Part shown: positions 1 through 64,000 of the stretch, piece by piece | Layout: each line of letters opens with the position of its first letter | How positions within the stretch are numbered: position 1 is the first letter of the stretch | NCBI GenBank assembly: GCA_024451685.1 | Contig: JAMXCW010000006.1 | Coordinates: forward strand, 5,218 to 69,217 | From: Candidatus Bathyanammoxibius amoris | GTDB lineage: Bacteria > Planctomycetota > Brocadiia > Brocadiales > Bathyanammoxibiaceae | Reading direction: 5' to 3' | DNA: 64,000 nucleotides | Made by a program: the position numbers and the translations under genes | The notes under the pieces: model-generated | Seen by the model: the letters and a program-made list of their open reading frames with translations, nothing else | What the model was told of the DNA's origin: nothing | The model's database searches: none

Positions 1-765
1 TATATAACTATGCTATCCCGGGCATTAGAATTTATCGGCGTGGACACACCCTTGCACCAGATACGCCACCGGTTCAATGAGTATACAGACGCACGCAAGA
101 AAGAGGGAATCTCAGACCACACCATGAACGTAACGCTAGGCCTCCTCAAACGGATGCTGGCCTATGGGGTACAAACTAACCTCATACCCTTTAACCCTAT
201 GGCCGATGTCCCAAAGCTTAAGGAACGGAAACGATTGCGGCGTGCTCTGAGGCCCGAGGAGATAAAGGCCCTGCTCAAACACTCCGGGAAATGGCGCCAG
301 ATATGGCTGACATTCATACTAACTGGCCTCCGTCGCTCAGAACTGGTCAGACTACGGGTCAAACATATAGATAGGAAAGCGTGCACGCTTATTGTAGCCG
401 AGTCAAAGACTGACGCTGGTGTCAGGGCCGTTCACCTGCACCGGACGCTGCAGAAGGCCTTGTGGCCGCTCCTGAAGAATAAGCGGCCAGAGGACTATGT
501 CTTTACCACTCCCCACGGCACACCCCTCAAGAATAATCTGCTGCGGGCCTTTCGGGTATGCCTCAAACGTGCGGAAATTGACCAGGAAGGCGTGGACCTG
601 CACAGCCTGAGAAAGACCTTTGCCTCTTTACTGGCAAGCGCAGACGCTCATCAAAAGAAAGCCGCCGTGCTTATGGGGCATCGGCGCACAAGCACAACGA
701 CTGATATATACACTGACACTTATCCGGAGGATTTAAGAGAGGCGGTAGAGAAGATACAGCTTTAA
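1..765 (+). CDS. Tyrosine recombinase / phage-type integrase; the 5' end lies outside the window
   Basis: The frame is open to position 1. The catalytic signature appears in order: LTGLRRSEL (Arg), HSLRKTFAS (His-x-x-Arg), LMGHRRTSTTTDIYTD (His ... Tyr nucleophile). Confidence 0.85.
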   Translation, partial: YITMLSRALEFIGVDTPLHQIRHRFNEYTDARKKEGISDHTMNVTLGLLKRMLAYGVQTNLIPFNPMADVPKLKERKRLRRALRPEEIKALLKHSGKWRQIWLTFILTGLRRSELVRLRVKHIDRKACTLIVAESKTDAGVRAVHLHRTLQKALWPLLKNKRPEDYVFTTPHGTPLKNNLLRAFRVCLKRAEIDQEGVDLHSLRKTFASLLASADAHQKKAAVLMGHRRTSTTTDIYTDTYPEDLREAVEKIQL

Positions 766-836
766 AAACACTGGTGTTGGTTACAGAATAGCCGCAGCGT
801 TATCGTAAGTCTTTATATGTTCTTATCCGTCGCCGA

Positions 837-881
837 ATGGCATTCAAGAGGTCGAGGGTTCGACTCCCTTATCCTCCACCA
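837..881 (+). mobile_element. 45-nt 3' fragment of a tRNA-Ala(GGC) gene (anticodon loop to CCA); putative att junction of the integrase-borne element
   Basis: ATGGCAT / TCAAG / AGGTC / GAGGG-TTCGACT-CCCTT / ATCCTCC-A-CCA reads as anticodon loop (GGC), 3' anticodon stem, variable loop, T arm, 3' acceptor strand and CCA. No complementary 5' anticodon-stem or 5' acceptor strand lies at tRNA distance upstream. Confidence 0.6.
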
Positions 882-912
882 TATTCTGCAAGGACCTACG
901 ATAACCGCTGCA

Positions 913-952
913 GGACTAACTTAAATACTGGTACAACCAGTGGGGGGCGGGT
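913..952 (+). promoter_or_regulatory. Bipartite conserved motif, copy 1: GGACTAACTTAAATA-N11-AGTGGGGGGCGGGT, 55 nt upstream of the amidohydrolase ATG
   Basis: A near-identical two-box motif with the same 11-nt spacer recurs at 2963-3001, upstream of the next gene. Confidence 0.35.
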
Positions 953-1007
953 TAACAAAAAAGAGGACTTAGTCCGAACCCGCATCTCTGCTAATGGGGG
1001 AATACAG

Positions 1008-2747
1008 ATGAAAGTATACTTCTCATCCAAAATATGGCAATTCCTACTGGTCATGTTCTGCACTCTGTTGTGTACTATGTTATACGCCGTGGTCAGTAAT
1101 AGCCCGGCTGATGCACACCAGGCGGCCGACACGATTTTTGTGGGTGGTGACATTATCACCGTCAACGAGGACAACCCGGAGGCAGAGGCCCTGGCGGTAC
1201 TGAACGGCAGAATCGTCGCGGTCGGCAGTAGAGACGACGTGTTCAATTGGTTAGGTAAGGAGACTGAGGTTGTCGACCTTGGGAAGAAGACCCTTATGCC
1301 CGGCTTTTATGCGATCCATACCCACCCTGCCGTGACGGCCGTACTCGACCAGTGGCTTCACATAAACGGATACACGGTCTCCAGCGCTGAAGAGGTCAGA
1401 CAAATCATAAGTGACGGCGTTGCAAAGGCAAAACCCGGCGAATGGGTTGCCGCCTGGGGATGGGACCCCGTTCTCACTACCGGTCTCAGGGCTCCAAGCC
1501 TGAAAGAGCTGGACGAAATGGCGCCGAACAATCCTTTAGTAATCCTCGCACAGAACCTGCACAACGCATACGTAAACAGTACCGCACTTGAGATTGCCGG
1601 TATTACAGAGAAATCTCCCAACCCGCCGGGTGGTCAGTTTGTACGGGACAAAGACGGCAACCTGACAGGTGAACTCAAGGAAGAGTCTGCTATCGTACGG
1701 TTAATGGAGAAAATGCCGCCGTTATCGCACGCACAAAACGTTAAAATGCTCAAGGGGGAATTCCAGAAATACGCCCGCAAAGGTTTCACTACGGTCGTAG
1801 ACCTTGGGTTGCTGCCGGTGATGCCGGACCTTGCACGCCTTACCCAAGAGGTGTTAGCCTGTAAGGACACTCCGGTACGAATCGTTGCCTACGCAACCGG
1901 CCGTCCTGACGGTACCATCAACTTTTCGCACAGGTCTGGCAGCGAGCGCTTTAAGGTAAACGGTGCAAAGTTCTGGGCAGACGGCTCACCGTATTCCGGC
2001 GGCATGGCGGTAAAAGAACCCTACCTGAACACAGAACTCACCATCGATGGTCTGGGTTACAAGAAAAACGAAATGGGTAAACTGAATTGGTCCACTGAGA
2101 CTCTACATGATGCCGTGGAGCGCTATCATCGCGACGGATGGCAGGTCGCCATCCACACCCAGGGAGGACGTGCGATTGACCAGGCGCTGGATGTTTACGA
2201 GTCCGTGCTACTTAAATATCCACGAACGGACCATCGCCACCGGCTGGAGCACAACATGCTGATAACACCCGCACAGCTAAAACGTGCCACAGACCTCGGT
2301 GTCACATCCACCTACCTCATGGAGCATGTATATTTCTGGGGTAAACAATTACGCGATGACATACTTGGTCCGGAACGTGCCAGTAGGATTATGCCTATGG
2401 TTGATGCCTTTCAATACAGCCCGCATCCGTCGCTGCACGGCGATTCTCCAGTGACACCTCTGGAACCTTTACATGTGATGCAGACTGCGGTGACGCGCGT
2501 GATGCGCGACGGAGGAGAGGTGCTGGGGCCGGAACAGCGCATTGACATCGACAAGGCCATAACGGCTACAACCATACACTCCGCGTGGCAGGTGTTTGAG
2601 GAAGAAAGCAGGGGCAGTCTGGAAGTGGGCAAGGTGGCAGATATGGTCGTGCTCTCCGACAACCCGCGCAAGGTTCCCCCGGAACAACTCGGCCGGATTG
2701 AGGTACTGGAGACATACCTTAGCGGTCACAGGTTTGTGTGGGAGTAA
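1008..2747 (+). CDS. Secreted or membrane-anchored metal-dependent amidohydrolase (Amidohydro_3-like)
   Basis: YAIHTHP (HxH metal motif), a later HRLEHN motif and about 580 aa fit the family. The start is placed at ATG 1008 (GGGGGA Shine-Dalgarno, hydrophobic N-terminus MKVYFSSKIWQFLLVMF...) because the longer ORF from 837 would run across the tRNA fragment. Confidence 0.75.
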   Translation: MKVYFSSKIWQFLLVMFCTLLCTMLYAVVSNSPADAHQAADTIFVGGDIITVNEDNPEAEALAVLNGRIVAVGSRDDVFNWLGKETEVVDLGKKTLMPGFYAIHTHPAVTAVLDQWLHINGYTVSSAEEVRQIISDGVAKAKPGEWVAAWGWDPVLTTGLRAPSLKELDEMAPNNPLVILAQNLHNAYVNSTALEIAGITEKSPNPPGGQFVRDKDGNLTGELKEESAIVRLMEKMPPLSHAQNVKMLKGEFQKYARKGFTTVVDLGLLPVMPDLARLTQEVLACKDTPVRIVAYATGRPDGTINFSHRSGSERFKVNGAKFWADGSPYSGGMAVKEPYLNTELTIDGLGYKKNEMGKLNWSTETLHDAVERYHRDGWQVAIHTQGGRAIDQALDVYESVLLKYPRTDHRHRLEHNMLITPAQLKRATDLGVTSTYLMEHVYFWGKQLRDDILGPERASRIMPMVDAFQYSPHPSLHGDSPVTPLEPLHVMQTAVTRVMRDGGEVLGPEQRIDIDKAITATTIHSAWQVFEEESRGSLEVGKVADMVVLSDNPRKVPPEQLGRIEVLETYLSGHRFVWE

Positions 2748-2962
2748 AACATTTCTGGAAGCCCGCAGACGCAGGCTGGCAGGGTTAAAGGGCAAGCGGT
2801 CACTACCCCTTTTTTGTGGGGTTTTGTAGGGAGGGGATTCCTTTAAATTCCGTGTCTCTTGGCCGGGGTATCAAATGCTGTGGTCTTCTTTCATTGACCT
2901 ATTTCCCCTCAGAGGGATAATATCCGTATATGCCCGAACGGAACTGCACGGCAGGCACATCG

Positions 2963-3001
2963 GGACTAACTTAAATAATAATACTATTAGTGGGGGCGGG
3001 T
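2963..3001 (+). promoter_or_regulatory. Bipartite conserved motif, copy 2: GGACTAACTTAAATA-N11-AGTGGGGGCGGGT, 58 nt upstream of the Ntn-hydrolase ATG
   Basis: Box A is identical over 15 nt to 913-927. Box B differs only by one G in the G-run. The spacer is 11 nt in both copies. Confidence 0.35.
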
Positions 3002-3059
3002 CACTGGTGAGGCCGGACGGAAACCGGCTCTCGCCTCCAAACCTGAGAGGAGAACTGCC

Positions 3060-4289
3060 ATGAGACGTCCTACGCGCACAACGACCACCACGACCGCCAA
3101 GCCCAGGCCCGCGCCGGCACCGGCAGAAATGTCTGACACAGGATCGGCTCGAGTAAAAACTGAAGGCACGGCCGGGGTGTGGCCAAGAAGGAACCTCCTT
3201 CTCGCGGTAATCATCACTGGCGTCTTAGGTGTCTTCGGGTCAATGCGAGACCTGCAGGGATGCACCGGAATCATGCTGACGAACATGGACTCCAGTATCG
3301 TGCACGGACGCACGCTCGAGTTCGGAATGGAGATCAAGTCCAACATTGCCGTGATACCGCGCGGCTATCGATTTGTCGGTAAGACGCCGAGAGGTGACGG
3401 CATCACATACGAGGCTAAGTATGCAGTCGTCGGGTTGAGGACTTTCAAAGACCAGGGAGTTCAGGACGGTCTCAACGAGGCCGGGCTGGCTGCCGGGGCG
3501 TTTTATTTCGCGACGTTTACCCAGTACACTGAGGTCACGCCAGAGAACCAGGCAAAGGCGATGTCGGCAACCGACTTCCCTAATTGGATTCTGACCCAGT
3601 TCGCGACCGTTGGTGAGGTTCGAGCGGCGATAGAGGCGGGCGCGGCGGTCGTCGGGCCGACGGTTGTCCCGGGCTGGGGTCCCGAGGCCCCGCCGTTGCA
3701 CTACATCGTGTATGACAAGACCGGCGCATCGCTTGTCATCGAGCCTGTGGGTGGGACGCTTGTCGTGCACGACAATCCGATCGGCGTATTAACCAACTCG
3801 CCGCCCTTCGAATGGCATCTGATTAACCTGCGCAACTACATCTCGCTCAGTACGCGCGATGTGCCACTGGTCAAGATCGATAGTCTCACGCTGCAGGTAT
3901 TGGGGCAAGGCAGCGGAATGCTGGGACTGCCGGGCGACTTCACGCCAGTGTCGCGATTCGTTCGGGCCACCGTCTTCAGCACAACAGCGATTCCTTCACA
4001 GGACGCCGAGGAAGGCGTCAAGCAAGTGTTCCATATTCTCAATCAGTTCGACATCCCGATTGGCGTGGCCCGCGTCGTGGAGAAGGATGGTACGGTCCTC
4101 AGCGATTACACGCAGGCAACCATGGTGCGTGACCCGCAGGCGCTTCGTTACTACTACCGCACTTACGACGATCAGACGATCAGGATGGTTGACCTAAAGA
4201 AGTTCGATCTGAATGCCAAGGAGTTGAAGCAAATATCGACGCTTCAAGGAACTACTCCGATAATAGATATGTCCTCATCGACCTGGTAA
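3060..4289 (+). CDS. Choloylglycine hydrolase / penicillin V acylase family (linear amide C-N hydrolase, Ntn-hydrolase)
   Basis: A hydrophobic leader is followed by LQG-CTGIMLTNMDSSIVHGRTLEF, with Cys as the N-terminal nucleophile after processing. A GAGGAG Shine-Dalgarno lies 8 nt before the ATG. Confidence 0.75.
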   Translation: MRRPTRTTTTTTAKPRPAPAPAEMSDTGSARVKTEGTAGVWPRRNLLLAVIITGVLGVFGSMRDLQGCTGIMLTNMDSSIVHGRTLEFGMEIKSNIAVIPRGYRFVGKTPRGDGITYEAKYAVVGLRTFKDQGVQDGLNEAGLAAGAFYFATFTQYTEVTPENQAKAMSATDFPNWILTQFATVGEVRAAIEAGAAVVGPTVVPGWGPEAPPLHYIVYDKTGASLVIEPVGGTLVVHDNPIGVLTNSPPFEWHLINLRNYISLSTRDVPLVKIDSLTLQVLGQGSGMLGLPGDFTPVSRFVRATVFSTTAIPSQDAEEGVKQVFHILNQFDIPIGVARVVEKDGTVLSDYTQATMVRDPQALRYYYRTYDDQTIRMVDLKKFDLNAKELKQISTLQGTTPIIDMSSSTW

Positions 4290-4594
4290 GCCGGTCCGCC
4301 TGCAGATGCAGAATGTGACCTGCCCCCCTTTAAACCGGTCCAGTTTTGATGTTGGTGTTTAGGACGAATTGGACTGTGGGAAGAGGGTGACGATAATGCC
4401 TAAATCCGGGGCACTGCAACACTGCTTCTATACATAAAGACCCCTACCCCCCCCTCTGGGAGGCCTATCTCTGTCTAGTTGTAAAGTACATAAATGAACT
4501 GTATAATTCGTTGACAACCCACGCAAAATGCTTTAAATGGCGGGAGAATATTAAACTTCACGATAGTGGAGGTAAGAAAACGAAACGTAAGATT

Positions 4595-4885
4595 ATGTTT
4601 ATTTGCCTGTTTGTCCTTGCCTTAGCGTTGCCAGGCTGTAAAGCTTCGGAGACCGCGAAGGATGCGGGTATGGGCGCCAGAAAGGATCAGGCTGCGGGCA
4701 GCGTGGCTGGAGCAGTCAAAGGGGCAACTATCGGTGAACATTATGGCGGCCTCGTGGGCGCGAGTATAGGCGCAACCATAGGCAGTACCGTTGGTGGTAT
4801 AAACGGCGTGGTGACCGGACAGGAGCAAAGAATGGAAGAAAAAGAAAAAGAAGAAAAGGAAAAGGAGAAAGAGGAAAAACATTAA
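4595..4885 (+). CDS. Small lipoprotein with a glycine-zipper region and an EK-repeat tail
   Basis: Lipobox LALALPGC; Gly-zipper GGLVGASIGATIGSTVGGINGVVTG; C-terminus EKEKEEKEKEKEEKH. The start is taken at ATG 4595 rather than the upstream TTG of the ORF track. Confidence 0.55.
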   Translation: MFICLFVLALALPGCKASETAKDAGMGARKDQAAGSVAGAVKGATIGEHYGGLVGASIGATIGSTVGGINGVVTGQEQRMEEKEKEEKEKEKEEKH

Positions 4886-4930
4886 CGGGGGTTGAAAAGG
4901 AACTGTATTTTCATTTAAGGAAACAAGAAC

Positions 4931-5725
4931 ATGTTGATTACAAAGGCCGTTTGGATTGCATTAACCGTCCTTGCCTGCACCGTATATTCCCCTGTTGTTG
5001 TTTTTGCGGATTGGCAAAGTACTGTTCAGCAAGGAGATGAATTGTACGCAAAGAGGTCCGAAAAGGACGGCAGGGCAAAACTTGAGGCGGCCATAAAGAA
5101 ATACGAGGCAGCCGTAAAGGAGATTCCGGAGAATGACAAAAAGGCGCGTGCGAGGGTATACGTCGACATTTCCCGCGCCTACTTCAAGATTACGAAGTAT
5201 CTTTCGACATCTGATGACGACCGGTCGAACCAATCCAACAAAGGTCAGGACTGGGCCCAAAAGGCAATTGACGCAGACCCGGAAAGCGCTGAGGCGCATT
5301 TTTACATGGCCGCAAACCTGGGGTTGTGGAGGCTCATACACAAGGCCTCTTTCAGGGGTGGCCTGACGGGTGGAGGCATAAAGAAACAGTTCAAGAAGGC
5401 GGCGGACCTTGACCCGAAAGGACTTCAGGGATCGCCCGACAGGGGTGTTGCGGAGTATCTACTGGCCAGGGGCAATTCAGAAAAGGCGCAAGGTTATGCC
5501 GAGAAAGCCGTTAAGATAGGACCGAAGATGTTGGAAAACAAGCTCATCCTGGCACAGGCCCTCTGGGTAAACAACGACAAACCGGGTTCCAAAAAGCTTC
5601 TGAATGAAATAGCCGCCGACAGCGACGACATCCTGCCGTCAGACGTCCTTGAAAACAGATACGCTATCATGAAGACAAAGAGGATCCTGGGGAATATAGC
5701 GAATAACAATGAGCCGGACTGGTAG
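4931..5725 (+). CDS. Secreted TPR-like repeat protein, function unknown
   Basis: N-terminal signal-like segment, helical repeat composition (AEAHFYMAANLG..., KAQGYAEKAVKIGP...), no catalytic motif. Confidence 0.5.
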   Translation: MLITKAVWIALTVLACTVYSPVVVFADWQSTVQQGDELYAKRSEKDGRAKLEAAIKKYEAAVKEIPENDKKARARVYVDISRAYFKITKYLSTSDDDRSNQSNKGQDWAQKAIDADPESAEAHFYMAANLGLWRLIHKASFRGGLTGGGIKKQFKKAADLDPKGLQGSPDRGVAEYLLARGNSEKAQGYAEKAVKIGPKMLENKLILAQALWVNNDKPGSKKLLNEIAADSDDILPSDVLENRYAIMKTKRILGNIANNNEPDW

Positions 5726-6046
5726 TCTTCCACAGGCTAACTGCTGCACATTAACCTGGCTGTGCCCTTCGCCGACGCGGAAAAAGAAGACGCGCAGACA
5801 CACTATCCCTCTTGGGGTAGTGCCTCTTACTGTCAAGTAAACACACCAAAACACCCTTAAATAGACAAAAGGTTCCTGTACCCGGCAAGTACGACATAGA
5901 ATAAACCACTTGAACATGGATAGAATAAATGTTAGTTAGCTTTAAGGCAATTCTTAATCCGTTGGCCATAAAAGCCAAAGAGGTTATAAGGAGGCCCGTC
6001 CGAGGAAAAATGTGAACATCAATTTAACTTTTTACGGGAGAGGGCT

Positions 6047-6412
6047 ATGAATCTGACAAGATACGTCCACATAGTATGCGCGATTCTCCTAGTAGTCTCC
6101 GCTACCATCAGCTACGGAGAAGAAACGAAGGAAAAAGGCCAACCGAATAAAATAACGGCAAATGAGGTCAGCGTCGAAGAATTGAAGATGTTTGCCAGGG
6201 CCTTTGTAAGCGTCCAGGCAGTCCTTGAGGGTGAGGAGGCCATGGAAGAGAGTGGCGGGGCAGTCTATGAAAAAACAACCTCCATTGTCAAGCAGGAGGG
6301 TTTAACCATCAAACGATACAACCAATTATCTGAACTCATGAATGAAGACCCTGATTTTAAGAAGGCTGTAGAGAAGATGATAAAAACAATAAAAGAGGAG
6401 GAGAAAGAGTAA
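6047..6412 (+). CDS. Small secreted hypothetical protein
   Basis: Shine-Dalgarno GGGAGAGGG, signal peptide MNLTRYVHIVCAILLVVSATISYG, charged helical remainder. Confidence 0.45.
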   Translation: MNLTRYVHIVCAILLVVSATISYGEETKEKGQPNKITANEVSVEELKMFARAFVSVQAVLEGEEAMEESGGAVYEKTTSIVKQEGLTIKRYNQLSELMNEDPDFKKAVEKMIKTIKEEEKE

Positions 6413-6558
6413 AAACAACACAGAGAACCAGACAGAAGCTTGTTGTCCAGAAAGGCATTTTTTGGGCGGAAAAACACCTCTCGTAAGTCGTGCAATAGCA
6501 AGACCGGAAATGCTGATTTTTCAGAGCCTTTTTTGGACGGCCTCCGTTTTACACTGCC

Positions 6559-7098
6559 TTATTTTTCAGTATCTAAGACGTTTCTGAGAGACTTACGGCG
6601 TAGCTCGAGAACGGTGACATCAAAATCCGCCACAAGTTTTTCACACGTCTTGCGGAGGTCTTCGTGCGGTGTGTAAACAACCTTATGCAAGAGTATCTCT
6701 GTCTGGTCTTTACATCTATCTTTTAATATGTCCCAATCTATACGGCATTCCGGGAACCTTACTTCAAGCATGTTTACAAAGGCGTCCAGCGCCAGGGACT
6801 CCGTTATAACACATGAGATCCCGACTCCAATTTTTGTGCCTCTGTCTGATTTCAGTTCTGTAGCGACGATGCGAAAATTATATTGCGGGTTATTATCTGT
6901 AATTACAACGTCATGCAACGAACGCAATTCTCTCTTTATATAGCTTGAAATACTACCTGCTATTTGTTGGTTTGCTGTAACGATAACTTGAACCCTGCAG
7001 GAAACCTTTGGCGTATCACTCTGGGCCAGGACCCTTTCCCCAATGCCCGGCACGTTGCAAGCCGCAGCTACAATTAGCAGAATTACTAACTTTTTCAT
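6559..7098 (-). CDS. Secreted hypothetical protein
   Basis: AGGAGA Shine-Dalgarno 6 nt before ATG 7098; signal peptide MKKLVILLIVAAACNVPG. No recognisable family. Confidence 0.45.
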   Translation of the reverse strand: MKKLVILLIVAAACNVPGIGERVLAQSDTPKVSCRVQVIVTANQQIAGSISSYIKRELRSLHDVVITDNNPQYNFRIVATELKSDRGTKIGVGISCVITESLALDAFVNMLEVRFPECRIDWDILKDRCKDQTEILLHKVVYTPHEDLRKTCEKLVADFDVTVLELRRKSLRNVLDTEK

Positions 7099-7737
7099 GT
7101 TCTGTCTCCTGACGGTCATCTTCACAATCCCCGTTTATCATCCCCTGCCCCCTTGTATGCCCCCAAAAAACCCTCTTCTGATATTTTAGATTGCGCGGAT
7201 ACATTATACGGATAGCATAACCCAAGTGGACTATAATATATATAAAGCACCTGCGCCATGACAAATAATTCAATTTACCAGCAGTTTTTGCGACAGGCGG
7301 ACTGTGTATCCCGGGTAGTAAACGCCCCCCTTACCCCTTGCCGATTTCCCTTTGCGTGATAAACTTATCATAGAGAATCCCTCCGAAGCCACAAGGCCTA
7401 AGGCCTTACAGTGGCCCGTGTTACGCTGAGGAGGGCCACTCCATGGACAAAAAAGGACATAGAGAAGGCTGCTTTCCCATAACCCCTTTGGCAGCAGGGT
7501 ATTATGTTAGTGCCCTGTGGGGCCTCACTGCATTTCCCGGCAGGACCTCTGTGAAAGGCAGAGGCCCGCCTTGACTCTTTGATGATGTGTGGTAAGCTTC
7601 TGTTAGAGCAAGGAAAAAGCCATAATACTAAAGGATCTGTATCGGCAAGGCGCTGTCTGACAAGCCTTGAACAATCTCTGCGGCGCCTGGGGCAATTTGC
7701 GGTACAGGCGCAGGCTCCTAATTGGGGAGGAAGAACG

Positions 7738-7917
7738 ATGGAAGATCCTGGTCTCGTGCTTGATTATGAAGTGAAGTCTTTAGAAAAATACACCCCCGGA
7801 GAGAGCCCCAAGGGTGCCGTCTACCGTATAACTATCCGGATTGAAGACGAAGATTTCGAGTTTGACGTGTTCCCGGAATATTCTCTCGGTACGGCGGAAG
7901 AAGACCTGCTAAAGTAG
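7738..7917 (+). CDS. Small acidic hypothetical protein (59 aa)
   Basis: GGGGAGG Shine-Dalgarno before ATG 7738. The upstream part of the 112-aa ORF looks non-coding. Confidence 0.3.
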   Translation: MEDPGLVLDYEVKSLEKYTPGESPKGAVYRITIRIEDEDFEFDVFPEYSLGTAEEDLLK

Positions 7918-8183
7918 TTTGACTGGGGCAGCAGGGTGTCTAATTACAGAAGCACGCACTGCATGTCTAAAGCTCTTATTATTTGGGGCCCAGAAAACCC
8001 CTACAGCGGTAGTACAATGCCAAAGGCACCTAAGCCGCTAAATTCCTCTTGGGCCTAGGGAGGATTTTGCGGCTTAAACGAGCCGTATTCAGCGCCCCCG
8101 GAAGACATACCCTCCCGCCTCTACCCGGCCTTTCGCTTCGCATCAAACCGGCCATTATTTGAAAGAGACCTGCCCATCCTGCT

Positions 8184-8936
8184 TTACTCCGGTATGTCCT
8201 GAGATGAAGAGTGCCGTTCCGGCCCCGGCACCGCCCAGATTCCGTATTCATCGCTCAAACTTGGATTCTGACCCTGTTCTGCGAAAAATCCGGCTACGGA
8301 CAAACCGTTCTTAACAAGAATGCGACTGGCAGTTGCCGGGTCGACTAAGTGTCTTAGCGGGAAGAAAATCGTGTTCATTTTATTTTCCAGTATGTCCCAG
8401 TCCGGTTTCTCACGATTCACGAGGAATACTACGCAAGAATAAATGGCGGTAAGGGTCGTACGCAGTGCCGGGTGCAGGACCTCTGGCAGCTGAACAGCAC
8501 ATCGCTTTATAGTATTCCTCACGAGGGCCCTGGGATTGGTATTCATGAAGGTAACAAAAAGATTTCCATCGGGAGCCAGCATCCCGACAAGATTGGAGAT
8601 TATTACCTCTAAATCCTCATTTAGGTAGCTGATACTCGAGCGTATAAATATAAAGTCAAAAGGCCCCCGAATCTCCCAATCTTCAATATCCGCACAAACG
8701 AACTCCACATTAGAGACACTGTTAATCTCGCGGGCAAGTTCTATATTACCTGGAGTGTTGTCTACACCAGTTACTAAAGCGGCTCCCTGCTCTGCCATAA
8801 GCCGGGTATAGGCACCCGTACCACAGCCTATATCCAGAATTCGCTTGCCCTTGAAGCTCAGTCCGGCCGCCTGAAGCTCCTTAATATGCCGTTCAGCTAC
8901 TTCTCTTGGCTCAATAAAAATATGCTCAATTTTCAT
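8184..8936 (-). CDS. Class I SAM-dependent methyltransferase
   Basis: Motif I ILDIGCGTGAYT, with acidic residue and post-I/II motifs (VTGVDNTP, CADIEDW). Confidence 0.7.
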   Translation of the reverse strand: MKIEHIFIEPREVAERHIKELQAAGLSFKGKRILDIGCGTGAYTRLMAEQGAALVTGVDNTPGNIELAREINSVSNVEFVCADIEDWEIRGPFDFIFIRSSISYLNEDLEVIISNLVGMLAPDGNLFVTFMNTNPRALVRNTIKRCAVQLPEVLHPALRTTLTAIYSCVVFLVNREKPDWDILENKMNTIFFPLRHLVDPATASRILVKNGLSVAGFFAEQGQNPSLSDEYGIWAVPGPERHSSSQDIPE

Positions 8937-9779
8937 ATGTACCGGGGCACATAGTTTTGAAATGAAACCGGTTTAGTATCGCAAGCCATGTCTTACCCGC
9001 CGTATACCCGGGAACCTGCCATACATGAGCGCCCTCGTTACTCATGCGTAAGTTTGTTCTTTATCGCTCCTCGAGCTATTAAGGCATTGTACGCTCTTCA
9101 CTAACCATTTTCAATATCTTCCATCGTACGGGCGGGTGTTTTTGTCTCTCTATATTCACCGGCTGACCGGTATGGTCAGGATGGGCGCCACGGTCTTGAT
9201 GTCTCCGGATTGCAGGTCCGCGAGTACGATAAGCCTATGGTACCATAACAATCTGAATCTGCGCATTACTCTCCCATGCGGCTATCAAAGGATGTCTGAC
9301 GGATGATATAAGATATTTTCCACAAGAAAACTCCGGGGGCTCTAACAAGTCTTTCTCTGCATATTGCGTATATTATATAGATATATATTGTGGGGCCCTC
9401 GGCCTGTCTCGACAAGCGCAAATGATACCCAACCCCCCTAAATCTTGCAAGAGGGTTTTTGATTCCAACGGCGGCTGTATTTGGGTGGGTGTTAAATAAT
9501 GGGTTGTTTTATGTCCTGCTGACTTCGCTGCGGAGTCTGAAAGCGGATTTGCTGGTTTTTTCTTCTTCGGGGGAGCCGACGTCTTCGGCCTTTATCCTGA
9601 GGCGCAGGCCCCCATGCATCCTGTTAGAACGCATACGTTTACTGCGTAGTTTACAAAGCCTCATATCCGTATTCCGCGTAATTTTCCTAGAATATGTTTT
9701 TGGCACTTGCACAGGCCTCATTCTGTGGTTATAATTATTCGTGACAACAGTATAATTCAGGGTAGATAATACGTAGGTT

Positions 9780-10523
9780 ATGTCCGGGGAACCTCTTATG
9801 GTTAATCATATCAATCAGAGAATGGCAGAGATACTAAAGGACACTGCCCTCTCACAAAAGAATTTTGCGGCTTCCCTGGGCCTTACGCCCGGGCATCTAA
9901 ACGACATCCTTCGAGACAGGACCCGCCCGACGGTCAGGATAGTCGAACAGTTGATACAGGCGTACAACGTCTCCGCCAACTGGTTACTGACAGGGAATGG
10001 TCCAAGGTATGGAGAAAGGCGGGCGGACTACCAGCAAAAGAGGATGGAGGTAGTCACCACAAAGGAACTTTTGTTAAGGGGCGGCAAATTCGGCAAGAGA
10101 GGGCATGACTTCGTAGCAGTACCCGTACTCGGCAGCGAGCTGGTGAGCAACCTGCCCAAGACCATCACCGACATAACAACCTTCAAACCGGAAGACTTCT
10201 GCGTAGTGCCTTATAAATGGATCAAGAGACCGAAGACCACATTCTGCTGCAAGGTTATGGGTACGTGCGTGGAACCACTGACGGACCATGAAATCATAGC
10301 CGCAGTGGATTGCTCCCTCAAATCTCCTTCACGCCTTAGCGGAAAACTCTGTGTAATCATGGTAGAACACATGCCCCTTATCCGCCGGCTCAACACCACA
10401 AAGACCCATCTTGTGTTCGAGACCATTAACCACCCGGACGCACCGAAACCCATCCGTTTCAAGGCCAATGGCACAAACCCCATACTCGGCAGGCTTGAGT
10501 GGACCTGCTGTCAACACAAATAA
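9780..10523 (+). CDS. XRE-type HTH repressor with a degenerate LexA/CI (S24)-like C-terminal domain
   Basis: N-terminal HTH: SQKNFAASLGLTPGHLNDILRDRTRPTVRIVEQLIQAYNVSANWLLTG. C-terminal VMGTCVEP and LIRRL sit where S24 proteins have GDSMEP and VKRL. Confidence 0.6.
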   Translation: MSGEPLMVNHINQRMAEILKDTALSQKNFAASLGLTPGHLNDILRDRTRPTVRIVEQLIQAYNVSANWLLTGNGPRYGERRADYQQKRMEVVTTKELLLRGGKFGKRGHDFVAVPVLGSELVSNLPKTITDITTFKPEDFCVVPYKWIKRPKTTFCCKVMGTCVEPLTDHEIIAAVDCSLKSPSRLSGKLCVIMVEHMPLIRRLNTTKTHLVFETINHPDAPKPIRFKANGTNPILGRLEWTCCQHK

Positions 10524-10603
10524 CTCTTACTGGTTTCTGGTGCGGGGGCTACGAAAGATAGAAACGGCAGCAACAGATAAAAAACTATGGGAAGGGTTGA
10601 CGG

Positions 10604-12073
10604 TCAACGTATTGACAACTTCAAAACCTCCTTGGTCTTTGGGGTGACCTTGACCCTCTCGTCTATCCGGAGTCCTACTACCCAGACGGGATGGGCTTTT
10701 GATGCAACGATAACCACGTTATCCCTCTCCCACCTGGGGGTCTTTGTGTCGATAAAAAAATCCTTAAGCTTCTTCTCGCCGCCCACGCCCAGGGGCCAGA
10801 ACCTGTCTCCATCCCTGCGGGTGCGGACGTAGAGTTTTTTGCCTGCCCTGTCGGCGTCCACAATCTCTTCATCGGGTGTTTTCCCGGTCTTAAACTTTTC
10901 GAGGAAGCCGTCCTCTATCTTTTCGTCAATAATCTCGGCCCTGATTTCCCTTCCGTCAAATAACTTTGTTATGCCCGGCACGACCAGCTCCACCGGCTCA
11001 AATGATTGCGTACGGGGGCGTGATGGCCCGGCAGTCTTCCTGAGGCAAAGCTCCTCGCCTTCGAGACACGCCGTCCATCGTCCCGGAAGTTCTATCTGTT
11101 TACACTCCGTGACGCCCTCCACCATCTCAATTACATTATTGTAGTGTTCGTAGTCCATCTTCCTGAGCGACATGCCCATCCTGGAAAAAACCTCTTTCAG
11201 AAAAAAATGTTGAAAGAAGGGGGGGTGGTGTTTCAGCAGGTCGGCCTCAAATGAACAGGTGCCGGCCTCGTCCCGTTTCAGGGTTGCTCCTACGATCGTG
11301 CTTATCCTTGATTGCAGGAAATCATTACTCCTGCCGGCGATGTCGCCCAGCTTTGTCAGGGCGTCTTTCATCCGCGGGTTGTAATCCTTCTCAAGCAGCG
11401 GGAGGAGTTCAAGCCGTATGCGGTTGCGCAGATTATTTTCGGGGCGCAGGTTGGAAGAATCGGTTCTATAATTCAGGGGCTTCTCCTTGAGATACGAAAG
11501 TATCTCCGCCCTCCAGACATGAAGCAGCGGTCTCACCAGCTTCACCTTCGAGCCCGGTGATATGGTTCGCAGCGGCCTTATGCCGCCCAGCCCCAGAAGA
11601 CCCGTGCCCCTTATGATGCGATGCAGCACGGTCTCCGCATTATCGTCGGCCGTATGACCCACGGCCACGTGTGTGGCCGAAACCTCCCGGGCCAACTCCT
11701 CAAAGAACTCATACCTTGCCCTCCTGGCCGCCGTCTCTATGGAACATCTCTCACGGGACGACAACCCACTTACGTCCACCTCCTTCACGGCACACTCAAG
11801 GCCCAGCGACCCGGCCAGGCCTCGCACAAAGCGCTCGTCCTCCCGGGATTCCCCGCCGCGGAGCATGTGGTTGACGTGGGCCACATGCAGCCCGCAACCC
11901 CACCCCGTTGATTTATTTAATTCCATAAGCACACTCAGCAGTGCTACTGAATCAGGCCCCCCGGAGACCCCGACTACGACACCGTCCCCCGGCTCCAACA
12001 GGCCGTAGTGTCTAATCGTATCTCTTACCCGATTTTCTAACTCTACAGTTTTCACGCCCAAAACCTCCCGCAA
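10604..12073 (-). CDS. tilS: tRNA(Ile)-lysidine synthase
   Basis: PP-loop VGVSGGPDS; a long TilS-type substrate-binding and C-terminal domain. The start may be GTG 12055 instead of TTG 12073. Confidence 0.85.
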   Translation of the reverse strand: MREVLGVKTVELENRVRDTIRHYGLLEPGDGVVVGVSGGPDSVALLSVLMELNKSTGWGCGLHVAHVNHMLRGGESREDERFVRGLAGSLGLECAVKEVDVSGLSSRERCSIETAARRARYEFFEELAREVSATHVAVGHTADDNAETVLHRIIRGTGLLGLGGIRPLRTISPGSKVKLVRPLLHVWRAEILSYLKEKPLNYRTDSSNLRPENNLRNRIRLELLPLLEKDYNPRMKDALTKLGDIAGRSNDFLQSRISTIVGATLKRDEAGTCSFEADLLKHHPPFFQHFFLKEVFSRMGMSLRKMDYEHYNNVIEMVEGVTECKQIELPGRWTACLEGEELCLRKTAGPSRPRTQSFEPVELVVPGITKLFDGREIRAEIIDEKIEDGFLEKFKTGKTPDEEIVDADRAGKKLYVRTRRDGDRFWPLGVGGEKKLKDFFIDTKTPRWERDNVVIVASKAHPVWVVGLRIDERVKVTPKTKEVLKLSIR

Positions 12074-12143
12074 AGTGGACTATAACCCCGGGGAGGACGC
12101 AAGTCAAGGCCAAGTCAGGGCCATGCCGTGACAAAGAACCTAT

Positions 12144-12171
12144 TTGACTTCAAGCACTTACGACTTAGAAT
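12144..12171 (+). promoter_or_regulatory. Sigma70-like promoter TTGACT-N16-TAGAAT
   Basis: Read directly from the sequence. It lies about 300 nt upstream of the next annotated start (12473). Confidence 0.3.
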
Positions 12172-12472
12172 AGTGTCCGGGACAAATTGCCCGGAGGTCC
12201 TTGTAAGGAACCTGCCTGAGGCATTGACCGAATAATTATTATTAAGAAAAAGATGTTGGGGCATTTATCTTCACCAGCAGGTCCGGCGGGTCGCAGGCCC
12301 TGAATTTTTAACTTTTTCCGTACAAGCGTGGAGGATATAATCATGGAAATGGAGATTTGTGGATATCCATCTACGGTTTCAACGAATGGTTTGAAAGTGG
12401 GGCCATAGAGCCCACAGATGTGTTTGGCTCCCAATTCCTTGAGACACTACAGGGAGCCGTGAGAAATTAACC

Positions 12473-13423
12473 ATGCGTAAGGTAACGACAATACTGCTAT
12501 TAACGGCCATAAGCATGTTCATGTGCAGTCCGTCCGTCCATGCCAAGCATGACATTACCAAAGACGACGCCATAGAACATTTCAACAAGGGCAATAAATT
12601 CTACAGCGCCGGCAAATATGACAATGCAATCGTAGAGTTCAACAAGGCCCTTGAACACAACGCCAATGACGCCTCTTCACTTTTTGGCCTGGGCAACTCC
12701 TACTTTCTCAAGAAGAATTACAAAAAGGCACTGGAGCACTACAATAAAGTGACCGCAATAAAACCAGACTACGCCAAAGTGCATTACGCCATGGGCCTGG
12801 CCCACCGAAGGCTGGGCAATAAGGATGAGGCGAAGAAGGAGTTTGAGAATTACAACACCTTAAGCAAGGGAGGAAAATCCCGCACGGCAAAAAAGGCAGG
12901 CAAGAAAGTCCGTCGTAAGGCAACCCGGGCCAAAGAAGAGGAGACGGAGGAAAGCAGGCAGCTTGAAGGCAGGAAATGGGAAAAGAAGCCTGCGGACAGG
13001 AAACTTGAAAGCAGGAAATGGGAGGACAAGCCTGCGGGCAGAAAACTTGAATCCAGGGCTTGGGACAAAAAACCGGGAGACAGACAACTGGAAAGCAGGG
13101 CGTGGACGGAAGATGGCTCTCGCACATCAAAGGATGGAGCGGAAAAGGAACGCCGTGACAAAAAGATAGCAGAAAAGGAAAGAAAAAGGATAGAGAAAGC
13201 GGCCGAAAAGCGATTTAAAAGGAAGGCCGCCAAAAAAGAGAAGTCTAAAAAAGAGGCGGCCAAGAAAAAGAAGGAAAAAAGGGGGGGTCTGAAAGCCATA
13301 TGGAACAGCTCACCTGTAGGCAAGATATTTGTGGGCCTCGTCGCATACACGCTTGTGGCACAGGTCTGGATAGCCCTCGTCGTACTGGTCTGCTTAATCT
13401 TCCTATGGAGGAGACGGCGGTAA
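12473..13423 (+). CDS. TPR-repeat protein with an internal 14-aa tandem repeat, a Lys-rich region and a C-terminal membrane anchor
   Basis: TPR consensus (YDNAIVEFNKALEHNANDASSLFGLGNSYFLKKNYKKALEHYNKV...), a signal-like N-terminus, and a C-terminal hydrophobic helix VGLVAYTLVAQVWIALVVLVCLIFLW. Confidence 0.65.
   Translation: MRKVTTILLLTAISMFMCSPSVHAKHDITKDDAIEHFNKGNKFYSAGKYDNAIVEFNKALEHNANDASSLFGLGNSYFLKKNYKKALEHYNKVTAIKPDYAKVHYAMGLAHRRLGNKDEAKKEFENYNTLSKGGKSRTAKKAGKKVRRKATRAKEEETEESRQLEGRKWEKKPADRKLESRKWEDKPAGRKLESRAWDKKPGDRQLESRAWTEDGSRTSKDGAEKERRDKKIAEKERKRIEKAAEKRFKRKAAKKEKSKKEAAKKKKEKRGGLKAIWNSSPVGKIFVGLVAYTLVAQVWIALVVLVCLIFLWRRRR
12959..13108 (+). repeat. About 3.5 tandem copies of a 42-nt (14-aa) coding repeat
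   Basis: QLEGRKWEKKPADR / KLESRKWEDKPAGR / KLESRAWDKKPGDR / QLESRAWTEDG. Confidence 0.8.
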
Positions 13424-13586
13424 CCATAAGCATGCGAAACGATAGGTGCCCGCCAAGCCGTCCGGCATCCTTTTAATGCCATAAAATCCCACAGAATATG
13501 GTATTATAACAAAGCAACGAAATGACCCGATTACAAAAGCGCCGTAAGGCCATGGACACAAATTGTGGACATAAAGGAGCGGTGAT

Positions 13587-13808
13587 ATGGCAGAGGTAAC
13601 CATATACGGGAAGGATGACTGTCCTTACACAACTGGCGCAAGAGACGACTACGCCGGGCGCGGCTTTTCCGTAAACTATATAAACGTAAAAGAGGAACCG
13701 CAGGCGATGAGCCGGATGTTGGAGCTTTCCTCTGGCCGAAGGGAGGTGCCGGTCATCGTGGAAGGAGAGAAGGTAACCGTCGGTTTTGGGGGCACCTGAG
13801 GGGTCTAG
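13587..13808 (+). CDS. Glutaredoxin/NrdH-like protein, candidate selenoprotein (TGA 13797-13799 read as Sec; ends ...GFGGT-U-G-V-stop)
   Basis: Thioredoxin-fold landmarks VTIYGKDDCPYT and VPVIVEGEKVTVGF. The in-frame TGA is followed by GGG GTC TAG, and a SECIS-like hairpin starts 15 nt after the TGA. Confidence 0.6.
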
Positions 13809-13814
13809 AGACCC

Positions 13815-13833
13815 TGCCGGTAGGTTACCGGCA
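13815..13833 (+). promoter_or_regulatory. Candidate bacterial SECIS hairpin
   Basis: Perfect 8-bp stem TGCCGGTA / TACCGGCA with a GGT apex, placed 15 nt after TGA 13797-13799. Confidence 0.45.
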
Positions 13834-13898
13834 ACTGGAGGCATTGGGGCCCGCCAAAGACAGTATTTACCAGACACGGCGGGGGAGGGAAACGATAC

Positions 13899-15101
13899 AT
13901 GAAAGAAGAAGTTGCCCCGGTACGGGAGGCCGCCGGGAGACCCGCAGAAAAATTCCAACTGCGGCTTTTATTCTGGGAAACAACCGCCGCATGTAACCTT
14001 GAGTGCATCCACTGCCGCAGGCTGGACGTCATGAAGGAATTGGCCAAGGACGACCTCAGCACCGAGGAGGCGTTCTCTTTTATAGACAACCTGGCAACCC
14101 TGGGCAGCCCGATACTGGTCCTGAGTGGCGGAGAACCCCTCTACCGTCCCGACATCTTCGAAATAGGCCGCTACGCGAGGTCCAGGGGTCTCAAGCTGGC
14201 CCTTGCGACCAACGGCACACTGGTTGATGAGCCCATTGCAAGGCAGATTGTAGACGCCGGGGTGCAGCGTGTAGCCATCAGCTTTGACGGCGCGGACGCA
14301 AAGACACATGACGAATTCCGAAAACTCCCCGGCTCGTTTGACCGGGCCACCGAGGGCTTTAAACACCTCAAAAAGCTCGGCATGAGCATGCAGGTAAACT
14401 CCACCATCGCAAAGCACAACGTCCACCAGCTCAGGGACATCTATAACCTGGCCGTCTCGCTTGGCGCAGACGCGCTTCATATATTTATGCTGGTGCCCGT
14501 GGGCTGTGGAGTAGAGATTGCCGAAGACATGATGCTGAGCGCCGAAAAGTATGAAGAAAGCCTGCACCTGTTCTACGACCTGGCAAGGGAGGCGAAGATT
14601 CAGACAAAGGCCACCTGTGCGCCACACTATTTCAGGATCGTAAGGGAGAAGGCGGCGGAGCTGGGGATGCCCAACGACCCTTCTATGACACCTGGGGGCA
14701 GACACTCAGGCGGTGGACACCCGGGAGGGCATCCGGGCGGTGGACACCCAGGTGGTGGACATCCCGGCAGCGCGCCGGGGGCAATGGCAGCCATAACCAG
14801 GGGGTGTCTTGCGGGAACCGGCGTATGTTTTGTGTCGCACAAGGGGGAGGTTTTCCCCTGCGGGTATCTCCCCGTCACCTCAGGCAACGTGCGCACAGAG
14901 AACCTTGTGGATATTTGGCACAACTCAAAGGTCTTCGCCCGGATGCGCAACGTGGACCTGCTCGGTGGAAAATGCGGGGCCTGCGAATATAAAAAGATAT
15001 GTGAGGGCTGCCGCGCGAGGGCGTTCTATGAGACCGGAGATTATATGGCAGAGGAACCTTATTGCATATACACCCCAAAGGCCCTGAGAAAGAAAGGTTA
15101 A
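13899..15101 (+). CDS. Radical SAM / SPASM-domain enzyme (AhbD/NirJ/PqqE-like)
   Basis: CNLECIHC (CxxxCxxC) after LLFWETTAACN. The C-terminal auxiliary-cluster Cys pattern is GKCGACEYKKICEGCRARA. It carries an unusual (G-G-G-H-P)n insert between the two domains. Confidence 0.8.
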   Translation: MKEEVAPVREAAGRPAEKFQLRLLFWETTAACNLECIHCRRLDVMKELAKDDLSTEEAFSFIDNLATLGSPILVLSGGEPLYRPDIFEIGRYARSRGLKLALATNGTLVDEPIARQIVDAGVQRVAISFDGADAKTHDEFRKLPGSFDRATEGFKHLKKLGMSMQVNSTIAKHNVHQLRDIYNLAVSLGADALHIFMLVPVGCGVEIAEDMMLSAEKYEESLHLFYDLAREAKIQTKATCAPHYFRIVREKAAELGMPNDPSMTPGGRHSGGGHPGGHPGGGHPGGGHPGSAPGAMAAITRGCLAGTGVCFVSHKGEVFPCGYLPVTSGNVRTENLVDIWHNSKVFARMRNVDLLGGKCGACEYKKICEGCRARAFYETGDYMAEEPYCIYTPKALRKKG

Positions 15102-15239
15102 TCAAAAGAAGGGGGTCCGCATGAGGGGTTGTGTCCCGGTTACCCTTCCACTACTCCTGCTGCTTTCACAGAAACCGGCCATGGCGGGGAGAGAGATTTT
15201 TTTCAATCTATCATCTATCCAAGACAAGGTGGAAATATA

Positions 15240-16247
15240 TTGCAAAAGACAGCCGCGCTGAGACGTTACAGGGACAATGCGCTTAAGACCGGTTATGTCT
15301 TCTTCAATGCCAAGGCCCTTATGACGGCAGCCAAGTTGGACATATTCAATCACATCGGTACGGGCAGTAAATCGCCGGATGAACTGGCAAGCTCCATGGG
15401 CGCCAGCAGCCACGGGACCAGGCTCCTTCTGGATGCCCTGGCCGGCATGGGTTACGTTAACAAAAAAGGGGGGCGCTACTCTAACACCCGCTGTGGCCGG
15501 GAGGTGTTCCTTGAGGGAAAAGATTACTATATCGGGGACATACTCCGCTTTCACGAGACCATGTGGGCGGGCTGGAGCGGCCTGGAGAAATCCATCCGAA
15601 CCGGAAGACCCGCGCAACGGCACGACATGTTTCAGGAAGACAAGGAGGAAACCCGTACGTTCATCATGGCCATGCACAACACCGCAATGGGCCACGCAGA
15701 GGATTTGGCCTCTCTCATGGACCTGAACGGGGCCAGAACACTCCTCGACGTAGGCGGCGGTCCCGGCACCTACTCTATATTCTTCTGTAAGGCCAACCCG
15801 CGGCTGAAGGCAACTATTTTTGACCTGCCCGGCACCCTGGAGGTAACGAAGGACGTTGTTTCCAGATACAAAATGTCCCGCAGGGTCACCCTGCAGGAAG
15901 GCGATTACAATGAGCAACTGCCAAAGGGCTTTGACACGGCATTCCTTTCCCATATCATCCACAGTGAAGGGCCGGAGGCCAATGCCGCTCTAATGAAGAG
16001 GATTTATGACACCCTGAACCCCGGTGGGAAGATAATAATCCAGGATTTTATATTAAAAGAGGATAAGACTCAACCCGGTTTTGCCTCTACCTTCGCCCTC
16101 TGTATGCTCGTTTTCACGGAGGAAGGCAGGACGTACTCTTTCGAAGAGATAAAGGCCTGGCTGAAGGACGCGGGTTTTAAGTCTGTTAAGTGGTCTCGAC
16201 GTTCGCTGCCCCGTGACATCTCCGTCGTAACGGCGCAGCGCAGCTAA
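15240..16247 (+). CDS. Family-2 O-methyltransferase (dimerisation domain plus class I SAM fold)
   Basis: LLDVGGGPGTYSI motif I; an N-terminal winged-helix/dimerisation-like region. The ORF is open from TTG 15129, but TTG 15240 has an AAGGTGGA Shine-Dalgarno at 7-nt spacing. Confidence 0.7.
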   Translation: MQKTAALRRYRDNALKTGYVFFNAKALMTAAKLDIFNHIGTGSKSPDELASSMGASSHGTRLLLDALAGMGYVNKKGGRYSNTRCGREVFLEGKDYYIGDILRFHETMWAGWSGLEKSIRTGRPAQRHDMFQEDKEETRTFIMAMHNTAMGHAEDLASLMDLNGARTLLDVGGGPGTYSIFFCKANPRLKATIFDLPGTLEVTKDVVSRYKMSRRVTLQEGDYNEQLPKGFDTAFLSHIIHSEGPEANAALMKRIYDTLNPGGKIIIQDFILKEDKTQPGFASTFALCMLVFTEEGRTYSFEEIKAWLKDAGFKSVKWSRRSLPRDISVVTAQRS

Positions 16248-16280
16248 AGCCATCTAATAAACAAAGAAAAGGGAATCAAC

Positions 16281-17144
16281 ATGATAAAAAGTATCCTTGC
16301 ACCACTTGACGGGTCTGAGGCGTCATTTTCCGCCCTTGCAAACGCCGTTGCGCTGGGGAAGGCTGCCGGGGCCGAGGTGCGCGGCCTTTTTGTGGTGGAC
16401 AAGTGGCGTTTCGTTTACGTCCCCACCTCGACGGCCATCGCCGGGGCAATAGGCGCGGCGCCGACCACCAACGTACCGCTGCCTCCTGAAGAGCTGGTTG
16501 AGGAAGAAAACCGTGCCGCGCTGGAGGAAAAAGGGATTAAGAATTGCTTTGACACCGAGTGCAAGGCCCAGGGCGTTAAAGGCACGTTTAAGGTGGTTCG
16601 TGGCGAGGTGGGTGAGCTGATAATCGAGGCGGCCAGGACGGTGGACCTGGTGGTTATCGGCCGTCGCGGTAAACACACCCGGAAGCCCGAGGCGCACACC
16701 CCCGGCTCGATAACCCTGGCCCTGCTCCACAAATCTGCGAGACCGGTCATGGTAGTGCCCGAGGGCACCCGGCGTGGCACACACATACTCGTCGCATACG
16801 ACGGCAGCGAGGCCTCTCAACGGGCCATAGAGGCCGGGGCAATGATCGCCGAGCTGCAGGCCTCAAAGACTATAGACGTCCTTACCGTAGTCGACAACCC
16901 GGAGGATGCGGCCGAACCCCAGCGGGAGGCCGGAGAATACCTGACTCCGCACGGGCTTAAGGCGTCCTTTTTCATGGAGTCCGGAAGGCCATGGGAGGCC
17001 ATCTCGGCACACGCAGGTAAGACAGACGCCGGGCTTATCGTGATGGGCGCCTTTGGGATGAACCGCATCAAGGAGTTGATTTTTGGAAGCACTACCCTGA
17101 ACGTACTCGAGAATGCGAAATGTCCCATTCTGCTCGTGGCGTAA
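16281..17144 (+). CDS. Tandem-domain universal stress protein (UspA family)
   Basis: Two Usp modules, each ending in G-x2-G-x9-G-S type motifs (VIGRRGKH..., VMGAFGMNRIKELIFGSTT). Confidence 0.75.
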   Translation: MIKSILAPLDGSEASFSALANAVALGKAAGAEVRGLFVVDKWRFVYVPTSTAIAGAIGAAPTTNVPLPPEELVEEENRAALEEKGIKNCFDTECKAQGVKGTFKVVRGEVGELIIEAARTVDLVVIGRRGKHTRKPEAHTPGSITLALLHKSARPVMVVPEGTRRGTHILVAYDGSEASQRAIEAGAMIAELQASKTIDVLTVVDNPEDAAEPQREAGEYLTPHGLKASFFMESGRPWEAISAHAGKTDAGLIVMGAFGMNRIKELIFGSTTLNVLENAKCPILLVA

Positions 17145-17198
17145 CTGCCGCAGCCGCTATACACCTAAGTTACATACACCGTCCATCTTATGAAAGCC

Positions 17199-17227
17199 TT
17201 GACACAAACAACGTAAACTGTTTTAAT
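17199..17227 (+). promoter_or_regulatory. Sigma70-like promoter TTGACA-N17-TTTAAT
   Basis: Read directly from the sequence, 60 nt upstream of ATG 17288. Confidence 0.35.
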
Positions 17228-17287
17228 TCTTGCTTCAAAAGCTTTAAGTCATAAATCCAGACAATCACCAGACACCGGGATTTCTTA

Positions 17288-18772
17288 ATGAACATACTAC
17301 TTCTAAGTATGCCGGATTCTTTTCCCTTCCTGTTGCAGTGGGGCGTAAAGGTCCCATGCCTCGGCCTGACATCGATCGCCACCAACCTCTCTGAAGGCCA
17401 CAACGTTTATGTGGGAGACCTGTGCACTAAGAGAGACGACGTGCCGGGGGCCGTCAGGGACGCAATAGAGGAGTATAAACCCCATCTTGTGGGGATTTCC
17501 TCAATGACCTTCCAGTACAACACCGCCAAGAAGATAGCACGGCTCATAAAGGGCATGAATAAGGACATAAAACTGGCCCTGGGCGGCTACCATGCCACAC
17601 TCATGTCCCCGGAACTCAAGACCGAAGATGACAGCAAGTTATTCGATTTCTCCGGCGAGGACGGCCGGCTGTTCGACTTCGTGGTAAGGGGTGAGGGAGA
17701 GGTCAACTTCCGTGAGCTTGTAGACGCCATGGACGGGGGGAACAAGGACTTTAATTCCATCATGGGGCTGTCATACAGGTCCAACGGCGAGTGGCACCAT
17801 AACGCCCAAAGACCCCTTCTGGACGTAAAGACCATAAAATTGGCCAAAAGGTCAACGAGGATATGGAATGACTACAGCTACTGGGGCTACAACTTTGACA
17901 CCACTGAGAGTTCCAGGGGCTGCACCTTTACCTGCAACTTCTGCAGCATGCAACACATGTACGGCACCTCATTCAGGACCTTTGACATCTCAAGGGTGAT
18001 GGAGGACCTTGAAGACGTCAAGAGCGTGAAGGGCAATATCGTCCTGTTTATAGACGACAACATCACCCTGAACCCGAAAAGATTTTTGGAAATCTGCGAG
18101 GCGATGATTAAGGAAAAACATAATGACATTTACTACTGGGCGCAGGTGAGCTCCAAGGGTATCGCCTCCGTGCCGGAACTCTCAAAGGCCATGAAGGCCG
18201 CCGGTTTTAAGATGGTCTTCCTGGGGATAGAGAACGTCTCAAAGCGCAACCTTGAGCAGCTCAACAAGGGAGACATATTAGAATACAGCAAGAAGGCCAT
18301 AAAATACCTCCATGACGCCGGGTTAATCGTAATCGGCGGGATGATCGTCGGCAACCCTGAGGACACAGTCGCGGACCTTGAGGAGAACTTCGAATTCTTT
18401 AAAGACCAGGGCATAGACGTATACTTCGACCAGATACTGACCCCGTACCCTAAGACAGGGATAAGGGAAGAACTCATGAAGGCCGGCCTTGTCACAAATC
18501 CTTACGATTTCACGAAATATAACGGATATTGGACCAATGTAAGGACAAAACACCTCTCGGAAGACGAGCTCTCCTTTCTCAGATGGAAGTTGCACCGCGA
18601 CTACTTCGTGCTCGCCAGTCCCTCACCCCTGTACAGAAAATATATGGGAGCAGGCTACTACTACAGGAACTACAAAATCTTCAGAAAGAGGCTGGGCGCC
18701 TGGTGGAACACAGAACGGAAGGTTTACGAGCAGGAGATGGAGAAATACCGGAAGGTAAACGAATTTTTGTAG
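17288..18772 (+). CDS. B12-binding-domain radical SAM protein (class B), paralog 1
   Basis: N-terminal cobalamin-binding-like Rossmann segment (HLVGISSMTFQYNTAKKIARLIK), then ESSRGCTFTCNFCS (CxxxCxxC). Confidence 0.8.
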   Translation: MNILLLSMPDSFPFLLQWGVKVPCLGLTSIATNLSEGHNVYVGDLCTKRDDVPGAVRDAIEEYKPHLVGISSMTFQYNTAKKIARLIKGMNKDIKLALGGYHATLMSPELKTEDDSKLFDFSGEDGRLFDFVVRGEGEVNFRELVDAMDGGNKDFNSIMGLSYRSNGEWHHNAQRPLLDVKTIKLAKRSTRIWNDYSYWGYNFDTTESSRGCTFTCNFCSMQHMYGTSFRTFDISRVMEDLEDVKSVKGNIVLFIDDNITLNPKRFLEICEAMIKEKHNDIYYWAQVSSKGIASVPELSKAMKAAGFKMVFLGIENVSKRNLEQLNKGDILEYSKKAIKYLHDAGLIVIGGMIVGNPEDTVADLEENFEFFKDQGIDVYFDQILTPYPKTGIREELMKAGLVTNPYDFTKYNGYWTNVRTKHLSEDELSFLRWKLHRDYFVLASPSPLYRKYMGAGYYYRNYKIFRKRLGAWWNTERKVYEQEMEKYRKVNEFL

Positions 18773-18858
18773 TTGGCCATCTGGGGAAACATTCGCGCAA
18801 ATACCAACAAAACGATACATCTCAAAATTGAAAGACTTTACTTGAGGACCGAGACATC

Positions 18859-20343
18859 ATGAATGTACTCCTTCTAAGTATGCCGGACTTTATCCCGCTT
18901 ATATTCAGAAAGAATATAAAGGTACCCAACCTCGGCATGACGTCGGTGGCCTCCAACGTTTCTGAAGGCCACAACGTCTACGTGGGAGACCTCTGCACCA
19001 GAAGAGACGACATACCCGGGGCCGTCCGTGACGCAATAGATAAGTATAAACCTGACCTTGTGGGCCTGTCATCAATGACCTTTCAGTACATCACCGCCAA
19101 GAAGATTGCGCGCCTCGTAAGGGGTATGAACAAGGACATCAAACTGGCCCTGGGCGGCTACCACGCCTCGCTCATGTCCCCGGAAACCAGAAGCGATGAC
19201 GACAGTAAACTATTCGACTTCTCCGGCGAGGACGGCCGACTATTCGACTTCATGATAAGGGGCGAGGGTGAAGAAACCTTCCGCGAGCTGATAGACACCC
19301 TGGACGGGGGGCGCAAGGACTTTGATTCCATCCTGGGGTTGTCGTTCAGGAGTAACGGCGAGTGGCGCCACAACGACCGAAGGCCCCTTCTCGACGTAAG
19401 GGCCATAAAACCGCCAGACAGATCGAAGAGGATATGGAAGGACTACAATGCTTTTTTCCACAAATTTGATGTCGTCGAGAGCTCAAGGGGCTGCACCTTT
19501 ACCTGCAACTTCTGCAGCATACACCACATGTACGGTACCACCTTCAGGACCTACGACATCTCCAGGGTGATAGAAGACCTCGAAGACATCCGGAAGGCGG
19601 GGGGCAACATGGTGGGATTCATAGACGACAACATTACCCTGAACCCGAAAAGGTTTACGGAACTCTGCCGGGCAATAACCAGAGAAGGCTATAACGACAT
19701 GAACTACTGGGCCCAGGTAAGCTGCAAGGGTATCGCCTCCACGCCCGAACTCTCAAAGGCCATGCGTGACGCAGGATTCATGGTTGTCTTCCTGGGTATA
19801 GAGAGCGCCTCAAAGCGCACCCTGGAGCGGCTCAACAAGGGAGACATATTAGAATACAGCAAGAAAGCCATAAAATACCTCCATGACGCCAATATATTAA
19901 TAATCGGTGGGATGATCGTCGGAAACCCTGACGATACATGCGAGGATGTCAGGGAAAACTACGAGTTCTTCAGGGAATACGGCGTAGATGCCTACCTGGA
20001 CCAGATGCTGACCCCATACCCCAAAACGGGGATAAGGAAAGAACTTATGGATGCCGGCCTCGTGACAAACCCCTACGATTTCGCAAAATACAACGGATTC
20101 TGGGTCAATGTCAGGACAAAACACATCCCGGCAGATGAGCTCTCCTTTCTCAGATGGAAGCTCCACCGTGAATTTTTCCTGATGGCGGAACCATCACCCA
20201 TATACCGGAAACTGATGGGCCCGGGCTATTACTACAGGAAGTATAAGATCTTCAGGAAGAAGCTGGATGTCTGGTGGAAGACGGAAAGGAAGGCATACGA
20301 AGAGGACATGGAGAAGTTCCGCAAGGTAAACGAATACCTGTAG
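18859..20343 (+). CDS. B12-binding-domain radical SAM protein (class B), paralog 2
   Basis: Same length (494 aa) and collinear with 17288-18772, with roughly three quarters of residues identical by eye and the same ESSRGCTFTCNFCS motif. Confidence 0.8.
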   Translation: MNVLLLSMPDFIPLIFRKNIKVPNLGMTSVASNVSEGHNVYVGDLCTRRDDIPGAVRDAIDKYKPDLVGLSSMTFQYITAKKIARLVRGMNKDIKLALGGYHASLMSPETRSDDDSKLFDFSGEDGRLFDFMIRGEGEETFRELIDTLDGGRKDFDSILGLSFRSNGEWRHNDRRPLLDVRAIKPPDRSKRIWKDYNAFFHKFDVVESSRGCTFTCNFCSIHHMYGTTFRTYDISRVIEDLEDIRKAGGNMVGFIDDNITLNPKRFTELCRAITREGYNDMNYWAQVSCKGIASTPELSKAMRDAGFMVVFLGIESASKRTLERLNKGDILEYSKKAIKYLHDANILIIGGMIVGNPDDTCEDVRENYEFFREYGVDAYLDQMLTPYPKTGIRKELMDAGLVTNPYDFAKYNGFWVNVRTKHIPADELSFLRWKLHREFFLMAEPSPIYRKLMGPGYYYRKYKIFRKKLDVWWKTERKAYEEDMEKFRKVNEYL

Positions 20344-20356
20344 CCCCCATGCCTTT

Positions 20357-22111
20357 TTAATTGACTGTCTCTACCTCGCACTCACACTCAAGCGCAAGGG
20401 CCTGGGATATCCGGCTCTTATCCCTGTAGATGGTTATCCCCTTGCATCTGCTCTCGTAGGCAAGCATAAACGTCTTTTCCACCTCCTTCTTTGACGTGGC
20501 GGAAGAGAAATTTATGGTCTTCGATACCGCATTGTCCGTGTACTTCTGAAACGCCGCCTGCATCCTGACGTGCCACTCCGCGGGGATGTCCCTGGCGGTC
20601 ACAAAGACCCGTTTTGTCCCGTCGGGTATGTAAGGGATAGACTGGATGGAACCCTCTTTTGAGATTTCTTCCATAAGCCTGTCGGAGTAAAACCCCTCCC
20701 GGTGCGCCGTCTCAACAAACAAATCGTAGACCTCAGGGATAAACTCCTCGTCCAGGATGCGCCTGCCGAAGGAAAAGGCGAATATCGGCTCTATACCGCT
20801 GGAGCAACCGGCTATGATGCTGATGGTGCCGGTCGGGGCGATAGTGGTGCGGGAGACGTTTCTGTAGCGGGGCCCGCCCGCTTTATCGTATATACTCCGC
20901 GAGAAGTTGGGGAATACACCCCGCTTTTCCGCCCGCTCGATTGACGCGGCGTTGGCCTCACCGGAGAAGAACTTCATCAACTCCTCAGCCGCACCAAGGG
21001 CCTCTTCAGAATCATAAGGAATGCCCATCTTCACCAGCATGTCGGCAAAGCCCATGACACCAAGCCCTATCTTCCTGTTGCCCTTGCTCATCTCCTCAAC
21101 CTGCGGCAGCGGATACTTATTTACGTCTATGACGTTGTCAAGGAAGTACAGCCCCCATCTTATAACTTCCCTGAGCCTGTCCCAGTCAACTCCGGGTCTT
21201 TTACCGTCACCGTCCTTCAACATCCCGGAGAGATTCACCGAACCCAGCACGCAGGACTCGTACGGCAGGAGCGGTTGCTCGCCGCACGGGTTTGTGCTCT
21301 CTATTGCGCCCAGCTCAGGGGTAGGGTTAGAGGCGTTTATGGTATCAAGGAAGAGTATCCCCGGCTCGCCCGTCTTCCACGCCTCCTCCACAAGCCTGTC
21401 AAAGACCTCTCTGGCCCTGAGCTTCTTCACCGTCTTCCCCGTGCGGGGATTAATGAGCCCATATTCCCCGTCATCCTCCACCGCCTTCATGAAGGCATCC
21501 GTCACACCCACAGAGACGTTGAAGTTGGTAAGGACTCCCTGACGGTTCTTACAATCTATGAATTCCAGTATGTCGGGGTGTGTAACGTGGAGGACGGCCA
21601 TGTTGGCGCCCCGGCGGAATCCGCCCTGGTTAATGACCTCCGTGGCCTCGTTGAATATCCTGATAAAGGAGACCGGGCCGCTGGCGGGCCCCCCTGAGGT
21701 GCTGACTATATCATTCTTCGGCCTGAGTCTGGAAAAGGAAAACCCCGTCCCCCCTCCGCTCTGGTGGATGAGGGCGGAAAACTTTACCATGTCGAATATA
21801 TGCTCGATAGAATCCTCCACGGGCAGCACAAAACACGCCGCCAACTGCTGGAGCCTCCTGCCGGCGTTCATAAGCGTGGGCGAGTTGGGCAGGAACTCGA
21901 GCCTCGACATCATACCGTAAAAGGCCGCTTCAGCCTCCCGGGGGTCCTCCCCGTAAAGGGCGTTCGCGCCGGCCGCATTGCGGGCCACCCGCCTGAACAT
22001 CTCCTCCGGAGACTCTATACAGCGGCCCTGCCCGTCCTTCCTCAGGTACCTCTTCTTTAGTATCAGCAGACCTGTTGGAGATAGTTCTATTTTCTCGGAC
22101 TTTTTTCCCAT
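20357..22111 (-). CDS. nrdJ: Adenosylcobalamin-dependent (class II) ribonucleotide reductase
   Basis: Active-site TNPCGEQPL, N-terminal LKKRYLRKD, single-chain size of about 585 aa. The ORF is open to TTG 22129; ATG 22111 (MGKKSEK...) is the preferred start. Confidence 0.85.
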   Translation of the reverse strand: MGKKSEKIELSPTGLLILKKRYLRKDGQGRCIESPEEMFRRVARNAAGANALYGEDPREAEAAFYGMMSRLEFLPNSPTLMNAGRRLQQLAACFVLPVEDSIEHIFDMVKFSALIHQSGGGTGFSFSRLRPKNDIVSTSGGPASGPVSFIRIFNEATEVINQGGFRRGANMAVLHVTHPDILEFIDCKNRQGVLTNFNVSVGVTDAFMKAVEDDGEYGLINPRTGKTVKKLRAREVFDRLVEEAWKTGEPGILFLDTINASNPTPELGAIESTNPCGEQPLLPYESCVLGSVNLSGMLKDGDGKRPGVDWDRLREVIRWGLYFLDNVIDVNKYPLPQVEEMSKGNRKIGLGVMGFADMLVKMGIPYDSEEALGAAEELMKFFSGEANAASIERAEKRGVFPNFSRSIYDKAGGPRYRNVSRTTIAPTGTISIIAGCSSGIEPIFAFSFGRRILDEEFIPEVYDLFVETAHREGFYSDRLMEEISKEGSIQSIPYIPDGTKRVFVTARDIPAEWHVRMQAAFQKYTDNAVSKTINFSSATSKKEVEKTFMLAYESRCKGITIYRDKSRISQALALECECEVETVN

Positions 22112-22290
22112 AACACGATTCTCACACAACCCTCAACTACATAGTGTAGCGATGCCGGATATAAATGTCTATATGTTGTATGCTTGAAAATGCAACGGAC
22201 AAAGACACGAGGGTTTTCCAAGGAAGACGTCGCTCTATCTGAGAAATGATAAGGAGAGGTAAGGGTAAGGTGGGTTCTCAAGTAAAGAGG

Positions 22291-23658
22291 TTATTTGAGG
22301 CCGTATTTGTCGAGCTTTCTGTAGAGTGTGCGCTCGCCTATGCCAAGGAGTTTGGCAGATACGCCTCTGTTGCCCTTGGCTGAGGCCAGCGTGTTTTTTA
22401 TAAGGTCTCGTTCCATCTCCTCAAGAGACATTCCCGCCAGCGGTTCCTGCTGGCACACCTTCCCCGCGTCATCCGGAAAAACGTGGCCGGGGATATCTTC
22501 CACACCAAGGGTGTCACCTTGCGCCAGCACCACCATACTCTCGATACAATTTTTTAGTTCTCTTACGTTGCCGGGCCAGGAGTACTGGAGAAATCTCTTT
22601 CTAACCTCAGGTGTCAGGGAATATACCTGTTTACCATACGTCCGCGAATATTCTTTAATAAAGGCCTCTGCCAGGTGGGGTATATCTTCTTTACGCTCCC
22701 TCAGGGGCGGCAACTTGAGACAGACTACGTTGAGCCTGAAATACAGGTCCTCTCTAAACTTCTTCTCCTTCAACAGTCCCTCAAGGTTCTGATTGGTAGC
22801 GGCGATTATTCTGACGTCAACGAGAACCGGCTCGTTGCTGCCGACTTTGATAACCTTTCCGTCATCCACGATTCTGAGGAGTTTTGCCTGTGCCGAAAGG
22901 GGCATGTCTCCTATCTCGTCCAGGAAGAGCGTCCCGCCATGAGCGTACTCAAACTTCCCCTTCCTCCTGGCCACGGCCCCGGTAAACGCGCCACGTTCAT
23001 GGCCAAATAGTTCGCTCTCCAGAAGCCCCTCGGGAATGGCAGCAGAATTCAGCGCCACAAAGACACTGTTCCTCCTGGGACTGCAATTATGAATGGCCCT
23101 GGCTATGAGTTCCTTCCCGGTACCGCTTTCACCCGTGATAAGAACAGTCGCATTCGTCGAGGCGATCCGCCTTACAACGCCCAAAGTGCGCTCCATGCTG
23201 GCACATTTCCCGATAATGCCGGGAAGACCGCTCGCATGTCTTTGGCCTGGTTTGGCCCCCCCTCCTTCAGCCTCATTTCTTGCAACAGACTGCTTCTTAA
23301 CTATTTCATCCGCAACCATTCTGAGTTGATGGATATTAACCGGCTTACTGAGAAACGTAACCGCACCGTTTTGCATGGCCTTAACGGCCGTCTCCACGGT
23401 GCCGTATCCGGTAACCATGACGACACGGACGTCGGGAACGTGTTCCCTGGCCGCCCTGAGTATCTCCATGCCGTCCACGTCTCTCATTACAAGGTCGGTT
23501 ACCACTATGTCTATATCTTCCTGCCGCAGGTGGCCGAGAGCCTCCCGTCCCCCTGTAGCCACAACGCATTTGTAGCCCACCTTCTCCAGGCTCTCCGCGG
23601 TAGCCCTTGCGTGCGCGGCCTCATCGTCAACGACTAATATCCTGGCCTTATATCCCAT
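22291..23658 (-). CDS. Sigma54-dependent response regulator (NtrC family)
   Basis: Receiver domain (ILVVDDE ... DIVVTDLVM), AAA+ domain (GESGTGKE, GAFTGA) and a C-terminal Fis-type HTH. ATG 23658 has an AAGAGG Shine-Dalgarno. Confidence 0.85.
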   Translation of the reverse strand: MGYKARILVVDDEAAHARATAESLEKVGYKCVVATGGREALGHLRQEDIDIVVTDLVMRDVDGMEILRAAREHVPDVRVVMVTGYGTVETAVKAMQNGAVTFLSKPVNIHQLRMVADEIVKKQSVARNEAEGGGAKPGQRHASGLPGIIGKCASMERTLGVVRRIASTNATVLITGESGTGKELIARAIHNCSPRRNSVFVALNSAAIPEGLLESELFGHERGAFTGAVARRKGKFEYAHGGTLFLDEIGDMPLSAQAKLLRIVDDGKVIKVGSNEPVLVDVRIIAATNQNLEGLLKEKKFREDLYFRLNVVCLKLPPLRERKEDIPHLAEAFIKEYSRTYGKQVYSLTPEVRKRFLQYSWPGNVRELKNCIESMVVLAQGDTLGVEDIPGHVFPDDAGKVCQQEPLAGMSLEEMERDLIKNTLASAKGNRGVSAKLLGIGERTLYRKLDKYGLK

Positions 23659-23666
23659 AGAACCTC

Positions 23667-24464
23667 TTAACAACTCCTCCTCAAGGGCAACTGGACGATG
23701 AAACTACTCCCCTTACCCTCTTCACTATTAACAGATACCGTACCACCGTGTTCTTCGACAATACGCTCGACAGTAGGCAGACCGAGCCCCGTCCCGTTAT
23801 TTTTCGTGGAATAGTAGACCTCAAATATTTTCCCGAAGTCCGTACTGCGGATACCGCTCCCGGTGTCGGTCACCTCAATCTGAAGGCTGTCGTTCTTGCG
23901 CGCGGTGCGTATGGAAAGTTTACCCCCTCCAGACATCGCCTGCTGGGCGTTAATCATCATGTTCAGAAGCGCCTGTTTTATCAAATTCGCATCCAACTTC
24001 ACAGGCGGTATGGAAGTTTCATAACACCTGTCTATGACAATATTGTTCCTTCTGGCCTCGGGGGCAATAAAATCAACCACCTCGTCCACCACTTTGTTCA
24101 CGTCGTGTTCCGCAAACCTCGGACGCTCTTCATGTGCAAAGCGCAGGAAGTCGCTCACAACCTCCTCTAACCTTTGCACCTCTCGCTGAAGGTCCTGAAC
24201 CTTTTTCTTTACAACCTCTCCACGGTTGTTTGTGCCGTCACCGACCTCTTCTTCGAGTAGCTGCAGATTAACACTCAGTATGCTCAGGGGATTCCTAATC
24301 TCGTGCGCTAGCCCGAGGGCCAGAGTGTCGAGAGATGGAGGTGGATGACGCAATTTCTTTCCGGTTTTAAGTATATTACTCTTAAGACTTCTTCTTCGGT
24401 AAAGGACGTAAGAAAACGCCGCTACCGTTATTATAACAGCTACGATGAAGAAACTTTTATCCAT
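23667..24464 (-). CDS. Membrane-anchored sensor histidine kinase
   Basis: One N-terminal TM helix, H-box LAHEIRNPL, HATPase N/G boxes (NMMINAQQAM, DTGSGI, GTGLGL). Its stop abuts the response-regulator start. The ORF is open to TTG 24512. Confidence 0.8.
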   Translation of the reverse strand: MDKSFFIVAVIITVAAFSYVLYRRRSLKSNILKTGKKLRHPPPSLDTLALGLAHEIRNPLSILSVNLQLLEEEVGDGTNNRGEVVKKKVQDLQREVQRLEEVVSDFLRFAHEERPRFAEHDVNKVVDEVVDFIAPEARRNNIVIDRCYETSIPPVKLDANLIKQALLNMMINAQQAMSGGGKLSIRTARKNDSLQIEVTDTGSGIRSTDFGKIFEVYYSTKNNGTGLGLPTVERIVEEHGGTVSVNSEEGKGSSFIVQLPLRRSC

Positions 24465-24548
24465 CACATACGTGCCTATGTAAGGCTTGAGCAAGGGGGT
24501 ATTCTTTGGCAATTAATACCCCCTGGCTCATCTAACAAACAGAAGATA

Positions 24549-24764
24549 CTACGACGCTACCCTGGTAACGTTCTGGGCCTGAAGTCCTTTGTCACTATCT
24601 ATAAGGTCAAACTCTACGTTCTCGCCATCTTCAAGGGTCCTGAAACCATCTCCATTGATGCTAGAATAATGAACAAAAACGTCTTTGCCCCCTTCGTGTT
24701 CGATGAAACCAAATCCTTTTTTTGCATCAAACCACTTTACCTTACCGGTGACCCTTGTAGCCAT
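24549..24764 (-). CDS. cspA: Cold-shock protein (CspA family)
   Basis: [15 protein letters not shown] (RNP1) and DVFVHYS (RNP2). The start is at ATG 24764. Confidence 0.9.
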
Positions 24765-24915
24765 TCTAATCTCCTTAATTCTTGAAAATATCAAAAATAA
24801 CAAAAATTAAAAGACCATAAGCAAAAAGACCTGCCTCCCTTTATATTTTCGCACCTCCTGTATAGAAATAGTTAAAAACGGTTTAAAACAAGAAGAACCC
24901 CCCTGGTCGGGTCTG

Positions 24916-27024
24916 TCAGCTTACAGAAGTACTGGCTTCCCGCTCTTTCAATATTGCCTTCCTCGAAAGCCTTATACGTTTCTGGTCATCGATTCCGATG
25001 ACCTTCACCTCTATCTCCTGCCCTACCTTCAGCACGTCGTCAACCTTTCCAACATATTCGTCTGACATCTCAGATATATGAAGGAGTCCGTCCTGACCGG
25101 GAAGGACTTCCACAAACGCACCGTATTCTTTTATGGAAGAAACCTTCCCCTGGTAGATCTTCCCTACCTGCACCTCTTCCGTTATTTTCTCGATGGTCTC
25201 TCTTGCCGTCTCGGCGGCCTCCGCTGATACGGATGATATGGTCACGGTGCCGTCATTTTCTATCTCCACTCTGGCGCCCGTCTCTTCCTGGATTTTCTTG
25301 ACGACCTTGCCGCCCGGGCCTATCACGGCGCCAATCTTATCCGGATTTATCTTTATCCGCAACAGTCTCGGCGCATGCTCGGAAATCTCTTCTCTGGGAC
25401 TGTCCAGGACCTTCAACATCTCTTTAAGTATGTGAATCCTGCCCTCTTTCGCCTGCTCCAGGGCCTTCTTCATTACGTCTTCATCGAGCCAGGGTATCTT
25501 TAAGTCCATCTGAAGGGCGGTGATACCCCTCTGCGTTCCGGCCACCTTGAAGTCCATGTCGCCAAAATGGTCCTCCGTGCCCAGGATGTCGGAAAGGATG
25601 CGCACTTCGTCACCCTCCTTTGCCAGCCCCATAGCTATCCCCGCCACAGGGTCCTTTATCGGCACGCCCGCATCCATCAAACAAAGCGTGCCACCACATA
25701 CGCTGGCCATAGATGAAGAGCCATTGGACTCCAGTACGTCTGACACCACGCGGACGGTGTAAGAGAATTTCTCATGGTCGGGCATCACGGCCTCTAGCGC
25801 GGCCTCCGCCAGGTTGCCGTGGCCGATCTCTCTCCTGGATACGGAGAAGACGTTTTTCACCTCTCCCACGCTGAACGGGGGGAAATTATAGTGGAGCATA
25901 AACTTCTTTGTATACGGCTCATCCAGCCCGTCTACCTTCTGCTCATCCATAGAAGTGCCAAGAGTAACCACCACCAGGGCCTGCGTCTCTCCCCGCGTAA
26001 ACAGCGCCGAACCATGGGTCATGGGAAGAACACCCACCTCACAGGTAATGGGCCTTATCTCATCAAGCCCCCGGCCGTCCACCCTCTTGTTCTCGTTTAT
26101 TATCTGTTCCCTGACGGCCTTACACTCCATCTCGTCGAATAACTCACTTATCTCTGTTCCCGTAATCCTGGCGTCGTCACCCTGAGAGTATTTTTCTACG
26201 ATGGCATTCTGTATCTCGCCCAGCGCATCATCTCTTGCGTGCTTTCCCGGTGTCAGGCTCTTCTCCTTCACCTGGTCATAGGCCTCTTCCCAGATGGCTT
26301 TATGGATTTCTTCGTCTTTTTCAGGCTCGGCCATCACCTGCTGCTTCTCTTTGCCACACAGGTCTATCAGTTCTTTCTGCAACTGCACTATGTCCTTAAC
26401 CCCCAGCTCGGCAAAGACAAGCGCCTGCAGAATGTCTTCTTCAGACATCTCCTTCGCCCCCGCCTCCACCATCAGCATGCCGTCCTCCGTTCCTGAAAGT
26501 ACCAGGTTCAGGTCGCTGGACTGGAGTTCCTCGCTAGTGGGGTTTAAGACAAACTCTCCGTTTACTCTCCCCACCCTGACTGAACCCACCGGGCCAGAAA
26601 AGGGGATTGAGGAGACACAAAGGGCGGCAGAGGCGCCTATCATTGCCAATATGTCCGGATTGTTTTCTTTATCCACGGAAAGTACAACACCCATTACTTG
26701 TAAGTCCTTGCGGTATGTCTTAGGAAACAGCGGTCTTGTCGGCCTGTCTATCATCCTCATGGTAAGTATCTCTTTTGCGCTGGGCCTTCCTTCCCTTTTA
26801 TAGAAACCCCCGGGAAACTTTCCCGCCGCATAGGTCCTCTCCCTGTAATCAACGGTAAGGGGCAAAAAATCGATATCTCTTTCCCGCCCGGACACCGCGG
26901 TCACCAGGACTACGGTACCACCATATTTAACTACAACTGCACCGTCCGCCTGCTTGGCCATCCTGTTCGATTCAATACTCAGCGTTCTGCCACCTATAGA
27001 CTTTTCCACCTTGTGTATAGCCAT
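24916..27024 (-). CDS. pnp: Polyribonucleotide nucleotidyltransferase (PNPase)
   Basis: Two RNase PH domains plus KH and S1 (GKIYQGKVSSIKEYGAFVE); canonical rpsO-pnp linkage. Confidence 0.95.
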   Translation of the reverse strand: MAIHKVEKSIGGRTLSIESNRMAKQADGAVVVKYGGTVVLVTAVSGRERDIDFLPLTVDYRERTYAAGKFPGGFYKREGRPSAKEILTMRMIDRPTRPLFPKTYRKDLQVMGVVLSVDKENNPDILAMIGASAALCVSSIPFSGPVGSVRVGRVNGEFVLNPTSEELQSSDLNLVLSGTEDGMLMVEAGAKEMSEEDILQALVFAELGVKDIVQLQKELIDLCGKEKQQVMAEPEKDEEIHKAIWEEAYDQVKEKSLTPGKHARDDALGEIQNAIVEKYSQGDDARITGTEISELFDEMECKAVREQIINENKRVDGRGLDEIRPITCEVGVLPMTHGSALFTRGETQALVVVTLGTSMDEQKVDGLDEPYTKKFMLHYNFPPFSVGEVKNVFSVSRREIGHGNLAEAALEAVMPDHEKFSYTVRVVSDVLESNGSSSMASVCGGTLCLMDAGVPIKDPVAGIAMGLAKEGDEVRILSDILGTEDHFGDMDFKVAGTQRGITALQMDLKIPWLDEDVMKKALEQAKEGRIHILKEMLKVLDSPREEISEHAPRLLRIKINPDKIGAVIGPGGKVVKKIQEETGARVEIENDGTVTISSVSAEAAETARETIEKITEEVQVGKIYQGKVSSIKEYGAFVEVLPGQDGLLHISEMSDEYVGKVDDVLKVGQEIEVKVIGIDDQKRIRLSRKAILKEREASTSVS

Positions 27025-27094
27025 ATTTTCTCTTCTTCCTACCCTTTCTTCCTACCTGTCTTCACTTGACAAAAAAATACTTCACATTAATTAA

Positions 27095-27376
27095 CTAAAG
27101 GCTCTTTTCGCGAATTCCCAGCTTGCTGATTACCTGCTTATATCTCTCTTTATTCTTCTTACCGAGGTATTTCAGGAGAGAAGACCGCCTGCCAACCATT
27201 TGCAGGAGTCCCCTGCGAGAGGTGTGGTCTTTCTTATGGTCTTTGAGGTGGCCGCTCAAATGGTTTATACGAGCGGTAAGGATGGCAATCTGAACCTCTG
27301 GGGAGCCTGTGTCGTCCGGGTGAGTCTTAAGGTCCTTAATTACTTCCGCCTTACGTTCCTTATCAATTCCCATCAA
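27095..27376 (-). CDS. rpsO: 30S ribosomal protein S15
   Basis: [35 protein letters not shown]. Confidence 0.95.
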
Positions 27377-27451
27377 CTGTATCCTTCAAGATGCCTTCAC
27401 TAAAAGTATGGGATTTTACGGGTTATGCCCCTCTTTTGCAATAGAAAAATA

Positions 27452-29932
27452 TTATCGAGATGCGATCTCAGCGACCACAGCCCTCGTGGAATCTTCCGCC
27501 CGCCGCCTCTCCGGTGCCAAAAACGTCGCGACAAGAAAACGGCCCGTGTGGTACGCAGTGGAGTAACGCCCGTTTTTGTCCTCAAAGCACTGAAGCTTGC
27601 CCTCGAGCAAGGGGCTTTCACCCCAGGAACTTCTCAGTTTAACGAAGTTCTTCCACGCCTGGCGAGCACTCTCCGTGTTGGGGTACTCTGCAACCATGAG
27701 CTTCATCGTGGGCAGGTCCTTCCCGGACTCATATTCCGCAACTACAGCATCGGTCTCGCCGTCCAGGCCAAAGACGTTCTCTTCTATAACCTCGTCACTT
27801 ATATAGATGTTGTCAAGAATTATACTGCTGTGAAAGAACTTAGTTCGCCCCTGAAGCAACCCCTCACCCGGTAAATAGTCCAAAAGCGCAGGCCGTGCGG
27901 ACTCGCCGTGGGGCAACCTCTCAAGGATCGCCACGGCAATATGAACCACCTGCTCCAGATCCACGTCGCTTGAGCCGGGTTCAAGACGGATATAGTGCCT
28001 GCCCTTCCACACCCAGACGTAATTCTCGAACACAGTACCCTCGTCCCCAAGGTAGTACCTCTCTCCCGACCTGTCGTAGCTATACGCCCCGAACGCGTCA
28101 TCGCTTGAGCCAAACGTCCACAACTCAACCAGCACCTCCCTGCCCTCCGGGTCTCCATAACGTGTCACACTCACCTCCCGGTAAGAATACGTGCGGTAGG
28201 GCTCGGCCGCGCCGTCTATATACTCATAAAGGCCGTCTTCCCCTGCATACACACTGGCCTCTGAAAGCATCTTCCATCCACCTATCACCCGCGGAAATAA
28301 ACCCTCCGCCGCCGAGGCAACCGGCATCTCAAATCTTACGGCTAACTGCGGCTGCATACCTTCAACAACGATGGCCGCCTTGCCCACAACGGGACAGGCA
28401 TACTCGCAGAAACCACACCCGTTGCAAACCTCTTCCCTCACGAACGGCCGCATTATCTCACGGCCCTCCCCGTCAGTGTACGTATTAAAATGAATCGCCT
28501 TGGAGGGTACCGGACATACCTCTTCACACACGCCGCAGTTAACGTCGTGCCAGTCCTTCTTGAGGGCGGGCAGTCCCGCATAACCCACCCAGGGTATGCA
28601 GCGACTCCAGTCTATACGCGCCTTGCCTATGGCCGTCTTCTGCTTCTCCGGCAGCTCCAGCGGTTCTATGGCGCCCGAGGGACACACGTGGCTGCACAGG
28701 GTACAGGTATACTCACAGTGCCCTATCCTGGGTATCAGCCTGGGCGTCCACGCCGCCTCCAGACCGGCCTCCATCAGCGTGGGATGCAGTCCGTTCGTCT
28801 TGCACACCTTCATGCACTCCCCGCAACTGACACACCTTGCCAGAAATTCCTCCTCACCCACAGAGCCGGGCGGGCGGATGACCCCGTGTCCCTTGCCGGA
28901 CCTCCAGGGGAAATTGAACCCCAGCATCGGTACGGCGGCAATACCGGCAAAACAGGCTGTAACCAGACCCCTCTTTGAGAGGTCCACCTCACGGAGCTGG
29001 GGGACACCACCGCCCCTGAATCGTATTGCATCGCTGGGGCATACCTCCTGACAGTCCATGCAGAGTATGCATTCCCCCGCCTGAGTGGCCCTTCCTTCCT
29101 CTGTTATACACCCCATCCTGCATCCCTTTTCACACAGACCGCATACCTCACAGTCCTCCCGCACCCTCCTCTGCCAGTGGGCCCCCACAGACGCCAGCGC
29201 CAGCAACGCACCCATCGGACAGAGGTTCCTGCACCAGTACCGTCTGAAGACCAGCCCGAAAGAAACAATGGCCAGGAAAATGACCAGGAAGGCCGAATGG
29301 TTGCGGAAGAAGGGTTCGCGTTCCACAAAAAGCATTTTATCTGAAAGCTCGTGCGCGGGCGCGGCCAATGCGCCCACGACAGGCAGTCCATACATAAAAT
29401 CGAAGATACCCGAGGAAAGCGCCACAACGTATGGATGGACCAGGACGGAATAGACGTTCGTCGCCAGGCTCAGCGGGTCAAACCATCCCACTATCTGCCT
29501 GCTCAGAAAGAGGCTGAGCAGGAGGAAGGCCAGCAGATAATATTTAAGCCGCTTGCCGTTATAGGGCGTCCACCCAGCCTTAGGCTCATCAGTCCGCGAC
29601 CCCTTAAAAATCTTGTCCGTGAGGTCTATCGTGGTGCCGAACGGGCAGACCCACCCGCAGAAGAACCGCCCCATAACCAGGGTCATGGCAATAAGTACCA
29701 GCGCGGGCCAGTACTGGGTTACGAGCTCCCCGGCGGCTACGCTCACCCCCAGGCCGGAGAGGGGACTGAGGCGCAGGAATATATTCCCGTCGGAAAAATC
29801 GGCAGAGGTCAGCGGGTCCAGATATATTAAGAGTATTAGAAACACCGCGAGACTGAGGGCCTGTGACCACTTCCGCAGTTTATACGCCCGGAAAGGTTTC
29901 TTTTTTTCCTGTGACATTTGTCCTACCAGCAT
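27452..29932 (-). CDS. Membrane polyferredoxin (NapH/MauN-like N-terminal half with about six CxxCxxCxxxC motifs) fused to a ~300-aa uncharacterised C-terminal domain
   Basis: FCGWVCPFGT; CEVCGLCEKGC, CILCMDCQEVC, CVSCGECMKVC, CTLCSHVCP, CGVCEEVCP, CNGCGFCEYACP; several TM helices. I cannot assign the C-terminal ~300 aa to a family. Confidence 0.7.
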   Translation of the reverse strand: MLVGQMSQEKKKPFRAYKLRKWSQALSLAVFLILLIYLDPLTSADFSDGNIFLRLSPLSGLGVSVAAGELVTQYWPALVLIAMTLVMGRFFCGWVCPFGTTIDLTDKIFKGSRTDEPKAGWTPYNGKRLKYYLLAFLLLSLFLSRQIVGWFDPLSLATNVYSVLVHPYVVALSSGIFDFMYGLPVVGALAAPAHELSDKMLFVEREPFFRNHSAFLVIFLAIVSFGLVFRRYWCRNLCPMGALLALASVGAHWQRRVREDCEVCGLCEKGCRMGCITEEGRATQAGECILCMDCQEVCPSDAIRFRGGGVPQLREVDLSKRGLVTACFAGIAAVPMLGFNFPWRSGKGHGVIRPPGSVGEEEFLARCVSCGECMKVCKTNGLHPTLMEAGLEAAWTPRLIPRIGHCEYTCTLCSHVCPSGAIEPLELPEKQKTAIGKARIDWSRCIPWVGYAGLPALKKDWHDVNCGVCEEVCPVPSKAIHFNTYTDGEGREIMRPFVREEVCNGCGFCEYACPVVGKAAIVVEGMQPQLAVRFEMPVASAAEGLFPRVIGGWKMLSEASVYAGEDGLYEYIDGAAEPYRTYSYREVSVTRYGDPEGREVLVELWTFGSSDDAFGAYSYDRSGERYYLGDEGTVFENYVWVWKGRHYIRLEPGSSDVDLEQVVHIAVAILERLPHGESARPALLDYLPGEGLLQGRTKFFHSSIILDNIYISDEVIEENVFGLDGETDAVVAEYESGKDLPTMKLMVAEYPNTESARQAWKNFVKLRSSWGESPLLEGKLQCFEDKNGRYSTAYHTGRFLVATFLAPERRRAEDSTRAVVAEIASR

Positions 29933-30201
29933 ATCACCTTATCGGAGTCAAAGATGAGCTTAATCATCTCATCATAATCAATCGAAGGATACGGCAACTC
30001 TACGGCCCGGGCCGCGGCGTCGTCCTTTAACACCATAGTCTTCAGCCCTTTAAGGCGGTCTTCCGCGGTCAACACCGCGTCATGTATGAGTAACACGGCC
30101 AGATGACCGTCCCCTGCCGCGGAGTTTTTGCCGGCCTGGTCAACGGCCGTCGAGATGGCAAGCGCGTGGTCCTTTTCTTTGATTACGTGGAGCGTCTTCA
30201 T
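29923..30201 (-). CDS. DsrH/TusB-like protein
   Basis: 92 aa, ending ...SDKVICW, third in a DsrE/F/H-sized trio. It overlaps the polyferredoxin start by 10 nt. Confidence 0.55.
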   Translation of the reverse strand: MKTLHVIKEKDHALAISTAVDQAGKNSAAGDGHLAVLLIHDAVLTAEDRLKGLKTMVLKDDAAARAVELPYPSIDYDEMIKLIFDSDKVICW

Positions 30202-30202
30202 G

Positions 30203-30553
30203 TTATTGCCAGGGTATTACCCTGTCCGCGTTCGCAAGCATTTCTATTACCCGTTCACCGGGTAATATCTCAGCCTCTGCACCTAATTCGTTGATACCCC
30301 TTTTCTCAAGAGATTCCTTCTCCGCCACCACCCTGTGCCCGAGGAGCCGCAGGGCGTCCAGATGTTTATATATTATTCCCGACTCTATCAGCCCGGGGTC
30401 TGTCCTGCGGAGCAGGTGCACGCCGTCGCCCATGAACAAGACCGTTACCTTATTGTCTTCCTCCAGGGTAAGGCCCACCGACATGCGAAGCCCCTCCGAA
30501 TTTCTGAGCGTGTTGAACGGGGGCCTATGTATTATAACGACCACGTCTGCCAT
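30203..30553 (-). CDS. DsrF/TusC-like protein
   Basis: DsrE-family fold landmarks (VVVIIHRPPFNTLRNSEGLRMSVGL, VLFMGDGV). There is a 1-nt gap to the dsrH-like start. The ORF is open to TTG 30577. Confidence 0.55.
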   Translation of the reverse strand: MADVVVIIHRPPFNTLRNSEGLRMSVGLTLEEDNKVTVLFMGDGVHLLRRTDPGLIESGIIYKHLDALRLLGHRVVAEKESLEKRGINELGAEAEILPGERVIEMLANADRVIPWQ

Positions 30554-30618
30554 AAGATTTTGCCGTCTAAAGAACAATTGTGTATCGAGTGGGGGGGGCT
30601 GCCGGATTGCTCCTGAAA

Positions 30619-30927
30619 CTAGTTAAAGGATAGAAAGCGGTCAGAGTCTTTTACCAGGGAAGCCAGGTCGTACTGGCTGCCCCAATGCACAAAGTCCTTC
30701 CTCTCCACCTTGCGCTCCACGGCGTTATGGGCGCATACCACCACCCTTACCCCCCTTGCCGAGAGTTCGGCCAGCCGGGAGTCCTCCAGGTGGTACACTC
30801 CGTCGCACATAAGGAACATCTCCACCGCAATCCCCGCCTTCAGGGCCGCCTCTGCCAGCCGTACCACCGTATGGGTGTTCTCACTCTCCGGGCTGGTGGT
30901 TAGAAGAATGCCCAACTTTTTATTCAT
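30619..30927 (-). CDS. DsrE/TusD-like protein with a conserved Cys
   Basis: LGILLTTSPESENTHTVVRLAEAALKAG, FLMCDGV, and VVVCAHNAVERKV (Cys at the position of the DsrE/TusD active-site Cys). Confidence 0.6.
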   Translation of the reverse strand: MNKKLGILLTTSPESENTHTVVRLAEAALKAGIAVEMFLMCDGVYHLEDSRLAELSARGVRVVVCAHNAVERKVERKDFVHWGSQYDLASLVKDSDRFLSFN

Positions 30928-30972
30928 GTCGTTCTCTCAATACGGGTTATCGCCGTCTTCGCATTGCTCTCT

Positions 30973-31001
30973 ATAATAACACCGAACCCAAACGTAGTCA
31001 A
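30973..31001 (-). promoter_or_regulatory. Sigma70-like promoter TTGACT-N17-TATTAT (read on the minus strand)
   Basis: Located about 45 nt upstream of the dsrE-like start and downstream of a GC-rich hairpin that follows folC. Confidence 0.4.
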
Positions 31002-31073
31002 AATATCTTCCGTAAATAGGGCAGTATCTTAATTGCGGGGGCGGTCTGCCGCGTCATCCCCCGCCGCAACGTC

Positions 31074-32423
31074 CTACTCACCCTCAAGCAGTTCCTTCAT
31101 CCTGCCCGCAAGGTAAAAGGAACCTGTGATGCATATACAGTCCTCGGGTCGGGCAAGTTTTTTTGCCAGTCTCAGCGCATCACACGGGTCATCAGCCACC
31201 AGGGCCTCCGCGCCGGGGCGAAGATGCGGCATAATCCTTTCCGCCAGGAGTCCCGGCGGCGCAGACCTCGGGAAGTCCGGGGCCGTCAGAACCACCCTGT
31301 GCGCCATGGGTGCCACCTCTGCAAATATCCCCTCCATGTCCTTATCCATTGACAGGCCCAGTACCAGCACCAGTCTGTCAAAGCTCATAGACTTCCTCAG
31401 GGTGTCCGCCAGGGCCCGCATCGAAGAGACGTTATGGGCGGAGTCCAGGACTACAAGGGGCCGCCTGGAGACCACCTCTATCCGGGCCGCGCACTGGAGG
31501 CCTTCCAGGGCCTTTGCCGCCACCGTCTCATCCCACGAAAGGCCGCCGCTGCCGGCCAACACCTCTACCGCGCCTATGGCAGCGGCAAGATTCTTCGCCT
31601 GATGCTCACCCAGGAGCGGGAGCCGTAGATTATGATAAGTACTTTGCCACGTCTTTATGTCACACACGAGACCGTCGAGCGCGAGACCTTTCCGGCCAAG
31701 AATCTCTATGTCTCTACCTACAAGATAGAGTTGAACGCCCTTTTCATCACATATTTTTTCAATAGCCCCAAGGGCCTCAGGCGGCTGGGGAGAGGAGATG
31801 ACCGGCACACCTTCTTTGATTATGCCCGCCTTCTCACCTGCTATCTGCTCCAGGGTCTCGCCCAACATGTCCATGTGGTCAAAACTAATCCCCGTAATGA
31901 CGGATACGCGAGGTCTTATCACGTTTGTCGCGTCAAGCCGGCCTCCCATACCCGCCTCAAGCACCGCCCAGCCAACCCCCGTGTCTCGAAAATGCATGAG
32001 CGCCAGCACGGTAACCGTCTCGAAGTATGTCGGGGCGAGGAGCGGGTCTTTCCGCCGTTCTTTCTCTATATAGGGCCTCAATTCCCCGAGGAGCCTGCGG
32101 ACGTCGTCTCTTGTTATCAACGTATCGTCCACCTTTATCCTCTCCTCAAGGTGTACCAGGTGCGGTGAGGTAAACAGCCCTACCGGCTTGATATCCGCCT
32201 CGTTAAGGAGGCGTGCAATCATGGCCGCGGTGGAACCCTTGCCCTTGGTGCCGGCCACGTGAACCGCCCGGAGCATTCTGTGGGGGCTGCCTGCCTGAGA
32301 CAAAAGCCGCTCGACACGGTCCAGGTTGAAACCCGGCGTATCGTACTTATAGTCGGTCCGCTTCTCGTAATCTATCGCCTGGAAGAGGAATTCAACGGCC
32401 TCCTCGTAGGAACCAAATCGCAT
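31074..32423 (-). CDS. folC: Bifunctional folylpolyglutamate synthase / dihydrofolate synthase
   Basis: Mur-ligase P-loop HVAGTKGKGST; FolC-type N- and C-terminal regions. Confidence 0.9.
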   Translation of the reverse strand: MRFGSYEEAVEFLFQAIDYEKRTDYKYDTPGFNLDRVERLLSQAGSPHRMLRAVHVAGTKGKGSTAAMIARLLNEADIKPVGLFTSPHLVHLEERIKVDDTLITRDDVRRLLGELRPYIEKERRKDPLLAPTYFETVTVLALMHFRDTGVGWAVLEAGMGGRLDATNVIRPRVSVITGISFDHMDMLGETLEQIAGEKAGIIKEGVPVISSPQPPEALGAIEKICDEKGVQLYLVGRDIEILGRKGLALDGLVCDIKTWQSTYHNLRLPLLGEHQAKNLAAAIGAVEVLAGSGGLSWDETVAAKALEGLQCAARIEVVSRRPLVVLDSAHNVSSMRALADTLRKSMSFDRLVLVLGLSMDKDMEGIFAEVAPMAHRVVLTAPDFPRSAPPGLLAERIMPHLRPGAEALVADDPCDALRLAKKLARPEDCICITGSFYLAGRMKELLEGE

Positions 32424-32506
32424 CTAAACGCCACCTTGACATAATGGTCTCAAAATTATATGCTTCAAGCCCGTAAATAGAGCGCAGCTAACCAGAAGGA
32501 AATGAT

Positions 32507-33586
32507 ATGAAAACAGCAAGGGTGAGTCTAGGCTCAAGGAGTTATAAGGTCCATATCTCCGCCGGGATATTATCGGGCAAACTCGGAAGCCTTATCAGCG
32601 GGTTTCCCGGCATAACTAAAGTCATTATCATAACTGACAAGAACGTGGAGCGGTCTTATGGAGACATTGTAACAAAGGCCCTGCATGATTACAAGCTGGA
32701 TGCTACGGTAGTATCAATTGACCCGGGGGAGGAACAGAAGTCATTGTCAATGGCGGAGGACCTGTACAACAGGCTCTTCGAGCAGGGGGTGGACCGCAAG
32801 GGGTTGATAATTGCGCTGGGCGGTGGAGTAGTGGGAGACCTGGCAGGTTACGTCGCCGCAACATATATGAGGGGAATCCCATACGTCCAGGTGCCGACTA
32901 CACTTGTGGCCCAGATTGACAGCAGTATCGGCGGCAAGGTGGCCGTAAACCACGCCAGGGGGAAGAACCTTATCGGGTGTTTCTATCAGCCGAAGGCCGT
33001 TTACATAGACCCCCTCACCCTGAAGACCCTTCCCAGAGAGGAGATTGCCCAGGGCCTTGTGGAGGTCATTAAATACGGCGTGATACGCGACGCATCGTTC
33101 TTCGATTACCTGGACAAAAACCTCCCCGGGGCGCTTCATCTCGAGCCTGACATCCTGGAAAAAGTGATTGAGAACTGTTGCCGCATTAAGGCGTGGGTGG
33201 TTGAGAGAGACGAGCGGGAGGAGACCGGGCTCAGGTCGATTCTCAACTACGGTCATACCCTGGGTCACGCGATTGAGGCCGTCGGCAAGTACAAGGGACC
33301 ACGCCACGGTGAAGGAGTGGCGATAGGCATGATACTGGCAACGGGTATAGCCGTGCGGCTGGGCATGGCCGATGAAAAGGTCCTTGAGAGGCAGAGACAA
33401 CTCTTACAAAGGGCCGGCGCACCTACTTATTACAGAGAGGATGCGGAGCCGTTATTCGATTTCCTTTATCGCGACAAGAAGACCGTGGGTGGGAGGCTCA
33501 ATTTTGTGCTGCCCGTAAAAATCGGCAAGGTCGTCCTGAAAGAGGTGGATATAGATGTCGTGAGGGAGGTCCTGGCCGGTGGATGA
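32507..33586 (+). CDS. aroB: 3-dehydroquinate synthase
   Basis: GGGVVGDLAGYVAATYMRGIPYVQVPTTLVAQIDSSIGGK; HTLGHAIE. Confidence 0.9.
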   Translation: MKTARVSLGSRSYKVHISAGILSGKLGSLISGFPGITKVIIITDKNVERSYGDIVTKALHDYKLDATVVSIDPGEEQKSLSMAEDLYNRLFEQGVDRKGLIIALGGGVVGDLAGYVAATYMRGIPYVQVPTTLVAQIDSSIGGKVAVNHARGKNLIGCFYQPKAVYIDPLTLKTLPREEIAQGLVEVIKYGVIRDASFFDYLDKNLPGALHLEPDILEKVIENCCRIKAWVVERDEREETGLRSILNYGHTLGHAIEAVGKYKGPRHGEGVAIGMILATGIAVRLGMADEKVLERQRQLLQRAGAPTYYREDAEPLFDFLYRDKKTVGGRLNFVLPVKIGKVVLKEVDIDVVREVLAGG

Positions 33587-34682
33587 GGAATCGAAGGCGC
33601 TCCTGCGCCTGAGCCTTACAAGGGGTATAGGCACCACAACCTACCGCGTGCTGCTGGAGCGATTCGGCTCCGCCTCAGCCATCCTCAGCGCGGACAGAAA
33701 AGACCTGCAGGATACACGCGGGATAGGTACGAAGCTGGCGGACGAGTTTGCGCGTTCCAGGGACAGCGCAGACGTAGACCATGAGCTGGCCCTTACGCAG
33801 GAACACGGTGTCAACATCATCCCGTTCACCCACGAGCACTATCCTCGAAATCTAAAGACCATCTACGACCCCCCTCTTGTCTTGTACGTAAAAGGAGAAA
33901 TAGACCCGAACGACGTCCTGTCTATGGCTATTGTGGGCTCAAGAAGGTGCACCCACTACGGGCAATCTCAGTCCAGGAGGCTCGCAAGGCTCCTTGGCCA
34001 ATCGGGTTTTACTATCATAAGCGGCCTTGCCAGGGGGACGGATACGGCCGCACACCTGGGGGCGCTGGAGGTAGGCGCCAGAACCATCGCCGTAATGGGC
34101 TGCGGTCTGGGAAGGGTGTATCCCAGGGAAAACAGAGAGCTCTCCGAGCGTATAAGCTGCCAGGGCGCGGTTGTCTCAGAGCTGCCGATGCTCACCCCTC
34201 CCACCCAGAAGAACTTTCCCCCGCGAAACCGCCTGATAAGCGGGTTTTCACTGGGTGTGGTAGTGGTGGAGGCGAGCCAGCGGAGCGGCGCGCTGATAAC
34301 CGCACGCTGGGCGCTCGAACAGGGTAAGGAGGTATTCGCCGTGCCGGGCCAGGTTGACAACCCCTACAGCCGCGGCACGCACAGGCTCTTAAAAGACGGT
34401 GCCAAACTTGTTGAAGACGTAAACGATATAATCGAGGAACTGGGCCCGCTGGCGGAGACCCTGGGGCCGGGTGTAAAGGAGGAGGTTGAAGACCCCAGAA
34501 GCCTGGCGCTGAACTCTCAGGAGAAAAAGGTCTTTCTCCTGCTGGGCAGCCAGCCCAAGACCATTGATGAGATAACCGGAGAGTCCAGGCTGCCCGCTTC
34601 AAACGTGGCCAGCACGCTCATGATCCTGGAGATACGAAAGTTCGTAAAACAGCTCTCCGGCAAGAGGTTTGTCAAGATGTAG
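33579..34682 (+). CDS. dprA: DNA-processing protein DprA
   Basis: SGLARGTDTAAH, FPPRNRLISGFS, QRSGALITA. It overlaps the aroB stop by 8 nt. Confidence 0.9.
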   Translation: MDEESKALLRLSLTRGIGTTTYRVLLERFGSASAILSADRKDLQDTRGIGTKLADEFARSRDSADVDHELALTQEHGVNIIPFTHEHYPRNLKTIYDPPLVLYVKGEIDPNDVLSMAIVGSRRCTHYGQSQSRRLARLLGQSGFTIISGLARGTDTAAHLGALEVGARTIAVMGCGLGRVYPRENRELSERISCQGAVVSELPMLTPPTQKNFPPRNRLISGFSLGVVVVEASQRSGALITARWALEQGKEVFAVPGQVDNPYSRGTHRLLKDGAKLVEDVNDIIEELGPLAETLGPGVKEEVEDPRSLALNSQEKKVFLLLGSQPKTIDEITGESRLPASNVASTLMILEIRKFVKQLSGKRFVKM

Positions 34683-34810
34683 AGCTTATGACATTATCAA
34701 AGCCTTTCGGAGATAGCCTTCGATTGAGGGGTAATTTTTTTAATTTTTAGCCCCTTGACATCAAACATATTGCTGTCTACAATTCGTCCTTTGCTCACCC
34801 ATAATTCAAA

Positions 34811-35428
34811 ATGGATATTTCGGACTTAATCGACAGATTCGGCCAGCTACGCTCAGAGGGGTTGGGTATAGACCTTGACAGCGGTAAGGAAGAGGAGGTC
34901 TTCAAGTGGTTTCTGGCCAGCATCCTCTACGGCAAGCGCATTGAAGAAAACGTCGTTATCAATACATACAGGGGTTTTGAGAAGGAAAACATACTCACAC
35001 CAAAAGCAATCCTGGATACTGGCTGGCGCAAACTTGTTATCCTGCTGGATACCGGGGGCTACGTGAGATATGATTTCAATGCGGCGGACAACCTTATTAA
35101 GATATCCGAAAAGCTGCTATCAGAGTATGGCTCCCTGACGGCACTTCATAAAAAGGCCCTGGAATCAAAGGACCTGGAGAAACGACTCTTAGAGTTCCGG
35201 GGCATAGAACCCGCTACAGCAAGCTTTTTCCTCAGAGAGATGCGCCATGTCTGGACCAAGGCCAACCCGGCGATCAGCCCCTACGCGGAACTGGCGGCGG
35301 AAAAGCTTAAGATAAACCTGAAGACACCCGACAGACATACAAAAGACTTTGTCCGTCTTGAATGTGCCCTCCTGAGGGTGGGAAAAAATTACATAAGAAA
35401 GAACAAACCCATCCCTGTCAGCAGTTAG
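34811..35428 (+). CDS. Helix-hairpin-helix (HhH-GPD-like) DNA-glycosylase superfamily protein
   Basis: LLEFRGIEPATASFFLREMR resembles the HhH element of EndoIII-like proteins. No Fe-S Cys cluster is present. Confidence 0.4.
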   Translation: MDISDLIDRFGQLRSEGLGIDLDSGKEEEVFKWFLASILYGKRIEENVVINTYRGFEKENILTPKAILDTGWRKLVILLDTGGYVRYDFNAADNLIKISEKLLSEYGSLTALHKKALESKDLEKRLLEFRGIEPATASFFLREMRHVWTKANPAISPYAELAAEKLKINLKTPDRHTKDFVRLECALLRVGKNYIRKNKPIPVSS

Positions 35429-35457
35429 TTCTTACGATATAAAACAGGGCTGCCGTC

Positions 35458-35922
35458 TTATTGGAGGAGCCCCGCTTTTTTGGATTCCTCAAGTTTTCTC
35501 TCCAGCATCTCCATACTCTTCTGGAATGTAATCAGCCCTTTACCCAGTTTTTGGAGTTTTTTGTCCAAAACCTGCATCTTTTGTGTTACCTTTTTGGTGT
35601 CTGCCTGCATGGCCTTTTCAACGTCTGCAAGCCCCTGCCTGTAGCTCCTGTTTACCTCTTCAAGGCTTTCTGTAAACCGTACTAGCTTTTCGGTAAACTG
35701 GTTCAGTCTGACGTCGAGACTGTTGATAGCTCCATCCACTTTTTTGATTTGCATATTGGTATTATCAACGGCCTGTTCCAGAGGCTGCAGCCTCTCCCGG
35801 GTATCCATCTTCGCCGAGGTTATCTCTTGTTCCACGTACTCCTTAACCCACTGCTGGTTGGCGCCACAACCCGTTAATAGAAAAACGCACAAGAGCCCCG
35901 TTAAGAAAGACCTTTTTCTCAT
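35458..35922 (-). CDS. Coiled-coil lipoprotein
   Basis: Lipobox LLTGC followed by QQWVKEYVEQEI. It is a paralog of the next gene in its N-terminal motif. Confidence 0.5.
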   Translation of the reverse strand: MRKRSFLTGLLCVFLLTGCGANQQWVKEYVEQEITSAKMDTRERLQPLEQAVDNTNMQIKKVDGAINSLDVRLNQFTEKLVRFTESLEEVNRSYRQGLADVEKAMQADTKKVTQKMQVLDKKLQKLGKGLITFQKSMEMLERKLEESKKAGLLQ

Positions 35923-35989
35923 TTTCTATCTCCGTTGGTTAGAAAGTCCGTGCTTGAAACCATGTAATACACCCGCACATTCGGGTTCA

Positions 35990-36775
35990 TCACTCAGGCA
36001 AACCTTTAATCAGTCCACGCAGTTTTTGCTCCAGAGACTCAACGTCCCACTGAGACTGTTCCGCTATCTGTTCAAATAGTACCTTTTGTGTGTTCATTAA
36101 TGCAGACATTTTGACGTCCAGCGCCAACATCCCTTTATTCAGTGTATCTATATCGTTCATTAAGTCTACCCGCAGTTCTCCGACTTCCTTGTGGTATTGC
36201 TGATACTGCGTGTCTATGTGCTCGATGCGCCATGAGACGTCACTTGTTTTCTTGTGAAGCTTTTTCAGCTCCTCGGCCAGAGCAGCTAGGCCCTCCAGAG
36301 GCTGTGATTCCGGTACGTCAATCTCTGGCGGGCGGGCCTCTTCCTGTGCTGATTCTGGTTCTGGTGACGGTTCCTGTGCGGCTTCCGGCACGGTTTCAGT
36401 TACCGCCGGACCCTGTCCCGGGGTTTCCGCGGTATGTTCCAGGGCGGAAAGTCTGGTCTCCATCACATCGGCGTTCTCACTGAGCCACAGCAACTCCTCT
36501 TTATTTTCTTCAAGGGCCAGCTCCAGGGATTCGTGCGTCTTAAGCCCGGCGCCCATTTCCTCCACCTCTTTCCGCAGAGATTTCAACTCTTCCTTGATCC
36601 CCGCAAGGTCGTCCTCGAGCAGCTTGTAACTGTCTGTTTTCAACGGCCCCAGCTCTTGTCGCACATATCCCTTAACCCACTGCTCATCTACGCAACCCGC
36701 CGTTGACAGCATGATGTACAGCGAGAAAACGTAACACAGGACACGTCCTGTCCGGCCCTTTAACTCAGGCATCAT
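35990..36775 (-). CDS. Coiled-coil lipoprotein with an acidic Pro/Glu-rich linker
   Basis: LSTAGC lipobox followed by EQWVKGYVRQEL. Heptad-like composition. Confidence 0.5.
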   Translation of the reverse strand: MMPELKGRTGRVLCYVFSLYIMLSTAGCVDEQWVKGYVRQELGPLKTDSYKLLEDDLAGIKEELKSLRKEVEEMGAGLKTHESLELALEENKEELLWLSENADVMETRLSALEHTAETPGQGPAVTETVPEAAQEPSPEPESAQEEARPPEIDVPESQPLEGLAALAEELKKLHKKTSDVSWRIEHIDTQYQQYHKEVGELRVDLMNDIDTLNKGMLALDVKMSALMNTQKVLFEQIAEQSQWDVESLEQKLRGLIKGLPE

Positions 36776-36842
36776 ATAGCCCCTTAGTCACTATCCCGGT
36801 AAGAAGCAAGAAAGCAAAGGAAATGCTTCGGATTCAATATTC

Positions 36843-37970
36843 TTAAGGCTCCTGCTTGTGGGTATGCGGCACAATGCCTTCTATCAGGACGTCCTCTCCA
36901 AACACCCTGGTGCTGACGTCTTTCAACGCCAGGGCATCCTCAACCTTATCCGCCCCAATCCCCAGTACAGGCATGCTCGCCTCGCCACCACCGATTATTT
37001 TTGGTGAAATAAAGGCCATCACCTTGTCCACCAGTCCCTCTTCAAAGAAGGAGGCCATTAGAATGCCCCCGCCTTCGACGAGTATATTGGTAATCTTTTC
37101 CTTGCCCAGCAACATCATCAATTCCACCGGGTCTACCTTGCTTCCCCTGCCTTCAACTATCATTAACCTGCAGCCCGCCTTGCTCAGCTTGTCCAGGCGT
37201 TCAGCAGGCGCGTGGTGGGTCGCAGCCACCACTACCTCGGACTCCGATATGGTGCGTACCAGTTGAGAGTCCAGTGGGAGACGGGCACGTGTGTCCATCA
37301 CCAGCCGCTTGGGATTCCTTCCCCCCTCATGATGGCGGCACGTCAACAGCGGGTCGTCCCTTAACACCGTGCCTATGCCTACCACCATCATATCTACCTG
37401 GGAACGGATCTTATGGGCGTATTCCCTCGATTCTTGAGAGGATATCCACTGAGAGTCTCCCGTGTGGGTAGCCGTCTTCCCATCCAGGCTCATGGCCCAT
37501 TTGGCAGTGACGTACGGCAGTCCCACCGTCATCAGCTTAAAAAATGGCGCGTTTAACTTCCCGGCCTCCTCTGCCATCACGCCTGTCACTACCTCTATGC
37601 CCGCCTGCCTCAACTTGTCCGCGCCCTTGCTCTTCGTTTCAGGGTTTGGGTCCATTGTCGCCATCACCACTCTCTTTATACCTGCCTCTATGAGTCTTTC
37701 GACACAGGGGGACGTTTTCCCATGGTGTGCGCAGGGCTCAAGGGTGACGTAAAGTGTGGCGCCCCGCGAAGAGGAACCGGCCTCTTCCAGCACACACACC
37801 TCTGCATGCGGACCGCCAAAGTATTCATGATGGCCCTGACCAACAACCTTGCCGTCCTTAACCATCACGGCACCGACCATGGGGTTAGGCTCTACCCTGC
37901 CAATTCCTTTCTCTGCAAGCTCCAGAGCCACCTGCATAAAGCGCCCGTCGTCTTTCGTAGTATGTTTCAT
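36843..37970 (-). CDS. ribD: Bifunctional riboflavin biosynthesis deaminase/reductase
   Basis: Deaminase zinc motifs HAEV and PCAHHGKTSPC; C-terminal reductase domain. Confidence 0.9.
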   Translation of the reverse strand: MKHTTKDDGRFMQVALELAEKGIGRVEPNPMVGAVMVKDGKVVGQGHHEYFGGPHAEVCVLEEAGSSSRGATLYVTLEPCAHHGKTSPCVERLIEAGIKRVVMATMDPNPETKSKGADKLRQAGIEVVTGVMAEEAGKLNAPFFKLMTVGLPYVTAKWAMSLDGKTATHTGDSQWISSQESREYAHKIRSQVDMMVVGIGTVLRDDPLLTCRHHEGGRNPKRLVMDTRARLPLDSQLVRTISESEVVVAATHHAPAERLDKLSKAGCRLMIVEGRGSKVDPVELMMLLGKEKITNILVEGGGILMASFFEEGLVDKVMAFISPKIIGGGEASMPVLGIGADKVEDALALKDVSTRVFGEDVLIEGIVPHTHKQEP

Positions 37971-38408
37971 CCAATCAACTCTCTAAAGAAAAAATGTATC
38001 TGGCAACACCTTTTGTCCGTTTTTGTCGTCACAAAGCCCCGCCGCGGTGACATATAGCCCCCCCCCTTCAGGACATCGGACACAGTGACATCCCCCGGTG
38101 AGCAGATCTAAAACAACCGCCGTTATTTGTGCTGTCGCCACGTATATTTCCTTTTATCAGAATCCCACAAGGTTATCAAGACCTGCGTATATTCTTCGTT
38201 GCACGGACCGCCCCTGAAGGCGCATCCCTGATAACCGGTGAAGTAACCCCTCTCCCGCCGATGGTCGCCTTTATACGGATATGTTACCGGGCATCTTAAT
38301 GAAGTTCACGAACATAATCTACCTTTATTCGTTTGCAAAAGCTGGGCTGGCTGTGGTAGAATTTTTGCCTGGTTACTATTCCACTGGTCAGCCTGAAAGG
38401 GTCTTTCG

Positions 38409-38645
38409 ATGCATAGCTCTCCAATAGCTGGTTTGATTGGCCTTTATGAATTGATATTATTTGTGCGGATCGTCCTGACGTGGATACCGCACGACCGTGA
38501 GCATCCGGCAGCAGGGCTTCTGTTTAAGGTGACCGAGCCCGCGCTGGAGCCCATTAGAAAGGTCATCCCGCCCGTGGCCGGGATAGACGCGTCTCCCATT
38601 GCCCTCTTCATCGGGCTTGAGTTTGTCAAACGTATTTTCAGCTAA
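38409..38645 (+). CDS. YggT-family membrane protein
   Basis: Two TM helices with ILFVRIVLTWIP ... EPIRKVIPPVAGIDASPI. Confidence 0.7.
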   Translation: MHSSPIAGLIGLYELILFVRIVLTWIPHDREHPAAGLLFKVTEPALEPIRKVIPPVAGIDASPIALFIGLEFVKRIFS

Positions 38646-38718
38646 TAAATTTTTTACCTCTATGGTCTCATGATTCTCCTCGTATGACCTCTCTTCTGCC
38701 GCAGAAAGGACGGTTTTA

Positions 38719-39384
38719 ATGAAACTCTCCCGTGAAAAGCTGGCGAAGATGATAGACCACACACAGATAAGACCTGATGCCGGGAGAGACCAAATAATAA
38801 ATCTCTGCAGTGAGGCCGGGGAATACGGCTTCTGTGCGGTCTCAATCCCACCCGTGTACGTCTCCCTGGCGGTAGAGTGCCTGAAAGGTTCATCCGTAAA
38901 GGTCGGTGCCGTTGCAGGCTTTCCTTTCGGATACGGCTACACCGAGGCCAAGATAGTGGAGACCGCGCTGGCAGTAAGCCAGGGCGCGGCGGAGATTGAC
39001 ATGGTCATGAACGTTGCCGCCTTGAAGTCGAAGGACTACTCCCTGGTGCGCAGGGACATAGAAGGGGTGGTAATGGCGGCCCGCGGCGGCACGGTCAAGG
39101 TGATTATAGAAACCTGTCTGCTGACGGATAAAGAGAAGATAGAGGCATGCAAGATTATCGGAGATGCCGGTGCGAACTTCGTGAAGACGTCTACCGGGCT
39201 TGTCGGCGGAGGCGCGACGGTTGAGGACGTGCGGCTGCTGAGGCGGCATGCCCCTGAGGGAGTACAGGTCAAGGCCGCCGGAGGAATACGTGACGCAGAG
39301 ACCGCGCTGGCAATGATAGCGGCCGGCGCCGCACGGATAGGCACCAGCACGGGGCCTGAAATAATAAAGGGCTGCGGGAAATAA
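38719..39384 (+). CDS. deoC: Deoxyribose-phosphate aldolase
   Basis: [25 protein letters not shown] (Schiff-base Lys context). Confidence 0.9.
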
Positions 39385-40571
39385 TGTCTAAAGATATCCG
39401 CCGGGTGGTAATAATCGTCCTGGACAGCCTCGGCGTCGGGGAGCTGCCCGACGCTGAATGGTTCGGCGACGAGGGGAGCAACACCCTTGGTAATCTGGCC
39501 CGGGCTGTGGGCGGTCTGCGGCTGCCCAATCTCGAGGCACTGGGACTGGGAAAGATAATACCCGTCGAGGGGCTTCGCGGCGATGCAACCCCGGGGGCAT
39601 TTTATGGAAAGATGGCCGAGCACTCCAGCGCAAAGGACACCTCTACCGGCCACTGGGAGATGACCGGTATAATTACCAAAAAACCCTTTCCCACATATCC
39701 CGACGGTTTTCCGGAAGAAGTCATCGAAAAATTTACCGGGGCTATCGGCAGGCCCGTACTGGGCAACAAACCCGCGTCGGGCACGGAGATAATAAAGGAG
39801 CTGGGAGAGGAGCATATAAGGACGGGCCGCCCGATAGTTTACACCTCCGCCGACAGCGTGTTCCAGATAGCCGCCTGTGAGGCTGTAATACCGGTAGAAG
39901 AGTTATATGATATGTGCAAGACGGCCCGCGGTATCCTGACCGGCAGGCATAACGTGGGCCGTGTCATCGCCAGGCCGTTCATCGTCTCAGAGGGACGATA
40001 CGTAAGGACCGAGAGACGGAAGGACTTCTCCGTGCCGCCGCCCAGACCTACACTGCTGGACGTGGCAAAAGATAAGAACCTTGAGGTAACAGGCGTAGGC
40101 AAGATAGGGGATATTTTTGCCCATACGGGATTGACCCGGGAACTCCACACGGGGAACAATCATGAAGGGGTGGACCAAACGATAAATTGCATCAAAAAAG
40201 GGGATCCCAGGGGTATAATCTTTACCAACCTGATAGACTTTGATATGAAGTACGGGCACAGAAATAACCCGGAGGGCTATGCGAGGTGTCTGGAGGAGTT
40301 TGACGTGCGCCTGCCTGAGATACTGGACGCACTAAGGGACGACGATATACTCTCAATGACGGCAGACCACGGCTGCGACCCCACCACGCCGAGCACCGAC
40401 CACTCCCGGGAGTACGTGCCCCTTCTGGTGTACGGCAGGTCCCTGGGCAAGGTACGTTCCCTTGGGGTCAGACAGAGTTTCTCCGACCTTGGGGCTACCG
40501 TGGCGGAGGCCCTTGGACTGCCGCCCCTCGCCCACGGAACGAGCTTTTACGGGGACATGTTTCAGAACTAA
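39384..40571 (+). CDS. deoB: Phosphopentomutase
   Basis: [32 protein letters not shown]. Its start overlaps the deoC stop (TAATG). Confidence 0.9.
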
Positions 40572-40582
40572 CCGGGGTTAAA

Positions 40583-41686
40583 ATGATTATCGGCGTACCT
40601 AAAGAAACAAAGGCGGACGAGTACAGGGTAGCCCTCATACCGGTGGGTGCCGAGGAACTGGTGAAACTGGGGCATACGGTCCTGGTGGAAGAGGGCGCCG
40701 GGCTTGGCAGCAGCATCACCGACGGGGAATACTCAAGGGTGGGGGCAAAGCTGGTCAAGAACGTGGAACGTGTCTTCTCTGACGCGGATATGGTGCTCAA
40801 GGTGAAGGAGCCCCTGCCGGAGGAGTATACCCTTCTCCGGGAGGATTTAATAATCTTCACCTTCTTTCACTTCGCGGCCTCAAGAGAACTCATCGATGCG
40901 GTTGTGAAATCAAGGTCTGTGGCAATCGCCTATGAGACCGTGAGGGACGAGCGTGGGGGCCACCCGCTGCTGACGCCCATGAGCGAGGTGGCGGGGCGGA
41001 TGTCCATACAGCAGGGGGCGAAGTATCTGGAGAAACCGATGGAAGGGAGGGGTATCCTCCTGGGCGGGGTCCCGGGGGTAGCCCCCGCGGAGGTGGTGGT
41101 GATAGGCGGCGGCATTGTCGGGACCAATGCGGCGAAGGTGGCCGCCGGCCTGGGGGCAAGGGTCTCGATTATGGACATCAATTTGGACAGGCTGAGGTAT
41201 CTCGACGATATAATGCCCAAAAACGTCATCACCCTCATGTCAAACGCCCAGAATATAAGAGAGCGGCTCAGGGAGGCCGACCTGCTCATCGGCGCCGTAC
41301 TCATAGAAGGGGCACGGACCCCGGTGCTTATTACGAGGGATATGGTAAAGACGATGAAACAAGGCGCGCTGATAGTCGACGTATCCATTGACCAGGGCGG
41401 CTGCATCGAGACCAGCAGGCCCACCACACACACCAAACCCACCTTCATGGTCGACGGGGTGCTGCACTACTGCGTGACCAACATGCCCGGCGCGGTAGGC
41501 GGCACGTCTACCTACGCGCTGGCCAATGCCAGCCTGCCGTACGTGGTAGAGATAGCGGACAAGGGATACGAAAAGGCGGCGTCGGAAAATCCGGCCGTAA
41601 GATGTGGACTAAACATCGTAAAAGGAAAAATCGTCAACAAGGCCGTGGCGGAGGCATTCGGTCTAACACATCATGACACCTTCTAA
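40583..41686 (+). CDS. ald: Alanine dehydrogenase
   Basis: MIIGVPKETKADEYRVALIP; NAD fold VVVIGGGIVGTNAAK. Confidence 0.9.
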   Translation: MIIGVPKETKADEYRVALIPVGAEELVKLGHTVLVEEGAGLGSSITDGEYSRVGAKLVKNVERVFSDADMVLKVKEPLPEEYTLLREDLIIFTFFHFAASRELIDAVVKSRSVAIAYETVRDERGGHPLLTPMSEVAGRMSIQQGAKYLEKPMEGRGILLGGVPGVAPAEVVVIGGGIVGTNAAKVAAGLGARVSIMDINLDRLRYLDDIMPKNVITLMSNAQNIRERLREADLLIGAVLIEGARTPVLITRDMVKTMKQGALIVDVSIDQGGCIETSRPTTHTKPTFMVDGVLHYCVTNMPGAVGGTSTYALANASLPYVVEIADKGYEKAASENPAVRCGLNIVKGKIVNKAVAEAFGLTHHDTF

Positions 41687-42512
41687 GTGGCGATACATAG
41701 AGGACGACGGCTCCCCGGCCGGCTTCGGGCTTGCGGCGGACGAATACATTGCCAAAAAACTCTGCGCGTCGCCCTATTCCCACATAATCAGGCTCTACAC
41801 GTACAAAGGGCCGTGTGTCATGGTGGGCAGGTTTCAGGACGTTGACTCAGAGGTCAATCTCTCCCGCTGCAGAGAATTACCGGGCGTAGAAATAAACCGC
41901 AGGCCGACCGGCGGCGGCGCAATCGTCATGGGAGAGGGACAACTGGGCGTAGCCATAGCAGGTCCCATGAAAGAGAAAGACCGGTCACCGCTTCTGGCGT
42001 CAAAGGCCGTGTTAAGCCCCTTCACAAGGGGAATAATCGCCGCGTTTGGGCTGATGTGCCTTCAGGCATGGTTCCGGCCGGAAAATGACATCTGCATAAG
42101 AGACAAAAAGATAGCCGGGCTTGCCTCCTGCTGTCTGGACGAAGGTACTGCCGTGCTCTACCACGCAAGCATACTGGCGGATATGGATACCGGCCTGATG
42201 CTGGACCTCTTAAAAAAGCCGGGGGAAAAACCGGGTAACAAGAAAGGTGGTGCAATAACCACCGTCTCCAGCGAACTGGGCAGGCATGTCAGCACCGATG
42301 AACTAAGGGACTATGTTAAAAGAGGCATTGAAAAAACCCTTCACGCCGAGTTCATACCGGAGCCGCTAACCGAAAAAGAACTGGCAGAGGTAAAAAACCT
42401 GGAACAAAAAAAATATAGTAACACGGACTGGATATATCATGGAAAAGAGCACCCAACACAAAACTCGCGCAAACAACTGGAGATTGCCGCGGGGTTACGC
42501 CCCTCGCAATGA
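41673..42512 (+). CDS. Lipoate-protein ligase / octanoyltransferase family (BPL_LplA_LipB) protein
   Basis: RRPTGGGAIVMGEGQLGVAI and KIAGLASC (catalytic Lys context). It overlaps the ald stop by 14 nt. Its last ~10 codons run into a repeat element. Confidence 0.65.
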   Translation: MTPSKWRYIEDDGSPAGFGLAADEYIAKKLCASPYSHIIRLYTYKGPCVMVGRFQDVDSEVNLSRCRELPGVEINRRPTGGGAIVMGEGQLGVAIAGPMKEKDRSPLLASKAVLSPFTRGIIAAFGLMCLQAWFRPENDICIRDKKIAGLASCCLDEGTAVLYHASILADMDTGLMLDLLKKPGEKPGNKKGGAITTVSSELGRHVSTDELRDYVKRGIEKTLHAEFIPEPLTEKELAEVKNLEQKKYSNTDWIYHGKEHPTQNSRKQLEIAAGLRPSQ

Positions 42513-42570
42513 CAAAGGACGAGAGCATCCAGCACAAGCTTGTCATTGCGAGCGAAAGCGAAGCAATCTC
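42487..42570. repeat. Hairpin/inverted-repeat element (CGCAATGACA ... TGTCATTGCG plus ATTGCGAGCGAAAGCGAAGCAAT)
   Basis: 10-bp inverted-repeat arms at 42505-42514 and 42541-42550, plus an adjacent ATTGC/GCAAT stem. Confidence 0.6.
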
Positions 42571-42579
42571 TGATTCCTA

Positions 42580-43722
42580 ATGACAGTGGACGTGCACACC
42601 CAACACAAGACCCATACACACAGCACACAATACCCTGAATCCGTCAAGACCAGCCTCGCGTCCGCCCTGACCCTGAGGTTTCTCTCCGGCAGGTTCTACC
42701 GTGATGCCCGGAATTTCTGCGTAAACCTCCTGCTAAACTACCCCGACGACTGCAGGGCGAACTGCGCATACTGCGGTCTCGCGCGTTCGCGGCCCCGGGG
42801 AGAAGATTCCTTCATCCGTGTAGACTGGCCCGTGTTAAGGACCGGCGACGTACTGGACAGGCTCTCAAGATACCGTGATACGGTCCGGCGAATCTGCATC
42901 TCAACCGTCTTTCACCCCCGTGCAGTTGAAGACACCATTAACCTCGCCGGGGCCGTGCGCGCGGCGGCGGTGGACGTCCCGCTTTCTGTGTTAATTACGC
43001 CCGGCCTGTTCAGCCTCGGGGAACTTGGGGAGTTAAAAATTCTTGGGGCGGATTACCTGGGCGTCGGGCTTGACGCCGCCTCGGAGAGGGCGTTTGAACT
43101 GACGCGCGGTTCCCGCGTCCGCGGCCCGCTCAGCTGGGCCGATTACCTCGACACCCTTAGGGGCGGTGTAGAGGTTTTTGGAAAAAAACGAGTGAGCTGC
43201 CACATCATGGTGGGCATCGGGGAGACGGACAGGGAACTGGCCGAGTGTTTTTTTCAGGTGCATGCCATGGGGGTGCTGATACACCTGTTCAGCTTTTACC
43301 CTGAGCCGCATTCCCGGATGTCCCGGCGGAAGCGGCCCGCCCTGAAGAGATTCCGCCGCGCGCAACTGCTGGCCTGTCTGGTGGAACGGCATCTTATAGA
43401 ACAACCTGACGTCGAGTTTGACCCGCGGGGCAGACTCATCCGTATTAAAGACTCTGTAAAGGAGATTGTGGAAGAAGCTATTAAAGACGGGAGACCCTTT
43501 GTGACCGGTGGATGCCCCGACAGAGACGGCGATATCGGCTGCAACCGTCCCTTTGGCAGCTACCGTCCGGGTGAGTCCTTCAGAGACTTCCCGTTCCACC
43601 CGGCGCCGGAAGACCTTGGGCGCATAAAGAGAGAACTAAGACTGGACGAGCTTTTTGGAGCGGGCACAAAAACCGGCCGCCGAAGACGACCGATACCCCG
43701 TCCTACGTCTATTGTAGAATAA
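42580..43722 (+). CDS. Radical SAM protein, biotin-synthase-like (possible LipS-type lipoyl synthase component)
   Basis: CRANCAYCGLA (CxxxCxxC) about 60 aa from the N-terminus; a TIM-barrel-sized core; sits next to the lipoate-ligase-family gene. Confidence 0.6.
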   Translation: MTVDVHTQHKTHTHSTQYPESVKTSLASALTLRFLSGRFYRDARNFCVNLLLNYPDDCRANCAYCGLARSRPRGEDSFIRVDWPVLRTGDVLDRLSRYRDTVRRICISTVFHPRAVEDTINLAGAVRAAAVDVPLSVLITPGLFSLGELGELKILGADYLGVGLDAASERAFELTRGSRVRGPLSWADYLDTLRGGVEVFGKKRVSCHIMVGIGETDRELAECFFQVHAMGVLIHLFSFYPEPHSRMSRRKRPALKRFRRAQLLACLVERHLIEQPDVEFDPRGRLIRIKDSVKEIVEEAIKDGRPFVTGGCPDRDGDIGCNRPFGSYRPGESFRDFPFHPAPEDLGRIKRELRLDELFGAGTKTGRRRRPIPRPTSIVE

Positions 43723-43936
43723 ACTACATAAATCGTAGAATCCGTTCCATATCCATTGCATAATCCACACCAGCCGTCAAATCCGTCTTGCAGTCTGACG
43801 TAATTCCTTTATCTACAGTAAGATACAGTGTTGCATCTGCGGCATTTTAATCAACAAAAAACCTGAAACGGCACACGTATTGCAGCTATCACTATTAGAG
43901 TTAGAAGGTTATGCCGTTGAGGAAGGGGTTTTTGCC

Positions 43937-44110
43937 ATGTTACTAAAGAAAATACTAAATTGGGATTCGTTGCCTGTGCCAAAACGTCTTGACCTGGCGA
44001 ATAGTCTCGCCAGGCGGTACGGTATACCTGACTTCTGGTACTGGAGAGACAGTCCCATATACGGCCACGAACTAATAATGGTCTGGAAGTCGGATGGGAA
44101 GAACAATTGA
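43937..44110 (+). CDS. Small hypothetical protein (57 aa) at the edge of the AT-richer islet
   Basis: ATG with GAGGAAGGGG upstream. No family recognised. Confidence 0.2.
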   Translation: MLLKKILNWDSLPVPKRLDLANSLARRYGIPDFWYWRDSPIYGHELIMVWKSDGKNN

Positions 44111-44480
44111 AGACAATAAGCAAAAGTTCCTCTTCTCATGCAGGCATCTTAAGAGAAAGAACCCGTGTCGTCTTCAGGGATAAGTGTCCGTTTGAAGGCT
44201 GCAGCCTGTGCAGACCCCTGCGCCATCGTGGAACTACATAAACACGCGCATACATCTTCTTGAAGTAACAGCAAACCTCCATTCCGTCATTATCCACATA
44301 AATTGCATCTAATCCTCCTTGGCCTGGACATCACGTCCACTTCCTACGGGCTTAAATTCACGGCCAAATTCCAAGATCTTTAACCTTGCTGACAGGGGGT
44401 AGCTAGGGTATATTTAGCTGGCTGGAACTTTATTTTAACGCTTTTGCTACAAAATTTCCTGACTGTTTTTAAGCATTGGG

Positions 44481-45425
44481 ATGAAAAAGAAAACAAAGAA
44501 GAAGCCTGCAGTTAAAATTAACGCTAAGGGCAGAAGAACGACATTATACAACTTCCCAAAAGAGCCTCTTGAATTTTACATCTCTGAAGATACAGCCTCT
44601 TACGGCAGGAAAAAGCCGTTCTCTATATATTACGATGCCCCCGAACACTCTATACGGCTGCTAAAAGGTGATTGTATAGAAATACTGAATCAAGCAAGGG
44701 AAAACTCTGTAGACATGATTTTTGCCGATCCTCCTTATTTCCTCTCAAACGGTGGTATTACCTGTCATGCAGGTAAGATGGTTTCTGTAAATAAAGGTAG
44801 CTGGGACAAATCTAAGGGGGTAGAGCAGAACCACCTATTCAATCTCGAGTGGCTCAAGGCTTGCCAGCGTGTTTTAAGAACTGATGGGACTATTTGGGTT
44901 TCCGGAACCACCCACATCATCTACTCGGTCGGCTTTGCCATGCAGGAACTTGGCTTCAAAATTCTTAACGACATTATATGGTACAAGCGTAATGCCCCCC
45001 CGAATCTCTCATGCCGGTATTTTACCCACTCGACGGAGGTTGTTTTATGGGCAGCCAAAGACAAGAAGAGCAAGCATTATTTTAATTACAAGCTGATGAA
45101 GAAATTTAATAATGGTAAACAAATGCGGAACGTGTGGCAACTTTCTTCGCCCCCAAAGGTAGAAAAGAAGCATGGTAAGCATCCAACACAAAAGCCTGTT
45201 GGACTTTTAGAAAGGATAATACTCGCTTCAACCAAAAAAGATGACCTTGTACTAGATCCCTTTTGTGGCAGCTCGACAACAGGGGTTGCCGCGGTTTTGT
45301 TGAACAGGAAGTATGTAGGGATTGATTTGGAGGCGGAATATTTGTGTCTTTCTAAGAAACGTTTAAAAGAGGCAATTGAAAACCCGTCTTTATTCCCGCT
45401 TGAAGAGGCAGTGTCTGTTTGCTAG
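44481..45425 (+). CDS. Beta-class DNA methyltransferase, probably N6-adenine (DpnA/Dam-beta-like)
   Basis: Motif IV IFADPPYFLSNGG precedes motif I LDPFCGSSTTG (beta permutation). DPPY favours m6A. Confidence 0.85.
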   Translation: MKKKTKKKPAVKINAKGRRTTLYNFPKEPLEFYISEDTASYGRKKPFSIYYDAPEHSIRLLKGDCIEILNQARENSVDMIFADPPYFLSNGGITCHAGKMVSVNKGSWDKSKGVEQNHLFNLEWLKACQRVLRTDGTIWVSGTTHIIYSVGFAMQELGFKILNDIIWYKRNAPPNLSCRYFTHSTEVVLWAAKDKKSKHYFNYKLMKKFNNGKQMRNVWQLSSPPKVEKKHGKHPTQKPVGLLERIILASTKKDDLVLDPFCGSSTTGVAAVLLNRKYVGIDLEAEYLCLSKKRLKEAIENPSLFPLEEAVSVC

Positions 45426-45459
45426 TTCAGCGTTAACCCTTATAAATAACGAATGCTAT

Positions 45460-46080
45460 ATGGAACGGCAAGAAGCTATCAAGAGGATATCTACTATAAT
45501 CGGTAAGGATCTTCGTAAACTTGCTAAAAAGTATAGGGTAACTGTCTTCAAGTGTGGAAAAAAGAATAAAGGCTGGGCGGGCCATGTTGTAGAGCGTCAC
45601 CTGGGGCTACCTTTAAATTCATCCAGATCACCGAACTTTGGCTCTTGGGAATTAAAGGTTATTTCTCTGAAATACCTCAAAAGCGGGGCACTTACCGTTA
45701 AAGAGACAATGGCAGTAACAATGATTGACCCTTATAATGTTGCTAGGACGCAGTTCGAACACAGCCATTTATTGAATAAGATGAGAAGGATGTTGCTACC
45801 CGGAAGGATTTGGGAGAATAAGGAAGAGACATTTTCATTACTTTATGCTGCAAAGACATTTGATTTAAATGACCCTGAGATATATAAGCAAGTAAAAGCG
45901 GACTATGATTTAGTCCGAAATACAATAATCAATAAAGGTTTTTCGGCATTAACCAGCAAAATGGGTGTATTTATTCAACCACGGACAAAAGGTCCGGGAC
46001 ATGGAAGCACATCGAGGGCCTTTTACGCACGAACGTCTTTTCTGAAAAAAATCTTTTTCCCTCCCGATTCAGGTAAATAA
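45460..46080 (+). CDS. MutH/Sau3AI-family type II restriction endonuclease
   Basis: Collinear with E. coli MutH as I recall it: KNKGWAGHVVERHLG (MutH KGWIGVLLEIWLG), FGSWELKV (MutH LGVELKT), HLLNKMRRML (MutH HKLKRVLW), FIQPRTKG ... FYARTSFLKKIF (MutH LQIRPKA ... FYLKKNF). Confidence 0.75.
   Translation: MERQEAIKRISTIIGKDLRKLAKKYRVTVFKCGKKNKGWAGHVVERHLGLPLNSSRSPNFGSWELKVISLKYLKSGALTVKETMAVTMIDPYNVARTQFEHSHLLNKMRRMLLPGRIWENKEETFSLLYAAKTFDLNDPEIYKQVKADYDLVRNTIINKGFSALTSKMGVFIQPRTKGPGHGSTSRAFYARTSFLKKIFFPPDSGK
46016..46080 (+). repeat. Direct repeat copy 1 (the last 65 nt of the endonuclease gene)
   Basis: 58 of 65 positions are identical to 46486-46550 by my count. Confidence 0.85.
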
Positions 46081-46142
46081 GAAGCCACGTGTGAACTCGG
46101 GAGGAATTATTTTACAGGGTGTCTTAGAAAGAGAAACCAATA

Positions 46143-46388
46143 ATGGAAAAACTAATGAAAAGAGAACAAGTGAAGAGAATCTTTAAAATAGGTGAACTTG
46201 ATGGATTCTATGTGGATGAAAAGCTTGATAGGACAGTCCATATAACCCTTGAAAGTGAAGATACTATCGTAATTGATATTTTTGACACAGCCCAAGCTGC
46301 CTATGATTCAAATACTGGCAATGCGCTCGGAATTGTTGAGTTGAATCTTAAAACCGGAGACACACAACATTTTAAAGAGGGAAGGTGA
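46143..46388 (+). CDS. Hypothetical 81-aa protein bracketed by the 65-nt direct repeats
   Basis: Only ORF evidence and a weak Shine-Dalgarno. No family recognised. Confidence 0.3.
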   Translation: MEKLMKREQVKRIFKIGELDGFYVDEKLDRTVHITLESEDTIVIDIFDTAQAAYDSNTGNALGIVELNLKTGDTQHFKEGR

Positions 46389-46485
46389 CATCAAAAAGGG
46401 GGACGAAAACAGGACACTACCCAAATCTCCCCTCTGGCATGACCTGCCACACCCCAATACTGCCATTTATAGTTGCCCCATTTAT

Positions 46486-46550
46486 GGGCCTTTTACGCAC
46501 GAACGTCTTTTCTGAAAAAGATCTTTTTAACTCCCGATCCTGACAAATAA
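46486..46550 (+). repeat. Direct repeat copy 2 (orphan copy of the endonuclease gene's 3' end, still ending in TAA)
   Basis: It would encode ...AFYARTSFLKKIFLTPDPDK-stop, compared with ...AFYARTSFLKKIFFPPDSGK-stop in the gene. Confidence 0.85.
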
Positions 46551-46570
46551 TTTACCTCTATTCCAGTTGC

Positions 46571-46694
46571 AGGGTGCGTCTGGACACACCTTGTTATTTT
46601 GTAGCTGTTCGATTTGCCGAGCTAACAAACGCCCCATAAATGGGGCAGCTACATAAAATGCGTGTATCGCAGGGCTAAAGCCCTGCGGCACCCA
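46571..46694. repeat. Composite four-hairpin element, copy A
   Basis: Collinear with 55059-55190. Modules: GGGTGCGTCTnGACnCnCC; GTAGCTGnnCGATTTnnCGnGC; GCCCCATnAATGGnGCAGCTACA; CGCAGGGCTnAAGCCCTGCGGCACCCA. Confidence 0.8.
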
Positions 46695-46830
46695 TGAAAA
46701 TCTCCTATTATTCCCCAAAAGCTGTAGTGGCAGAGCTTGCTCTGCAACATGATGGTAGGGGCAGATTTTGTAATCCTTCGCCGAAGGCTAAAAGCCGGAA
46801 CGGGTGAAGATAATGACATGACTGTGGGGG

Positions 46831-47490
46831 CTAGTGCAGGTGTTCTTCGTGCAGGTGTTCTTCGTACAGGTGTTCTTCGCTGGCGGGCGTCTCTTCGGGG
46901 GTTTCCGGTCTTCTCAACGCCTCCTCCTCTTCCTCCTCGGTTATAAAGACGAAGGAGAATAACTTGCCCTCCGAATTTATCAGCAGCTTGCCGCGCTCGG
47001 TGACGAGGAGATAAATTATTAAAAGGGGCATTATCAGGGGGGCGACAATCACGAGTACAAAGAGCGATACGAGAAATATGGGGAATAACGACATCGCGAC
47101 GGGGAACACTATCATGGACACGATGGCGACGATGCTTATACCGAAGGCGAGTATCCACGGCAGAAGGACCAGGGAGAGCAGCGATATGCCGAATTTAGTG
47201 AAGCCGCCCGTTATCTTTTTGTCGGAGATGTATATGCCGCCGGGGGATTCTACCTCTTCGTATTCATAATGGTATTTTTCCCTACCTTCTTCTTCCTCCT
47301 CCGCGGGTATTGGCGCCCTCTTAAGTCCTTCCTCTACCATTTCGTCCTGGTAGATTACGTCTTCCTCACCCTCAGGTGACTCCTCGGCGAGCCTTGCCTT
47401 TTCAAAGGCCTCCACCCCGGGACCGCCGTACACATCCCCCTCGGTGTTTTTCGTGGCCTTGCGGAATTTTTTAGCGTACCGCCATAACAT
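46831..47490 (-). CDS. Membrane protein (three or four TM helices) with acidic termini and a C-terminal (EEHLx)3 repeat
   Basis: Hydrophobic core GISLLSLVLLPWILAFGISIVAIVSMIVFPVAMSLFPIFLVSLFVLVIVAPLIMPLLIIYLLV. The tail EEHLYEEHLHEEHLH is encoded by 3 x 15 nt. Confidence 0.5.
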   Translation of the reverse strand: MLWRYAKKFRKATKNTEGDVYGGPGVEAFEKARLAEESPEGEEDVIYQDEMVEEGLKRAPIPAEEEEEGREKYHYEYEEVESPGGIYISDKKITGGFTKFGISLLSLVLLPWILAFGISIVAIVSMIVFPVAMSLFPIFLVSLFVLVIVAPLIMPLLIIYLLVTERGKLLINSEGKLFSFVFITEEEEEEALRRPETPEETPASEEHLYEEHLHEEHLH

Positions 47491-47625
47491 GGCTAAGTGT
47501 TTATGTCTCCGTTACGTGTCCCGCCACCTGAACGTTGTCGTGCCCGTTGAACCTGGACAGCCTGCGCCCGGCCAGACGTCTTTTAACGCCTATAATACTA
47601 TGCCTGTACATCTGCCCTGTCAATC

Positions 47626-48102
47626 CTAAACCTCGCGGAGGCCCGCAACGGCCTGGGCGGCGATTGCCCTGCCCTCTCCGATGGCCCCGAGCCCCTCTGT
47701 GGTGGTGGCCTTCACGTTCACCCGGTCGGCCGGTATACCCAGGAGCCGGGCCATCGTATCCCCCATCTCCGCCTTTTTTGTCCCAAGCTTCGGTACCTGG
47801 GCGATTATCACGACGTCCACGTTGTTGGCGGTTAACCCCTTTCCCTTTATCATACCTGCGACGTGCTCCAGCAGCACCCGGCCTGCGACGTCCTTCCATT
47901 TCGGGTCGTTATCGGGAAAATGTTCCCCTATGTCCCCCAGCGCGGCGGCCCCCAGCAGGGCGTCGCACACGGCATGAATAACCACGTCGGCGTCGGAGTG
48001 GCCTTCCAGGCCAAGGGAGTAATCTATCTCTATACCGCCCAGCACCAGCCTGCGGCCTTCTACCAGCCTGTGGATGTCATAACCTATCCCAAAAAGCATC
48101 AT
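47626..48102 (-). CDS. ispF: 2-C-methyl-D-erythritol 2,4-cyclodiphosphate synthase
   Basis: GIGYDIHRL, GHSDADVVIHA, DIGEHFP. Confidence 0.95.
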   Translation of the reverse strand: MMLFGIGYDIHRLVEGRRLVLGGIEIDYSLGLEGHSDADVVIHAVCDALLGAAALGDIGEHFPDNDPKWKDVAGRVLLEHVAGMIKGKGLTANNVDVVIIAQVPKLGTKKAEMGDTMARLLGIPADRVNVKATTTEGLGAIGEGRAIAAQAVAGLREV

Positions 48103-48185
48103 GTTTTAAAGGTCACAAAACAGAAAAATTTGTGGACAGAAAACGGAATATGGAGTTTCGGCAAGAAAGGGATGCAGGAGCGAGT

Positions 48186-49925
48186 CTATCGCACGTCGGC
48201 AGAGCTTTTTCCAATTAAACCCCTCACCCTGTCGGAGAGTTCGTTCAGTTCGGAGAGATGTTTCATGCACATCTCTCTCTCAGACCAGCGTACGTCGCGG
48301 AAGCAGGCCACGGTGTTTTCAATATCTTCAATGACCCGGTCTATCGCCTTGTTCAGTTCAGACATAGTGAAGTTTGAACACCTGTCTGAGAGGGTATCGA
48401 TTCGCTTAAATATCTCGTTACGATACGCCTTCCGTTTGTGCGGTATCACCGTAAAACCAACCACGCCCAGTGCGATGGCGCCTATCATCACTACAGCCAC
48501 GGGCAGGAAGAGCGTGAGCAGGAAACTGAGACCCGCAAGGCCCGCCACGGCTACTCCTTCCATCGCGAGGAAGCTTACCAGCCCGGCCTGGGACACCGCC
48601 TTTATCCTGTCCGCCTCATTGGCCAGGTCAAACTCCCTGTATTCCCTTGAGTGTTCTTTGAGGACGAACTGGAGTTCGTTTTTCTTGTCCTCAAAGCTGT
48701 GCTCACCAAGGGCCTCCACGTCGCCCTTGCCCGTCTCTGTCTTTTTGTAGTCAAGGGCTATCTCCCAGAGTGACCTGTTGTTCCTCGTTATGTAGTCAAC
48801 GGCGTCGTCGATTACCCTGTCCAGGTCGTGCAGGGGGTTGGAAAGGCTGGTCATCTCTTTCTTGAATTTTTGTCCGATCTTCTCCCTGGCAAAGAGCGAG
48901 GCCATCAGCGCGCGGGTGGTCATGTGGTAGCCAAGGAACATCTCCAGCCTCTCCTTAAGCCGGGAGAAGGCCGACTCAATCTCCATCTTGTACTTCTTGA
49001 CGAACTCCTGCATGTCCTCCCTCTTACTCTTCAGCCGCGCCTCCAGGCGTTCTATGCCCGCTATCTCTGAGTTATACTGGGCGATCCTCGTCTCCAAATC
49101 CATCTTAAGTTCTGAAAAAACGCTTGTGAGGAAACGCAGAGGACTGAGGTACTTCAGCTCCATTTTTACGTCGAAGTCCATCTTCTCAAATATGAATTCT
49201 TCTATCTCCTTTATATTGCTTTCCTGCAGCACTTTTTCATCCTGGTTGGCCTTGGCCACAGTAGCCCTTAAGCTGGAAAGTGCAATAACTTTGGGGTCAA
49301 AACCAAGGAGCTTGTAACAGTTCTTTTCGATAAACGGGATAATCTCGTTAAGCTCTTCCTCTGTCTTCAGGTCCGTCTTATTCAGCACAATGATTACCTT
49401 ACGGCCCCATTTACCCTTGAGAAGCTGGATAAATTTCCTCTCGCTCTCCGTAAGGGGTCTGTCCGAAGACGTGATAAATATTACAAGCTCCGCACGATGT
49501 ATAAAATTCTCTATTATGGCTTCATGTTCGACAAAGATGGAGTTCGTGCCGGGGGTGTCAACCAGGGTAATCTCTTTTAATGCCTCCAGCGGGTAGGTGA
49601 CCCGTGAGAGATTGTCCTGCAACTGCTCTTGTGCAAAGCTGTCGCCGTGGGTGAGAAGGACCACGTTATGGGTAGTCGGTGTGGGTCCTACACGCAGAAT
49701 TCTTTTACCGAGGAGGGCGTTTACGAAGGTGGATTTACCGGCGTTATATTCGCCGGCAATAATGATATAAAAGGGCTCGGCCATCTGTTTGGCCATATCC
49801 CGAATCTTTTTCTCGAAATCGGGATTGCCCATTCGGGTGAAAAAACCCTCAACGTCTTTTAGGAGATCCGTGACCTCAGTTAGGGTCCTCTTGAGCTCCT
49901 TATTCTTGATGATAGCTTTTGACAT
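48186..49925 (-). CDS. Dynamin-family GTPase (bacterial dynamin-like protein) with a C-proximal membrane hairpin
   Basis: G1 GEYNAGKST, G3 DTPG, G4 NKTD, a long helical stalk, and the hydrophobic paddle LVSFLAMEGVAVAGLAGLSFLLTLFLPVAVVMIGAIALGVVGFTVI. Confidence 0.7.
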   Translation of the reverse strand: MSKAIIKNKELKRTLTEVTDLLKDVEGFFTRMGNPDFEKKIRDMAKQMAEPFYIIIAGEYNAGKSTFVNALLGKRILRVGPTPTTHNVVLLTHGDSFAQEQLQDNLSRVTYPLEALKEITLVDTPGTNSIFVEHEAIIENFIHRAELVIFITSSDRPLTESERKFIQLLKGKWGRKVIIVLNKTDLKTEEELNEIIPFIEKNCYKLLGFDPKVIALSSLRATVAKANQDEKVLQESNIKEIEEFIFEKMDFDVKMELKYLSPLRFLTSVFSELKMDLETRIAQYNSEIAGIERLEARLKSKREDMQEFVKKYKMEIESAFSRLKERLEMFLGYHMTTRALMASLFAREKIGQKFKKEMTSLSNPLHDLDRVIDDAVDYITRNNRSLWEIALDYKKTETGKGDVEALGEHSFEDKKNELQFVLKEHSREYREFDLANEADRIKAVSQAGLVSFLAMEGVAVAGLAGLSFLLTLFLPVAVVMIGAIALGVVGFTVIPHKRKAYRNEIFKRIDTLSDRCSNFTMSELNKAIDRVIEDIENTVACFRDVRWSEREMCMKHLSELNELSDRVRGLIGKSSADVR

Positions 49926-50066
49926 ACGTTGAGTATCAGTCTATGTAGGCCACCTTAAGCGCAAATTATACTAGCATATCATCTTACGTCAAGAACTTTT
50001 TTGGGAAAGTAAGAACTTTTCCCTGCGTCCCCTTGCAGAGATTCAGCCGGCAAAATACAGAGAGAA

Positions 50067-51494
50067 CTAGATTACGTTTTCACATCCCGTTTCAGTATCC
50101 TGATACTTCTCGTAAGACTGTTCCAGTTCCTTTTTCCTGTCCTCAAGACCCTTCTTACCCAGGAGGGCGTTTGCGTTTATCTTGCATGCCTCGACCCCCG
50201 GCTGGTCAAACGGGTTTATACCAAACAGCCGTCCGGCCAGCGCGGTCTGAAGTTCAAAGAAATAAAGGAGTTGTCCGATATAAAAGGCCGATATCTCGGG
50301 CAAAAATATTGTACAGTTTGGCCGCCCGGCCTCAGTCAGTGCGGCTTCTGTGCCAAGCCTTTCCGCATCCATTAGTTCGTCAAGATAGTGGCCTGAAAGA
50401 TGGGACAGGCTGTCGTCCGGCACATCATAAGGGATTTTGAGCGAACATGAAAAACTGCCGGTTGCGAGAAACGTTATAACCTTGTTAAGTGGCCCCTCCA
50501 TATAGAGTTGGAGCTGTGAATGCTGGTCTGTCGGACCCAGGGCACGCACGGGGGTCGGGCCGCAGTGGACGACCTTCCCGTCCAGTGACAGTTTCTTCCC
50601 TAAACTCTCGGCCCACAATTGACAGTACCACTCTGAGAGGCCCTCAAGTCTTGACGAATACGGCATCATAACGGAGATATGCCTGCCCTTGTTGTAGCTG
50701 AGATACTGCAGTACAGCGTTCATGAGGGCCGGGTTTTGTCTTATATCACCGGACTGGCAGCGTTTGTCCATGGAGGCCGCGCCAGCCAGTAACGCGTCTA
50801 TGTCGATACCGCTCACGGCGGCAGACAACAGACCCACGGGGCTAAGCACGGAGAACCGCCCGCCTACGCCCCCGGGTATATCGAGGGTGGTGTAACCCTC
50901 ATCCCCGGCGATGCGCCTCAACACCCCGCTCTCCGGGTCGGTAGTGGCGATGAAGTGTTTCCCGTAACCGCCCTTAACTTTTCTTCTCAAAATATCTCTG
51001 ACAATAAGGAACTGCGCCATCGTCTCTACCGTGGTCCCGGACTTGGAGATGACATTGAAAACCGTCTTTTCAAGATTAATTATCGTGAGCAGCGCATCGA
51101 ATATGTCCGGGTCGATGGTGTCTATGACGTGTATCCGTGGGCGTCCCTGCCGCACATCCCGAAGCTCGTTATAGACGGGGTCGTTGAGGGCCATATGGAG
51201 CGCAATATTGCCGAGGGCCGACCCCCCTATCCCAAGTACCACAAAATCCTCAACCTTAGCCCTCTTGATGTCATCCGCCGCTTCGGATACCTTTGCGGCA
51301 GTATCTTTGTCGTATGGCAGGTCAAGGAACGGGAGCCGTCCCGCGGACCTTTCTTTCACTAAATCAGTGAAACACCCGGCGGCCCGTTCGCCGGCATCCT
51401 CAAGTTCGGCGCGGGATATACCGTGTTCTTCACCGACACACCCGGTCATCATGCCGTTAAAGTCCAGACGTATGCTTTGTGTCTCTTTACTCAT
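50067..51494 (-). CDS. pgi: Glucose-6-phosphate isomerase
   Basis: VVLGIGGSALG, ISKSGTTVET, SIS-domain architecture. Confidence 0.85.
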   Translation of the reverse strand: MSKETQSIRLDFNGMMTGCVGEEHGISRAELEDAGERAAGCFTDLVKERSAGRLPFLDLPYDKDTAAKVSEAADDIKRAKVEDFVVLGIGGSALGNIALHMALNDPVYNELRDVRQGRPRIHVIDTIDPDIFDALLTIINLEKTVFNVISKSGTTVETMAQFLIVRDILRRKVKGGYGKHFIATTDPESGVLRRIAGDEGYTTLDIPGGVGGRFSVLSPVGLLSAAVSGIDIDALLAGAASMDKRCQSGDIRQNPALMNAVLQYLSYNKGRHISVMMPYSSRLEGLSEWYCQLWAESLGKKLSLDGKVVHCGPTPVRALGPTDQHSQLQLYMEGPLNKVITFLATGSFSCSLKIPYDVPDDSLSHLSGHYLDELMDAERLGTEAALTEAGRPNCTIFLPEISAFYIGQLLYFFELQTALAGRLFGINPFDQPGVEACKINANALLGKKGLEDRKKELEQSYEKYQDTETGCENVI

Positions 51495-51586
51495 GGCAAC
51501 CTTACATAGGTTAATAATATCAAGGGTGTTTTCATCCCATCATCCTATCATCCTAAGAGGTGGGGCTGAGAAATCATTAGGCGGCT

Positions 51587-52450
51587 TTATAATTTTAGTT
51601 CCTTGAGATACCTGCGGAAGTCTCCGCCGAATTCCGGGTTCTTCAGCGCGAGTTCGACCGTGGCCTGCAGGAAGCCCAGCTTGTTCCCGGTGTCGTACAA
51701 CTTTGCGTCTACACGGCAGCCGTAGACCGGCCCCAAGTCCACCAGGCTCTTCAGGGCGTCTGTAAGCTGTATCTCACCCGACGTGCCGGGGGCGGCCTTC
51801 TCAATCAGGCCGAATATTTCGGGGGGAAGTACGTATCTCCCTGAAATGGACAGGTTCGAGGGCGCCTCCCCCTGCTTCGGTTTCTCGACCATGTCAAGTA
51901 CCTTGTAAACACCGTCCTCAATCGTCTCGGGTTTGATTATCCCGTAGTGGCTTACCTCGGACGGCGCCACCTCTTCCAGCGATATCACAGGTCCCTTAAA
52001 GCGATAATATATGTCAAGGACCTGCCCAAGCGCGGGTGTCTCAGACTCCATTATCATATCGGGCAGAAGTACTGCGAATGGTTCGTTCCCGACGACATCT
52101 TTGGCACAGAGTATTGCGTGCCCGAGCCCCAAGGCCTCGCTCTGCCGGACGAAACAAAAGGAGATAAGGTTAGAGATGGCCTTTATCTCCCTGAGGAGCT
52201 TGTGGTCGCCCTTTTTCTCCAGAAGGCTCTCAAGCTCATAGGAGGTGTCAAAGTGGTCTTCAATGGGCCTCTTGCTCCGGCCCGTAACCATTATTATCTG
52301 CTCTATACCCGAGAGCTTCGCCTCCTCCACCACGTACTGAATCACAGGCTTGTCCACCAGAGGGAGCATCTCTTTGGGCGAGACCTTTGTGGCGGGCAGG
52401 AACCTCGTGCCCAGACCGGCCACGGGTATTACGGCCTTCCTGACCTTCAT
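51587..52450 (-). CDS. galU: UTP-glucose-1-phosphate uridylyltransferase
   Basis: KAVIPVAGLGTRFLPATK, VDKPVIQYVVEEA. Confidence 0.9.
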   Translation of the reverse strand: MKVRKAVIPVAGLGTRFLPATKVSPKEMLPLVDKPVIQYVVEEAKLSGIEQIIMVTGRSKRPIEDHFDTSYELESLLEKKGDHKLLREIKAISNLISFCFVRQSEALGLGHAILCAKDVVGNEPFAVLLPDMIMESETPALGQVLDIYYRFKGPVISLEEVAPSEVSHYGIIKPETIEDGVYKVLDMVEKPKQGEAPSNLSISGRYVLPPEIFGLIEKAAPGTSGEIQLTDALKSLVDLGPVYGCRVDAKLYDTGNKLGFLQATVELALKNPEFGGDFRRYLKELKL

Positions 52451-52639
52451 AAGACTCCTCTTACCTTAATATGTGACAAACGGGAACCCCCACTTAAGAT
52501 ACAAGTCCGTATAATTTTACTTTAGTTGATACGATTATTCCAATGGAAAAACAGGAGACAAATTTCCTTGACCGGATGATTTTGTGTCAATAGAATCAGT
52601 GTTGAGACAATCCACCACGTCCTTAAATCAATATTAAAG

Positions 52640-53041
52640 ATGAAGTTACCGAAAAACCTTGAACCTCTGGAACTCTCCCGCAGGGAATTTGCGGTGCTCT
52701 GCGTGCTGTTTTCCACCCTTATAATCGGCATCACCATCAAATTTGTGATGGACAACCACATCGGCTCAGGGGAGATAAAGGTCTTGAGGCAGAATCCCGG
52801 TGAGCTGTCGCTGCGGCTTGACATAAATACCGTGGAGTGGTACGAACTCCTGCCGCTGCCGAAAATAGGAAAAAAGAGGGCAAAGGCCATCGTGGAATAC
52901 CGCCGGGAACACGGCCCCTTTACGAGCCTGGACGAACTCCTGAACGTAAAAAGTATATCACCGAACGTCCTGGAGACAATCAGGGATTTTGTAAAGATAA
53001 GCGGTGACAACAAAAAAGTTTACAGCAAGAGGACGGAGTAG
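52640..53041 (+). CDS. ComEA-like helix-hairpin-helix DNA-binding protein
   Basis: N-terminal TM helix; [42 protein letters not shown]. Confidence 0.75.
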
Positions 53042-53046
53042 TACGG

Positions 53047-55011
53047 GTGGCTGATTTCAAACTGGTATCCACATACGAGGCCAAAGGCGACCAGCCCGGG
53101 GCCATAAAAAAACTTGATAAAGCATTCAGCGGGGGCAGGAAATGTCAAACCCTTCTGGGCGTGACCGGCTCGGGCAAGACCTTCACCATGGCGAACGTCA
53201 TTAAGGCCCTGGGCAGGCCCACTCTGGTTATGTCCCATAATAAGACCCTGGCCGCCCAGCTATACAGCGAGTTCAAGGAATTTTTCCCCCATAACGCGGT
53301 CAGGTATTTCGTCAGCTACTACGACTACTATCAGCCTGAGGCCTACATTCCCCAGAGGGACATATACATAGAAAAAGAGGCCACAGTAAACCAGGAGCTT
53401 GACCGGCTGCGGCTCGCCGCCACCAGCGCCCTTATGACACGTGAGGACGTGGTGATAGTCGCCAGCGTCTCTTGTATCTACGGTCTGGGCTCGCCCGAAG
53501 AGTACCGGGAGATGTACGTACGGATTAACAGGGGTGAGGAGATGGACCGCAATCTGTTACTGAAGAAACTGGTGGACATACGGTACGAGCGCAACGACCT
53601 CGCCTTTGAACGGGGCGCATTCCGCGTGAGGGGAGACGTTGTGGAACTGTACCCCTCCTACGAGGAGTGTGGCTACCGTATAGAATTCTTCGGTGATGAG
53701 ATAGACCGGCTCACGGTGATAGACCCCATGACCGGCGAGGTGCTCAGTCAGGAAGATTCGCTTGAGATTTACCCCGCCAAGCATTTTGTGATGCCGGAGG
53801 GTAAGATAGACGGCGTGGTGGCGTCGATAGAGAAGGAGCTGGTATGGTGGCTCGGCGAGCTCAGGTCCAAGGGTAAACTCCTGGAGGCGCAGCGCCTTGA
53901 GGCACGCACGCGTTATGATATGGAGATGCTGAAAGAGACGGGCTACTGCCACGGTGTAGAGAACTACTCGCGGCATATAAGCGGCCGCGCCCCCGGTGAA
54001 CCGCCCTTTACGCTGATTGATTACTTCCCGGAGGATCTTTTTCTGATAGTGGACGAGTCCCACGTGACCGTGCCCCAGATTGGCGGCATGTACAACGGAG
54101 ACCGCTCGAGAAAGGAAACCCTCGTGGCGCATGGCTTCCGCCTGCCCTCCGCCCTGGACAACCGCCCGCTGCGCTTCAGTGAGTGGGAGGGCAAGATAGA
54201 CCGGGTACTGTACGTCTCGGCCACACCCGCCCCCTATGAACTGAAGGCGTGCGGCGGAGAGGTTGTGGAGCAAATCATCCGGCCCACGGGACTCCTTGAC
54301 CCCGTCATCCACGTCAAACCCGCGACCACACAGGTAAAGGACCTGCTTGAGCAGATAAAGAAGCGGGCAGCAAAGGATGAACGCGTGCTGGCCACTACGC
54401 TGACAAAACGTCTGGCGGAAGATTTAAGCGAATACATCCAGGAGGAGGGGCTTAAAGGTATGTACCTCCACTCCGAGATGAACGCCTTTGAGAGGGTGGA
54501 GATCCTGCGCGACCTGCGTATGGGCAAGTTCGACGTGGTCGTAGGGGTAAACCTCCTCCGGGAGGGCCTGGACCTGCCGGAGGTGTCGCTGGTGGCTATA
54601 CTGGACGCCGACAAGGAGGGTTTCCTCCGCTCGGAGACCTCGCTCATACAGACCATCGGACGCACCGCGAGGAACGTAAACGCCGAGGTGGTATTGTACG
54701 CGGACACCGTCACATCCTCCATGAAGAGGGCCATCGACGAGACCGCCAGACGCCGTGAACTCCAGCTTGAATATAACCGCAGGCACAACGTCACCCCCCG
54801 GACCATCCAGAAGGAGATACGCAGGGGCATCGAGGAAGAGGTGTCGTCAAAGAGGTACGCGCGCGAGGTGGTGGCGGAGACCGAGGAAGAATACGTAACG
54901 CGCGATTACATAAACGAACTGAAGCAGGAGATGCAGGAGGCCGCCGCAAAGCTCGACTTTGAACGGGCCGCCGAGCTGAGGGACAGGCTCACGGCAATTT
55001 ATTCTAATTAG
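53047..55011 (+). CDS. uvrB: Excinuclease ABC subunit B
   Basis: [20 protein letters not shown]-terminal UVR domain (FERAAELRD). GTG start. Confidence 0.95.
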
Positions 55012-55022
55012 TTTTTTTTGTT

Positions 55023-55228
55023 CGTCCGATACGGTGATCGGACGCTACAATATTTTGTAGGGTGCGTCTCGACGCGCCGTGTGTTTTGCGTAGCTGCCCG
55101 ATTTATCGGGCCTGTATCAAAGCCCCATGAATGGTGCAGCTACAAGTGTTAGCGCATGAACACCGCAGGGCTTAAGCCCTGCGGCACCCAATAAGAAATA
55201 ATATCGCATGGGTGCTCTGCCACCCATG
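55023..55228. repeat. Hairpin-module array including composite element copy B (55059-55190)
   Basis: CGTCCGAT-ACGGTG-ATCGGACG (55023-55046), then the four collinear modules shared with 46571-46694, then CATGGGTG-CTCTGC-CACCCATG. Confidence 0.8.
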
Positions 55229-55347
55229 TCTGACGTAACATCGTTGACCGGGGGGACAGAGCCCCGGTACTATGTCTAAAGTTTAAATTATAAACGTTGC
55301 GGCGGCAGGGTCGCCCCTGTACATCACATAAAAAGGGTGGTGAAAAA

Positions 55348-56229
55348 ATGGAGTTGCCGGTCAATCCTCAAGAAAAAGAGATACAGGCCCTGATAGACGC
55401 GGCCATAAGCGAAGACATAGGCGGCGGTGACGTGACCACCGACAGCCTGATACCTGAGTGGCTGGAGGCAAAGGGGGAGTTCATCATCAGAGAGCCTGGA
55501 GTGGTCGCCGGCCTGCCCATAGCCAGAGAGGTATATAAGAAACTAGACGCGGAGGTATCCTTTGAATATTTGGTGGCTGACGGCGCGATGCTGCTTCCCG
55601 GCAGGGCGGTTGCCTCGGTGAAAGGTCCCGCCAGGGCCATACTGTTCGGGGAGAGGGTGGTACTCAATTTCCTGCAGAGGCTTTCCGGCATAGCCACCCT
55701 TACCGTGCGATACGTAGAAAGGATAAAGGGGCATAAGGCAAAGATATACGACACAAGAAAGACCACCCCTGGCTGGCGGACGCTCGAGAAATACGCCGTG
55801 AAGATGGGCGGCGGGATGAACCACCGCATGGGCCTCTACGACCAGGTACTTATAAAAGACAACCACCTGAAGATACTTGAGGAGGGTCAGGCCCTGACAA
55901 AGGCCGTCCGGGAGGCGCGGCAAAAAGCGCCGCAGTGGATGCTCATCGAGGTAGAGACCGGGTCTCTCGAAGAGGTGGAAGAGGCGGTTGCGGCAAGGCC
56001 GGACATAATCATGCTGGACAACATGTCCGTTGAGGATATTTCCCGGGCCATAGAGATTATAAGAAGCCGCGGAGGCGAAGAATCCGCTATAGTAGAGGTC
56101 TCAGGCGGCGTGACGCTTGAGAACGTAGCGGAGATTGCCGGGGCCGGCCCGGACTGGATATCCGTCGGCGCCCTCACCCACTCCGCCAGCGGTCTCGACA
56201 TCGCCCTGGAGATTAAGGGGAGGGTTTAG
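55348..56229 (+). CDS. nadC: Nicotinate-nucleotide pyrophosphorylase (quinolinate phosphoribosyltransferase)
   Basis: EDIGGGDVTT, YDTRKTTPGWR, HRMGLYD, MLDNM. The start is at ATG 55348 (AGGGTGGTG Shine-Dalgarno). Confidence 0.9.
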   Translation: MELPVNPQEKEIQALIDAAISEDIGGGDVTTDSLIPEWLEAKGEFIIREPGVVAGLPIAREVYKKLDAEVSFEYLVADGAMLLPGRAVASVKGPARAILFGERVVLNFLQRLSGIATLTVRYVERIKGHKAKIYDTRKTTPGWRTLEKYAVKMGGGMNHRMGLYDQVLIKDNHLKILEEGQALTKAVREARQKAPQWMLIEVETGSLEEVEEAVAARPDIIMLDNMSVEDISRAIEIIRSRGGEESAIVEVSGGVTLENVAEIAGAGPDWISVGALTHSASGLDIALEIKGRV

Positions 56230-56257
56230 GTTGAGGGGCACGAGTACAGAACTTTCT

Positions 56258-56446
56258 ATGTAGCGTGGCAGCTTGCTGCCACGTTCAACCGTAGGGGCAC
56301 GACATGTCGTGCCCCTGTGGTTTTATGTCGAGCAAGCTCGACCGCTACAATAAATGGGCTTGGGTGTTTTTCCATTGTAGTGGCTGAGTTTACTCAGCTA
56401 ATTTTTCGTGGCGACAGGGAGTCGGGTGCGTCTCGACGCACTCGAC
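56258..56446. repeat. Array of five different GC-rich hairpins between convergent nadC and korB
   Basis: CGTGGCAG-CTTG-CTGCCACG; GGGGCACGAC-AT-GTCGTGCCCC; GTCGAGC-AA-GCTCGAC; GCTGAGT-TT-ACTCAGC; GTGCGTC-TC-GACGCAC. Linkers often read TGTAG or CTACAA. Confidence 0.8.
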
Positions 56447-56449
56447 AGA

Positions 56450-57313
56450 CTAATAGAACTCTTTAAGCAGTTCATCAAACCCGGAGCGGTCGAGGGGTTG
56501 TTTTACAAGGGGTTTTTTGGCGATTACAGGCTCTCGCTTCTCCATGGCCGCGCGGCCGGTGTGGTTGTATATCAGTCCTATGGGTATCCTGTCGCCCCAT
56601 TCCTGCGCCTTCTGGAACGCCGCCATCTTGTCGCCGGGGTCGTAATCCGGTTCTTTATCCTCCAATTTGTAGACCCGCTCCTTGTACCACTGAAAAGTGT
56701 TCTGTTTGTTAAAGCTGGGGCAGTTCTGGAGGACGTCTACCAGGGCAAACCCCTCATGCCGGACGGCTTTTTGGAATAAATCCACCAGGTGTGTTTTCTC
56801 GCCGACAAAACCACGCGCGACAAAACCGGCATTAAGGGCAATGGCCACCGCGATGGGATTAAACGCGGATTCAAACACGCCCCCCGGCTGGACTTTTGTC
56901 ACAAACCCTACCTCGCTGGTGGGTGATGCCTGGCCCTTGGTCAGGCCGTAGACCTGGTTGTTGTGCACGATTACGGTGATATTGACGTTTCTCCGTATGG
57001 CGTGCATGAAGTGGTTGCCGCCCTCCCCGTAGCAGTCGCCGTCGCCCGTTGTGACCACGACCACCAGCTCGTGGTTCGCGAGCTTCGCCCCGGTGGCCGG
57101 CGGGAGTGTGCGGCCGTGGAGACTGTTAAAGGTGTTGCCCTTCATGTAGTGAGGGAGTTTACTCGACTGGCCGATACCGGAGACGAGGAGCACCTGATGA
57201 GGCTCCAGACCCAGCCCGACAAGCGCCTCCTGCACAGCCCTCAGTAACATAAAGTTACCGCAGCCGGGACACCACGCCGTCTCCTGTCCCTGATAATCCT
57301 TCAGCTCTACCAT
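56450..57313 (-). CDS. korB: 2-oxoacid:ferredoxin oxidoreductase, beta (TPP-binding) subunit
   Basis: WCPGCGNF, GDGDCYGEGGNH. Confidence 0.9.
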   Translation of the reverse strand: MVELKDYQGQETAWCPGCGNFMLLRAVQEALVGLGLEPHQVLLVSGIGQSSKLPHYMKGNTFNSLHGRTLPPATGAKLANHELVVVVTTGDGDCYGEGGNHFMHAIRRNVNITVIVHNNQVYGLTKGQASPTSEVGFVTKVQPGGVFESAFNPIAVAIALNAGFVARGFVGEKTHLVDLFQKAVRHEGFALVDVLQNCPSFNKQNTFQWYKERVYKLEDKEPDYDPGDKMAAFQKAQEWGDRIPIGLIYNHTGRAAMEKREPVIAKKPLVKQPLDRSGFDELLKEFY

Positions 57314-57380
57314 GACCGCACTAGCCTTTCAAATATAGCACCGGGGTTCCGTCCCCAATCAAATGTTAAACAAGCAATTA

Positions 57381-57400
57381 CGTGCGAGCTTGCTCGCACG
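57381..57400. repeat. Intercistronic palindrome CGTGCGAGC-TT-GCTCGCACG between korA and korB
   Basis: Perfect 9-bp arms within a 118-nt spacer. Confidence 0.8.
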
Positions 57401-57431
57401 CTGCATTTTTTTGTTGTTTTGCTATTTCAGA

Positions 57432-59156
57432 TTATTTCGCATGGTTAATTATATACTCCGGGCAGAAAGGGAGACCGTCATATTTAAGAATATTCCCGGT
57501 GACGGCCCTGCCGCCTGTCTCTGCCTTTATTATGCGTGCCAGCTGTCCGGTGGCATTGTTCTCCACCACGAGACATTTTTTGGCCTTCTCCATTGCACCG
57601 GCCACATGCTCCGAGGGGAAGGGCCACAGCTCGCTCATGTGCATCATACCGGCGCTGCCGCCGTCCGCGTTTATCGTGTCCACCGCCTCCCGCATGGCCC
57701 CGTAGGTTGAACCCCAGCCGATTAGCAGGGTCTCTGCCCCTTTCGCACCGTAAATCCCGGGAGGTAATATCTCGCCTTTCAATCCGTCCAGTTTCTTCAT
57801 GCGTTTTTCTACCATCCGGTTCCGTATCTCAAGGTCCTCGGTCAGGTGGCCTTCCTCATCGTGCTCGTCGCTGTCCGTTACCACCGTTACGCCGGGGGTC
57901 CCGGGAAGCGCCCTTGGGGATATGCCGGAGTCGGTGATGGCGTGTCTCTTGTACCCGTCCGTTATATTTGCCAGGTCTTTTTCGGTAAGAAATTCGCCCC
58001 TGTCAACGGTTATCTTTTCCACGTCAAGTTCATCTATGGTCCAGCAGGAGTCGGCGAGGTGCTGGTCGCTCATGATTATCACAGGCGTCTGGTACCTGTC
58101 CGCCAGGTTAAACGCCTTGCCCATGAGGTAAAATGCCTCTTCAGCGGTGCCCGGCGCCAGTATCGCCCTTGGGAACTCACCGTGCGCCGCATGCAGCACA
58201 AACTCAAGGTCCGACTGCTCGGTCCGGGTGGGAAGTCCGGTTGATGGTCCGGGCCGCTGCGCCTCCACCACCACAATCGGCGTTTCGGTCATGCCCGCCA
58301 GGCCAAGCCCCTCGACCATGAGACAGAAACCGCCCCCGGAGGTGGCGGTCAAGGTTCTGACCCCTGCGAAGGACGCGCCGATGGCCATGTTTATGGCCGC
58401 TATCTCGTCCTCCGCCTGTTCCACTATCAGTCCCCACTCACCGGCCTTTCCCGCAAGGTAGGTCATTATCCCGGTGGACGGGGTCATCGGGTAGGCCGAC
58501 ATGAATTTGCATCCCGCCGCAAGCGCCCCCAGCGCCAGCGCCTCGTTGCCGCTTATGAGCATCCGGCGTTTACCCTTATCAGGGGGGGTGAACTCCCAGG
58601 TGAACTGTCTGGAGAAATCCTCGGTAGTGAAATCGTATCCCGCCCTCGCGGCCTTTACGTCATCGTCCGCGACCTTCTCATCTTTGCCGTATATCTCCTT
58701 CAACATCTCAGCGAGAGTCTCAAAATCATACCGCATGAGCCCAAGCGCCGCGCCCGCCGCCACCGAATTACCGTATCTCCTGTGGCCCCCCTTCTCCACG
58801 GCCAGCCGTTCGAGCGGCACACTGACAAGTGCCGGGCCCTCCTGTTGCGAACTATCGGGCAGACGCACCTTCTCCCCGTCATAAATAATCGCCCCGCCCC
58901 GCGGCACCTCTCCCCTATGCAGGTCAATGGTCTCTTTATTCAGGGCTATCAGTATGTCGGCGCCCTGCGTCATGGCGGTTACGTACTCGTCCCGTATCCT
59001 TACGGTAGAGGTATTGTGCCCGCCCCTGATGCGTGACTGGTAGTCCTGGACCGAGAATACGTGGTATCCGTTGCGGGAGAAGACGTGGGAAAGGATGTGG
59101 CAGATGGATTGCATCCCCTGCCCGGCAGCACCGCCTATCTTTATCTTAAAATCCAG
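57432..59156 (-). CDS. korA: 2-oxoacid:ferredoxin oxidoreductase, alpha subunit with a fused N-terminal gamma-type domain; probable CTG start
   Basis: The ORF track starts at ATG 59114, but the frame upstream reads L-D-F-K-I-K-I-G-G-A-A-G-Q-G-M, restoring the GxGGQG motif of the gamma domain. A G8 run lies 7 nt before CTG 59156. The rest shows alpha-subunit landmarks (AYPMTPST, GGGFCLM). Confidence 0.85.
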   Translation of the reverse strand: MDFKIKIGGAAGQGMQSICHILSHVFSRNGYHVFSVQDYQSRIRGGHNTSTVRIRDEYVTAMTQGADILIALNKETIDLHRGEVPRGGAIIYDGEKVRLPDSSQQEGPALVSVPLERLAVEKGGHRRYGNSVAAGAALGLMRYDFETLAEMLKEIYGKDEKVADDDVKAARAGYDFTTEDFSRQFTWEFTPPDKGKRRMLISGNEALALGALAAGCKFMSAYPMTPSTGIMTYLAGKAGEWGLIVEQAEDEIAAINMAIGASFAGVRTLTATSGGGFCLMVEGLGLAGMTETPIVVVEAQRPGPSTGLPTRTEQSDLEFVLHAAHGEFPRAILAPGTAEEAFYLMGKAFNLADRYQTPVIIMSDQHLADSCWTIDELDVEKITVDRGEFLTEKDLANITDGYKRHAITDSGISPRALPGTPGVTVVTDSDEHDEEGHLTEDLEIRNRMVEKRMKKLDGLKGEILPPGIYGAKGAETLLIGWGSTYGAMREAVDTINADGGSAGMMHMSELWPFPSEHVAGAMEKAKKCLVVENNATGQLARIIKAETGGRAVTGNILKYDGLPFCPEYIINHAK

Positions 59157-59383
59157 TTGTATACCCCCCCCTTTTTTTGTATCCGCGTATCCGCGTGATT
59201 TGACAGGGCCATTGCATCTTATCCCCTGCGTTAAACAGGTGTCAAGCTATAAAGGTATTGCGGCGGCAGTCCCCGTGAGATTTCTTGACAATCATGTGTG
59301 TTGTGATATTATTTTGCTTGGCATAATTTGTTTATATCCATAGATTTGCGGGGTTTTGTGACAAATTGTTAAACGGTCTCTTA

Positions 59384-59440
59384 CGTCCGGTACGGAGACC
59401 GGACGCTGCACCTTCCCCTCCCTTGATGGGGGAGGGGGAA
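59384..59440. repeat. Two hairpin modules upstream of pheS
   Basis: CGTCCGGT-ACGGAG-ACCGGACG (a variant of the module at 55023-55046) and CCCCTCCC-TTGATGG-GGGAGGGG. Confidence 0.7.
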
Positions 59441-59531
59441 AAGTGGTATATGACAACCTTTTCTGCCTTTGGTTTAATATTTTAATATATATAGACGGGA
59501 GCATATAAGCCTTTCAGAGGTTTTAGTCATT

Positions 59532-60551
59532 ATGAAAACGGAACTGCGGGAATTGAAAGGGAAGGCGGAGGCAGAGCTGAAGAACGCCGGTTCACCCGAT
59601 GAACTTGAGGCCTTCCGTATAAAATACCTGGGGAGAAAGGGGCTTTTGAGTGAACTCCTTACAAAAATCCCGTCCCTGCCCGCAGAGGAAAGACCGGGGG
59701 CGGGGCGTCTTCTTAACGAACTGAAGAAGAATTTGTCCGGCAGGTATGAAGAGGCGAAAGGGGCACTGGGAGATAAGGGTCGTCCCGGCGCAGCCGCCGC
59801 GGTTCAGGACGTGACGCTGCCCGGCAGAAGGCCTTCTCTCGGCCGCAGGCACCCGCTCGTACAGACCATAAACGAGATAAAAGACATCTTCACCCGGATG
59901 GGTTTTGAGGTGGCCTTCGGGCCGGAGGTGGAGCTTGAGTATTATAACTTTGAGGCGCTCAACATCCCGCCGGACCATCCCTCCAGGGACGACTTTGATA
60001 CCTTTTACGTCTCAGGCTCGGATGACGTCCTGCTGAGGAGCCAGACCTCCACCGTGCAGATAAGGGTGATGGAGAAACAGGGACCCCCAATCCGCATAAT
60101 TGCCCCCGGCAAGGTATTCAGGCCCGACACGGTGGACGCCACACATTCATTCATGTTCCACCAGATAGAGGGGTTGATGGTAGAAGAGGGCGTTACGTTC
60201 GGGCACCTGAAGGGCGTGCTGAAACTCTTTGTGCAGGCATACTACGGGCCCGATACACAGGTGCGTTTCAGGCCGTCTTTCTTCCCTTTCACCGAGCCGT
60301 CGGCCGAGATGGAGATATCGTGTTCCCTTTGCAAGGGCAAGGGTTGCAGCACCTGCGGCTCTGGGTGGATGGAGATACTTGGCGCGGGCATGGTCGACCC
60401 CAACGTGTTCAAAGCGGTTGGCTACGACGCGGAAAAGTACACCGGCTTTGCGTTCGGGATGGGCGTGGAAAGGATGGCCATGCTCAAGTACGGTATAAAC
60501 GACATAAGGTCATTCTTTGAGAACGACATGAGGTTTTTGTCTCAGTTTTGA
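59532..60551 (+). CDS. pheS: Phenylalanine-tRNA ligase alpha subunit
   Basis: Class II motifs FRPSFFPFTEPS and GFAFGMGVERMAM. Confidence 0.95.
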   Translation: MKTELRELKGKAEAELKNAGSPDELEAFRIKYLGRKGLLSELLTKIPSLPAEERPGAGRLLNELKKNLSGRYEEAKGALGDKGRPGAAAAVQDVTLPGRRPSLGRRHPLVQTINEIKDIFTRMGFEVAFGPEVELEYYNFEALNIPPDHPSRDDFDTFYVSGSDDVLLRSQTSTVQIRVMEKQGPPIRIIAPGKVFRPDTVDATHSFMFHQIEGLMVEEGVTFGHLKGVLKLFVQAYYGPDTQVRFRPSFFPFTEPSAEMEISCSLCKGKGCSTCGSGWMEILGAGMVDPNVFKAVGYDAEKYTGFAFGMGVERMAMLKYGINDIRSFFENDMRFLSQF

Positions 60552-60614
60552 CCGGTCGGTAATCCGCCTCCGGTACGACCGTGTCCATACAACTCTAGGA
60601 CGTTTCCTTGAAAC

Positions 60615-62645
60615 ATGAAGATAAGCTATAACTGGCTGAAGGAATACTGCAATTTTGACCTCTCGCCGCAGGCGCTTGCCGACGCCCTTACGGAGGCCGG
60701 CCTGGTGGTGGAGGAACTAAAGCCCCTGGAAGACGACCACTGTCTGGACGTAGAGGTCACCTCGAACAGGCCGGATTGTCTGGGTTTTTTGGGGATTGCC
60801 CGGGAGGTTGCCGCCATAACCCGCGGCAAGCTGAAACCTCCGGAGGCGGACTATACGGCGGAAAAATTGCCGGTGGACTTCAAGGTCCGCGTGGAAGACT
60901 CTGAATCATGCCCACATTACACGGCGCGCATAATCTGCGGCGTGAAGGTGGGCCCCTCACCTCCGTGGCTCCAGAGGCACCTTGAGGCGGTGGGACTCAG
61001 GCCGGTAAACAACGTGGTGGACGTCACCAACTACGTGTTGCTTGAATCGAGCCAGCCGCTTCACGCCTTCGACATGGATAAACTGCTGGATAAACGGCTT
61101 GTAATCAGACGTGCCGCCAGTGGGGAGGCGTTAAAGACCATTGACGGCACGAGACACGACCTGACGCCGGAGACCCTGGTTATCGCCGACGGGCAGAGGC
61201 CCGTTGCCATCGCCGGGGTAATGGGCGGTATAGATACGGAGGTCGGGGACTCGACTACGAACGTCCTGCTGGAATCGGCACGGTTCAAACCCTCGACTGT
61301 AAGGCGGGCGGCGAAGCGGTTTGTTATGTCAACGGACTCTTCCTACCGCTTCGAGAGGGGTGTCGACCCGGAGGGTGTGGACTGGGCGTCGAGAAGGGCC
61401 GCACGGTTGATACAGGAACTGGCGGGCGGAAAGGTATGCAGGGACGTAATCGATATCGGTTCCAGAAAGTTCAAGAAGCCGGTCGTTTCCGTGAGGATGC
61501 GGCGGCTTAACGGCCTTCTGGGGACAGAGATAAAACCGGCTACGGCCGGTGACATCCTGTCGCGGCTGGGGTTCGAGGTCAAGGTCCGCAAAGAGAGACT
61601 CGACGTGACCGTGCCCAGCTTTCGCGGCGACATTACCCGGGAGGTGGACCTCATAGAAGAGGTGGCCCGCATTTACGGCTACAACAACATCCCCACCGAT
61701 ACGCGCCTGAGTATCCAGGTAAAACCACAGAACAGATATGGACAGGTGGAAGAGATGGCCCGTGAACTACTTACTGGCTGGGGTCTTACGGAGGTTATAA
61801 CCTACAGCATTGTCGATAAAACACAGTACCGGCGGCCCGGCACGTCTTCAAAAAACGCCCCGGCACTCACCTTGCGGAATCCCATCCGGAAGGGGGAGGA
61901 CCGGTTGAGGCAGACGCTTATGGGCAACCTCCTCGGCGTAAAGAGGCATAACCAGGACCGTGGCGTTCCGCATATAAAGATATTCGAGATCTCCCGCGTC
62001 TATTTCCCAACAGAGAGCGCGAGAAAACTGCCTGATGAGAAGACCTGTCTCTGTGTGCTCTGGGAGGAAGAGGGTGTCGCGCCGGAAGAGGCGTTTTACG
62101 TCCTTAAGGGTGTACTGGAGGGCATGTTCGCCACCCTCGGACTCAGGGGCGTTCTAACGTGGCAGGGGCATCCGGGCGGGCCGTTTGACGAGAAGAGGTC
62201 CTGCCGGGTCGAGTACGAAGGCAAGGAGCTTGGGGTATTTGGGGAGATAAAGAAAAAGGTCGTGGAGGAGTACGACCTTAACTTTTCGCCTGTTATGGCC
62301 GAGCTGGATTTTGACGCTATTGTGGAGAGGGCCGACCTCTCAACGGTATTCAAGAAGCTGCCCCTGTATCCTTCCGCGGTAAGGGACATGGCCGTGGTGG
62401 TGGATGAACAGGTGAGTTGGGCCGACATTAGACGGTGCATAGAGGAATCGGGACTTGAATATCTGGAATCGATAGAGTTTTTTGACCTCTATCATGGCAG
62501 GCAGGTCCCGCCGGGCAAGAAGAGCCTGGCCTTCAAGCTCTGTTACCGCGCCAATGACAGGACGCTGAGGGGCGAGGAGGTTGGCGAGATGCAGAAGCTT
62601 GTGGAAGAAAGACTTACGAGGGAACTGGGCGCGGCGTTGAGGTAG
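60615..62645 (+). CDS. pheT: Phenylalanine-tRNA ligase beta subunit (short form, 676 aa, lacking the N-terminal tRNA-binding OB domain)
   Basis: MKISYNWLKEY, B3_4 and B5 domains, C-terminal FDX-ACB (RDMAVVVDE). Confidence 0.9.
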   Translation: MKISYNWLKEYCNFDLSPQALADALTEAGLVVEELKPLEDDHCLDVEVTSNRPDCLGFLGIAREVAAITRGKLKPPEADYTAEKLPVDFKVRVEDSESCPHYTARIICGVKVGPSPPWLQRHLEAVGLRPVNNVVDVTNYVLLESSQPLHAFDMDKLLDKRLVIRRAASGEALKTIDGTRHDLTPETLVIADGQRPVAIAGVMGGIDTEVGDSTTNVLLESARFKPSTVRRAAKRFVMSTDSSYRFERGVDPEGVDWASRRAARLIQELAGGKVCRDVIDIGSRKFKKPVVSVRMRRLNGLLGTEIKPATAGDILSRLGFEVKVRKERLDVTVPSFRGDITREVDLIEEVARIYGYNNIPTDTRLSIQVKPQNRYGQVEEMARELLTGWGLTEVITYSIVDKTQYRRPGTSSKNAPALTLRNPIRKGEDRLRQTLMGNLLGVKRHNQDRGVPHIKIFEISRVYFPTESARKLPDEKTCLCVLWEEEGVAPEEAFYVLKGVLEGMFATLGLRGVLTWQGHPGGPFDEKRSCRVEYEGKELGVFGEIKKKVVEEYDLNFSPVMAELDFDAIVERADLSTVFKKLPLYPSAVRDMAVVVDEQVSWADIRRCIEESGLEYLESIEFFDLYHGRQVPPGKKSLAFKLCYRANDRTLRGEEVGEMQKLVEERLTRELGAALR

Positions 62646-62684
62646 TTTTTTGGGACGAATTAACGATTTTGCCTCTTCTTGTCC

Positions 62685-64000
62685 CTACCTGCTCTTCTTG
62701 TTTTTTCCCCTTCCTTTTTTCTTTTCTTTTTTCTTTTTTTCTTTCTTCCCTATGGCCTTTTCGAGGGGTTTTAGTTTGGCCTGTACAAACCTGCCCCATC
62801 CGGTATCACGGGGGAACGGCAGTTTGGCGTAATCCTCCACTTCCGCGCCCATTGAATAAATAGTCAGGCCGCTCAGGGTAAGTCTGCGGCCGGCCACCTC
62901 CTGGTGTCTTTCCTTTATAACCGCCCCGGAGAGGGCCTTCATGGCGTTTTCGGCCTTTGCGCACAGGGCGGGGTCTCCGTCGCTAAAGGTGAACATCAGT
63001 GCCTTCAGAAATTCTCCCAGGTCGTAGTGCACGCTGTACGGCACGTAACGGCCGGCTATGTGGGCGCTGACGTTGAACGTGCAGGTAAGACGGTCTGCCA
63101 CAATCATCTTTCTTATCTCACGCGGTAACATGCCGCTGAGTTCAAGCGCCAATGCCTCCAGCCCGGGCACCAGTTTCTTGAAGCCCTTCATGTCAATAAG
63201 CGAAGCGGTCCGCATGTTATCCTTTTTAACGGCTTTCTCGTTCCGGACCTGATTTACGTATGCGTCTACGACAGACGATGCGAGTTCCCGGGCCGGGCGG
63301 TCCGGACCCCGTATAAAGGCCTCAAGGACCTTGTCGTAGGGCCAGCCGCCGAGCGCCTCTTCGTTCTCGGAGACGATTACGTACCTTGCGGTGTCGCCCA
63401 CCTGGTACAGTACCTCGGCCATACCCATGTAGCACGCGTCCAGCCCCAGTATGTCTATAAAATCCTTGCCGTTGGTCTTCTTTATACTTTTTGTAATCCT
63501 GGTCAGGGCCTCTTCCATCTCGTCTATGCCGAGTATGTCAACCTTATCGCTGCCGTTATTCATGTCGTGCAGCAGGCCCCTCCAGCCCTCGCCGTAGCCT
63601 CCCAGGCTGATAAAGTAATTCTCCGCCGGCAGGTTCTCCACGGCCCATGAGGCGAACGTAGAGAGTGTTTCGGGGTCTCCGGTGTTTAACTCCCTGTCTC
63701 CCTTCCAGCCGGGACTGACCGCCTCAAGCGGCAGGCTGACCAGATAGTTCTTTCGCACCTCGTAGAGGTGGCCGCGCCTGTCCGTCCTGTCCAACAGCAC
63801 AACCACCCGGACGTCGTAGCTTGAACCTACCGCCCTCATCTCTTCAAGGCTCTGTACGGTAAACCAGTCGAGGAAGTTGTCTCCGGCCAGGTAAAGGATG
63901 CAGGTCCATTTTGCAAGGGGTTTGCGGCCCTCGTCGCAAAGCCCCTCCGTTTGGAAGGTGAATAAAGTGACAAAGACGATAATGGGTATCAGCCTGTGAA
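62685..64000 (-). CDS. Clostripain-family (C11, clan CD) peptidase homolog with a Lys-rich tail; the N-terminus runs off the window
   Basis: The frame stays open upstream of ATG 63839 to the window edge (...IIVFVTLFTFQTEGLCDEGRKPLAKWTCILYLAGDNFLD...). LGLDACYMG (Ala-Cys) is present, but the expected His-Gly reads Tyr-Gly (GGYGEGW). Confidence 0.7.
   Translation of the reverse strand, partial: HRLIPIIVFVTLFTFQTEGLCDEGRKPLAKWTCILYLAGDNFLDWFTVQSLEEMRAVGSSYDVRVVVLLDRTDRRGHLYEVRKNYLVSLPLEAVSPGWKGDRELNTGDPETLSTFASWAVENLPAENYFISLGGYGEGWRGLLHDMNNGSDKVDILGIDEMEEALTRITKSIKKTNGKDFIDILGLDACYMGMAEVLYQVGDTARYVIVSENEEALGGWPYDKVLEAFIRGPDRPARELASSVVDAYVNQVRNEKAVKKDNMRTASLIDMKGFKKLVPGLEALALELSGMLPREIRKMIVADRLTCTFNVSAHIAGRYVPYSVHYDLGEFLKALMFTFSDGDPALCAKAENAMKALSGAVIKERHQEVAGRRLTLSGLTIYSMGAEVEDYAKLPFPRDTGWGRFVQAKLKPLEKAIGKKEKKKKEKKKGRGKNKKSR

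What the first reader, a model, noticed from the sequence alone, without database searches (positions are those of the whole stretch)
13587..13833. Glutaredoxin-like ORF with an in-frame TGA, a U-x-x-stop ending and a SECIS-like hairpin: candidate selenoprotein truncated by the ORF track
The 70-aa ORF has a glutaredoxin/NrdH layout: VTIYGKDDCPYT, with a single Cys where CPYC is usual, and VPVIVEGEKVTVGF. It stops at TGA 13797-13799. Reading through gives GGG GTC TAG, so the protein would end ...GFGGT-Sec-Gly-Val-stop. Fifteen nt after the TGA lies a perfect 8-bp hairpin, TGCCGGTA-GGT-TACCGGCA (13815-13833), with G/U in the apex. Its position and shape are those expected of a bacterial SECIS. 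A C-terminal Sec could form a selenenylsulfide with the lone N-terminal Cys. From memory there is an annotation family named Uxx-star glutaredoxin-like (seleno)protein with exactly this third-from-last Sec. I cannot verify that here.
Basis: partly seen in the sequence, partly recalled or inferred. Interest (0 to 1): 0.75.

Follow-up and report, generated by a model that had tools for sequence, protein, structure and literature searches.

The report
Known UXX-star glutaredoxin-like selenoprotein gene
The small glutaredoxin-like gene does carry a selenocysteine codon three codons before its true end, followed by the RNA hairpin that such codons need, but it belongs to a selenoprotein family that is already catalogued, so it is a correct call and not a discovery.

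Summary
The ORF 13587-13799 ends at TGA, then reads GGG GTC TAG. A perfect 8-bp hairpin with a GGT loop lies at 13815-13833.

Read through with Cys in place of Sec, the 73-aa product matches NCBIfam NF041114, "UXX-star selenoprotein family 1". It scores 119.3 bits against a cutoff of 72 and covers the whole 70-position profile.

- **TGA column:** all 79 homologous genomic loci have TGA at this position.
- **Tail length:** 68 of the 79 have exactly two more codons and then a real stop.
- **Tail codons:** they are mostly Gly and Val and use all four synonymous codons of each, so they are translated.
- **Hairpin:** 74 of 78 distinct loci have one at the matching distance. The first loop base is always G, and all eight stem pairs covary.
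- **Cys homologue:** an all-cysteine family member ends in GT-C-GV.

This member has Cys (CPYT) at the N-terminal active site, where most relatives have a second Sec. The family has been in the literature since 2008 and in NCBIfam.

Two points remain open. The 64-kb window holds no selA, selB, selD or tRNA-Sec, so the decoding machinery could not be checked. The Cys12-Sec71 selenenylsulfide is an inference. Novelty: already known. Interest: low.

The parts
13574..13579 (+). Shine-Dalgarno-like AAGGAG, 7 nt before the ATG
   Evidence: Read directly from the sequence.
13587..13808 (+). Full coding sequence of the selenoprotein: 73 codons (Met1...Thr70-Sec71-Gly72-Val73) plus the TAG stop. The ORF track and the public annotation end it at 13799.
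   Evidence: NF041114 scores 119.3 bits (cutoff 72) over profile positions 1-70 of 70 when read through, and 110.2 bits over 1-67 when truncated. The identical 70-aa product P0001 is in NCBI as 'glutaredoxin family protein'.
13620..13631 (+). Active-site motif Cys12-Pro-Tyr-Thr (TGT CCT TAC ACA). Most relatives have TGA (Sec) at the Cys position.
   Evidence: 62 of 79 loci have TGA here and 17 have TGT or TGC. C12, P13, Y14 and T15 are invariant in alignment A3. The window has no hairpin after this codon, unlike the Sec forms.
13797..13799 (+). UGA read as selenocysteine (Sec71), third codon from the end
   Evidence: TGA in 79 of 79 homologous loci. It aligns with Cys in the all-Cys family member P0130, which ends ...GTCGV.
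13800..13808 (+). Gly72 (GGG), Val73 (GTC) and the true stop TAG
   Evidence: Across 63 distinct tails, Gly occurs in 51 and uses all 4 Gly codons, and Val occurs in 56 and uses all 4 Val codons. The final stop varies: TGA 34, TAA 20, TAG 9.
13815..13833 (+). Bacterial SECIS hairpin: 8-bp stem TGCCGGTA/TACCGGCA and apical loop GGT (13823-13825). It lies in the 3' untranslated region, 23 nt separate the UGA from the loop.
   Evidence: 100% complementary arms. Folding energy -11.6 kcal/mol, z = -3.5. It meets all four constraints of the published bSECIS model quoted in PMC13188914. A hairpin at the equivalent place occurs in 74 of 78 loci, with covariation in 8 of 8 pairs and an invariant first loop G.
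13801..13814 (+). Small hairpin GGGTC-TAGA-GACCC around the true stop. Its role is uncertain and it may be chance.
   Evidence: Folding energy -6.6 kcal/mol, z = -1.4. It is absent from the closest relatives.

Best explanation
This is a selenoprotein gene of the UXX-star family 1, a minimal glutaredoxin-fold protein of 73 residues.

How decoding most likely works (inferred from established bacterial Sec decoding): the ribosome reaches UGA at 13797-13799. The hairpin 13815-13833 then sits just outside the mRNA entry channel and presents its G-G-U loop to SelB carrying Sec-tRNA(Sec). Sec is inserted, Gly and Val follow, and translation ends at UAG 13806-13808.

What the product looks like: a beta-alpha-beta-alpha-beta-beta thioredoxin-type core with no C-terminal helix. 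It has one nucleophile at the N-terminus of helix 1 (Cys12 in CPYT) and a second on a short Gly-Gly-hinged tail (Sec71).

How it most likely acts (inferred): Cys12 and Sec71 form a reversible selenenylsulfide. The protein would then work as a small thiol/selenol oxidoreductase, or as a carrier of a soft-metal or metalloid ligand. The tail would act like the Gly-Cys-Sec-Gly tail of thioredoxin reductase.

Shown here: family membership, the conserved UGA-X-X-stop ending, translation of the two trailing codons, the conserved and covarying SECIS-type hairpin, and the glutaredoxin fold. Inferred: actual Sec insertion in this organism, the Cys12-Sec71 bond, and the substrate.
For: - Family: NF041114 scores 119.3 bits (cutoff 72) over the full profile, and NF041212 scores 103 bits (cutoff 66). 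Pfam Glutaredoxin scores 33.8 bits (cutoff 22.9).
- Relatives at about 80% identity in Candidatus Brocadiales are named 'UXX-star selenoprotein family 1' by NCBI.
- TGA is present at this column in 79 of 79 loci from many phyla, and 68 of 79 then have exactly two codons and a stop.
- The tail codons are Gly in 51 of 63 and Val in 56 of 63 distinct tails, each with all four synonymous codons, while the final stop varies. That is the signature of translated sequence.
- All 120 listed database homologues end at ...GG[T/A] (110 of them ...GFGGT), the same truncation point.
- Hairpin: present in 74 of 78 loci. The loop starts 19-26 nt from the T of TGA in 72 of the 74 (27 and 32 in the other two). 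A strong hairpin occurs in 81% of loci against 9.6% of shuffles.
- Covariation: 8 of 8 pairs show double changes, with 151 double-changed cells against 45 +/- 7 in shuffles. The covariation score is 0.953 against 0.256 (0 of 500 shuffles reach it) and 0.08-0.22 for the slid controls. The first loop base G is invariant.
- Inside the Brocadiales clade the tail is U-G-V, U-H-V or U-S-V. The stem changes by G-C to A-U and G.U steps.
- The hairpin meets the published bSECIS constraints: loop of 3-9 nt, stem of 4-16 bp, G in the first two loop positions, 16-37 nt from the UGA, and energy <= -7.5 kcal/mol (PMC13188914).
- A Sec/Cys pair exists: P0130 ends in GT-C-GV and scores 108 bits to NF041114.
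- Internal control: homologues with TGA at the N-terminal site carry their own hairpin at the same spacing, and the window's Cys form does not.
- Fold: AlphaFold2 mean pLDDT 91, with the lowest confidence in the tail. Foldseek matches glutaredoxin 3ic4, NrdH 1h75 and Clostridium oremlandii cGrx1/cGrx2 at TM about 0.8.
- No terminator-like site follows the gene.
Against: - No selA, selB, selD, tRNA-Sec or second selenoprotein gene is in the 64-kb window. The rest of the genome could not be searched, so decoding capacity in this organism is unproven.
- The apical loop starts 26 nt from the T of TGA, against a family mode of 21 nt.
- The loop-anchored alignment used for the pair counts contained only loci in which my script had already found a stem of at least 5 bp. 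The percentage paired is therefore partly by construction.
- RNAalifold on the plain MAFFT alignment predicted no structure.
- No conserved neighbour across the family points to a substrate.
Confidence: 0.88

Rival explanations
1. In this organism the TGA is a plain stop. The product is the 70-aa truncated glutaredoxin-like protein, as in the public annotation, and the GV-stop tail and hairpin are relics of a selenoprotein ancestor in a lineage that lost Sec decoding.
For: No Sec machinery or other selenoprotein gene is seen in the window. The identical protein is deposited as a 70-aa 'glutaredoxin family protein'. Fossil hairpins do persist after Sec-to-Cys change at the N-terminal site in some relatives.
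Against: Five diverged Brocadiales relatives (74-82% protein identity) all keep TGA, two codons, a stop and a hairpin whose stem changes by compensatory steps, which indicates continuing selection. Lineages that abandon Sec normally replace TGA with TGC or TGT, as P0130 did, and do not keep a truncating stop. Absence from 64 kb says little about a genome of several Mb.
Confidence: 0.07
2. The hairpin 13815-13833 is a transcription terminator, attenuator or mRNA-stability element between this gene and the downstream radical SAM gene, and is unrelated to recoding.
For: It lies in the 90-nt intergenic space before the next gene, which starts at 13899.
Against: No T-run follows it, and the terminator scan finds nothing on the + strand. 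Its distance from the TGA is conserved across phyla whatever the downstream gene is. The invariant G at the first loop position fits SelB binding and not termination.
Confidence: 0.02
3. The gene is a selenoprotein as described, but it does not cycle as an oxidoreductase. Cys12 and Sec71 instead act as a two-ligand clamp for a soft metal or metalloid such as As(III) or Hg(II), in detoxification or trafficking.
For: [quoted passage not shown] A related subgroup with an internal insert sits beside ACR3, ArsR, CcdA and cation-efflux genes in 12 loci.
Against: The family-1 loci without the insert, including this one, show no such neighbours. Here the neighbours are TilS, a TPR protein and an AhbD-like radical SAM enzyme. 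The fold and the CPYT motif are those of thiol oxidoreductases.
Confidence: 0.2

Closest known systems
UXX-star selenoprotein family 1 (NCBIfam NF041114), listed as 'Distant Grx-like protein 1' in the review PMC13188914, which cites Zhang & Gladyshev 2008
   Same: The HMM match is full-length and above the cutoff. The protein has the glutaredoxin fold, a U/C-P-Y-T motif, Sec third from the end, and a SECIS hairpin after the UGA.
   Different: The review lists the family with two Sec residues (a UxxT motif plus the C-terminal U). This member has Cys at the N-terminal site and therefore one Sec, as do 17 of 79 loci and the 119 of 120 listed database proteins that contain CPYT.
UXX-star (seleno)protein families 2 and 3 and the HUGP/GUXX-star fusion (NF041211, NF047338, NF045501; the review cites Haft & Tolstoy 2025 for family 2 and the fusion)
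   Same: They share the glutaredoxin-like core and the Sec-X-X-stop ending.
   Different: Scores of 62.0, 62.0 and 61.9 bits fall below the cutoffs of 100, 97 and 325, so this protein is not a member of those families.
Thioredoxin reductase C-terminal Gly-Cys-Sec-Gly tail (mammalian TrxR)
   Same: Works alike (own knowledge and inference): Sec sits on a short flexible C-terminal tail and shuttles redox equivalents to and from a buried redox centre. With Sec so close to the stop, any bacterial SECIS must lie after the stop codon. That arrangement works in E. coli with engineered TrxR constructs.
   Different: The fold is unrelated (flavoprotein versus a 73-aa glutaredoxin fold). In TrxR the selenenylsulfide partner is the adjacent Cys in the tail. 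Here the only Cys is at position 12.
Selenoprotein glutaredoxin of Clostridium oremlandii (cGrx1, UxxC) and classical CPYC glutaredoxins / NrdH
   Same: Same fold (Foldseek TM about 0.8 to 7c10, 4tr0, 1h75 and 3ic4). The Pfam Glutaredoxin domain is present.
   Different: Sec is at the C-terminus and not in the CxxC motif. The motif is CPYT and not CPYC or CVQC. The C-terminal helix is missing. The equivalog cutoffs are not reached: GRX_bact 39 bits against 90, NrdH 29.3 against 131.

Membership tests
[quoted passage not shown] | Score at or above the curated HMM cutoff, over the full length | tested here: met
   119.3 bits against a cutoff of 72, profile positions 1-70 of 70.
[quoted passage not shown] | In-frame TGA (Sec) as the third-from-last codon, followed by two sense codons and a true stop | tested here: met
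   TGA 13797-13799, GGG, GTC, TAG. The same layout occurs in 68 of 79 homologous loci.
[quoted passage not shown] | N-terminal U/C-x-x-T redox motif on a glutaredoxin fold | tested here: met
   CPYT at residues 12-15, with Cys and not Sec. AlphaFold2 pLDDT 91 and glutaredoxin/NrdH structural matches.
[quoted passage not shown] | Bacterial SECIS element after the Sec-UGA (loop 3-9 nt, stem 4-16 bp, G in the first two loop positions, 16-37 nt from the UGA, energy <= -7.5 kcal/mol) | tested here: met
   3-nt loop GGU, 8-bp stem, 23 nt from the UGA, -11.6 kcal/mol. The criteria come from PMC13188914. The hairpin is conserved and covaries in homologues.
[quoted passage not shown] | Cys-containing homologue aligned at the Sec column | tested here: met
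   P0130 ends ...GTCGV and scores 108 bits to NF041114. Such forms are rare: none among the 79 loci or the 120 nearest proteins.
Any bacterial selenoprotein | The genome encodes selA, selB, selD and tRNA-Sec | not testable with these tools
   None is in the 64-kb window.
Any bacterial selenoprotein | Selenium is actually incorporated at the UGA | not testable with these tools
   This needs 75Se labelling or mass spectrometry.
Classical dithiol glutaredoxin (TIGR02181 GRX_bact) | CPYC dithiol motif and a score above the equivalog cutoff | tested here: not met
   The motif is CPYT. The score is 39 bits against a cutoff of 90. The C-terminal helix is absent.
NrdH-redoxin (NF007657 / TIGR02194) | Score above the cutoff | tested here: not met
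   29.3 bits against 131, and 27.2 against 85.75. NrdH 1h75 is only a fold-level match.

The most novel reading that the evidence does not exclude
In this Brocadiales clade the single-Sec UXX-star protein may be the dedicated redox partner of the gene cluster transcribed just after it. That cluster holds an AhbD-like radical SAM/SPASM enzyme, an O-methyltransferase, a Usp protein and two B12-binding radical SAM enzymes. Alternatively it may partner the nearby ribonucleotide reductase, in the way NrdH does. Either link would give the first physiological role for a UXX-star selenoprotein. The gene order is kept in relatives down to 74% identity. It is not seen outside the order, so shared descent explains it equally well.
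Probability: 0.1. Interest if true: 0.45.

Novelty: already known. Interest (0 to 1): 0.2.

Why it matters
The practical value is a corrected annotation. The public record of the identical protein stops at the UGA and calls it a 70-aa glutaredoxin family protein. The real product is most likely 73 residues with a C-terminal Sec.

The case also shows that a reader working from raw sequence can recognise a C-terminal Sec gene whose SECIS lies beyond the stop codon, which is exactly the kind of gene that ORF finders truncate.

The biochemical role of the UXX-star family is still unknown. A single-Sec member from an anammox-order bacterium, sitting in a conserved radical SAM cluster, is a reasonable candidate for experiments. 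It does not change what is known about selenoproteins.

Tried and rejected
- RNAalifold on a plain MAFFT alignment of 68 tails gave no consensus structure, because the hairpins were out of register. I replaced it with a loop-anchored alignment.
- Folding the whole of 13790-13850 gave an unremarkable z-score of -0.48. Only the hairpin itself stands out.
- Rfam has no matching family, either in the region at a permissive threshold or in the whole window at gathering scores.
- ARAGORN found no tRNA or tRNA-Sec in the window.
- A scan for TGA-interrupted genes found no second selenoprotein gene.
- NCBIfam and Pfam annotation of the window found no sel genes.
Only the 70-aa core was modelled, and no coordinates were available to measure a Cys12-Sec71 distance.
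- Two contig look-ups failed for lack of an exact gene product on record.
- Literature searches for selenoproteins or Sec machinery in anammox bacteria gave nothing usable. The Haft & Tolstoy 2025 paper is not held.
- Neighbourhood clustering of 80 loci found no neighbour conserved across family 1.
- The terminator reading was rejected.

Full report
**Observation**

The ORF 13587..13799 (+) encodes 70 residues: MAEVTIYGKDDCPYTTGARDDYAGRGFSVNYINVKEEPQAMSRMLELSSGRREVPVIVEGEKVTVGFGGT. It has a single Cys at codon 12. AAGGAG lies 7 nt before the ATG. The ORF ends at TGA 13797-13799, and the frame continues GGG GTC TAG. The inverted repeat TGCCGGTA / TACCGGCA (13815-13822 and 13826-13833) is 100% complementary with a 3-nt GGT loop.

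On its own the hairpin folds at -11.6 kcal/mol with z = -3.5. The broader 61-nt stretch is not exceptional, z = -0.48. I applied a rule drawn from the family to both strands of the window: a TGA after at least 50 open codons, followed by a hairpin of at least 6 bp starting 10-20 nt downstream with G early in the loop. It gave three hits. This site scored best, and the other two are antisense to real genes.

**What it is**

With Cys standing in for Sec, the 73-residue read-through product matches NCBIfam NF041114, "UXX-star selenoprotein family 1". It scores 119.3 bits against a cutoff of 72 and covers all 70 profile positions. It also matches the umbrella model NF041212, "Uxx-star family glutaredoxin-like (seleno)protein", at 103 bits against a cutoff of 66. 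Sister families 2 and 3, the HUGP fusion, classical glutaredoxin 3 and NrdH all fall below their cutoffs. Pfam sees a Glutaredoxin domain.

The identical 70-aa protein is in NCBI as [quoted passage not shown]. Relatives at about 80% identity are named "UXX-star selenoprotein family 1". [quoted passage not shown] It credits UXX-star family 2 and the HUGP/GUXX-star fusion to Haft & Tolstoy 2025 (PMC13188914).

**Comparative test of recoding**

A scan of one genome per species returned 80 loci from Planctomycetota, Acidobacteriota, many Desulfobacterota, Nitrospirota, Bacillota and others.

- In all 79 loci that include the 3' end, the codon after GG[T/S/A] is TGA. In 68 of them exactly two codons and a true stop follow.
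- Across 63 distinct tails the first trailing codon is Gly in 51, using GGC, GGG, GGA and GGT. The second is Val in 56, using GTG, GTT, GTC and GTA. The final stop is TGA 34, TAA 20 and TAG 9 times.
- An amino acid that is kept while its third codon position varies is the mark of translated sequence. The invariant TGA set against a freely varying terminal stop is the mark of a recoded codon.
- All 120 listed database homologues end at ...GG[T/A], 110 of them at ...GFGGT.
- A profile search of 1.84 billion representatives found an all-Cys homologue, P0130, that ends in ...GT-C-GV. It scores 108 bits to NF041114. That supplies the classical Sec/Cys pair.
- The same search found the family mistranslated with TGA read as Trp (P0129, P0159: "SWPYT...GGTWGV") or as Gly (P0227). 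It also found 55-residue fragments that start after an N-terminal TGA.

**The hairpin**

In 74 of 78 distinct loci a stem of 5-13 bp (5-9 bp in 73 of them) follows the C-terminal TGA. The loop starts 19-26 nt from the T of TGA in 72 of the 74 (27 and 32 nt in the other two). The mode is 21 and the window is at 26. Loops are GGT, GTT, GGC, GTG and similar. A strong hairpin occurs in 81% of loci against 9.6% of shuffled tails.

I built a loop-anchored alignment of 50 hairpins with 3-nt loops and counted pairs on it:

| Measure | Observed | Control |
|---|---|---|
| First loop base | G in all 50 | - |
| Pairs with changes on both sides | 8 of 8 | - |
| Double-changed cells | 151 | 45 +/- 7 in shuffles |
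| Covariation score | 0.953 | 0.256 in shuffles (0 of 500 reach it) |
| Covariation score, partner slid 1-3 columns | - | 0.08-0.22 |

One caveat applies. These sequences were chosen because a stem of at least 5 bp had already been found, so the percentage paired is partly by construction. The diversity of pair types and the shuffle test do not depend on that choice.

The window's hairpin meets every constraint of the published bacterial SECIS model: a loop of 3-9 nt, a stem of 4-16 bp, G in the first two loop positions, 16-37 nt from the UGA, and energy of -7.5 kcal/mol or lower (PMC13188914). No terminator-like site follows the gene, and Rfam has no matching family.

**Within the source clade**

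Four further Brocadiales relatives (74-82% protein identity) carry U-G-V, U-H-V or U-S-V followed by a stop. Their hairpins are GCCGATA/TATCGGC, GCCGGTA/TATCGGC, GCCGATA/TGTCGGC and CCGATA/TATCGG. These differ from the window's stem (TGCCGGTA/TACCGGCA) by G-C to A-U changes and G.U intermediates. The element therefore appears to be under selection in this lineage.

**One Sec or two**

62 of 79 loci also have TGA in place of the active-site Cys (U-P-Y-T). Those loci carry a second small hairpin, typically (A/G)GGCC-AGGTC-GGCC(T), with its loop again 21 nt from the TGA. The window has TGT there and no hairpin. A few Cys forms still carry the hairpin, apparently as a relic. The window's gene is thus a single-Sec member, whereas the review describes the family as having two Sec residues.

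**Structure and likely mechanism**

AlphaFold2 on the 70-residue core with 49 homologues gives a mean pLDDT of 91. The elements are b1 3-8, a1 13-24, b2 28-33, a2 38-47, b3 56-59 and b4 62-65. There is no C-terminal helix, and confidence is lowest in the tail. Foldseek finds the Archaeoglobus glutaredoxin 3ic4, E. coli NrdH 1h75 and Clostridium oremlandii cGrx1/cGrx2 at TM about 0.8. By sequence the nearest solved structure is NrdH, at E = 6e-5.

The rest of this section is inference from established glutaredoxin structure. The Gly-Gly stretch after b4 lies next to the active site, so Sec71, two residues beyond it, could reach Cys12. The most likely chemistry is a Cys12-Sec71 selenenylsulfide on a flexible tail, analogous to the Gly-Cys-Sec-Gly tail of thioredoxin reductase. 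In two-Sec relatives it would be a diselenide.

Decoding is also inferred. With the ribosome at the UGA, a stem beginning 13-18 nt downstream sits at the mRNA entrance, where SelB can bind its loop. The SECIS lies after the true stop because only two codons remain.

A metal- or metalloid-binding role is the main functional alternative. The review raises it. A subgroup with an internal insert sits beside ACR3, ArsR, CcdA and cation-efflux genes in 12 loci. Family-1 loci without the insert, including this one, have no such neighbours.

**What could not be shown**

The window contains no tRNA, no Rfam family, no selA, selB or selD, and no second TGA-interrupted gene. Six of its 53 long ORFs end in TGA at normal lengths, so TGA is an ordinary stop elsewhere in the window. 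The rest of the genome was out of reach, so Sec-decoding capacity is untested. Literature searches on anammox selenoproteins gave nothing usable.

**Context**

The order TPR protein, UXX-star gene, AhbD-like radical SAM/SPASM, O-methyltransferase, Usp, B12-binding radical SAM genes, and ribonucleotide reductase on the opposite strand is kept in Brocadiales relatives. It is not kept elsewhere, so it gives no firm functional link.

**Verdict**

It is a member of an already described selenoprotein family, truncated at the UGA in its public annotation. Novelty: already known. Interest: low (0.2). Confidence that it is a UXX-star family 1 selenoprotein gene with a functional SECIS: about 0.88.

Noticed in passing
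window 13801-13814: A second small hairpin, GGGTC-TAGA-GACCC, spans the true stop TAG and contains the palindrome TCTAGA. It is weak (-6.6 kcal/mol, z = -1.4) and absent from close relatives. It pushes the SECIS loop 5 nt further from the UGA than the family mode.
   Followed up: partly
window 13899-20343 (+) and 20357-22129 (-): A gene cluster conserved in Brocadiales relatives. It holds an AhbD-like radical SAM/SPASM enzyme (TIGR04545, 452.6 bits, below the cutoff of 500), an O-methyltransferase, a Usp protein, two tandem 494-aa B12-binding radical SAM paralogues, and a ribonucleotide reductase on the opposite strand. Relatives also have a 196-aa gene between the radical SAM enzyme and the methyltransferase, which the window lacks.
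   Followed up: partly
window 14701-14761: A 15-bp tandem repeat (4.3 copies) encodes a Gly-His-Pro-Gly-Gly-rich insert (GGGHPGGHPGGGHPGGGHPG) inside the AhbD-like radical SAM protein. It splits the HMM match into two stretches.
   Followed up: no
window 12473-13423 (+), repeat at 12955-13051: The upstream gene encodes an N-terminal TPR protein with a long Lys/Glu/Arg-rich region and a hydrophobic C-terminus. It contains a 42-bp tandem repeat (2.3 copies, 85% matches). It is conserved next to the selenoprotein gene in Brocadiales relatives.
   Followed up: no
loci L004-L079 (N-terminal active-site codon of the homologues): 62 of 79 homologues have TGA in place of the active-site Cys (U-P-Y-T), with their own in-frame mini-SECIS (typically AGGCC-AGGTC-GGCCT, coding Ala-Arg-Ser-Ala). 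Cys forms L010, L048, L065 and L018 keep that hairpin as an apparent relic.
   Followed up: yes
proteins P0129, P0159, P0227, P0145 (public protein collections): Family members are deposited in mistranslated or truncated forms: TGA read as Trp ('SWPYT...GGTWGV'), TGA read as Gly ('GGTGGV'), or 55-aa fragments that start after the N-terminal TGA.
   Followed up: partly
12 insert-subgroup loci among L001-L080, e.g. L015, L018, L029, L030, L032, L037, L041, L042, L052, L056, L058, L075, L080: A subgroup has C/U-P-F-C or C/U-P-Y-A motifs and an internal insert (GFAGDxSLRGGIPxFGGT). In most of its loci the tail after the Sec codon is longer than two codons (U-P-V-...). It sits beside ACR3-type arsenite efflux, ArsR, CcdA and cation-efflux genes, which hints at a metalloid link for that subgroup.
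   Followed up: partly
window 44481-46080 (+): A likely type II restriction-modification pair: a CcrM-like adenine methyltransferase (252 bits) overlapping a Sau3AI/MutH-like endonuclease gene.
   Followed up: no
window 10-765 (+): A tyrosine recombinase (Xer/integron-integrase-like) lies at the window edge. The 191-kb public scaffold that carries this region ends near window position 835.
   Followed up: no
window 27452-30927 (-): An 826-aa multi-ferredoxin-domain protein is followed by three small DsrE/DsrE/DsrH-like genes. DsrE-like proteins are a known selenoprotein family elsewhere, but these genes have no in-frame TGA.
   Followed up: no

What the first reader, a model, noticed from the sequence alone, without database searches (positions are those of the whole stretch)
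13587..20343. Same-strand redox/radical-SAM cluster: Sec-glutaredoxin-like, rSAM-SPASM, O-methyltransferase, tandem Usp, two B12-rSAM paralogs
Six consecutive plus-strand genes are separated by gaps of about 90, 138, 33, 143 and 86 nt, with a sigma70-like promoter in the 143-nt gap. The set combines three radical-SAM enzymes (one SPASM type, two cobalamin-dependent class B, the class that typically methylates unactivated carbons) with an O-methyltransferase and a small thiol/selenol redox protein. No heme (ahbABC), PQQ or known RiPP precursor genes are adjacent, so the product is not obvious. One option is tailoring of a lipid, hopanoid or cofactor. A more speculative option is that the SPASM enzyme acts on the flexible C-terminal tail (GGT-U-G-V) of the upstream small protein, by analogy with SPASM maturases that modify the C-termini of small precursors such as mycofactocin MftA.
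Basis: inference. Interest (0 to 1): 0.55.

Follow-up and report, generated by a model that had tools for sequence, protein, structure and literature searches.

The report
Mixed heme and radical-SAM gene row
The six genes are real, but they look like a lineage-specific row of separate units in an early-branching anammox bacterium: a selenoprotein next to the heme b synthase AhbD, a stress gene, and a conserved methyltransferase plus B12 radical-SAM pair whose product is unknown.

Summary
All six plus-strand genes, their spacing and their domain types are confirmed. The contig comes from an early-branching anammox lineage (class Brocadiia, closest to Bathyanammoxibiaceae).

- **g1** is a member of the curated UXX-star selenoprotein family 1. 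Its TGA-x-Val-stop ending and a SECIS-like hairpin are conserved in five genomes.
- **g2** is not an orphan SPASM maturase. It is an AhbD-type heme b synthase, scoring 453-461 bits against a cut-off of 500. A 66%-identical Scalindua homologue scores 508 and passes. Anammox bacteria are reported to carry ahbABCD.
- **Synteny.** The full six-gene order survives only in close relatives, where the flanking housekeeping genes are collinear too. In the next family out, the Usp gene and the second rSAM copy are absent, and g1/AhbD remain in only one of seven loci. Only the O-methyltransferase followed by the B12-rSAM stays adjacent, in 12 of 12 informative loci.
- **g5 and g6** belong to an uncharacterised class-B rSAM family. 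Every sampled anammox locus falls into three clades of it, and several genomes carry more than one clade. They are not BchE, HpnR or the ladderane-cluster rSAM (TIGR04072).

The single-pathway reading and the idea that the SPASM enzyme modifies the selenoprotein tail are poorly supported. The product of the methyltransferase/B12-rSAM pair remains unknown.

The parts
13587..13808 (+). g1: glutaredoxin-fold UXX-star selenoprotein. N-terminal CPYT motif. The C-terminus is GFGGT-U(TGA 13797-13799)-G-V, followed by the true stop TAG at 13806-13808.
   Evidence: NF041114 scores 110.2 bits against a cut-off of 72. TGA-x-Val-stop is conserved in L002, L003, L004 and L007, with synonymous changes in the Val codon and in the stop codon.
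13815..13833 (+). SECIS-like hairpin: TGCCGGTA / GGT loop / TACCGGCA. It begins 15 nt after the UGA and lies in the 3' untranslated region.
   Evidence: The 8-bp stem is conserved in five orthologous loci with a GGN loop. Two pairs keep pairing through changes on both sides. The single-sequence fold gives the same stem, but the z-score of the 54-nt stretch is only -1.55. No Rfam family matches.
13899..15101 (+). g2: radical-SAM/SPASM enzyme of the AhbD (heme b synthase) type.
   Evidence: TIGR04545 scores 452.6 bits (cut-off 500). With the linker insert removed it scores 460.6 bits and covers profile positions 1-339. The next-best family, NirJ2, scores 342. The Scalindua homologue (66% identical) scores 507.6 and passes.
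14701..14761 (+). 15-nt tandem repeat (4.3 copies) encoding a (GGHPG)n linker between the rSAM core and the SPASM domain of g2.
   Evidence: Tandem Repeats Finder. A His/Gly/Pro-rich linker of variable length is present in L001-L005, a shorter Pro/Gly-rich one in L007, and none in Scalindua.
15240..16247 (+). g3: class I SAM-dependent O-methyltransferase (Methyltransf_2 plus dimerisation domain). His241 is invariant.
   Evidence: Pfam. His241 is invariant across 16 homologues. Best solved relative is DsyB at 154 bits. It lies immediately upstream of the clade A B12-rSAM in 12 of 12 informative loci.
16281..17144 (+). g4: tandem universal stress protein, inserted between the OMT and the rSAM.
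   Evidence: Pfam Usp, two stretches. Present only in L001-L005. Absent from L007-L011 and L013; L012 is too truncated upstream to tell.
17199..17227 (+). Sigma-70-like site: TTGACA, 17 nt, TTTAAT, upstream of g5.
   Evidence: Read directly from the sequence. Not listed by the scanning tool. Function untested.
17288..18772 (+). g5: cobalamin-binding (class B) radical SAM enzyme, clade A of a family found in every sampled anammox lineage.
   Evidence: Pfam B12-binding plus Radical_SAM. Cys212, Cys216 and Cys219 (CxxxCxxC) are invariant. Best curated family is BchE at 155 bits against a cut-off of 481. The AlphaFold model matches AprD4, TsrM, MgmA and OxsB with TM-scores of 0.56-0.64.
18859..20343 (+). 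g6: paralogue of g5 (73% identical), a lineage-restricted tandem duplicate.
   Evidence: The duplicate is present in L001, L002, L005 and L006, and absent in L003 and L004.

Best explanation
The row is a lineage-specific juxtaposition of separate functional units in an early-branching anammox genome. It is not one biosynthetic pathway.

**Unit 1: g1 and g2.**
- g2 is the organism's AhbD. It would carry out the last step of siroheme-dependent heme synthesis, the radical oxidative decarboxylation of the two propionates of Fe-coproporphyrin III to give heme b.
- g1 is a small glutaredoxin-fold protein. It is read through a UGA as selenocysteine three residues from its end, directed by a hairpin in the 3' untranslated region.
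- Whether g1 serves AhbD is unknown.

**Unit 2: g3 with g5 and g6.**
- This is the only part conserved across families. [quoted passage not shown]
- I infer that the rSAM enzyme(s) functionalise an unactivated C-H bond of a small hydrophobic metabolite. Methyl transfer through methylcobalamin is most likely. A BchE-like oxygen-independent oxidation is the alternative.
- The methyltransferase then caps a hydroxyl or carboxyl group. The substrate is not known.

**Unit 3: g4.** A recently inserted stress-protein gene.

**Shown:** family assignments, the selenocysteine recoding signals and the synteny pattern.
**Inferred:** the enzymatic steps and the independence of the units.
For: - **g1.** NF041114 scores 110 bits against a cut-off of 72. 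UGA-x-Val-stop and the hairpin are conserved, with compensatory changes.
- **g2.** AhbD is the best family by more than 100 bits. The Scalindua homologue, 66% identical over its best aligned segment, passes the equivalog cut-off. ahbABCD is reported as part of the anammox gene set (PMC9387917).
- **Synteny.**
  - The full set occurs only in L002-L005, where the flanks are collinear too.
  - In L007-L013 only the OMT-to-B12 order persists. In L010 the two called ORFs overlap by 4 nt.
  - Usp occurs only in L001-L005.
  - The g6 copy occurs only in four loci.
  - g1 and AhbD are absent from the roughly 5-9 kb available upstream in L008, L009, L011 and L013.
- **The B12-rSAM family.** It forms three clades (A, B, C). 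Every one of the 78 genome loci retrieved is from Brocadiia or from a MAG labelled only Planctomycetota or Planctomycetia. The host lineages are described as anammox bacteria.
- **Independent recurrence of the pairing.** OMT homologues sit next to unrelated B12-rSAMs in L104, L124 and L079.
- **Own promoter.** The sigma-70-like site in the g4-g5 gap is consistent with separate transcription of g5 and g6.
Against: - All six genes are on one strand with short gaps, and no terminator-like site falls in any gap between them. Co-transcription of some or all cannot be excluded.
- g1-AhbD-(c5)-OMT-B12 adjacency also survives in one more distant genome, L007. The association is therefore older than the closest relatives.
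- g2 falls just short of the AhbD equivalog cut-off, even without its insert.
- The three best curated matches (AhbD, BchE, BchU) are all enzymes that act on tetrapyrroles. That could hint at a shared substrate class.
- No substrate evidence of any kind was obtained for the OMT/B12-rSAM pair.
Confidence: 0.6

Rival explanations
1. One tetrapyrrole-tailoring pathway. AhbD makes heme b, or acts on a related iron porphyrin. The BchE-like B12-rSAMs and the BchU-like methyltransferase then modify the macrocycle to give a lineage-specific modified heme.
For: - The best curated matches are all tetrapyrrole enzymes: AhbD at 453 bits, BchE at 155 and 147 bits, and BchU at 74.6 bits.
- g1-AhbD-c5-OMT-B12 are adjacent in Bathyanammoxibiaceae and in L007.
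- A 43%-identical OMT homologue in a Leptospirillia genome starts 4 nt after a gene of Pfam family UPF0093 (PF03653). From my own knowledge that family is the protoporphyrinogen oxidase HemJ.
- Anammox bacteria depend heavily on heme (PMC9387917).
Against: - The BchE and BchU scores are far below their cut-offs of 481 and 276. They are typical of generic similarity within class B rSAMs and within Methyltransf_2.
- The best solved relative of the OMT is DsyB, not a tetrapyrrole enzyme.
- AhbD is not near the OMT/B12 pair in L008, L009, L011 or L013.
- The UPF0093 adjacency occurs in one genome only among 85 OMT loci.
- In Scalinduaceae the OMT is not next to a B12-rSAM or AhbD.
Confidence: 0.12
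2. The OMT/B12-rSAM pair, and the wider B12-rSAM expansion in anammox bacteria, modify membrane or envelope lipids. Possibilities are mid-chain methylation of alkyl chains, a step in ladderane formation, or modification of a lipopolysaccharide component.
For: - The Brocadiia clades form one group. Its nearest relatives among the 50%-identity representatives are 40-47% identical proteins of mostly unknown origin.
- Cobalamin-dependent rSAM enzymes are the standing candidates for ladderane ring formation, and a separate, still undiscovered pathway has been proposed (PMC2649909, PMC10139942, PMC13459092).
- In two metagenome loci, OMT homologues sit next to rSAMs that match TIGR04072, the 'lipid biosynthesis B12-binding/radical SAM' family, at 279 and 362 bits.
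- Outgroup homologues lie between lpxB and lptD (Planctomycetes bacterium DG_58) and next to an LPG-synthase-type membrane protein.
- From inspection of the sequences, kdsB and a LolA-like gene flank related loci. A PfkB plus cytidylyltransferase-like gene, which I read as hldE, follows the Scalindua OMT.
- In Brocadiaceae the family sits in a conserved array with proteins that carry signal-peptide-like or lipoprotein-like N-termini (by inspection).
Against: - g5 and g6 score only 81 and 84 bits to TIGR04072 (cut-off 360), so they are not the ladderane-cluster enzyme.
- No fatty-acid-synthesis, ACP or hopanoid genes were recognised among the recurrent neighbour clusters in 78 loci.
- The envelope-gene neighbours were noticed after the fact and are few.
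- Clade A and its OMT are absent from Brocadiaceae, which do make ladderanes. Clade A therefore cannot be essential for ladderanes.
Confidence: 0.15
3. The SPASM enzyme g2 is a peptide maturase that modifies the C-terminal GGT-U-G-V tail of g1, as MftC modifies MftA.
For: - The g1-g2 adjacency, with a gap of 90-190 nt, is conserved in L002-L004 and L007, and a truncated g1 end lies just upstream of AhbD in L005.
- g2 has a SPASM domain.
- g1 ends in a Gly-rich tail that carries selenocysteine.
Against: - g2 aligns end to end with the AhbD model at 461 bits, against 173 bits for the mycofactocin maturase (cut-off 265) and 146 bits for PqqE.
- The 66%-identical Scalindua protein passes as AhbD. 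No g1-like gene was found in the 380-590 nt available upstream of it.
- g1 is a folded 72-residue glutaredoxin-type protein from a curated selenoprotein family (NF041114; PMC13188914). It is not a leader-plus-core peptide.
Confidence: 0.03

Closest known systems
AhbD, heme b synthase (NCBIfam TIGR04545), the last step of the siroheme-dependent heme pathway
   Same: g2 matches the whole profile (positions 1-339). It has the rSAM CxxxCxxC motif and a Cys-rich SPASM region. It is 66% identical to a Scalindua protein that passes the equivalog cut-off.
   Different: It scores 453-461 bits, below the cut-off of 500. It carries a lineage-specific (GGHPG)n linker insertion. No ahbA/B/C lies within the 64-kb window.
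UXX-star selenoprotein family 1 (NCBIfam NF041114), the 'distant Grx-like protein 1' of PMC13188914
   Same: Glutaredoxin fold and a C-terminal U-x-x-stop. It passes the family cut-off.
   Different: The review lists the family with two selenocysteines and a UxxT motif. Here the N-terminal motif is CPYT, with Cys in that position, so the protein has only one selenocysteine.
BchE and other cobalamin-dependent (class B) radical SAM enzymes (TIGR02026; solved examples TsrM, MgmA, OxsB, TokK, CysS; AprD4 shares the fold)
   Same: An N-terminal B12-binding domain followed by a radical SAM barrel with CxxxCxxC. The predicted fold matches these structures with TM-scores of 0.56-0.64.
   Different: BchE scores 155 and 147 bits against a cut-off of 481. 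Sequence identity to any solved enzyme is 14-17%. No curated subfamily cut-off is reached. The genomic context is unrelated to photosynthesis.
Ladderane-cluster B12-binding radical SAM protein (TIGR04072; Kuste2803-type)
   Same: A B12-rSAM present in anammox bacteria.
   Different: g5 and g6 score 81 and 84 bits against a cut-off of 360. No amxACP, FabZ, FabF or phytoene-dehydrogenase genes were recognised as neighbours.
DsyB/DSYB MTHB S-methyltransferase, and the Methyltransf_2 O-methyltransferases (BchU, RedM, CalO6)
   Same: Same two-domain fold (dimerisation plus Rossmann). DsyB is the best solved match, at 154 bits and roughly 30% identity.
   Different: By my hand-count on the alignment, the DsyB substrate residues Tyr97 and Gln101 are replaced by Ile101 and His105. 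The OMT has an invariant His241 that DsyB lacks at the aligned position.
   Same: A SPASM-domain rSAM encoded next to a small protein with a Gly-rich C-terminus.
   Different: g2 scores 164-173 bits to the MftC model (cut-off 265), against 453-461 bits to AhbD. g1 is a folded redox protein, not a precursor peptide.

Membership tests
[quoted passage not shown] | Profile score above the curated cut-off | tested here: met
   110.2 bits against a cut-off of 72.
[quoted passage not shown] | In-frame UGA two codons before the true stop, conserved in orthologues | tested here: met
   TGA-x-GTN-stop in five of five orthologues, with synonymous variation in the Val codon and the stop codon.
[quoted passage not shown] | A SECIS element able to direct selenocysteine insertion | tested here: inconclusive
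   A conserved 8-bp hairpin with a GGN loop lies 15-18 nt after the UGA, with compensatory changes. No Rfam model matches. No tRNA-Sec lies in the window, and selA/selB/selD were not searched for and were not recognised among the annotated genes. Insertion itself was not tested.
[quoted passage not shown] | Second selenocysteine in the N-terminal UxxT motif, as listed in PMC13188914 | tested here: not met
   The motif is CPYT, with Cys, in all five orthologues. This is a Cys variant at that position.
AhbD heme b synthase (TIGR04545) | Equivalog profile score of at least 500 bits | tested here: not met
   452.6 bits as encoded and 460.6 bits with the insert removed. The shortfall is narrow. The Scalindua homologue scores 507.6.
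AhbD heme b synthase (TIGR04545) | Closer to AhbD than to NirJ, AhbC or peptide-maturase SPASM families | tested here: met
   AhbD 461 bits, NirJ2 342, TIGR04053 333, AhbC 188, MftC 173.
AhbD heme b synthase (TIGR04545) | rSAM CxxxCxxC motif plus a SPASM auxiliary-cluster cysteine region | tested here: met
   CNLECIHC is present, and the C-terminal CGACEYKKICEGC...C region is conserved across orthologues. Pfam reports a SPASM hit.
AhbD heme b synthase (TIGR04545) | Genome also encodes ahbA/B/C | not testable with these tools
   None in the 64-kb window. The rest of the genome is not available. The literature reports ahbABCD in anammox bacteria (PMC9387917).
AhbD heme b synthase (TIGR04545) | Converts Fe-coproporphyrin III to heme b | not testable with these tools
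   Needs an enzyme assay.
Class B (cobalamin-dependent) radical SAM enzymes | N-terminal B12-binding domain plus a radical SAM core with CxxxCxxC | tested here: met
   PF02310 plus PF04055 in g5 and g6. Cys212, Cys216 and Cys219 are invariant. The predicted fold matches TsrM, MgmA, OxsB and TokK.
BchE (TIGR02026) | Equivalog score of at least 481 bits | tested here: not met
   155 bits and 147 bits.
Ladderane-cluster B12 rSAM (TIGR04072) | Equivalog score of at least 360 bits, and a FASII-like neighbourhood (amxACP, FabZ, FabF, PDH) | tested here: not met
   81 and 84 bits. No such neighbours were recognised in 78 loci.
Hopanoid methylase HpnR and HpnJ (HpnP has no separate model among the hits) | Equivalog score above the cut-off | tested here: not met
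   HpnR 92 and 88 bits against 650. HpnJ 100 and 92 bits against 578.
DsyB MTHB S-methyltransferase | Conserved MTHB-binding residues (Tyr97, Gln101, Tyr129, Tyr142, Gln146, His291; PMC10989797) | tested here: not met
   By my hand-count on the alignment, Tyr97 aligns to Ile101 and Gln101 aligns to His105. Identity is roughly 30%. The other four residues were not mapped.
Methyltransf_2 O-methyltransferases | Dimerisation domain, SAM-binding Rossmann domain with a GxGxG motif, and a general-base His | tested here: met
   PF08100 plus PF00891. D170, G172, G174, G176 and H241 are invariant in 16 homologues. That H241 corresponds to the plant OMT general base is my reading from memory, not a test.
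MftC-type or PqqE-type peptide maturase | Profile score above the cut-off, and a cognate precursor peptide | tested here: not met
   MftC 164-173 bits against 265. PqqE 143-146 bits against 381. The neighbouring protein is a folded glutaredoxin-type protein.

The most novel reading that the evidence does not exclude
The B12-rSAM family to which g5 and g6 belong was found in every sampled anammox lineage, as three clades, and several genomes carry more than one clade. In early-branching lineages it is linked to an O-methyltransferase. In Brocadiaceae it is linked to a DUF362/ferredoxin protein, MgtE, a TPR protein and small envelope-type proteins. This family could be part of the long-sought 'separate' radical pathway that builds or tailors the anammox-specific membrane lipids (ladderanes or their relatives), distinct from the FASII-cluster rSAM studied so far.
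Probability: 0.07. Interest if true: 0.85.

Novelty: new member of a known kind. Interest (0 to 1): 0.3.

Why it matters
**As a six-gene cluster, it matters little.** It resolves into a known selenoprotein family, the heme b synthase that is expected in anammox bacteria, a stress protein, and an uncharacterised methyltransferase/B12-rSAM pair.

**The useful residue is comparative.**
- An uncharacterised class-B radical SAM family is present in all sampled anammox families.
- Clade A, which includes g5 and g6, is strictly coupled to an O-methyltransferase in Bathyanammoxibiaceae and Hypogeohydataceae.
- Anammox bacteria cannot be manipulated genetically, and their ladderane biosynthesis is unsolved. 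A defined and compact two-gene module is therefore a reasonable target for heterologous expression.

**Annotation point.** An in-frame UGA two codons before the stop, and a repeat insertion inside AhbD, can make routine pipelines truncate g1 and leave g2 unnamed.

Tried and rejected
- **RNA searches.** Rfam at gathering threshold over the whole window found nothing. At E <= 10 around g1 it gave only chance hits. There is no cobalamin riboswitch and no catalogued SECIS family. ARAGORN found no tRNA and no tRNA-Sec in the window.
- **DsyB identity of the OMT: rejected.** The two substrate-binding residues I mapped by hand differ, and an invariant His is present that DsyB lacks at the aligned position.
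- **Ladderane-cluster rSAM (TIGR04072), HpnR/HpnJ, PhpK, BchE: rejected.** All score far below their cut-offs.
- **Neighbourhoods of 85 OMT homologues from metagenomes and long contigs.**
  - The only recurrent neighbour was a generic sensor-kinase family.
  - The UPF0093 (HemJ, from my own knowledge) adjacency is confined to one Leptospirillia genome.
  - B12-rSAM adjacency was seen in two loci, and with a different rSAM family.
- **Outgroup contexts of the rSAM family.** They gave only weak hints of an envelope or lipopolysaccharide link. The other recurrent neighbours, judged by inspection of their sequences, are housekeeping genes.
- **Structure prediction plus Foldseek.** This confirmed the class-B architecture but gave no specific functional match.
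- **The small secreted-type protein 'c5'.** It sits next to the OMT in relatives and has no Pfam or NCBIfam match.

Full report
**Observation.**

The ORF list shows seven consecutive plus-strand genes between minus-strand tilS (10604-12073) and minus-strand nrdJ (20357-22129). They are a TPR protein (12473-13423) followed by the six genes of the finding.

With the TTG start at 15240 for the methyltransferase and the true stop of g1 at 13808, the intergenic gaps are 90, 138, 33, 143 and 86 nt, as reported. Pfam confirms every domain call:
- g1: Glutaredoxin.
- g2: Radical_SAM plus SPASM.
- g3: Methyltransf_2 plus Dimerisation.
- g4: Usp in two stretches.
- g5 and g6: B12-binding plus Radical_SAM.

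g5 and g6 are 73% identical.

The sigma-70-like site is in the sequence: TTGACA at 17199-17204, a 17-nt spacer, and TTTAAT at 17222-17227. The scanning tool omits it because it requires A at position 2 of the -10 hexamer. No terminator-like site falls in any of the intergenic gaps between the six genes.

**Origin.**

The exact proteins lie on a 191-kb metagenome scaffold, ENA ERZ23499028, 'ZHAO22-1'.
- The closest homologues of g5 (70-78% identical) come from MAGs labelled Brocadiales or Planctomycetota. One is Ca. Avalokitesvara rifleensis, family Bathyanammoxibiaceae.
- The 61-62% tier includes Ca. Tripitaka californicus and 'Brocadiia bacterium JP1', family Hypogeohydataceae.
- Both families are described as early-branching anammox bacteria that carry the core anammox genes (bioRxiv 10.1101/2023.04.27.538623).
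- That the window itself is from a Bathyanammoxibiaceae genome is an inference from these identities.

**g1 is a known kind of selenoprotein.**

It scores 110.2 bits to NCBIfam NF041114, 'UXX-star selenoprotein family 1' (cut-off 72).
- In the window and in four orthologous loci, the reading frame ends GFGGT or GYGGT, then TGA, one variable codon, a Val codon (GTC, GTA or GTG), and a stop (TAG, TAA or TGA). This is the pattern expected if the UGA is translated.
- An 8-bp hairpin with a GGN loop starts 15-18 nt after the UGA and is conserved. Two of its pairs keep pairing through changes on both sides.
- The hairpin lies in the 3' untranslated region because only two codons follow the UGA.
- Rfam has no matching model.
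- The family is listed in a 2026 review as having two selenocysteines (UxxT plus the tail), with a suggested metal-binding or unknown role (PMC13188914). Here the N-terminal motif is CPYT, so only the tail residue would be selenocysteine.

**g2 is AhbD-type.**

- The best NCBIfam model is TIGR04545, heme b synthase, at 452.6 bits in two stretches (cut-off 500).
- The split is caused by a 15-nt tandem repeat at 14701-14761. It encodes (GGHPG)n between the rSAM core and the SPASM domain.
- With the insert removed, the protein aligns end to end with the profile at 460.6 bits. That is still just under the cut-off, but far above NirJ2 (342), TIGR04053 (333), AhbC (188), the mycofactocin maturase (173) and PqqE (146).
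- The Scalindua homologue, 66% identical over its best aligned segment, lacks the insert and scores 507.6, passing the equivalog cut-off.
- No ahbA/B/C lies in the window. The other rSAM gene in the window, at 42580-43722, is LipS2-like and sits next to a lipoate ligase.

**Synteny.**

A profile of g5 homologues retrieved 78 loci from one-genome-per-species contigs. All are from Brocadiia or from MAGs labelled only Planctomycetota or Planctomycetia. Mapping the window's proteins onto them gave three tiers.
- **Close relatives (L002-L005).**
  - The order is g1, AhbD, OMT, Usp, B12-rSAM. The flanking tilS, TPR, nrdJ, sigma-54 regulator and kinase genes are conserved too, so this is general collinearity.
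  - The second rSAM copy is present in L001, L002, L005 and L006, but not in L003 or L004.
- **The 61-62% tier (L007-L013).**
  - Usp and the second rSAM copy are absent wherever the locus extends far enough upstream to judge.
  - g1 and AhbD remain in L007 only, and are absent from the roughly 5-9 kb available upstream in L008, L009, L011 and L013.
  - The OMT is still immediately upstream of the rSAM in every locus that extends far enough, 12 of 12 in all. In L010 the two called ORFs overlap by 4 nt.
- **Brocadiaceae and Scalinduaceae.** The related rSAMs (43-48% identical) have no adjacent OMT.

A neighbour-joining tree separates clade A, which is OMT-linked and found only in early-branching lineages, from clades B and C. 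Several early-branching MAGs have clade A and also a tandem B-C pair followed by a DUF362/ferredoxin gene and mgtE.

In Brocadiaceae, clade C heads a conserved same-strand array: B12-rSAM, DUF362/Fer4, MgtE, c9, TPR, c10, c5, c8.

The small protein c5 has a signal-peptide-like N-terminus and no Pfam or NCBIfam match.
- It also sits directly upstream of the OMT in L002, L003, L004, L007, L009 and L010.
- It is fragmented into two pieces in L005.
- It is deleted in the window.

**The OMT.**

- Its best solved relative is DsyB/DSYB at 154 bits and roughly 30% identity. RedM and natural-product O-methyltransferases follow.
- By my hand-count on that alignment, the DsyB substrate residues Tyr97 and Gln101 (PMC10989797) align with Ile101 and His105.
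- The OMT keeps an invariant His241 in an IIHSE motif that DsyB lacks. From memory, this corresponds to the general base of Methyltransf_2 O-methyltransferases, so an O-directed activity is the more likely.
- Homologues of 48-51% identity occur in Scalinduaceae, and of 39-47% in Omnitrophica, Dadabacteria, Nitrospirota and Leptospirillia.
- Their neighbourhoods (three look-ups plus 80 metagenome loci) share nothing recurrent except sensor kinases.
- Two metagenome loci place an OMT homologue next to a B12-rSAM of a different family, TIGR04072 'lipid biosynthesis B12-binding/radical SAM' (279 and 362 bits). L079 pairs a 30%-identical OMT with a divergent rSAM. The OMT plus class-B rSAM pairing therefore recurs independently.
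- One Leptospirillia genome has the OMT homologue 4 nt downstream of a gene of Pfam family UPF0093, which I know as HemJ. This was not seen elsewhere.

**The B12-rSAMs.**

- No curated family is reached: BchE 155/147 bits (cut-off 481), PhpK 123/133 (600), HpnJ 100/92 (578), HpnR 92/88 (650), and TIGR04072 81/84 (360).
- The CxxxCxxC cysteines are invariant.
- The AlphaFold model has a mean pLDDT of 74.6 and a pTM of 0.79. It matches AprD4, TsrM, MgmA, OxsB, CysS and TokK with TM-scores of 0.56-0.64 at 14-17% identity. The architecture is class B, but nothing more specific can be said.
- An exhaustive search of 50%-identity representatives found only 630 proteins at E <= 1e-30. The best of them (about 240-430 bits) are 36-47% identical to the sampled Brocadiia members, apart from a few that exceed 50%. 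In a tree, the Brocadiia clades group together, with P0241 and P0246 nearest and P0245 inside.
- Relatives of the nearest outgroup lie next to an LPG-synthase-type membrane protein. In Planctomycetes bacterium DG_58 the homologue lies between lpxB and lptD. These are weak, after-the-fact hints of an envelope or lipid connection.

**Mechanism.**

The best-supported reading is a row of separate units.
- AhbD completes heme b synthesis.
- The adjacent selenoprotein is a thiol/selenol redox or metal-binding protein of unknown partner.
- The Usp gene is a recent insertion.
- The OMT plus B12-rSAM pair is a conserved tailoring module.

For that module I infer two steps.
- **Step 1.** Radical functionalisation of an unactivated C-H bond. 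Methylation is most likely, as for most class-B enzymes. An oxygen-independent oxidation or ring closure, as in BchE, OxsB and HpnJ, is the alternative (PMC13598231).
- **Step 2.** O-methylation.

The substrate is unknown. Three rivals are kept with stated probabilities:
- A shared tetrapyrrole substrate. Its support is that the three best curated matches are all enzymes acting on tetrapyrroles.
- A lipid or envelope substrate.

**Comparison and novelty.**

Every component belongs to a known kind.
- g1 is a member of a curated selenoprotein family, as a Cys variant at the first site.
- g2 is an AhbD-type enzyme just below the equivalog cut-off, with an unusual His/Gly/Pro linker.
- g3 is a Methyltransf_2 enzyme.
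- g5 and g6 are members of an uncharacterised class-B subfamily.

What is not in the literature I could search is this rSAM family itself, and the strict OMT coupling of clade A. Published ladderane candidates concern the FASII-cluster rSAM (PMC2649909, PMC10139942, PMC13459092), and g5/g6 are not that enzyme.

The most novel reading not excluded is that this family takes part in anammox-specific lipid chemistry. I give that about 7%.

**Verdict.**

Interest is low to moderate at 0.3. The cluster as such is ordinary and composite, but the OMT/B12-rSAM module is a compact and testable unknown in a lineage whose signature lipid pathway is unsolved.

Noticed in passing
window 14701-14761 (inside g2): A 15-nt tandem repeat (4.3 copies) encodes GGHPG repeats in the linker between the rSAM core and the SPASM domain of the AhbD-type enzyme. 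A His/Gly/Pro-rich linker of variable length is present in the Bathyanammoxibiaceae-level orthologues, a shorter Pro/Gly-rich one in L007, and none in Scalindua. Its role is unknown. It lowers the family score and splits the match in two.
   Followed up: partly
window 15102-15239; L002 7352-7942, L004 7315-7905, L005 1364-1733: In relatives a roughly 196-residue protein ('c5') with a signal-peptide-like N-terminus and no Pfam or NCBIfam match sits between AhbD and the OMT, overlapping or almost abutting the OMT start. It is deleted in the window and broken into two fragments in L005. The same protein family sits in the Brocadiaceae rSAM array.
   Followed up: partly
L021 9941-17419, and likewise L022, L028, L041, L052 and L054: Brocadiaceae, including Kuenenia and Jettenia MAGs, share a same-strand array: B12-rSAM (clade C), DUF362/4Fe-4S protein, MgtE, c9, TPR protein, c10 (membrane), c5, c8 (lipoprotein-like coiled coil). 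In Scalindua an extra twitch/SPASM rSAM lies between DUF362 and MgtE. The function is unknown.
   Followed up: partly
L104 6049-8674; L124 5632-8225: In two unrelated metagenome contigs, a 38%-identical homologue of the OMT lies next to a B12-rSAM that matches TIGR04072, the 'lipid biosynthesis B12-binding/radical SAM' family (279 and 362 bits). No fatty-acid-synthesis genes were recognised nearby.
   Followed up: partly
L085 7574-8990: In a Leptospirillia MAG, a 43%-identical OMT homologue starts 4 nt after a gene of Pfam family UPF0093 (PF03653), which I know as the protoporphyrinogen oxidase HemJ. A siroheme-type sulfite/nitrite reductase gene lies 2 kb downstream. Seen in this genome only.
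   Followed up: yes
window 41673-43722: A lipoate-protein ligase-like gene is followed by a radical SAM gene that best matches the LipS2 family of lipoyl synthases, at 188 bits (below the cut-off of 270).
   Followed up: no
window 44000-46100: GC content drops to 0.42, against about 0.53 elsewhere, over a region that encodes an N6/N4 DNA methyltransferase and a MutH-like endonuclease. This may be an acquired restriction-modification island.
   Followed up: no
window 10-765 and 9780-10523: A tyrosine recombinase (Xer-like, sub-threshold) lies at the window start. A LexA-like HTH plus peptidase S24 repressor lies upstream of tilS.
   Followed up: no
window 27452-31000: An 826-residue polyferredoxin with NapG/NapH-like segments and DUF6599 is followed by three small DsrE/DsrH-like genes on the minus strand.
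   Followed up: no
window 15931-15958: The strongest sigma-70-like match in the region (TTGACA, 16 nt, TATCAT; 11 of 12 positions) lies inside the OMT coding sequence on the plus strand. Its significance is unknown.
   Followed up: no

Follow-up and report, generated by a model that had tools for sequence, protein, structure and literature searches.

The window, i.e. the whole 64,000-nt stretch of Candidatus Bathyanammoxibius amoris DNA analysed here, carries on its minus strand three small genes of the DsrE family (g1 to g3) that run into a gene for a large membrane polyferredoxin (g4), followed by rpsO and pnp. All four ORFs were confirmed at the coordinates of the initial annotation, and the features of the locus are as follows:

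30973..31001, minus strand: sigma70-like promoter candidate upstream of g1 (TTGACT-17-TATTAT, TG-extended; 10/12 match)
30619..30927, minus strand: g1, DsrE/TusD-like subunit, 102 aa, with the invariant Cys65
30203..30553, minus strand: g2, DsrF/TusC-like subunit, 116 aa from ATG, no conserved Cys
29923..30201, minus strand: g3, DsrH/TusB-like subunit, 92 aa, no conserved Cys
27452..29917, minus strand: g4, predicted NapH-NapG fusion polyferredoxin with a C-terminal DUF6599 domain, 821 aa from the corrected start
27095-27376, minus strand: rpsO, conserved downstream neighbour of the polyferredoxin in Brocadiales
24916-27024, minus strand: pnp, likewise conserved downstream of the polyferredoxin in Brocadiales; the rpsO-pnp block spans 24916..27376

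The mechanical ORF of g2 begins at TTG 30577, and its start was set to ATG 30553 by ortholog alignment. On the longest ORFs the four genes are separated by a 65-nt gap, a 1-nt gap and a 10-nt overlap, with g4 extending to 29932 (27452-29932, 826 aa). Since all 26 aligned homologs of g4 begin at the equivalent of ATG 29917 (MSQEKKK), we assign g4 821 aa and a start 5 nt past the g3 stop; the junction sequences of three related loci (L007, L009 and L018; L numbers denote the loci compared) also support this start. The two gaps and the 826-aa ORF described initially are real, but the g3/g4 overlap is an ORF-calling artefact and the protein from the conserved start is shorter. The promoter ascribed to the operon exists as a site, and dsrE of L018 is preceded by a similar element (TTGACG-17-TATTAT); however, promoter-like sites are not above chance in the region (3, versus 2.0 +/- 1.4 in shuffles), and a second one lies between g4 and rpsO (27441-27413). 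No homolog of tusA, thiF, thiS, gcvH or dsrMK was detected in the window by tblastn, and a scan of 34 window ORFs showed neither dsrAB nor dsrC.

By their profile matches, the products of g1 to g3 are an E-F-H type trio of DsrE-family proteins with an active-site Cys. HMM searches matched g1 and g2 to Pfam DsrE (44 bits, 2.6e-11, and 50.5 bits, 2.9e-13, respectively) and g3 to Pfam DsrH (26 bits against a cut-off of 24.4), and chains A, B and C of PDB 2HY5 were the structural counterparts, in agreement with the DsrE/F/H-like trio initially proposed. The sole PDB match of g2 was DsrF (2hy5_B), while the g3 family profile matched TM0979 (2e-05), full-length DsrH (2hy5_C, 4.4e-05) and TusB (2d1p_C, 0.01), and the g1 profile reached TusD of 2D1P with an E value of only 0.017. 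All scores lay below equivalog level (g1, TIGR03012, 19.9 bits against 89.25; g2, TIGR03010, 36.9 against 94.15; the trio's third model, TIGR03011, 31.3 against 49.2), and none of the trio proteins has a signal peptide.

Cys65 of g1 is invariant in 77 of 77 orthologs and aligns, in a PDB profile search, with Cys78 of A. vinosum DsrE (2hy5_A) and of E. coli TusD (2d1p_A), which bears out the DsrE/TusD active-site Cys noticed in g1; g1 therefore does not lack the conserved Cys column. Ortholog alignments revealed no other conserved Cys in the trio. The VICW end of g3 had been likened to that of DsrH/TusB, but its Cys91 is Cys in only 14 of 69 orthologs (Ser in 42 of 69), and where 2hy5_C has the Cys of the DsrH motif LESCLKF, the aligned g3 profile has no Cys. 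The conserved Cys of A. vinosum DsrH is Cys20.

The sulfur-relay heterohexamers DsrEFH of A. vinosum (PDB 2HY5; sulfur oxidation) and TusBCD of E. coli (PDB 2D1P; tRNA 2-thiouridine) also consist of three paralogous small subunits, in the order E/D, F/C, H/B, with a single essential-type Cys at the Cys78 position of the E/D subunit. The trio differs from them in i) its scores, far under the equivalog cut-offs, ii) the length of g1 (102 aa, versus about 130 aa for DsrE/TusD), iii) its H-like subunit, which unlike that of DsrEFH has no conserved Cys, and iv) its surroundings, where neither dsrAB/dsrC nor tusE/mnmA was seen and the neighbours are either ThiF, TusA and ThiS or an LplA-like plus a LipS2-like gene. 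TusBCD works with TusA upstream of it and TusE/MnmA downstream; TusA is encoded next to 59 of 80 related trios but not in the window.

The g4 product is, judged by its domains and motifs, a NapH/NapG-type membrane polyferredoxin with a C-terminal DUF6599 domain. It matches Fer4_5 and several Fer4 families in Pfam and has five predicted TM helices and six [4Fe-4S] sites (four CxxCxxCxxxC motifs and two split four-Cys motifs), so that the NapH/MauN-like helices and about six clusters first recognised in it are borne out. Its parts, all on the minus strand, are:

29018..29917: NapH-like part with four predicted TM helices (hydropathy, K/R distribution); Fer4_5, 62 bits
28910..28996: internal Tat-like motif (DLS[KR]RG, invariant Arg) and fifth hydrophobic helix (alignment, hydropathy)
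28364..28888: NapG/MauM-like domain with four [4Fe-4S] motifs
27455..28345: DUF6599 domain (PF20244), ~297 aa

The NapH-like part has two CX3CP motifs (C87/C91 and C229/C233) and two predicted cytoplasmic [4Fe-4S] motifs (C256-C266 and C283-C293), and its Cys columns and motifs are invariant across 27 homologs. The NapG-like domain has invariant Cys at 362/365/368/372, 401/405/408/412, 440+461/464/468 and 498/501/504/508. The Tat-like motif and fifth helix occupy the position of the signal region before the NapG match (model 43-205 = residues 349-523); since the NapH and NapG parts are fused, the NapG signal has become an internal helix, and the NapG-like domain may be exported through it. Most of g4, including DUF6599, is predicted to be extracytoplasmic. 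Matches were below the NapH cut-off (TIGR02163, 66 bits against 213) and the NapG cut-off (NF007012, 79.9 against 269), with 72 bits for TIGR00397.

With the NapGH quinol dehydrogenase of periplasmic nitrate reductase, MauMN and NosGH, g4 shares the NapH features (four TM helices, a pair of CX3CP motifs, two clusters on the cytoplasmic side) and the Tat-like motif and four-cluster domain of NapG, but it carries both parts in one polypeptide and has the additional DUF6599. The flanks of eight related loci, like the window itself, showed no napA, mauA or nosZ. In the framework of Meheust et al. (2021, PMC8238504), NapH-like proteins are modular conduits through the membrane, proposed to pass electrons to or from modular oxidoreductases outside the cytosol. 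Systems of this kind such as NosR and PceC (PMC8238504) have, like g4, a Fer4_5 (PF12801) membrane Fe-S protein, but there a flavinylated FMN-binding domain, on the same protein or on a partner, stands in the place of the NapG-like polyferredoxin and DUF6599 of g4.

The last ~300 aa of g4, at first unrecognised, match PF20244 (88.3 bits, gathering threshold 27, E 6e-25), and several g4 homologs are named "DUF6599 family protein" by NCBI; the domain itself is nevertheless uncharacterised. It is widespread, with 2461 cluster representatives, most of them proteins of ~300 aa that bear signal peptides. In g4 it is predicted to be an alpha/beta domain (AF2 pLDDT 94.5) with no conserved Cys or His, and the fold comparison proposed for it gave no PDB match at E<1e-3. 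Stand-alone DUF6599 genes have a gene for a Tat-signal DUF362 protein directly downstream in 41 of 76 loci, and such a gene lies immediately upstream of the polyferredoxin gene in L003, L006 and L007. DUF6599 most likely docks to or serves this Tat-exported protein.

The polyferredoxin family (more than 1000 hits) is found in all anammox genera, and its gene is always followed by rpsO-pnp; L001-L008 retain the order polyferredoxin-rpsO-pnp-csp-HK-RR. The upstream genes vary across these loci (aminotransferase, DUF362, ChrB), and L007 has a native 565-nt region upstream of the polyferredoxin. Only the Scalindua-type loci L001 and L002 have ApbE in the vicinity, and molybdopterin, Mau and NosZ genes are missing from both the window and the flanks of L001-L009. 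In seven other Brocadiales loci, tblastn showed no trio within 6 kb of the polyferredoxin.

The trio, for its part, usually stands in Planctomycetota between a LipS2-like radical SAM gene and two M16 peptidase genes. Trio synteny was followed in L010, L011, L014 and L015 and in a survey of 80 loci. Among 11 Planctomycetota trio loci, nine run on into M16 peptidases, eight are preceded by the LipS2-like gene and one (L018) continues into the polyferredoxin; LplA-like and LipS2-like genes together lie directly 5' of the trio in eight loci, including that of Scalindua rubra. ThiF and TusA are the usual neighbours in other phyla, and the neighbours counted over 80 loci were ThiF (62), TusA (59), ThiS (19), LipS2-like (9), M16 (9) and polyferredoxin (1). 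The frequency of the ThiF-type E1 suggests a sulfur acceptor other than in TusBCD. In Chloroflexi and Thermodesulfobacteriota the subfamily adjoins a DsrMK-like membrane redox protein and GcvH-like, LplA-like and LipS-like genes, dsrMK-like probes matching 4 of the 80 loci, all in other phyla; because of these neighbours, a link between sulfur relay and membrane redox is a real theme of the subfamily.

The sHdr-LbpA sulfur oxidation system employs DsrE3/TusA transferases and sLpl(AB)/LipS1/LipS2 for lipoate assembly (PMC11094781, PMC10332631). As in that system, L012 and L063 co-localise genes for DsrE-family transferases, TusA, GcvH-like, LplA-like and LipS-like proteins, and Planctomycetota co-localise LplA-like, LipS2-like and trio genes. 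The transferase is, however, an E-F-H trio and not DsrE3, and the redox partner in loci of the L012/L063 type is DsrMK/HdrDE-like and not HdrABC-like. Of the sHdr-LbpA-type partners, only two are encoded in the window, ~12 kb from the trio (41673..43722) and next to a low-GC restriction-modification insert:

41673-42512, plus strand: LplA-like lipoate ligase (Pfam, NCBIfam; 102 bits against a cut-off of 280)
42580-43722, plus strand: LipS2-like radical SAM protein (best match NF053743, E 2.6e-55; 188 bits against a cut-off of 270)
44481..46080, plus strand: restriction-modification pair (N6_N4_Mtase and MutH/MvaI_BcnI) of low GC (0.424), at the synteny break after LipS2

The second product is called LipS2-like only, because its score is under the NF053743 cut-off. 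The two window proteins share 44-76% identity with those encoded upstream of the relatives' trios, and in L010, L011, L018-L021, L023, L025 and L026 the trio immediately follows their orthologs.

At the junction in the window, the dsrH stop is followed by gacaa and the ATG of MSQEKKK, a spacer of 5 nt. The identical dsrH-polyferredoxin junction is present in an independent assembly (L009, GCA_030623695.1), and MAG SCS1bin.38 (L018), whose lineage shares about 80% protein identity with that of the window, has the trio and polyferredoxin joined at the same place with a 105-nt spacer. The gene order is thus conserved in one other genome (L018) but otherwise not. An assembly chimera of genes not adjacent in the real genome, to which the apparent metagenome-assembled origin of the window and the synteny break exactly on a gene boundary might point, is highly improbable given the identical junction in GCA_030623695.1 and the same order, with a different spacer, in L018.

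We consider it likely that two separate modules were placed in one transcription unit by a recent, lineage-specific rearrangement. The first (g1-g3) would be a cytoplasmic DsrEFH/TusBCD-type sulfur-relay complex, by analogy probably a heterohexamer in which the DsrE-like subunit carries a persulfide at Cys65. Genes of this subfamily normally stand alongside those for ThiF-type E1 enzymes, TusA and ThiS-type carriers or, in Planctomycetota, for the LplA-like ligase and the LipS2-like, presumably sulfur-inserting, radical SAM enzyme, and the complex would supply sulfane sulfur to cofactor or carrier-protein thiolation. The second (g4) would conduct electrons across the membrane as a single polypeptide of the NapH+NapG type. 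Its membrane part has the CX3CP motifs and, as in NapH, probably a quinol site; two [4Fe-4S] clusters would lie in the cytoplasm and four outside it, and an extracytoplasmic DUF6599 would form the end. Polyferredoxin-rpsO-pnp would have been joined downstream of dsrH in a common ancestor with MAG SCS1bin.38; in Candidatus Bathyanammoxibius amoris the spacer would then have shrunk to 5 nt and the LplA-LipS2 block would have become separated from the trio, g4 now probably depending on the trio's promoter. Set against a view of rearrangement alone, selection for co-expression is conceivable, because the adjacency occurs in two lineages and was tightened to 5 nt in the window.

It is also possible, though improbable, that the trio is a dedicated sulfur donor for Fe-S cluster building or repair or for sulfur insertion, serving the LipS2-like lipoyl synthase and, since the rearrangement, incidentally the six-cluster polyferredoxin; any coupling would then lie in biogenesis and not in catalysis. 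The LplA-like and LipS2-like genes directly upstream of Planctomycetota trios would fit this, as would the GcvH, LplA and two radical SAM genes beside the trios in L063, and LipS-type enzymes insert sulfur (PMC9585515, PMC10332631). Against it, the commonest trio neighbours are ThiF and TusA and not Fe-S enzymes, and the polyferredoxin link occurs in two lineages only. DsrEFH-type proteins are also not known to supply Fe-S assembly.

The functional unit of the initial annotation, in which a persulfide relay serves a membrane redox module, is not supported by the comparative evidence, trio and polyferredoxin having different partners elsewhere. In such a unit the cytoplasmic [4Fe-4S] domain of g4 would reduce or oxidise a persulfide or polysulfide (or selenium) carried on the DsrE-like Cys65, which we consider unlikely, and there is as little likelihood that sulfur trafficking is thereby linked to the quinone pool or a periplasmic partner. 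The 5-nt spacer in the fused operon, the only plausible nearby promoter being upstream of g1, the adjacency kept in L018, the DsrMK-like membrane Fe-S/CCG proteins adjoining homologous trios at four loci of other phyla, and the cytoplasmic two-cluster ferredoxin domain, which could in principle meet the trio, all speak for it. However, the trio leads into M16 peptidases in 9/11 Planctomycetota loci and into a polyferredoxin in 1/11, seven other polyferredoxin loci are without a trio, and polyferredoxin homologs (>1000 hits) far outnumber those of g2 (32). Moreover, the specific partner of DUF6599 is most likely the Tat-exported DUF362 protein, most of g4 is predicted to lie outside the cytoplasm, where the trio, lacking signal peptides, would not follow, and NapH-type proteins lack a disulfide or persulfide site of the CCG type. 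The idea of a functional unit is weakened yet retains a small probability, because Cys65 is invariant among g1 orthologs and L018 has the genes in this order.

On the reading of two modules joined by rearrangement, functional coupling of trio and polyferredoxin is unlikely. The polyferredoxin-DUF6599 protein and the Tat-exported DUF362 protein may, tentatively, form a redox module outside the cytoplasm that has so far gone unrecognised and that all anammox genera share. There is only a slim chance that the fusion is a real new coupling within a small Brocadiales sub-lineage, in which the relay trades sulfane sulfur with the cytoplasmic Fe-S domain of a NapGH-type conduit; if so, it would represent a membrane-linked sulfur redox unit analogous to DsrEFH-DsrC-DsrMK, built on a NapH-type scaffold.

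Four consecutive minus-strand ORFs were found where the initial annotation had placed a trio of DsrE-family genes (g1 to g3) running into a membrane polyferredoxin gene (g4, polyFd):

30619-30927, minus strand, g1, DsrE/TusD-like ORF of 102 aa
30203-30553, minus strand, g2, DsrF/TusC-like ORF of 116 aa, counted from ATG
29923-30201, minus strand, g3, DsrH/TusB-like ORF of 92 aa
27452-29932, minus strand, longest ORF of g4, 826 aa

The reported 10-nt overlap of g3 and g4 is an artefact, since all g4 homologs in an alignment of 27 start at the equivalent of MSQEKKK and the alternative upstream ATG (29932) falls within the g3 codons V-I-C-W. In the window DNA, gacaa separates the g3 stop codon TAG from the ATG at 29917, giving a predicted g4 protein of 821 aa and a spacer of 5 nt. 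L009 (GCA_030623695.1), which was assembled independently, carries the identical junction, and an assembly chimera was rejected.

In Pfam searches, g1 and g2 both matched DsrE; g3 matched DsrH at 26 bits, barely over threshold. The top NCBIfam models were TusD/DsrE for g1, TusC/DsrF for g2 and TusB/DsrH for g3, with scores far under the equivalog cut-offs (19.9 vs 89, 36.9 vs 94 and 31.3 vs 49, respectively). In single-sequence phmmer searches of the PDB, a true relative was obtained for g2 only (DsrF, 2hy5_B), while g1 and g3 gave chance matches and required family profiles. The g1 ortholog profile matched YchN, DsrE (2hy5_A) and TusD (2d1p_A), and that of g3 matched TM0979, DsrH (2hy5_C, full length, 4.4e-05) and TusB. 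The active-site Cys proposed for g1 was borne out: Cys65 is invariant (77 of 77 orthologs) and aligns precisely with Cys78 of DsrE and TusD in the profile alignment. No conserved Cys was found in g2 in the ortholog alignments (69–77 sequences). The C-terminal VICW of g3 had been likened to the end of DsrH/TusB; the kinship stands by the profile matches, but only 14 of 69 orthologs have the terminal Cys. Because of the profile matches and the single invariant Cys, the trio is, as judged from sequence, a true DsrE-family set of the E-F-H type in which one Cys is of the catalytic kind, and it makes up a subfamily separate from canonical DsrEFH and TusBCD. Identification as true DsrEFH or TusBCD was rejected, as the equivalog cut-offs were failed and the DsrH Cys is missing.

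The NapH-like transmembrane region and [4Fe-4S] motifs attributed to g4 were recovered by Pfam (Fer4_5 and many 4Fe-4S families), NCBIfam (NapG and NapH models top-ranked, both under cut-off) and alignment. Full-length homologs (41–79% identity) occur in Brocadia, Kuenenia, Scalindua, Anammoxibacter and other Brocadiales. Alignment of the 27 homologs and hydropathy analysis gave the following layout: 1) a K/R-rich N-terminus and four TM helices bearing two invariant CX3CP motifs; 2) a predicted cytoplasmic segment with two CxxCxxCxxxC motifs; 3) a DLS[KR]RG motif (with invariant Arg) and hydrophobic helix 5; 4) a NapG-like domain carrying four cluster motifs, all of them invariant; and 5) DUF6599. 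This layout marks g4 as a fusion of NapH and NapG, with the Tat-type signal of the NapG part turned into an internal helix, and by the positive-inside rule residues from ~337 to the end would be extracytoplasmic. AF2 modelled full-length g4 poorly (pLDDT 63, Fe-S parts <50), and this model was left out of the fold search. NapH-like proteins have been described as modular transmembrane electron conduits for extracytosolic oxidoreductases (PMC8238504), and g4 fits this picture, bearing a NapG-like wire and DUF6599. In the literature searched, no description of the NapH-NapG-DUF6599 protein of anammox bacteria was found. In loci of the Scalindua type, the gene for an ApbE flavin transferase of 554 aa lies 2–4 kb upstream of polyFd (L001 559-2223, L002 2832-4496), in L002 adjoining a NIR_SIR/DsrE-like (DrsE_2)/JAB/TusA cluster; a link to flavinylated NapH-like systems is possible.

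The C-terminal part of g4, at first thought to match nothing, scores as DUF6599 (PF20244, 88 bits, E 6e-25) and therefore belongs to a recognised but uncharacterised family. A word-index homolog search with these 297 aa alone returned zero matches, which reflects a limit of that index, since exhaustive HMMER with the same segment found 2461 cluster representatives, mostly stand-alone proteins of ~300 aa with signal peptides or lipoboxes. The AF2 model of the domain, built on 84 sequences, was good (pLDDT 94.5), and Foldseek against the PDB gave nothing at E<1e-3; the best resemblances, weak and of low TM (PknH sensor, Dip2269, TiME and RseB), are extracytoplasmic sensor or ligand-binding domains, and no fold family was assigned. 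Internal duplication was unsupported (hhalign probability 3%). Conservation falls on Tyr, Gly, Glu, Trp and Pro and on neither Cys nor His, which makes one of the usual redox cofactor sites unlikely. A gene for a DUF362 protein with a Tat signal directly follows stand-alone DUF6599 on the same strand in 41 of 76 metagenome loci (L096-L175), sometimes with a second DUF362 gene after the pair, and such a gene lies directly upstream of polyFd in three Brocadiales (L003 4838-5854, L006 4678-5667 and L007 4447-5436). DUF6599-DUF362 (Tat) thus seems to be an extracytoplasmic gene pair that is conserved but undescribed. DUF362 is in the same Pfam clan as the N-terminal domain of LarA (PMC11770544), and DUF6599 was not mentioned in the literature searched.

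The order polyFd-rpsO-pnp-csp-histidine kinase-sigma54 regulator is kept in seven other Brocadiales loci (L001-L008, L008 being a second contig carrying the protein of L007), with variable genes upstream of polyFd (aminotransferase, DUF362, ChrB) and, by tblastn, no trio within 6 kb. The block (window 20357-29917 and L001-L009), in which csp is a cold-shock protein gene and a ribonucleotide reductase gene may follow, extends from Scalindua to Brocadia, with the upstream side of polyFd as the recurrent break point. A 79%-identical relative has a native region of 565 nt there.

Only 32 clusters of g2 homologs were found. Two genomes with 79% and 59% polyFd homologs carry the trio at another site, in the order DeoC-metalloenzyme-(AlaDh)-LplA-like-radical SAM-DsrE-DsrF-DsrH-M16-M16, and closer relatives (81% and 79%) likewise run on into M16. 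Neighbour clustering and probe searches of 80 trio loci, one genome per species (Brocadiales and other Planctomycetota, Chloroflexi, Nitrospinota, many Methanoperedens, Poribacteria and others), gave as neighbours ThiF-type E1 (62 loci), TusA (59), ThiS (19), a PALP enzyme (15), LipS2-like (9), M16 (9), and GcvH with DsrMK-like (4). PolyFd was a neighbour in one, L018 (Brocadiales MAG SCS1bin.38, ~80% identical), with the order DeoC-metalloenzyme-AlaDh-LplA-LipS2-DsrE-DsrF-DsrH-polyFd-rpsO and a 105-nt spacer before polyFd. In Methanoperedens (L030-L088), the order ThiF-TusA-DsrE-DsrF-DsrH is strict in nearly all sampled genomes (offsets ~-1340 and -540 nt), which suggests that these archaea share a conserved module for activating a sulfur carrier. 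A Thermodesulfobacteriota MAG (L063 2766-13885, CAZCTP010000015.1) has a cluster of ThiS-ThiF-PALP-JAB-two DsrE-F-H trios-TusA-DsrMK-like fusion (643 aa; Nitrate_red_gam, Fer4 and CCG)-GcvH-like-radical SAM-LplA-like-LipS2-like radical SAM-TusA-ThiF; L012/L027, L029 and L092 are listed with this type. Its LbpA/sLpl/LipS-type genes lie beside a membrane HdrDE/DsrMK-like protein instead of sHdr.

In the window, the orthologs of DeoC, metalloenzyme, AlaDh, LplA-like and LipS2-like lie 12 kb away from the trio and on the opposite (plus) strand. Two of them directly precede the trio in relatives:

41673-42512, plus strand, LplA-like
42580-43722, plus strand, LipS2-like

The block ends at a low-GC restriction-modification pair (44481-46080, N6_N4 DNA methylase and MutH/MvaI_BcnI-like endonuclease, GC 0.42), which occupies the exact post-LipS2 site where relatives have the trio and is likely a mobile insertion at the synteny break. 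Elsewhere in the window (13899-15101 and 17288-20343) are a radical SAM/SPASM protein resembling the heme b synthase AhbD (TIGR04545, 452 bits vs cut-off 500) and two adjacent B12-binding radical SAM paralogs of 494 aa each, beside an O-methyltransferase and a tandem Usp protein.

The simplest history would have three steps: i) polyFd-rpsO-pnp became attached downstream of dsrH in the ancestor that the window organism shares with L018, ii) ~31.0-44.2 kb was inverted, parting LipS2 from the trio, and iii) the dsrH-polyFd spacer shrank to 5 nt. The inversion is suggested by gene order, and no inverted or flanking repeats were found at its presumed end points. The promoter ascribed to g1 holds in part: a promoter-like element is present and resembles that upstream of L018 dsrE, but the scan finds no more sites than chance. 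Since its native upstream region is lost, g4 is probably transcribed from this element.

The trio-g4 operon is best read as a lineage-specific accident of genome order, in which two unrelated modules were probably fused by rearrangement. Conservation gives no support to the functional unit first proposed, seven polyFd loci lacking the trio within 6 kb and one of 80 trio loci having polyFd. A biogenesis-type link between the two is unlikely. True catalytic coupling is less likely still; it keeps a small probability because two lineages retain the adjacency and because, in other phyla, members of the trio subfamily sit beside another kind of membrane redox protein. Nothing was found that speaks to the suggested part in selenium metabolism.

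Taking the two modules separately, the analogy with DsrEFH and TusBCD makes a cytoplasmic heterohexamer, with Cys65 of g1 as persulfide carrier, the most likely form of the trio, and DUF6599 of g4 probably docks a Tat-exported DUF362 protein. The ThiF, ThiS and TusA neighbours point to sulfur delivery by the trio for protein thiocarboxylate formation, and the LplA-like, LipS2-like and GcvH-like neighbours to lipoate-related sulfur insertion. The latter context is similar to that of sHdr-LbpA systems, with their sulfur transferases and genes for lipoate assembly (PMC11094781, PMC10332631).

Tight, seemingly translationally coupled gene pairs may come from recent rearrangement, and comparison with relatives is advisable. 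If true, the proposed unit would be a new wiring of sulfur trafficking to the membrane, which the evidence makes unlikely. The value lies mostly in the anammox-wide NapH-NapG-DUF6599 protein, a single chain adjoining rpsO-pnp in every anammox genus sampled, in its recurrent DUF362 (Tat) association as a testable lead to the partner of DUF6599, and in the contexts of the trio subfamily, whose repeated ThiF/TusA and LplA/LipS2/GcvH links suggest a route of sulfur supply for carrier-protein thiocarboxylation or lipoate assembly in anaerobes, Methanoperedens, Nitrospinota and Brocadiales among them.
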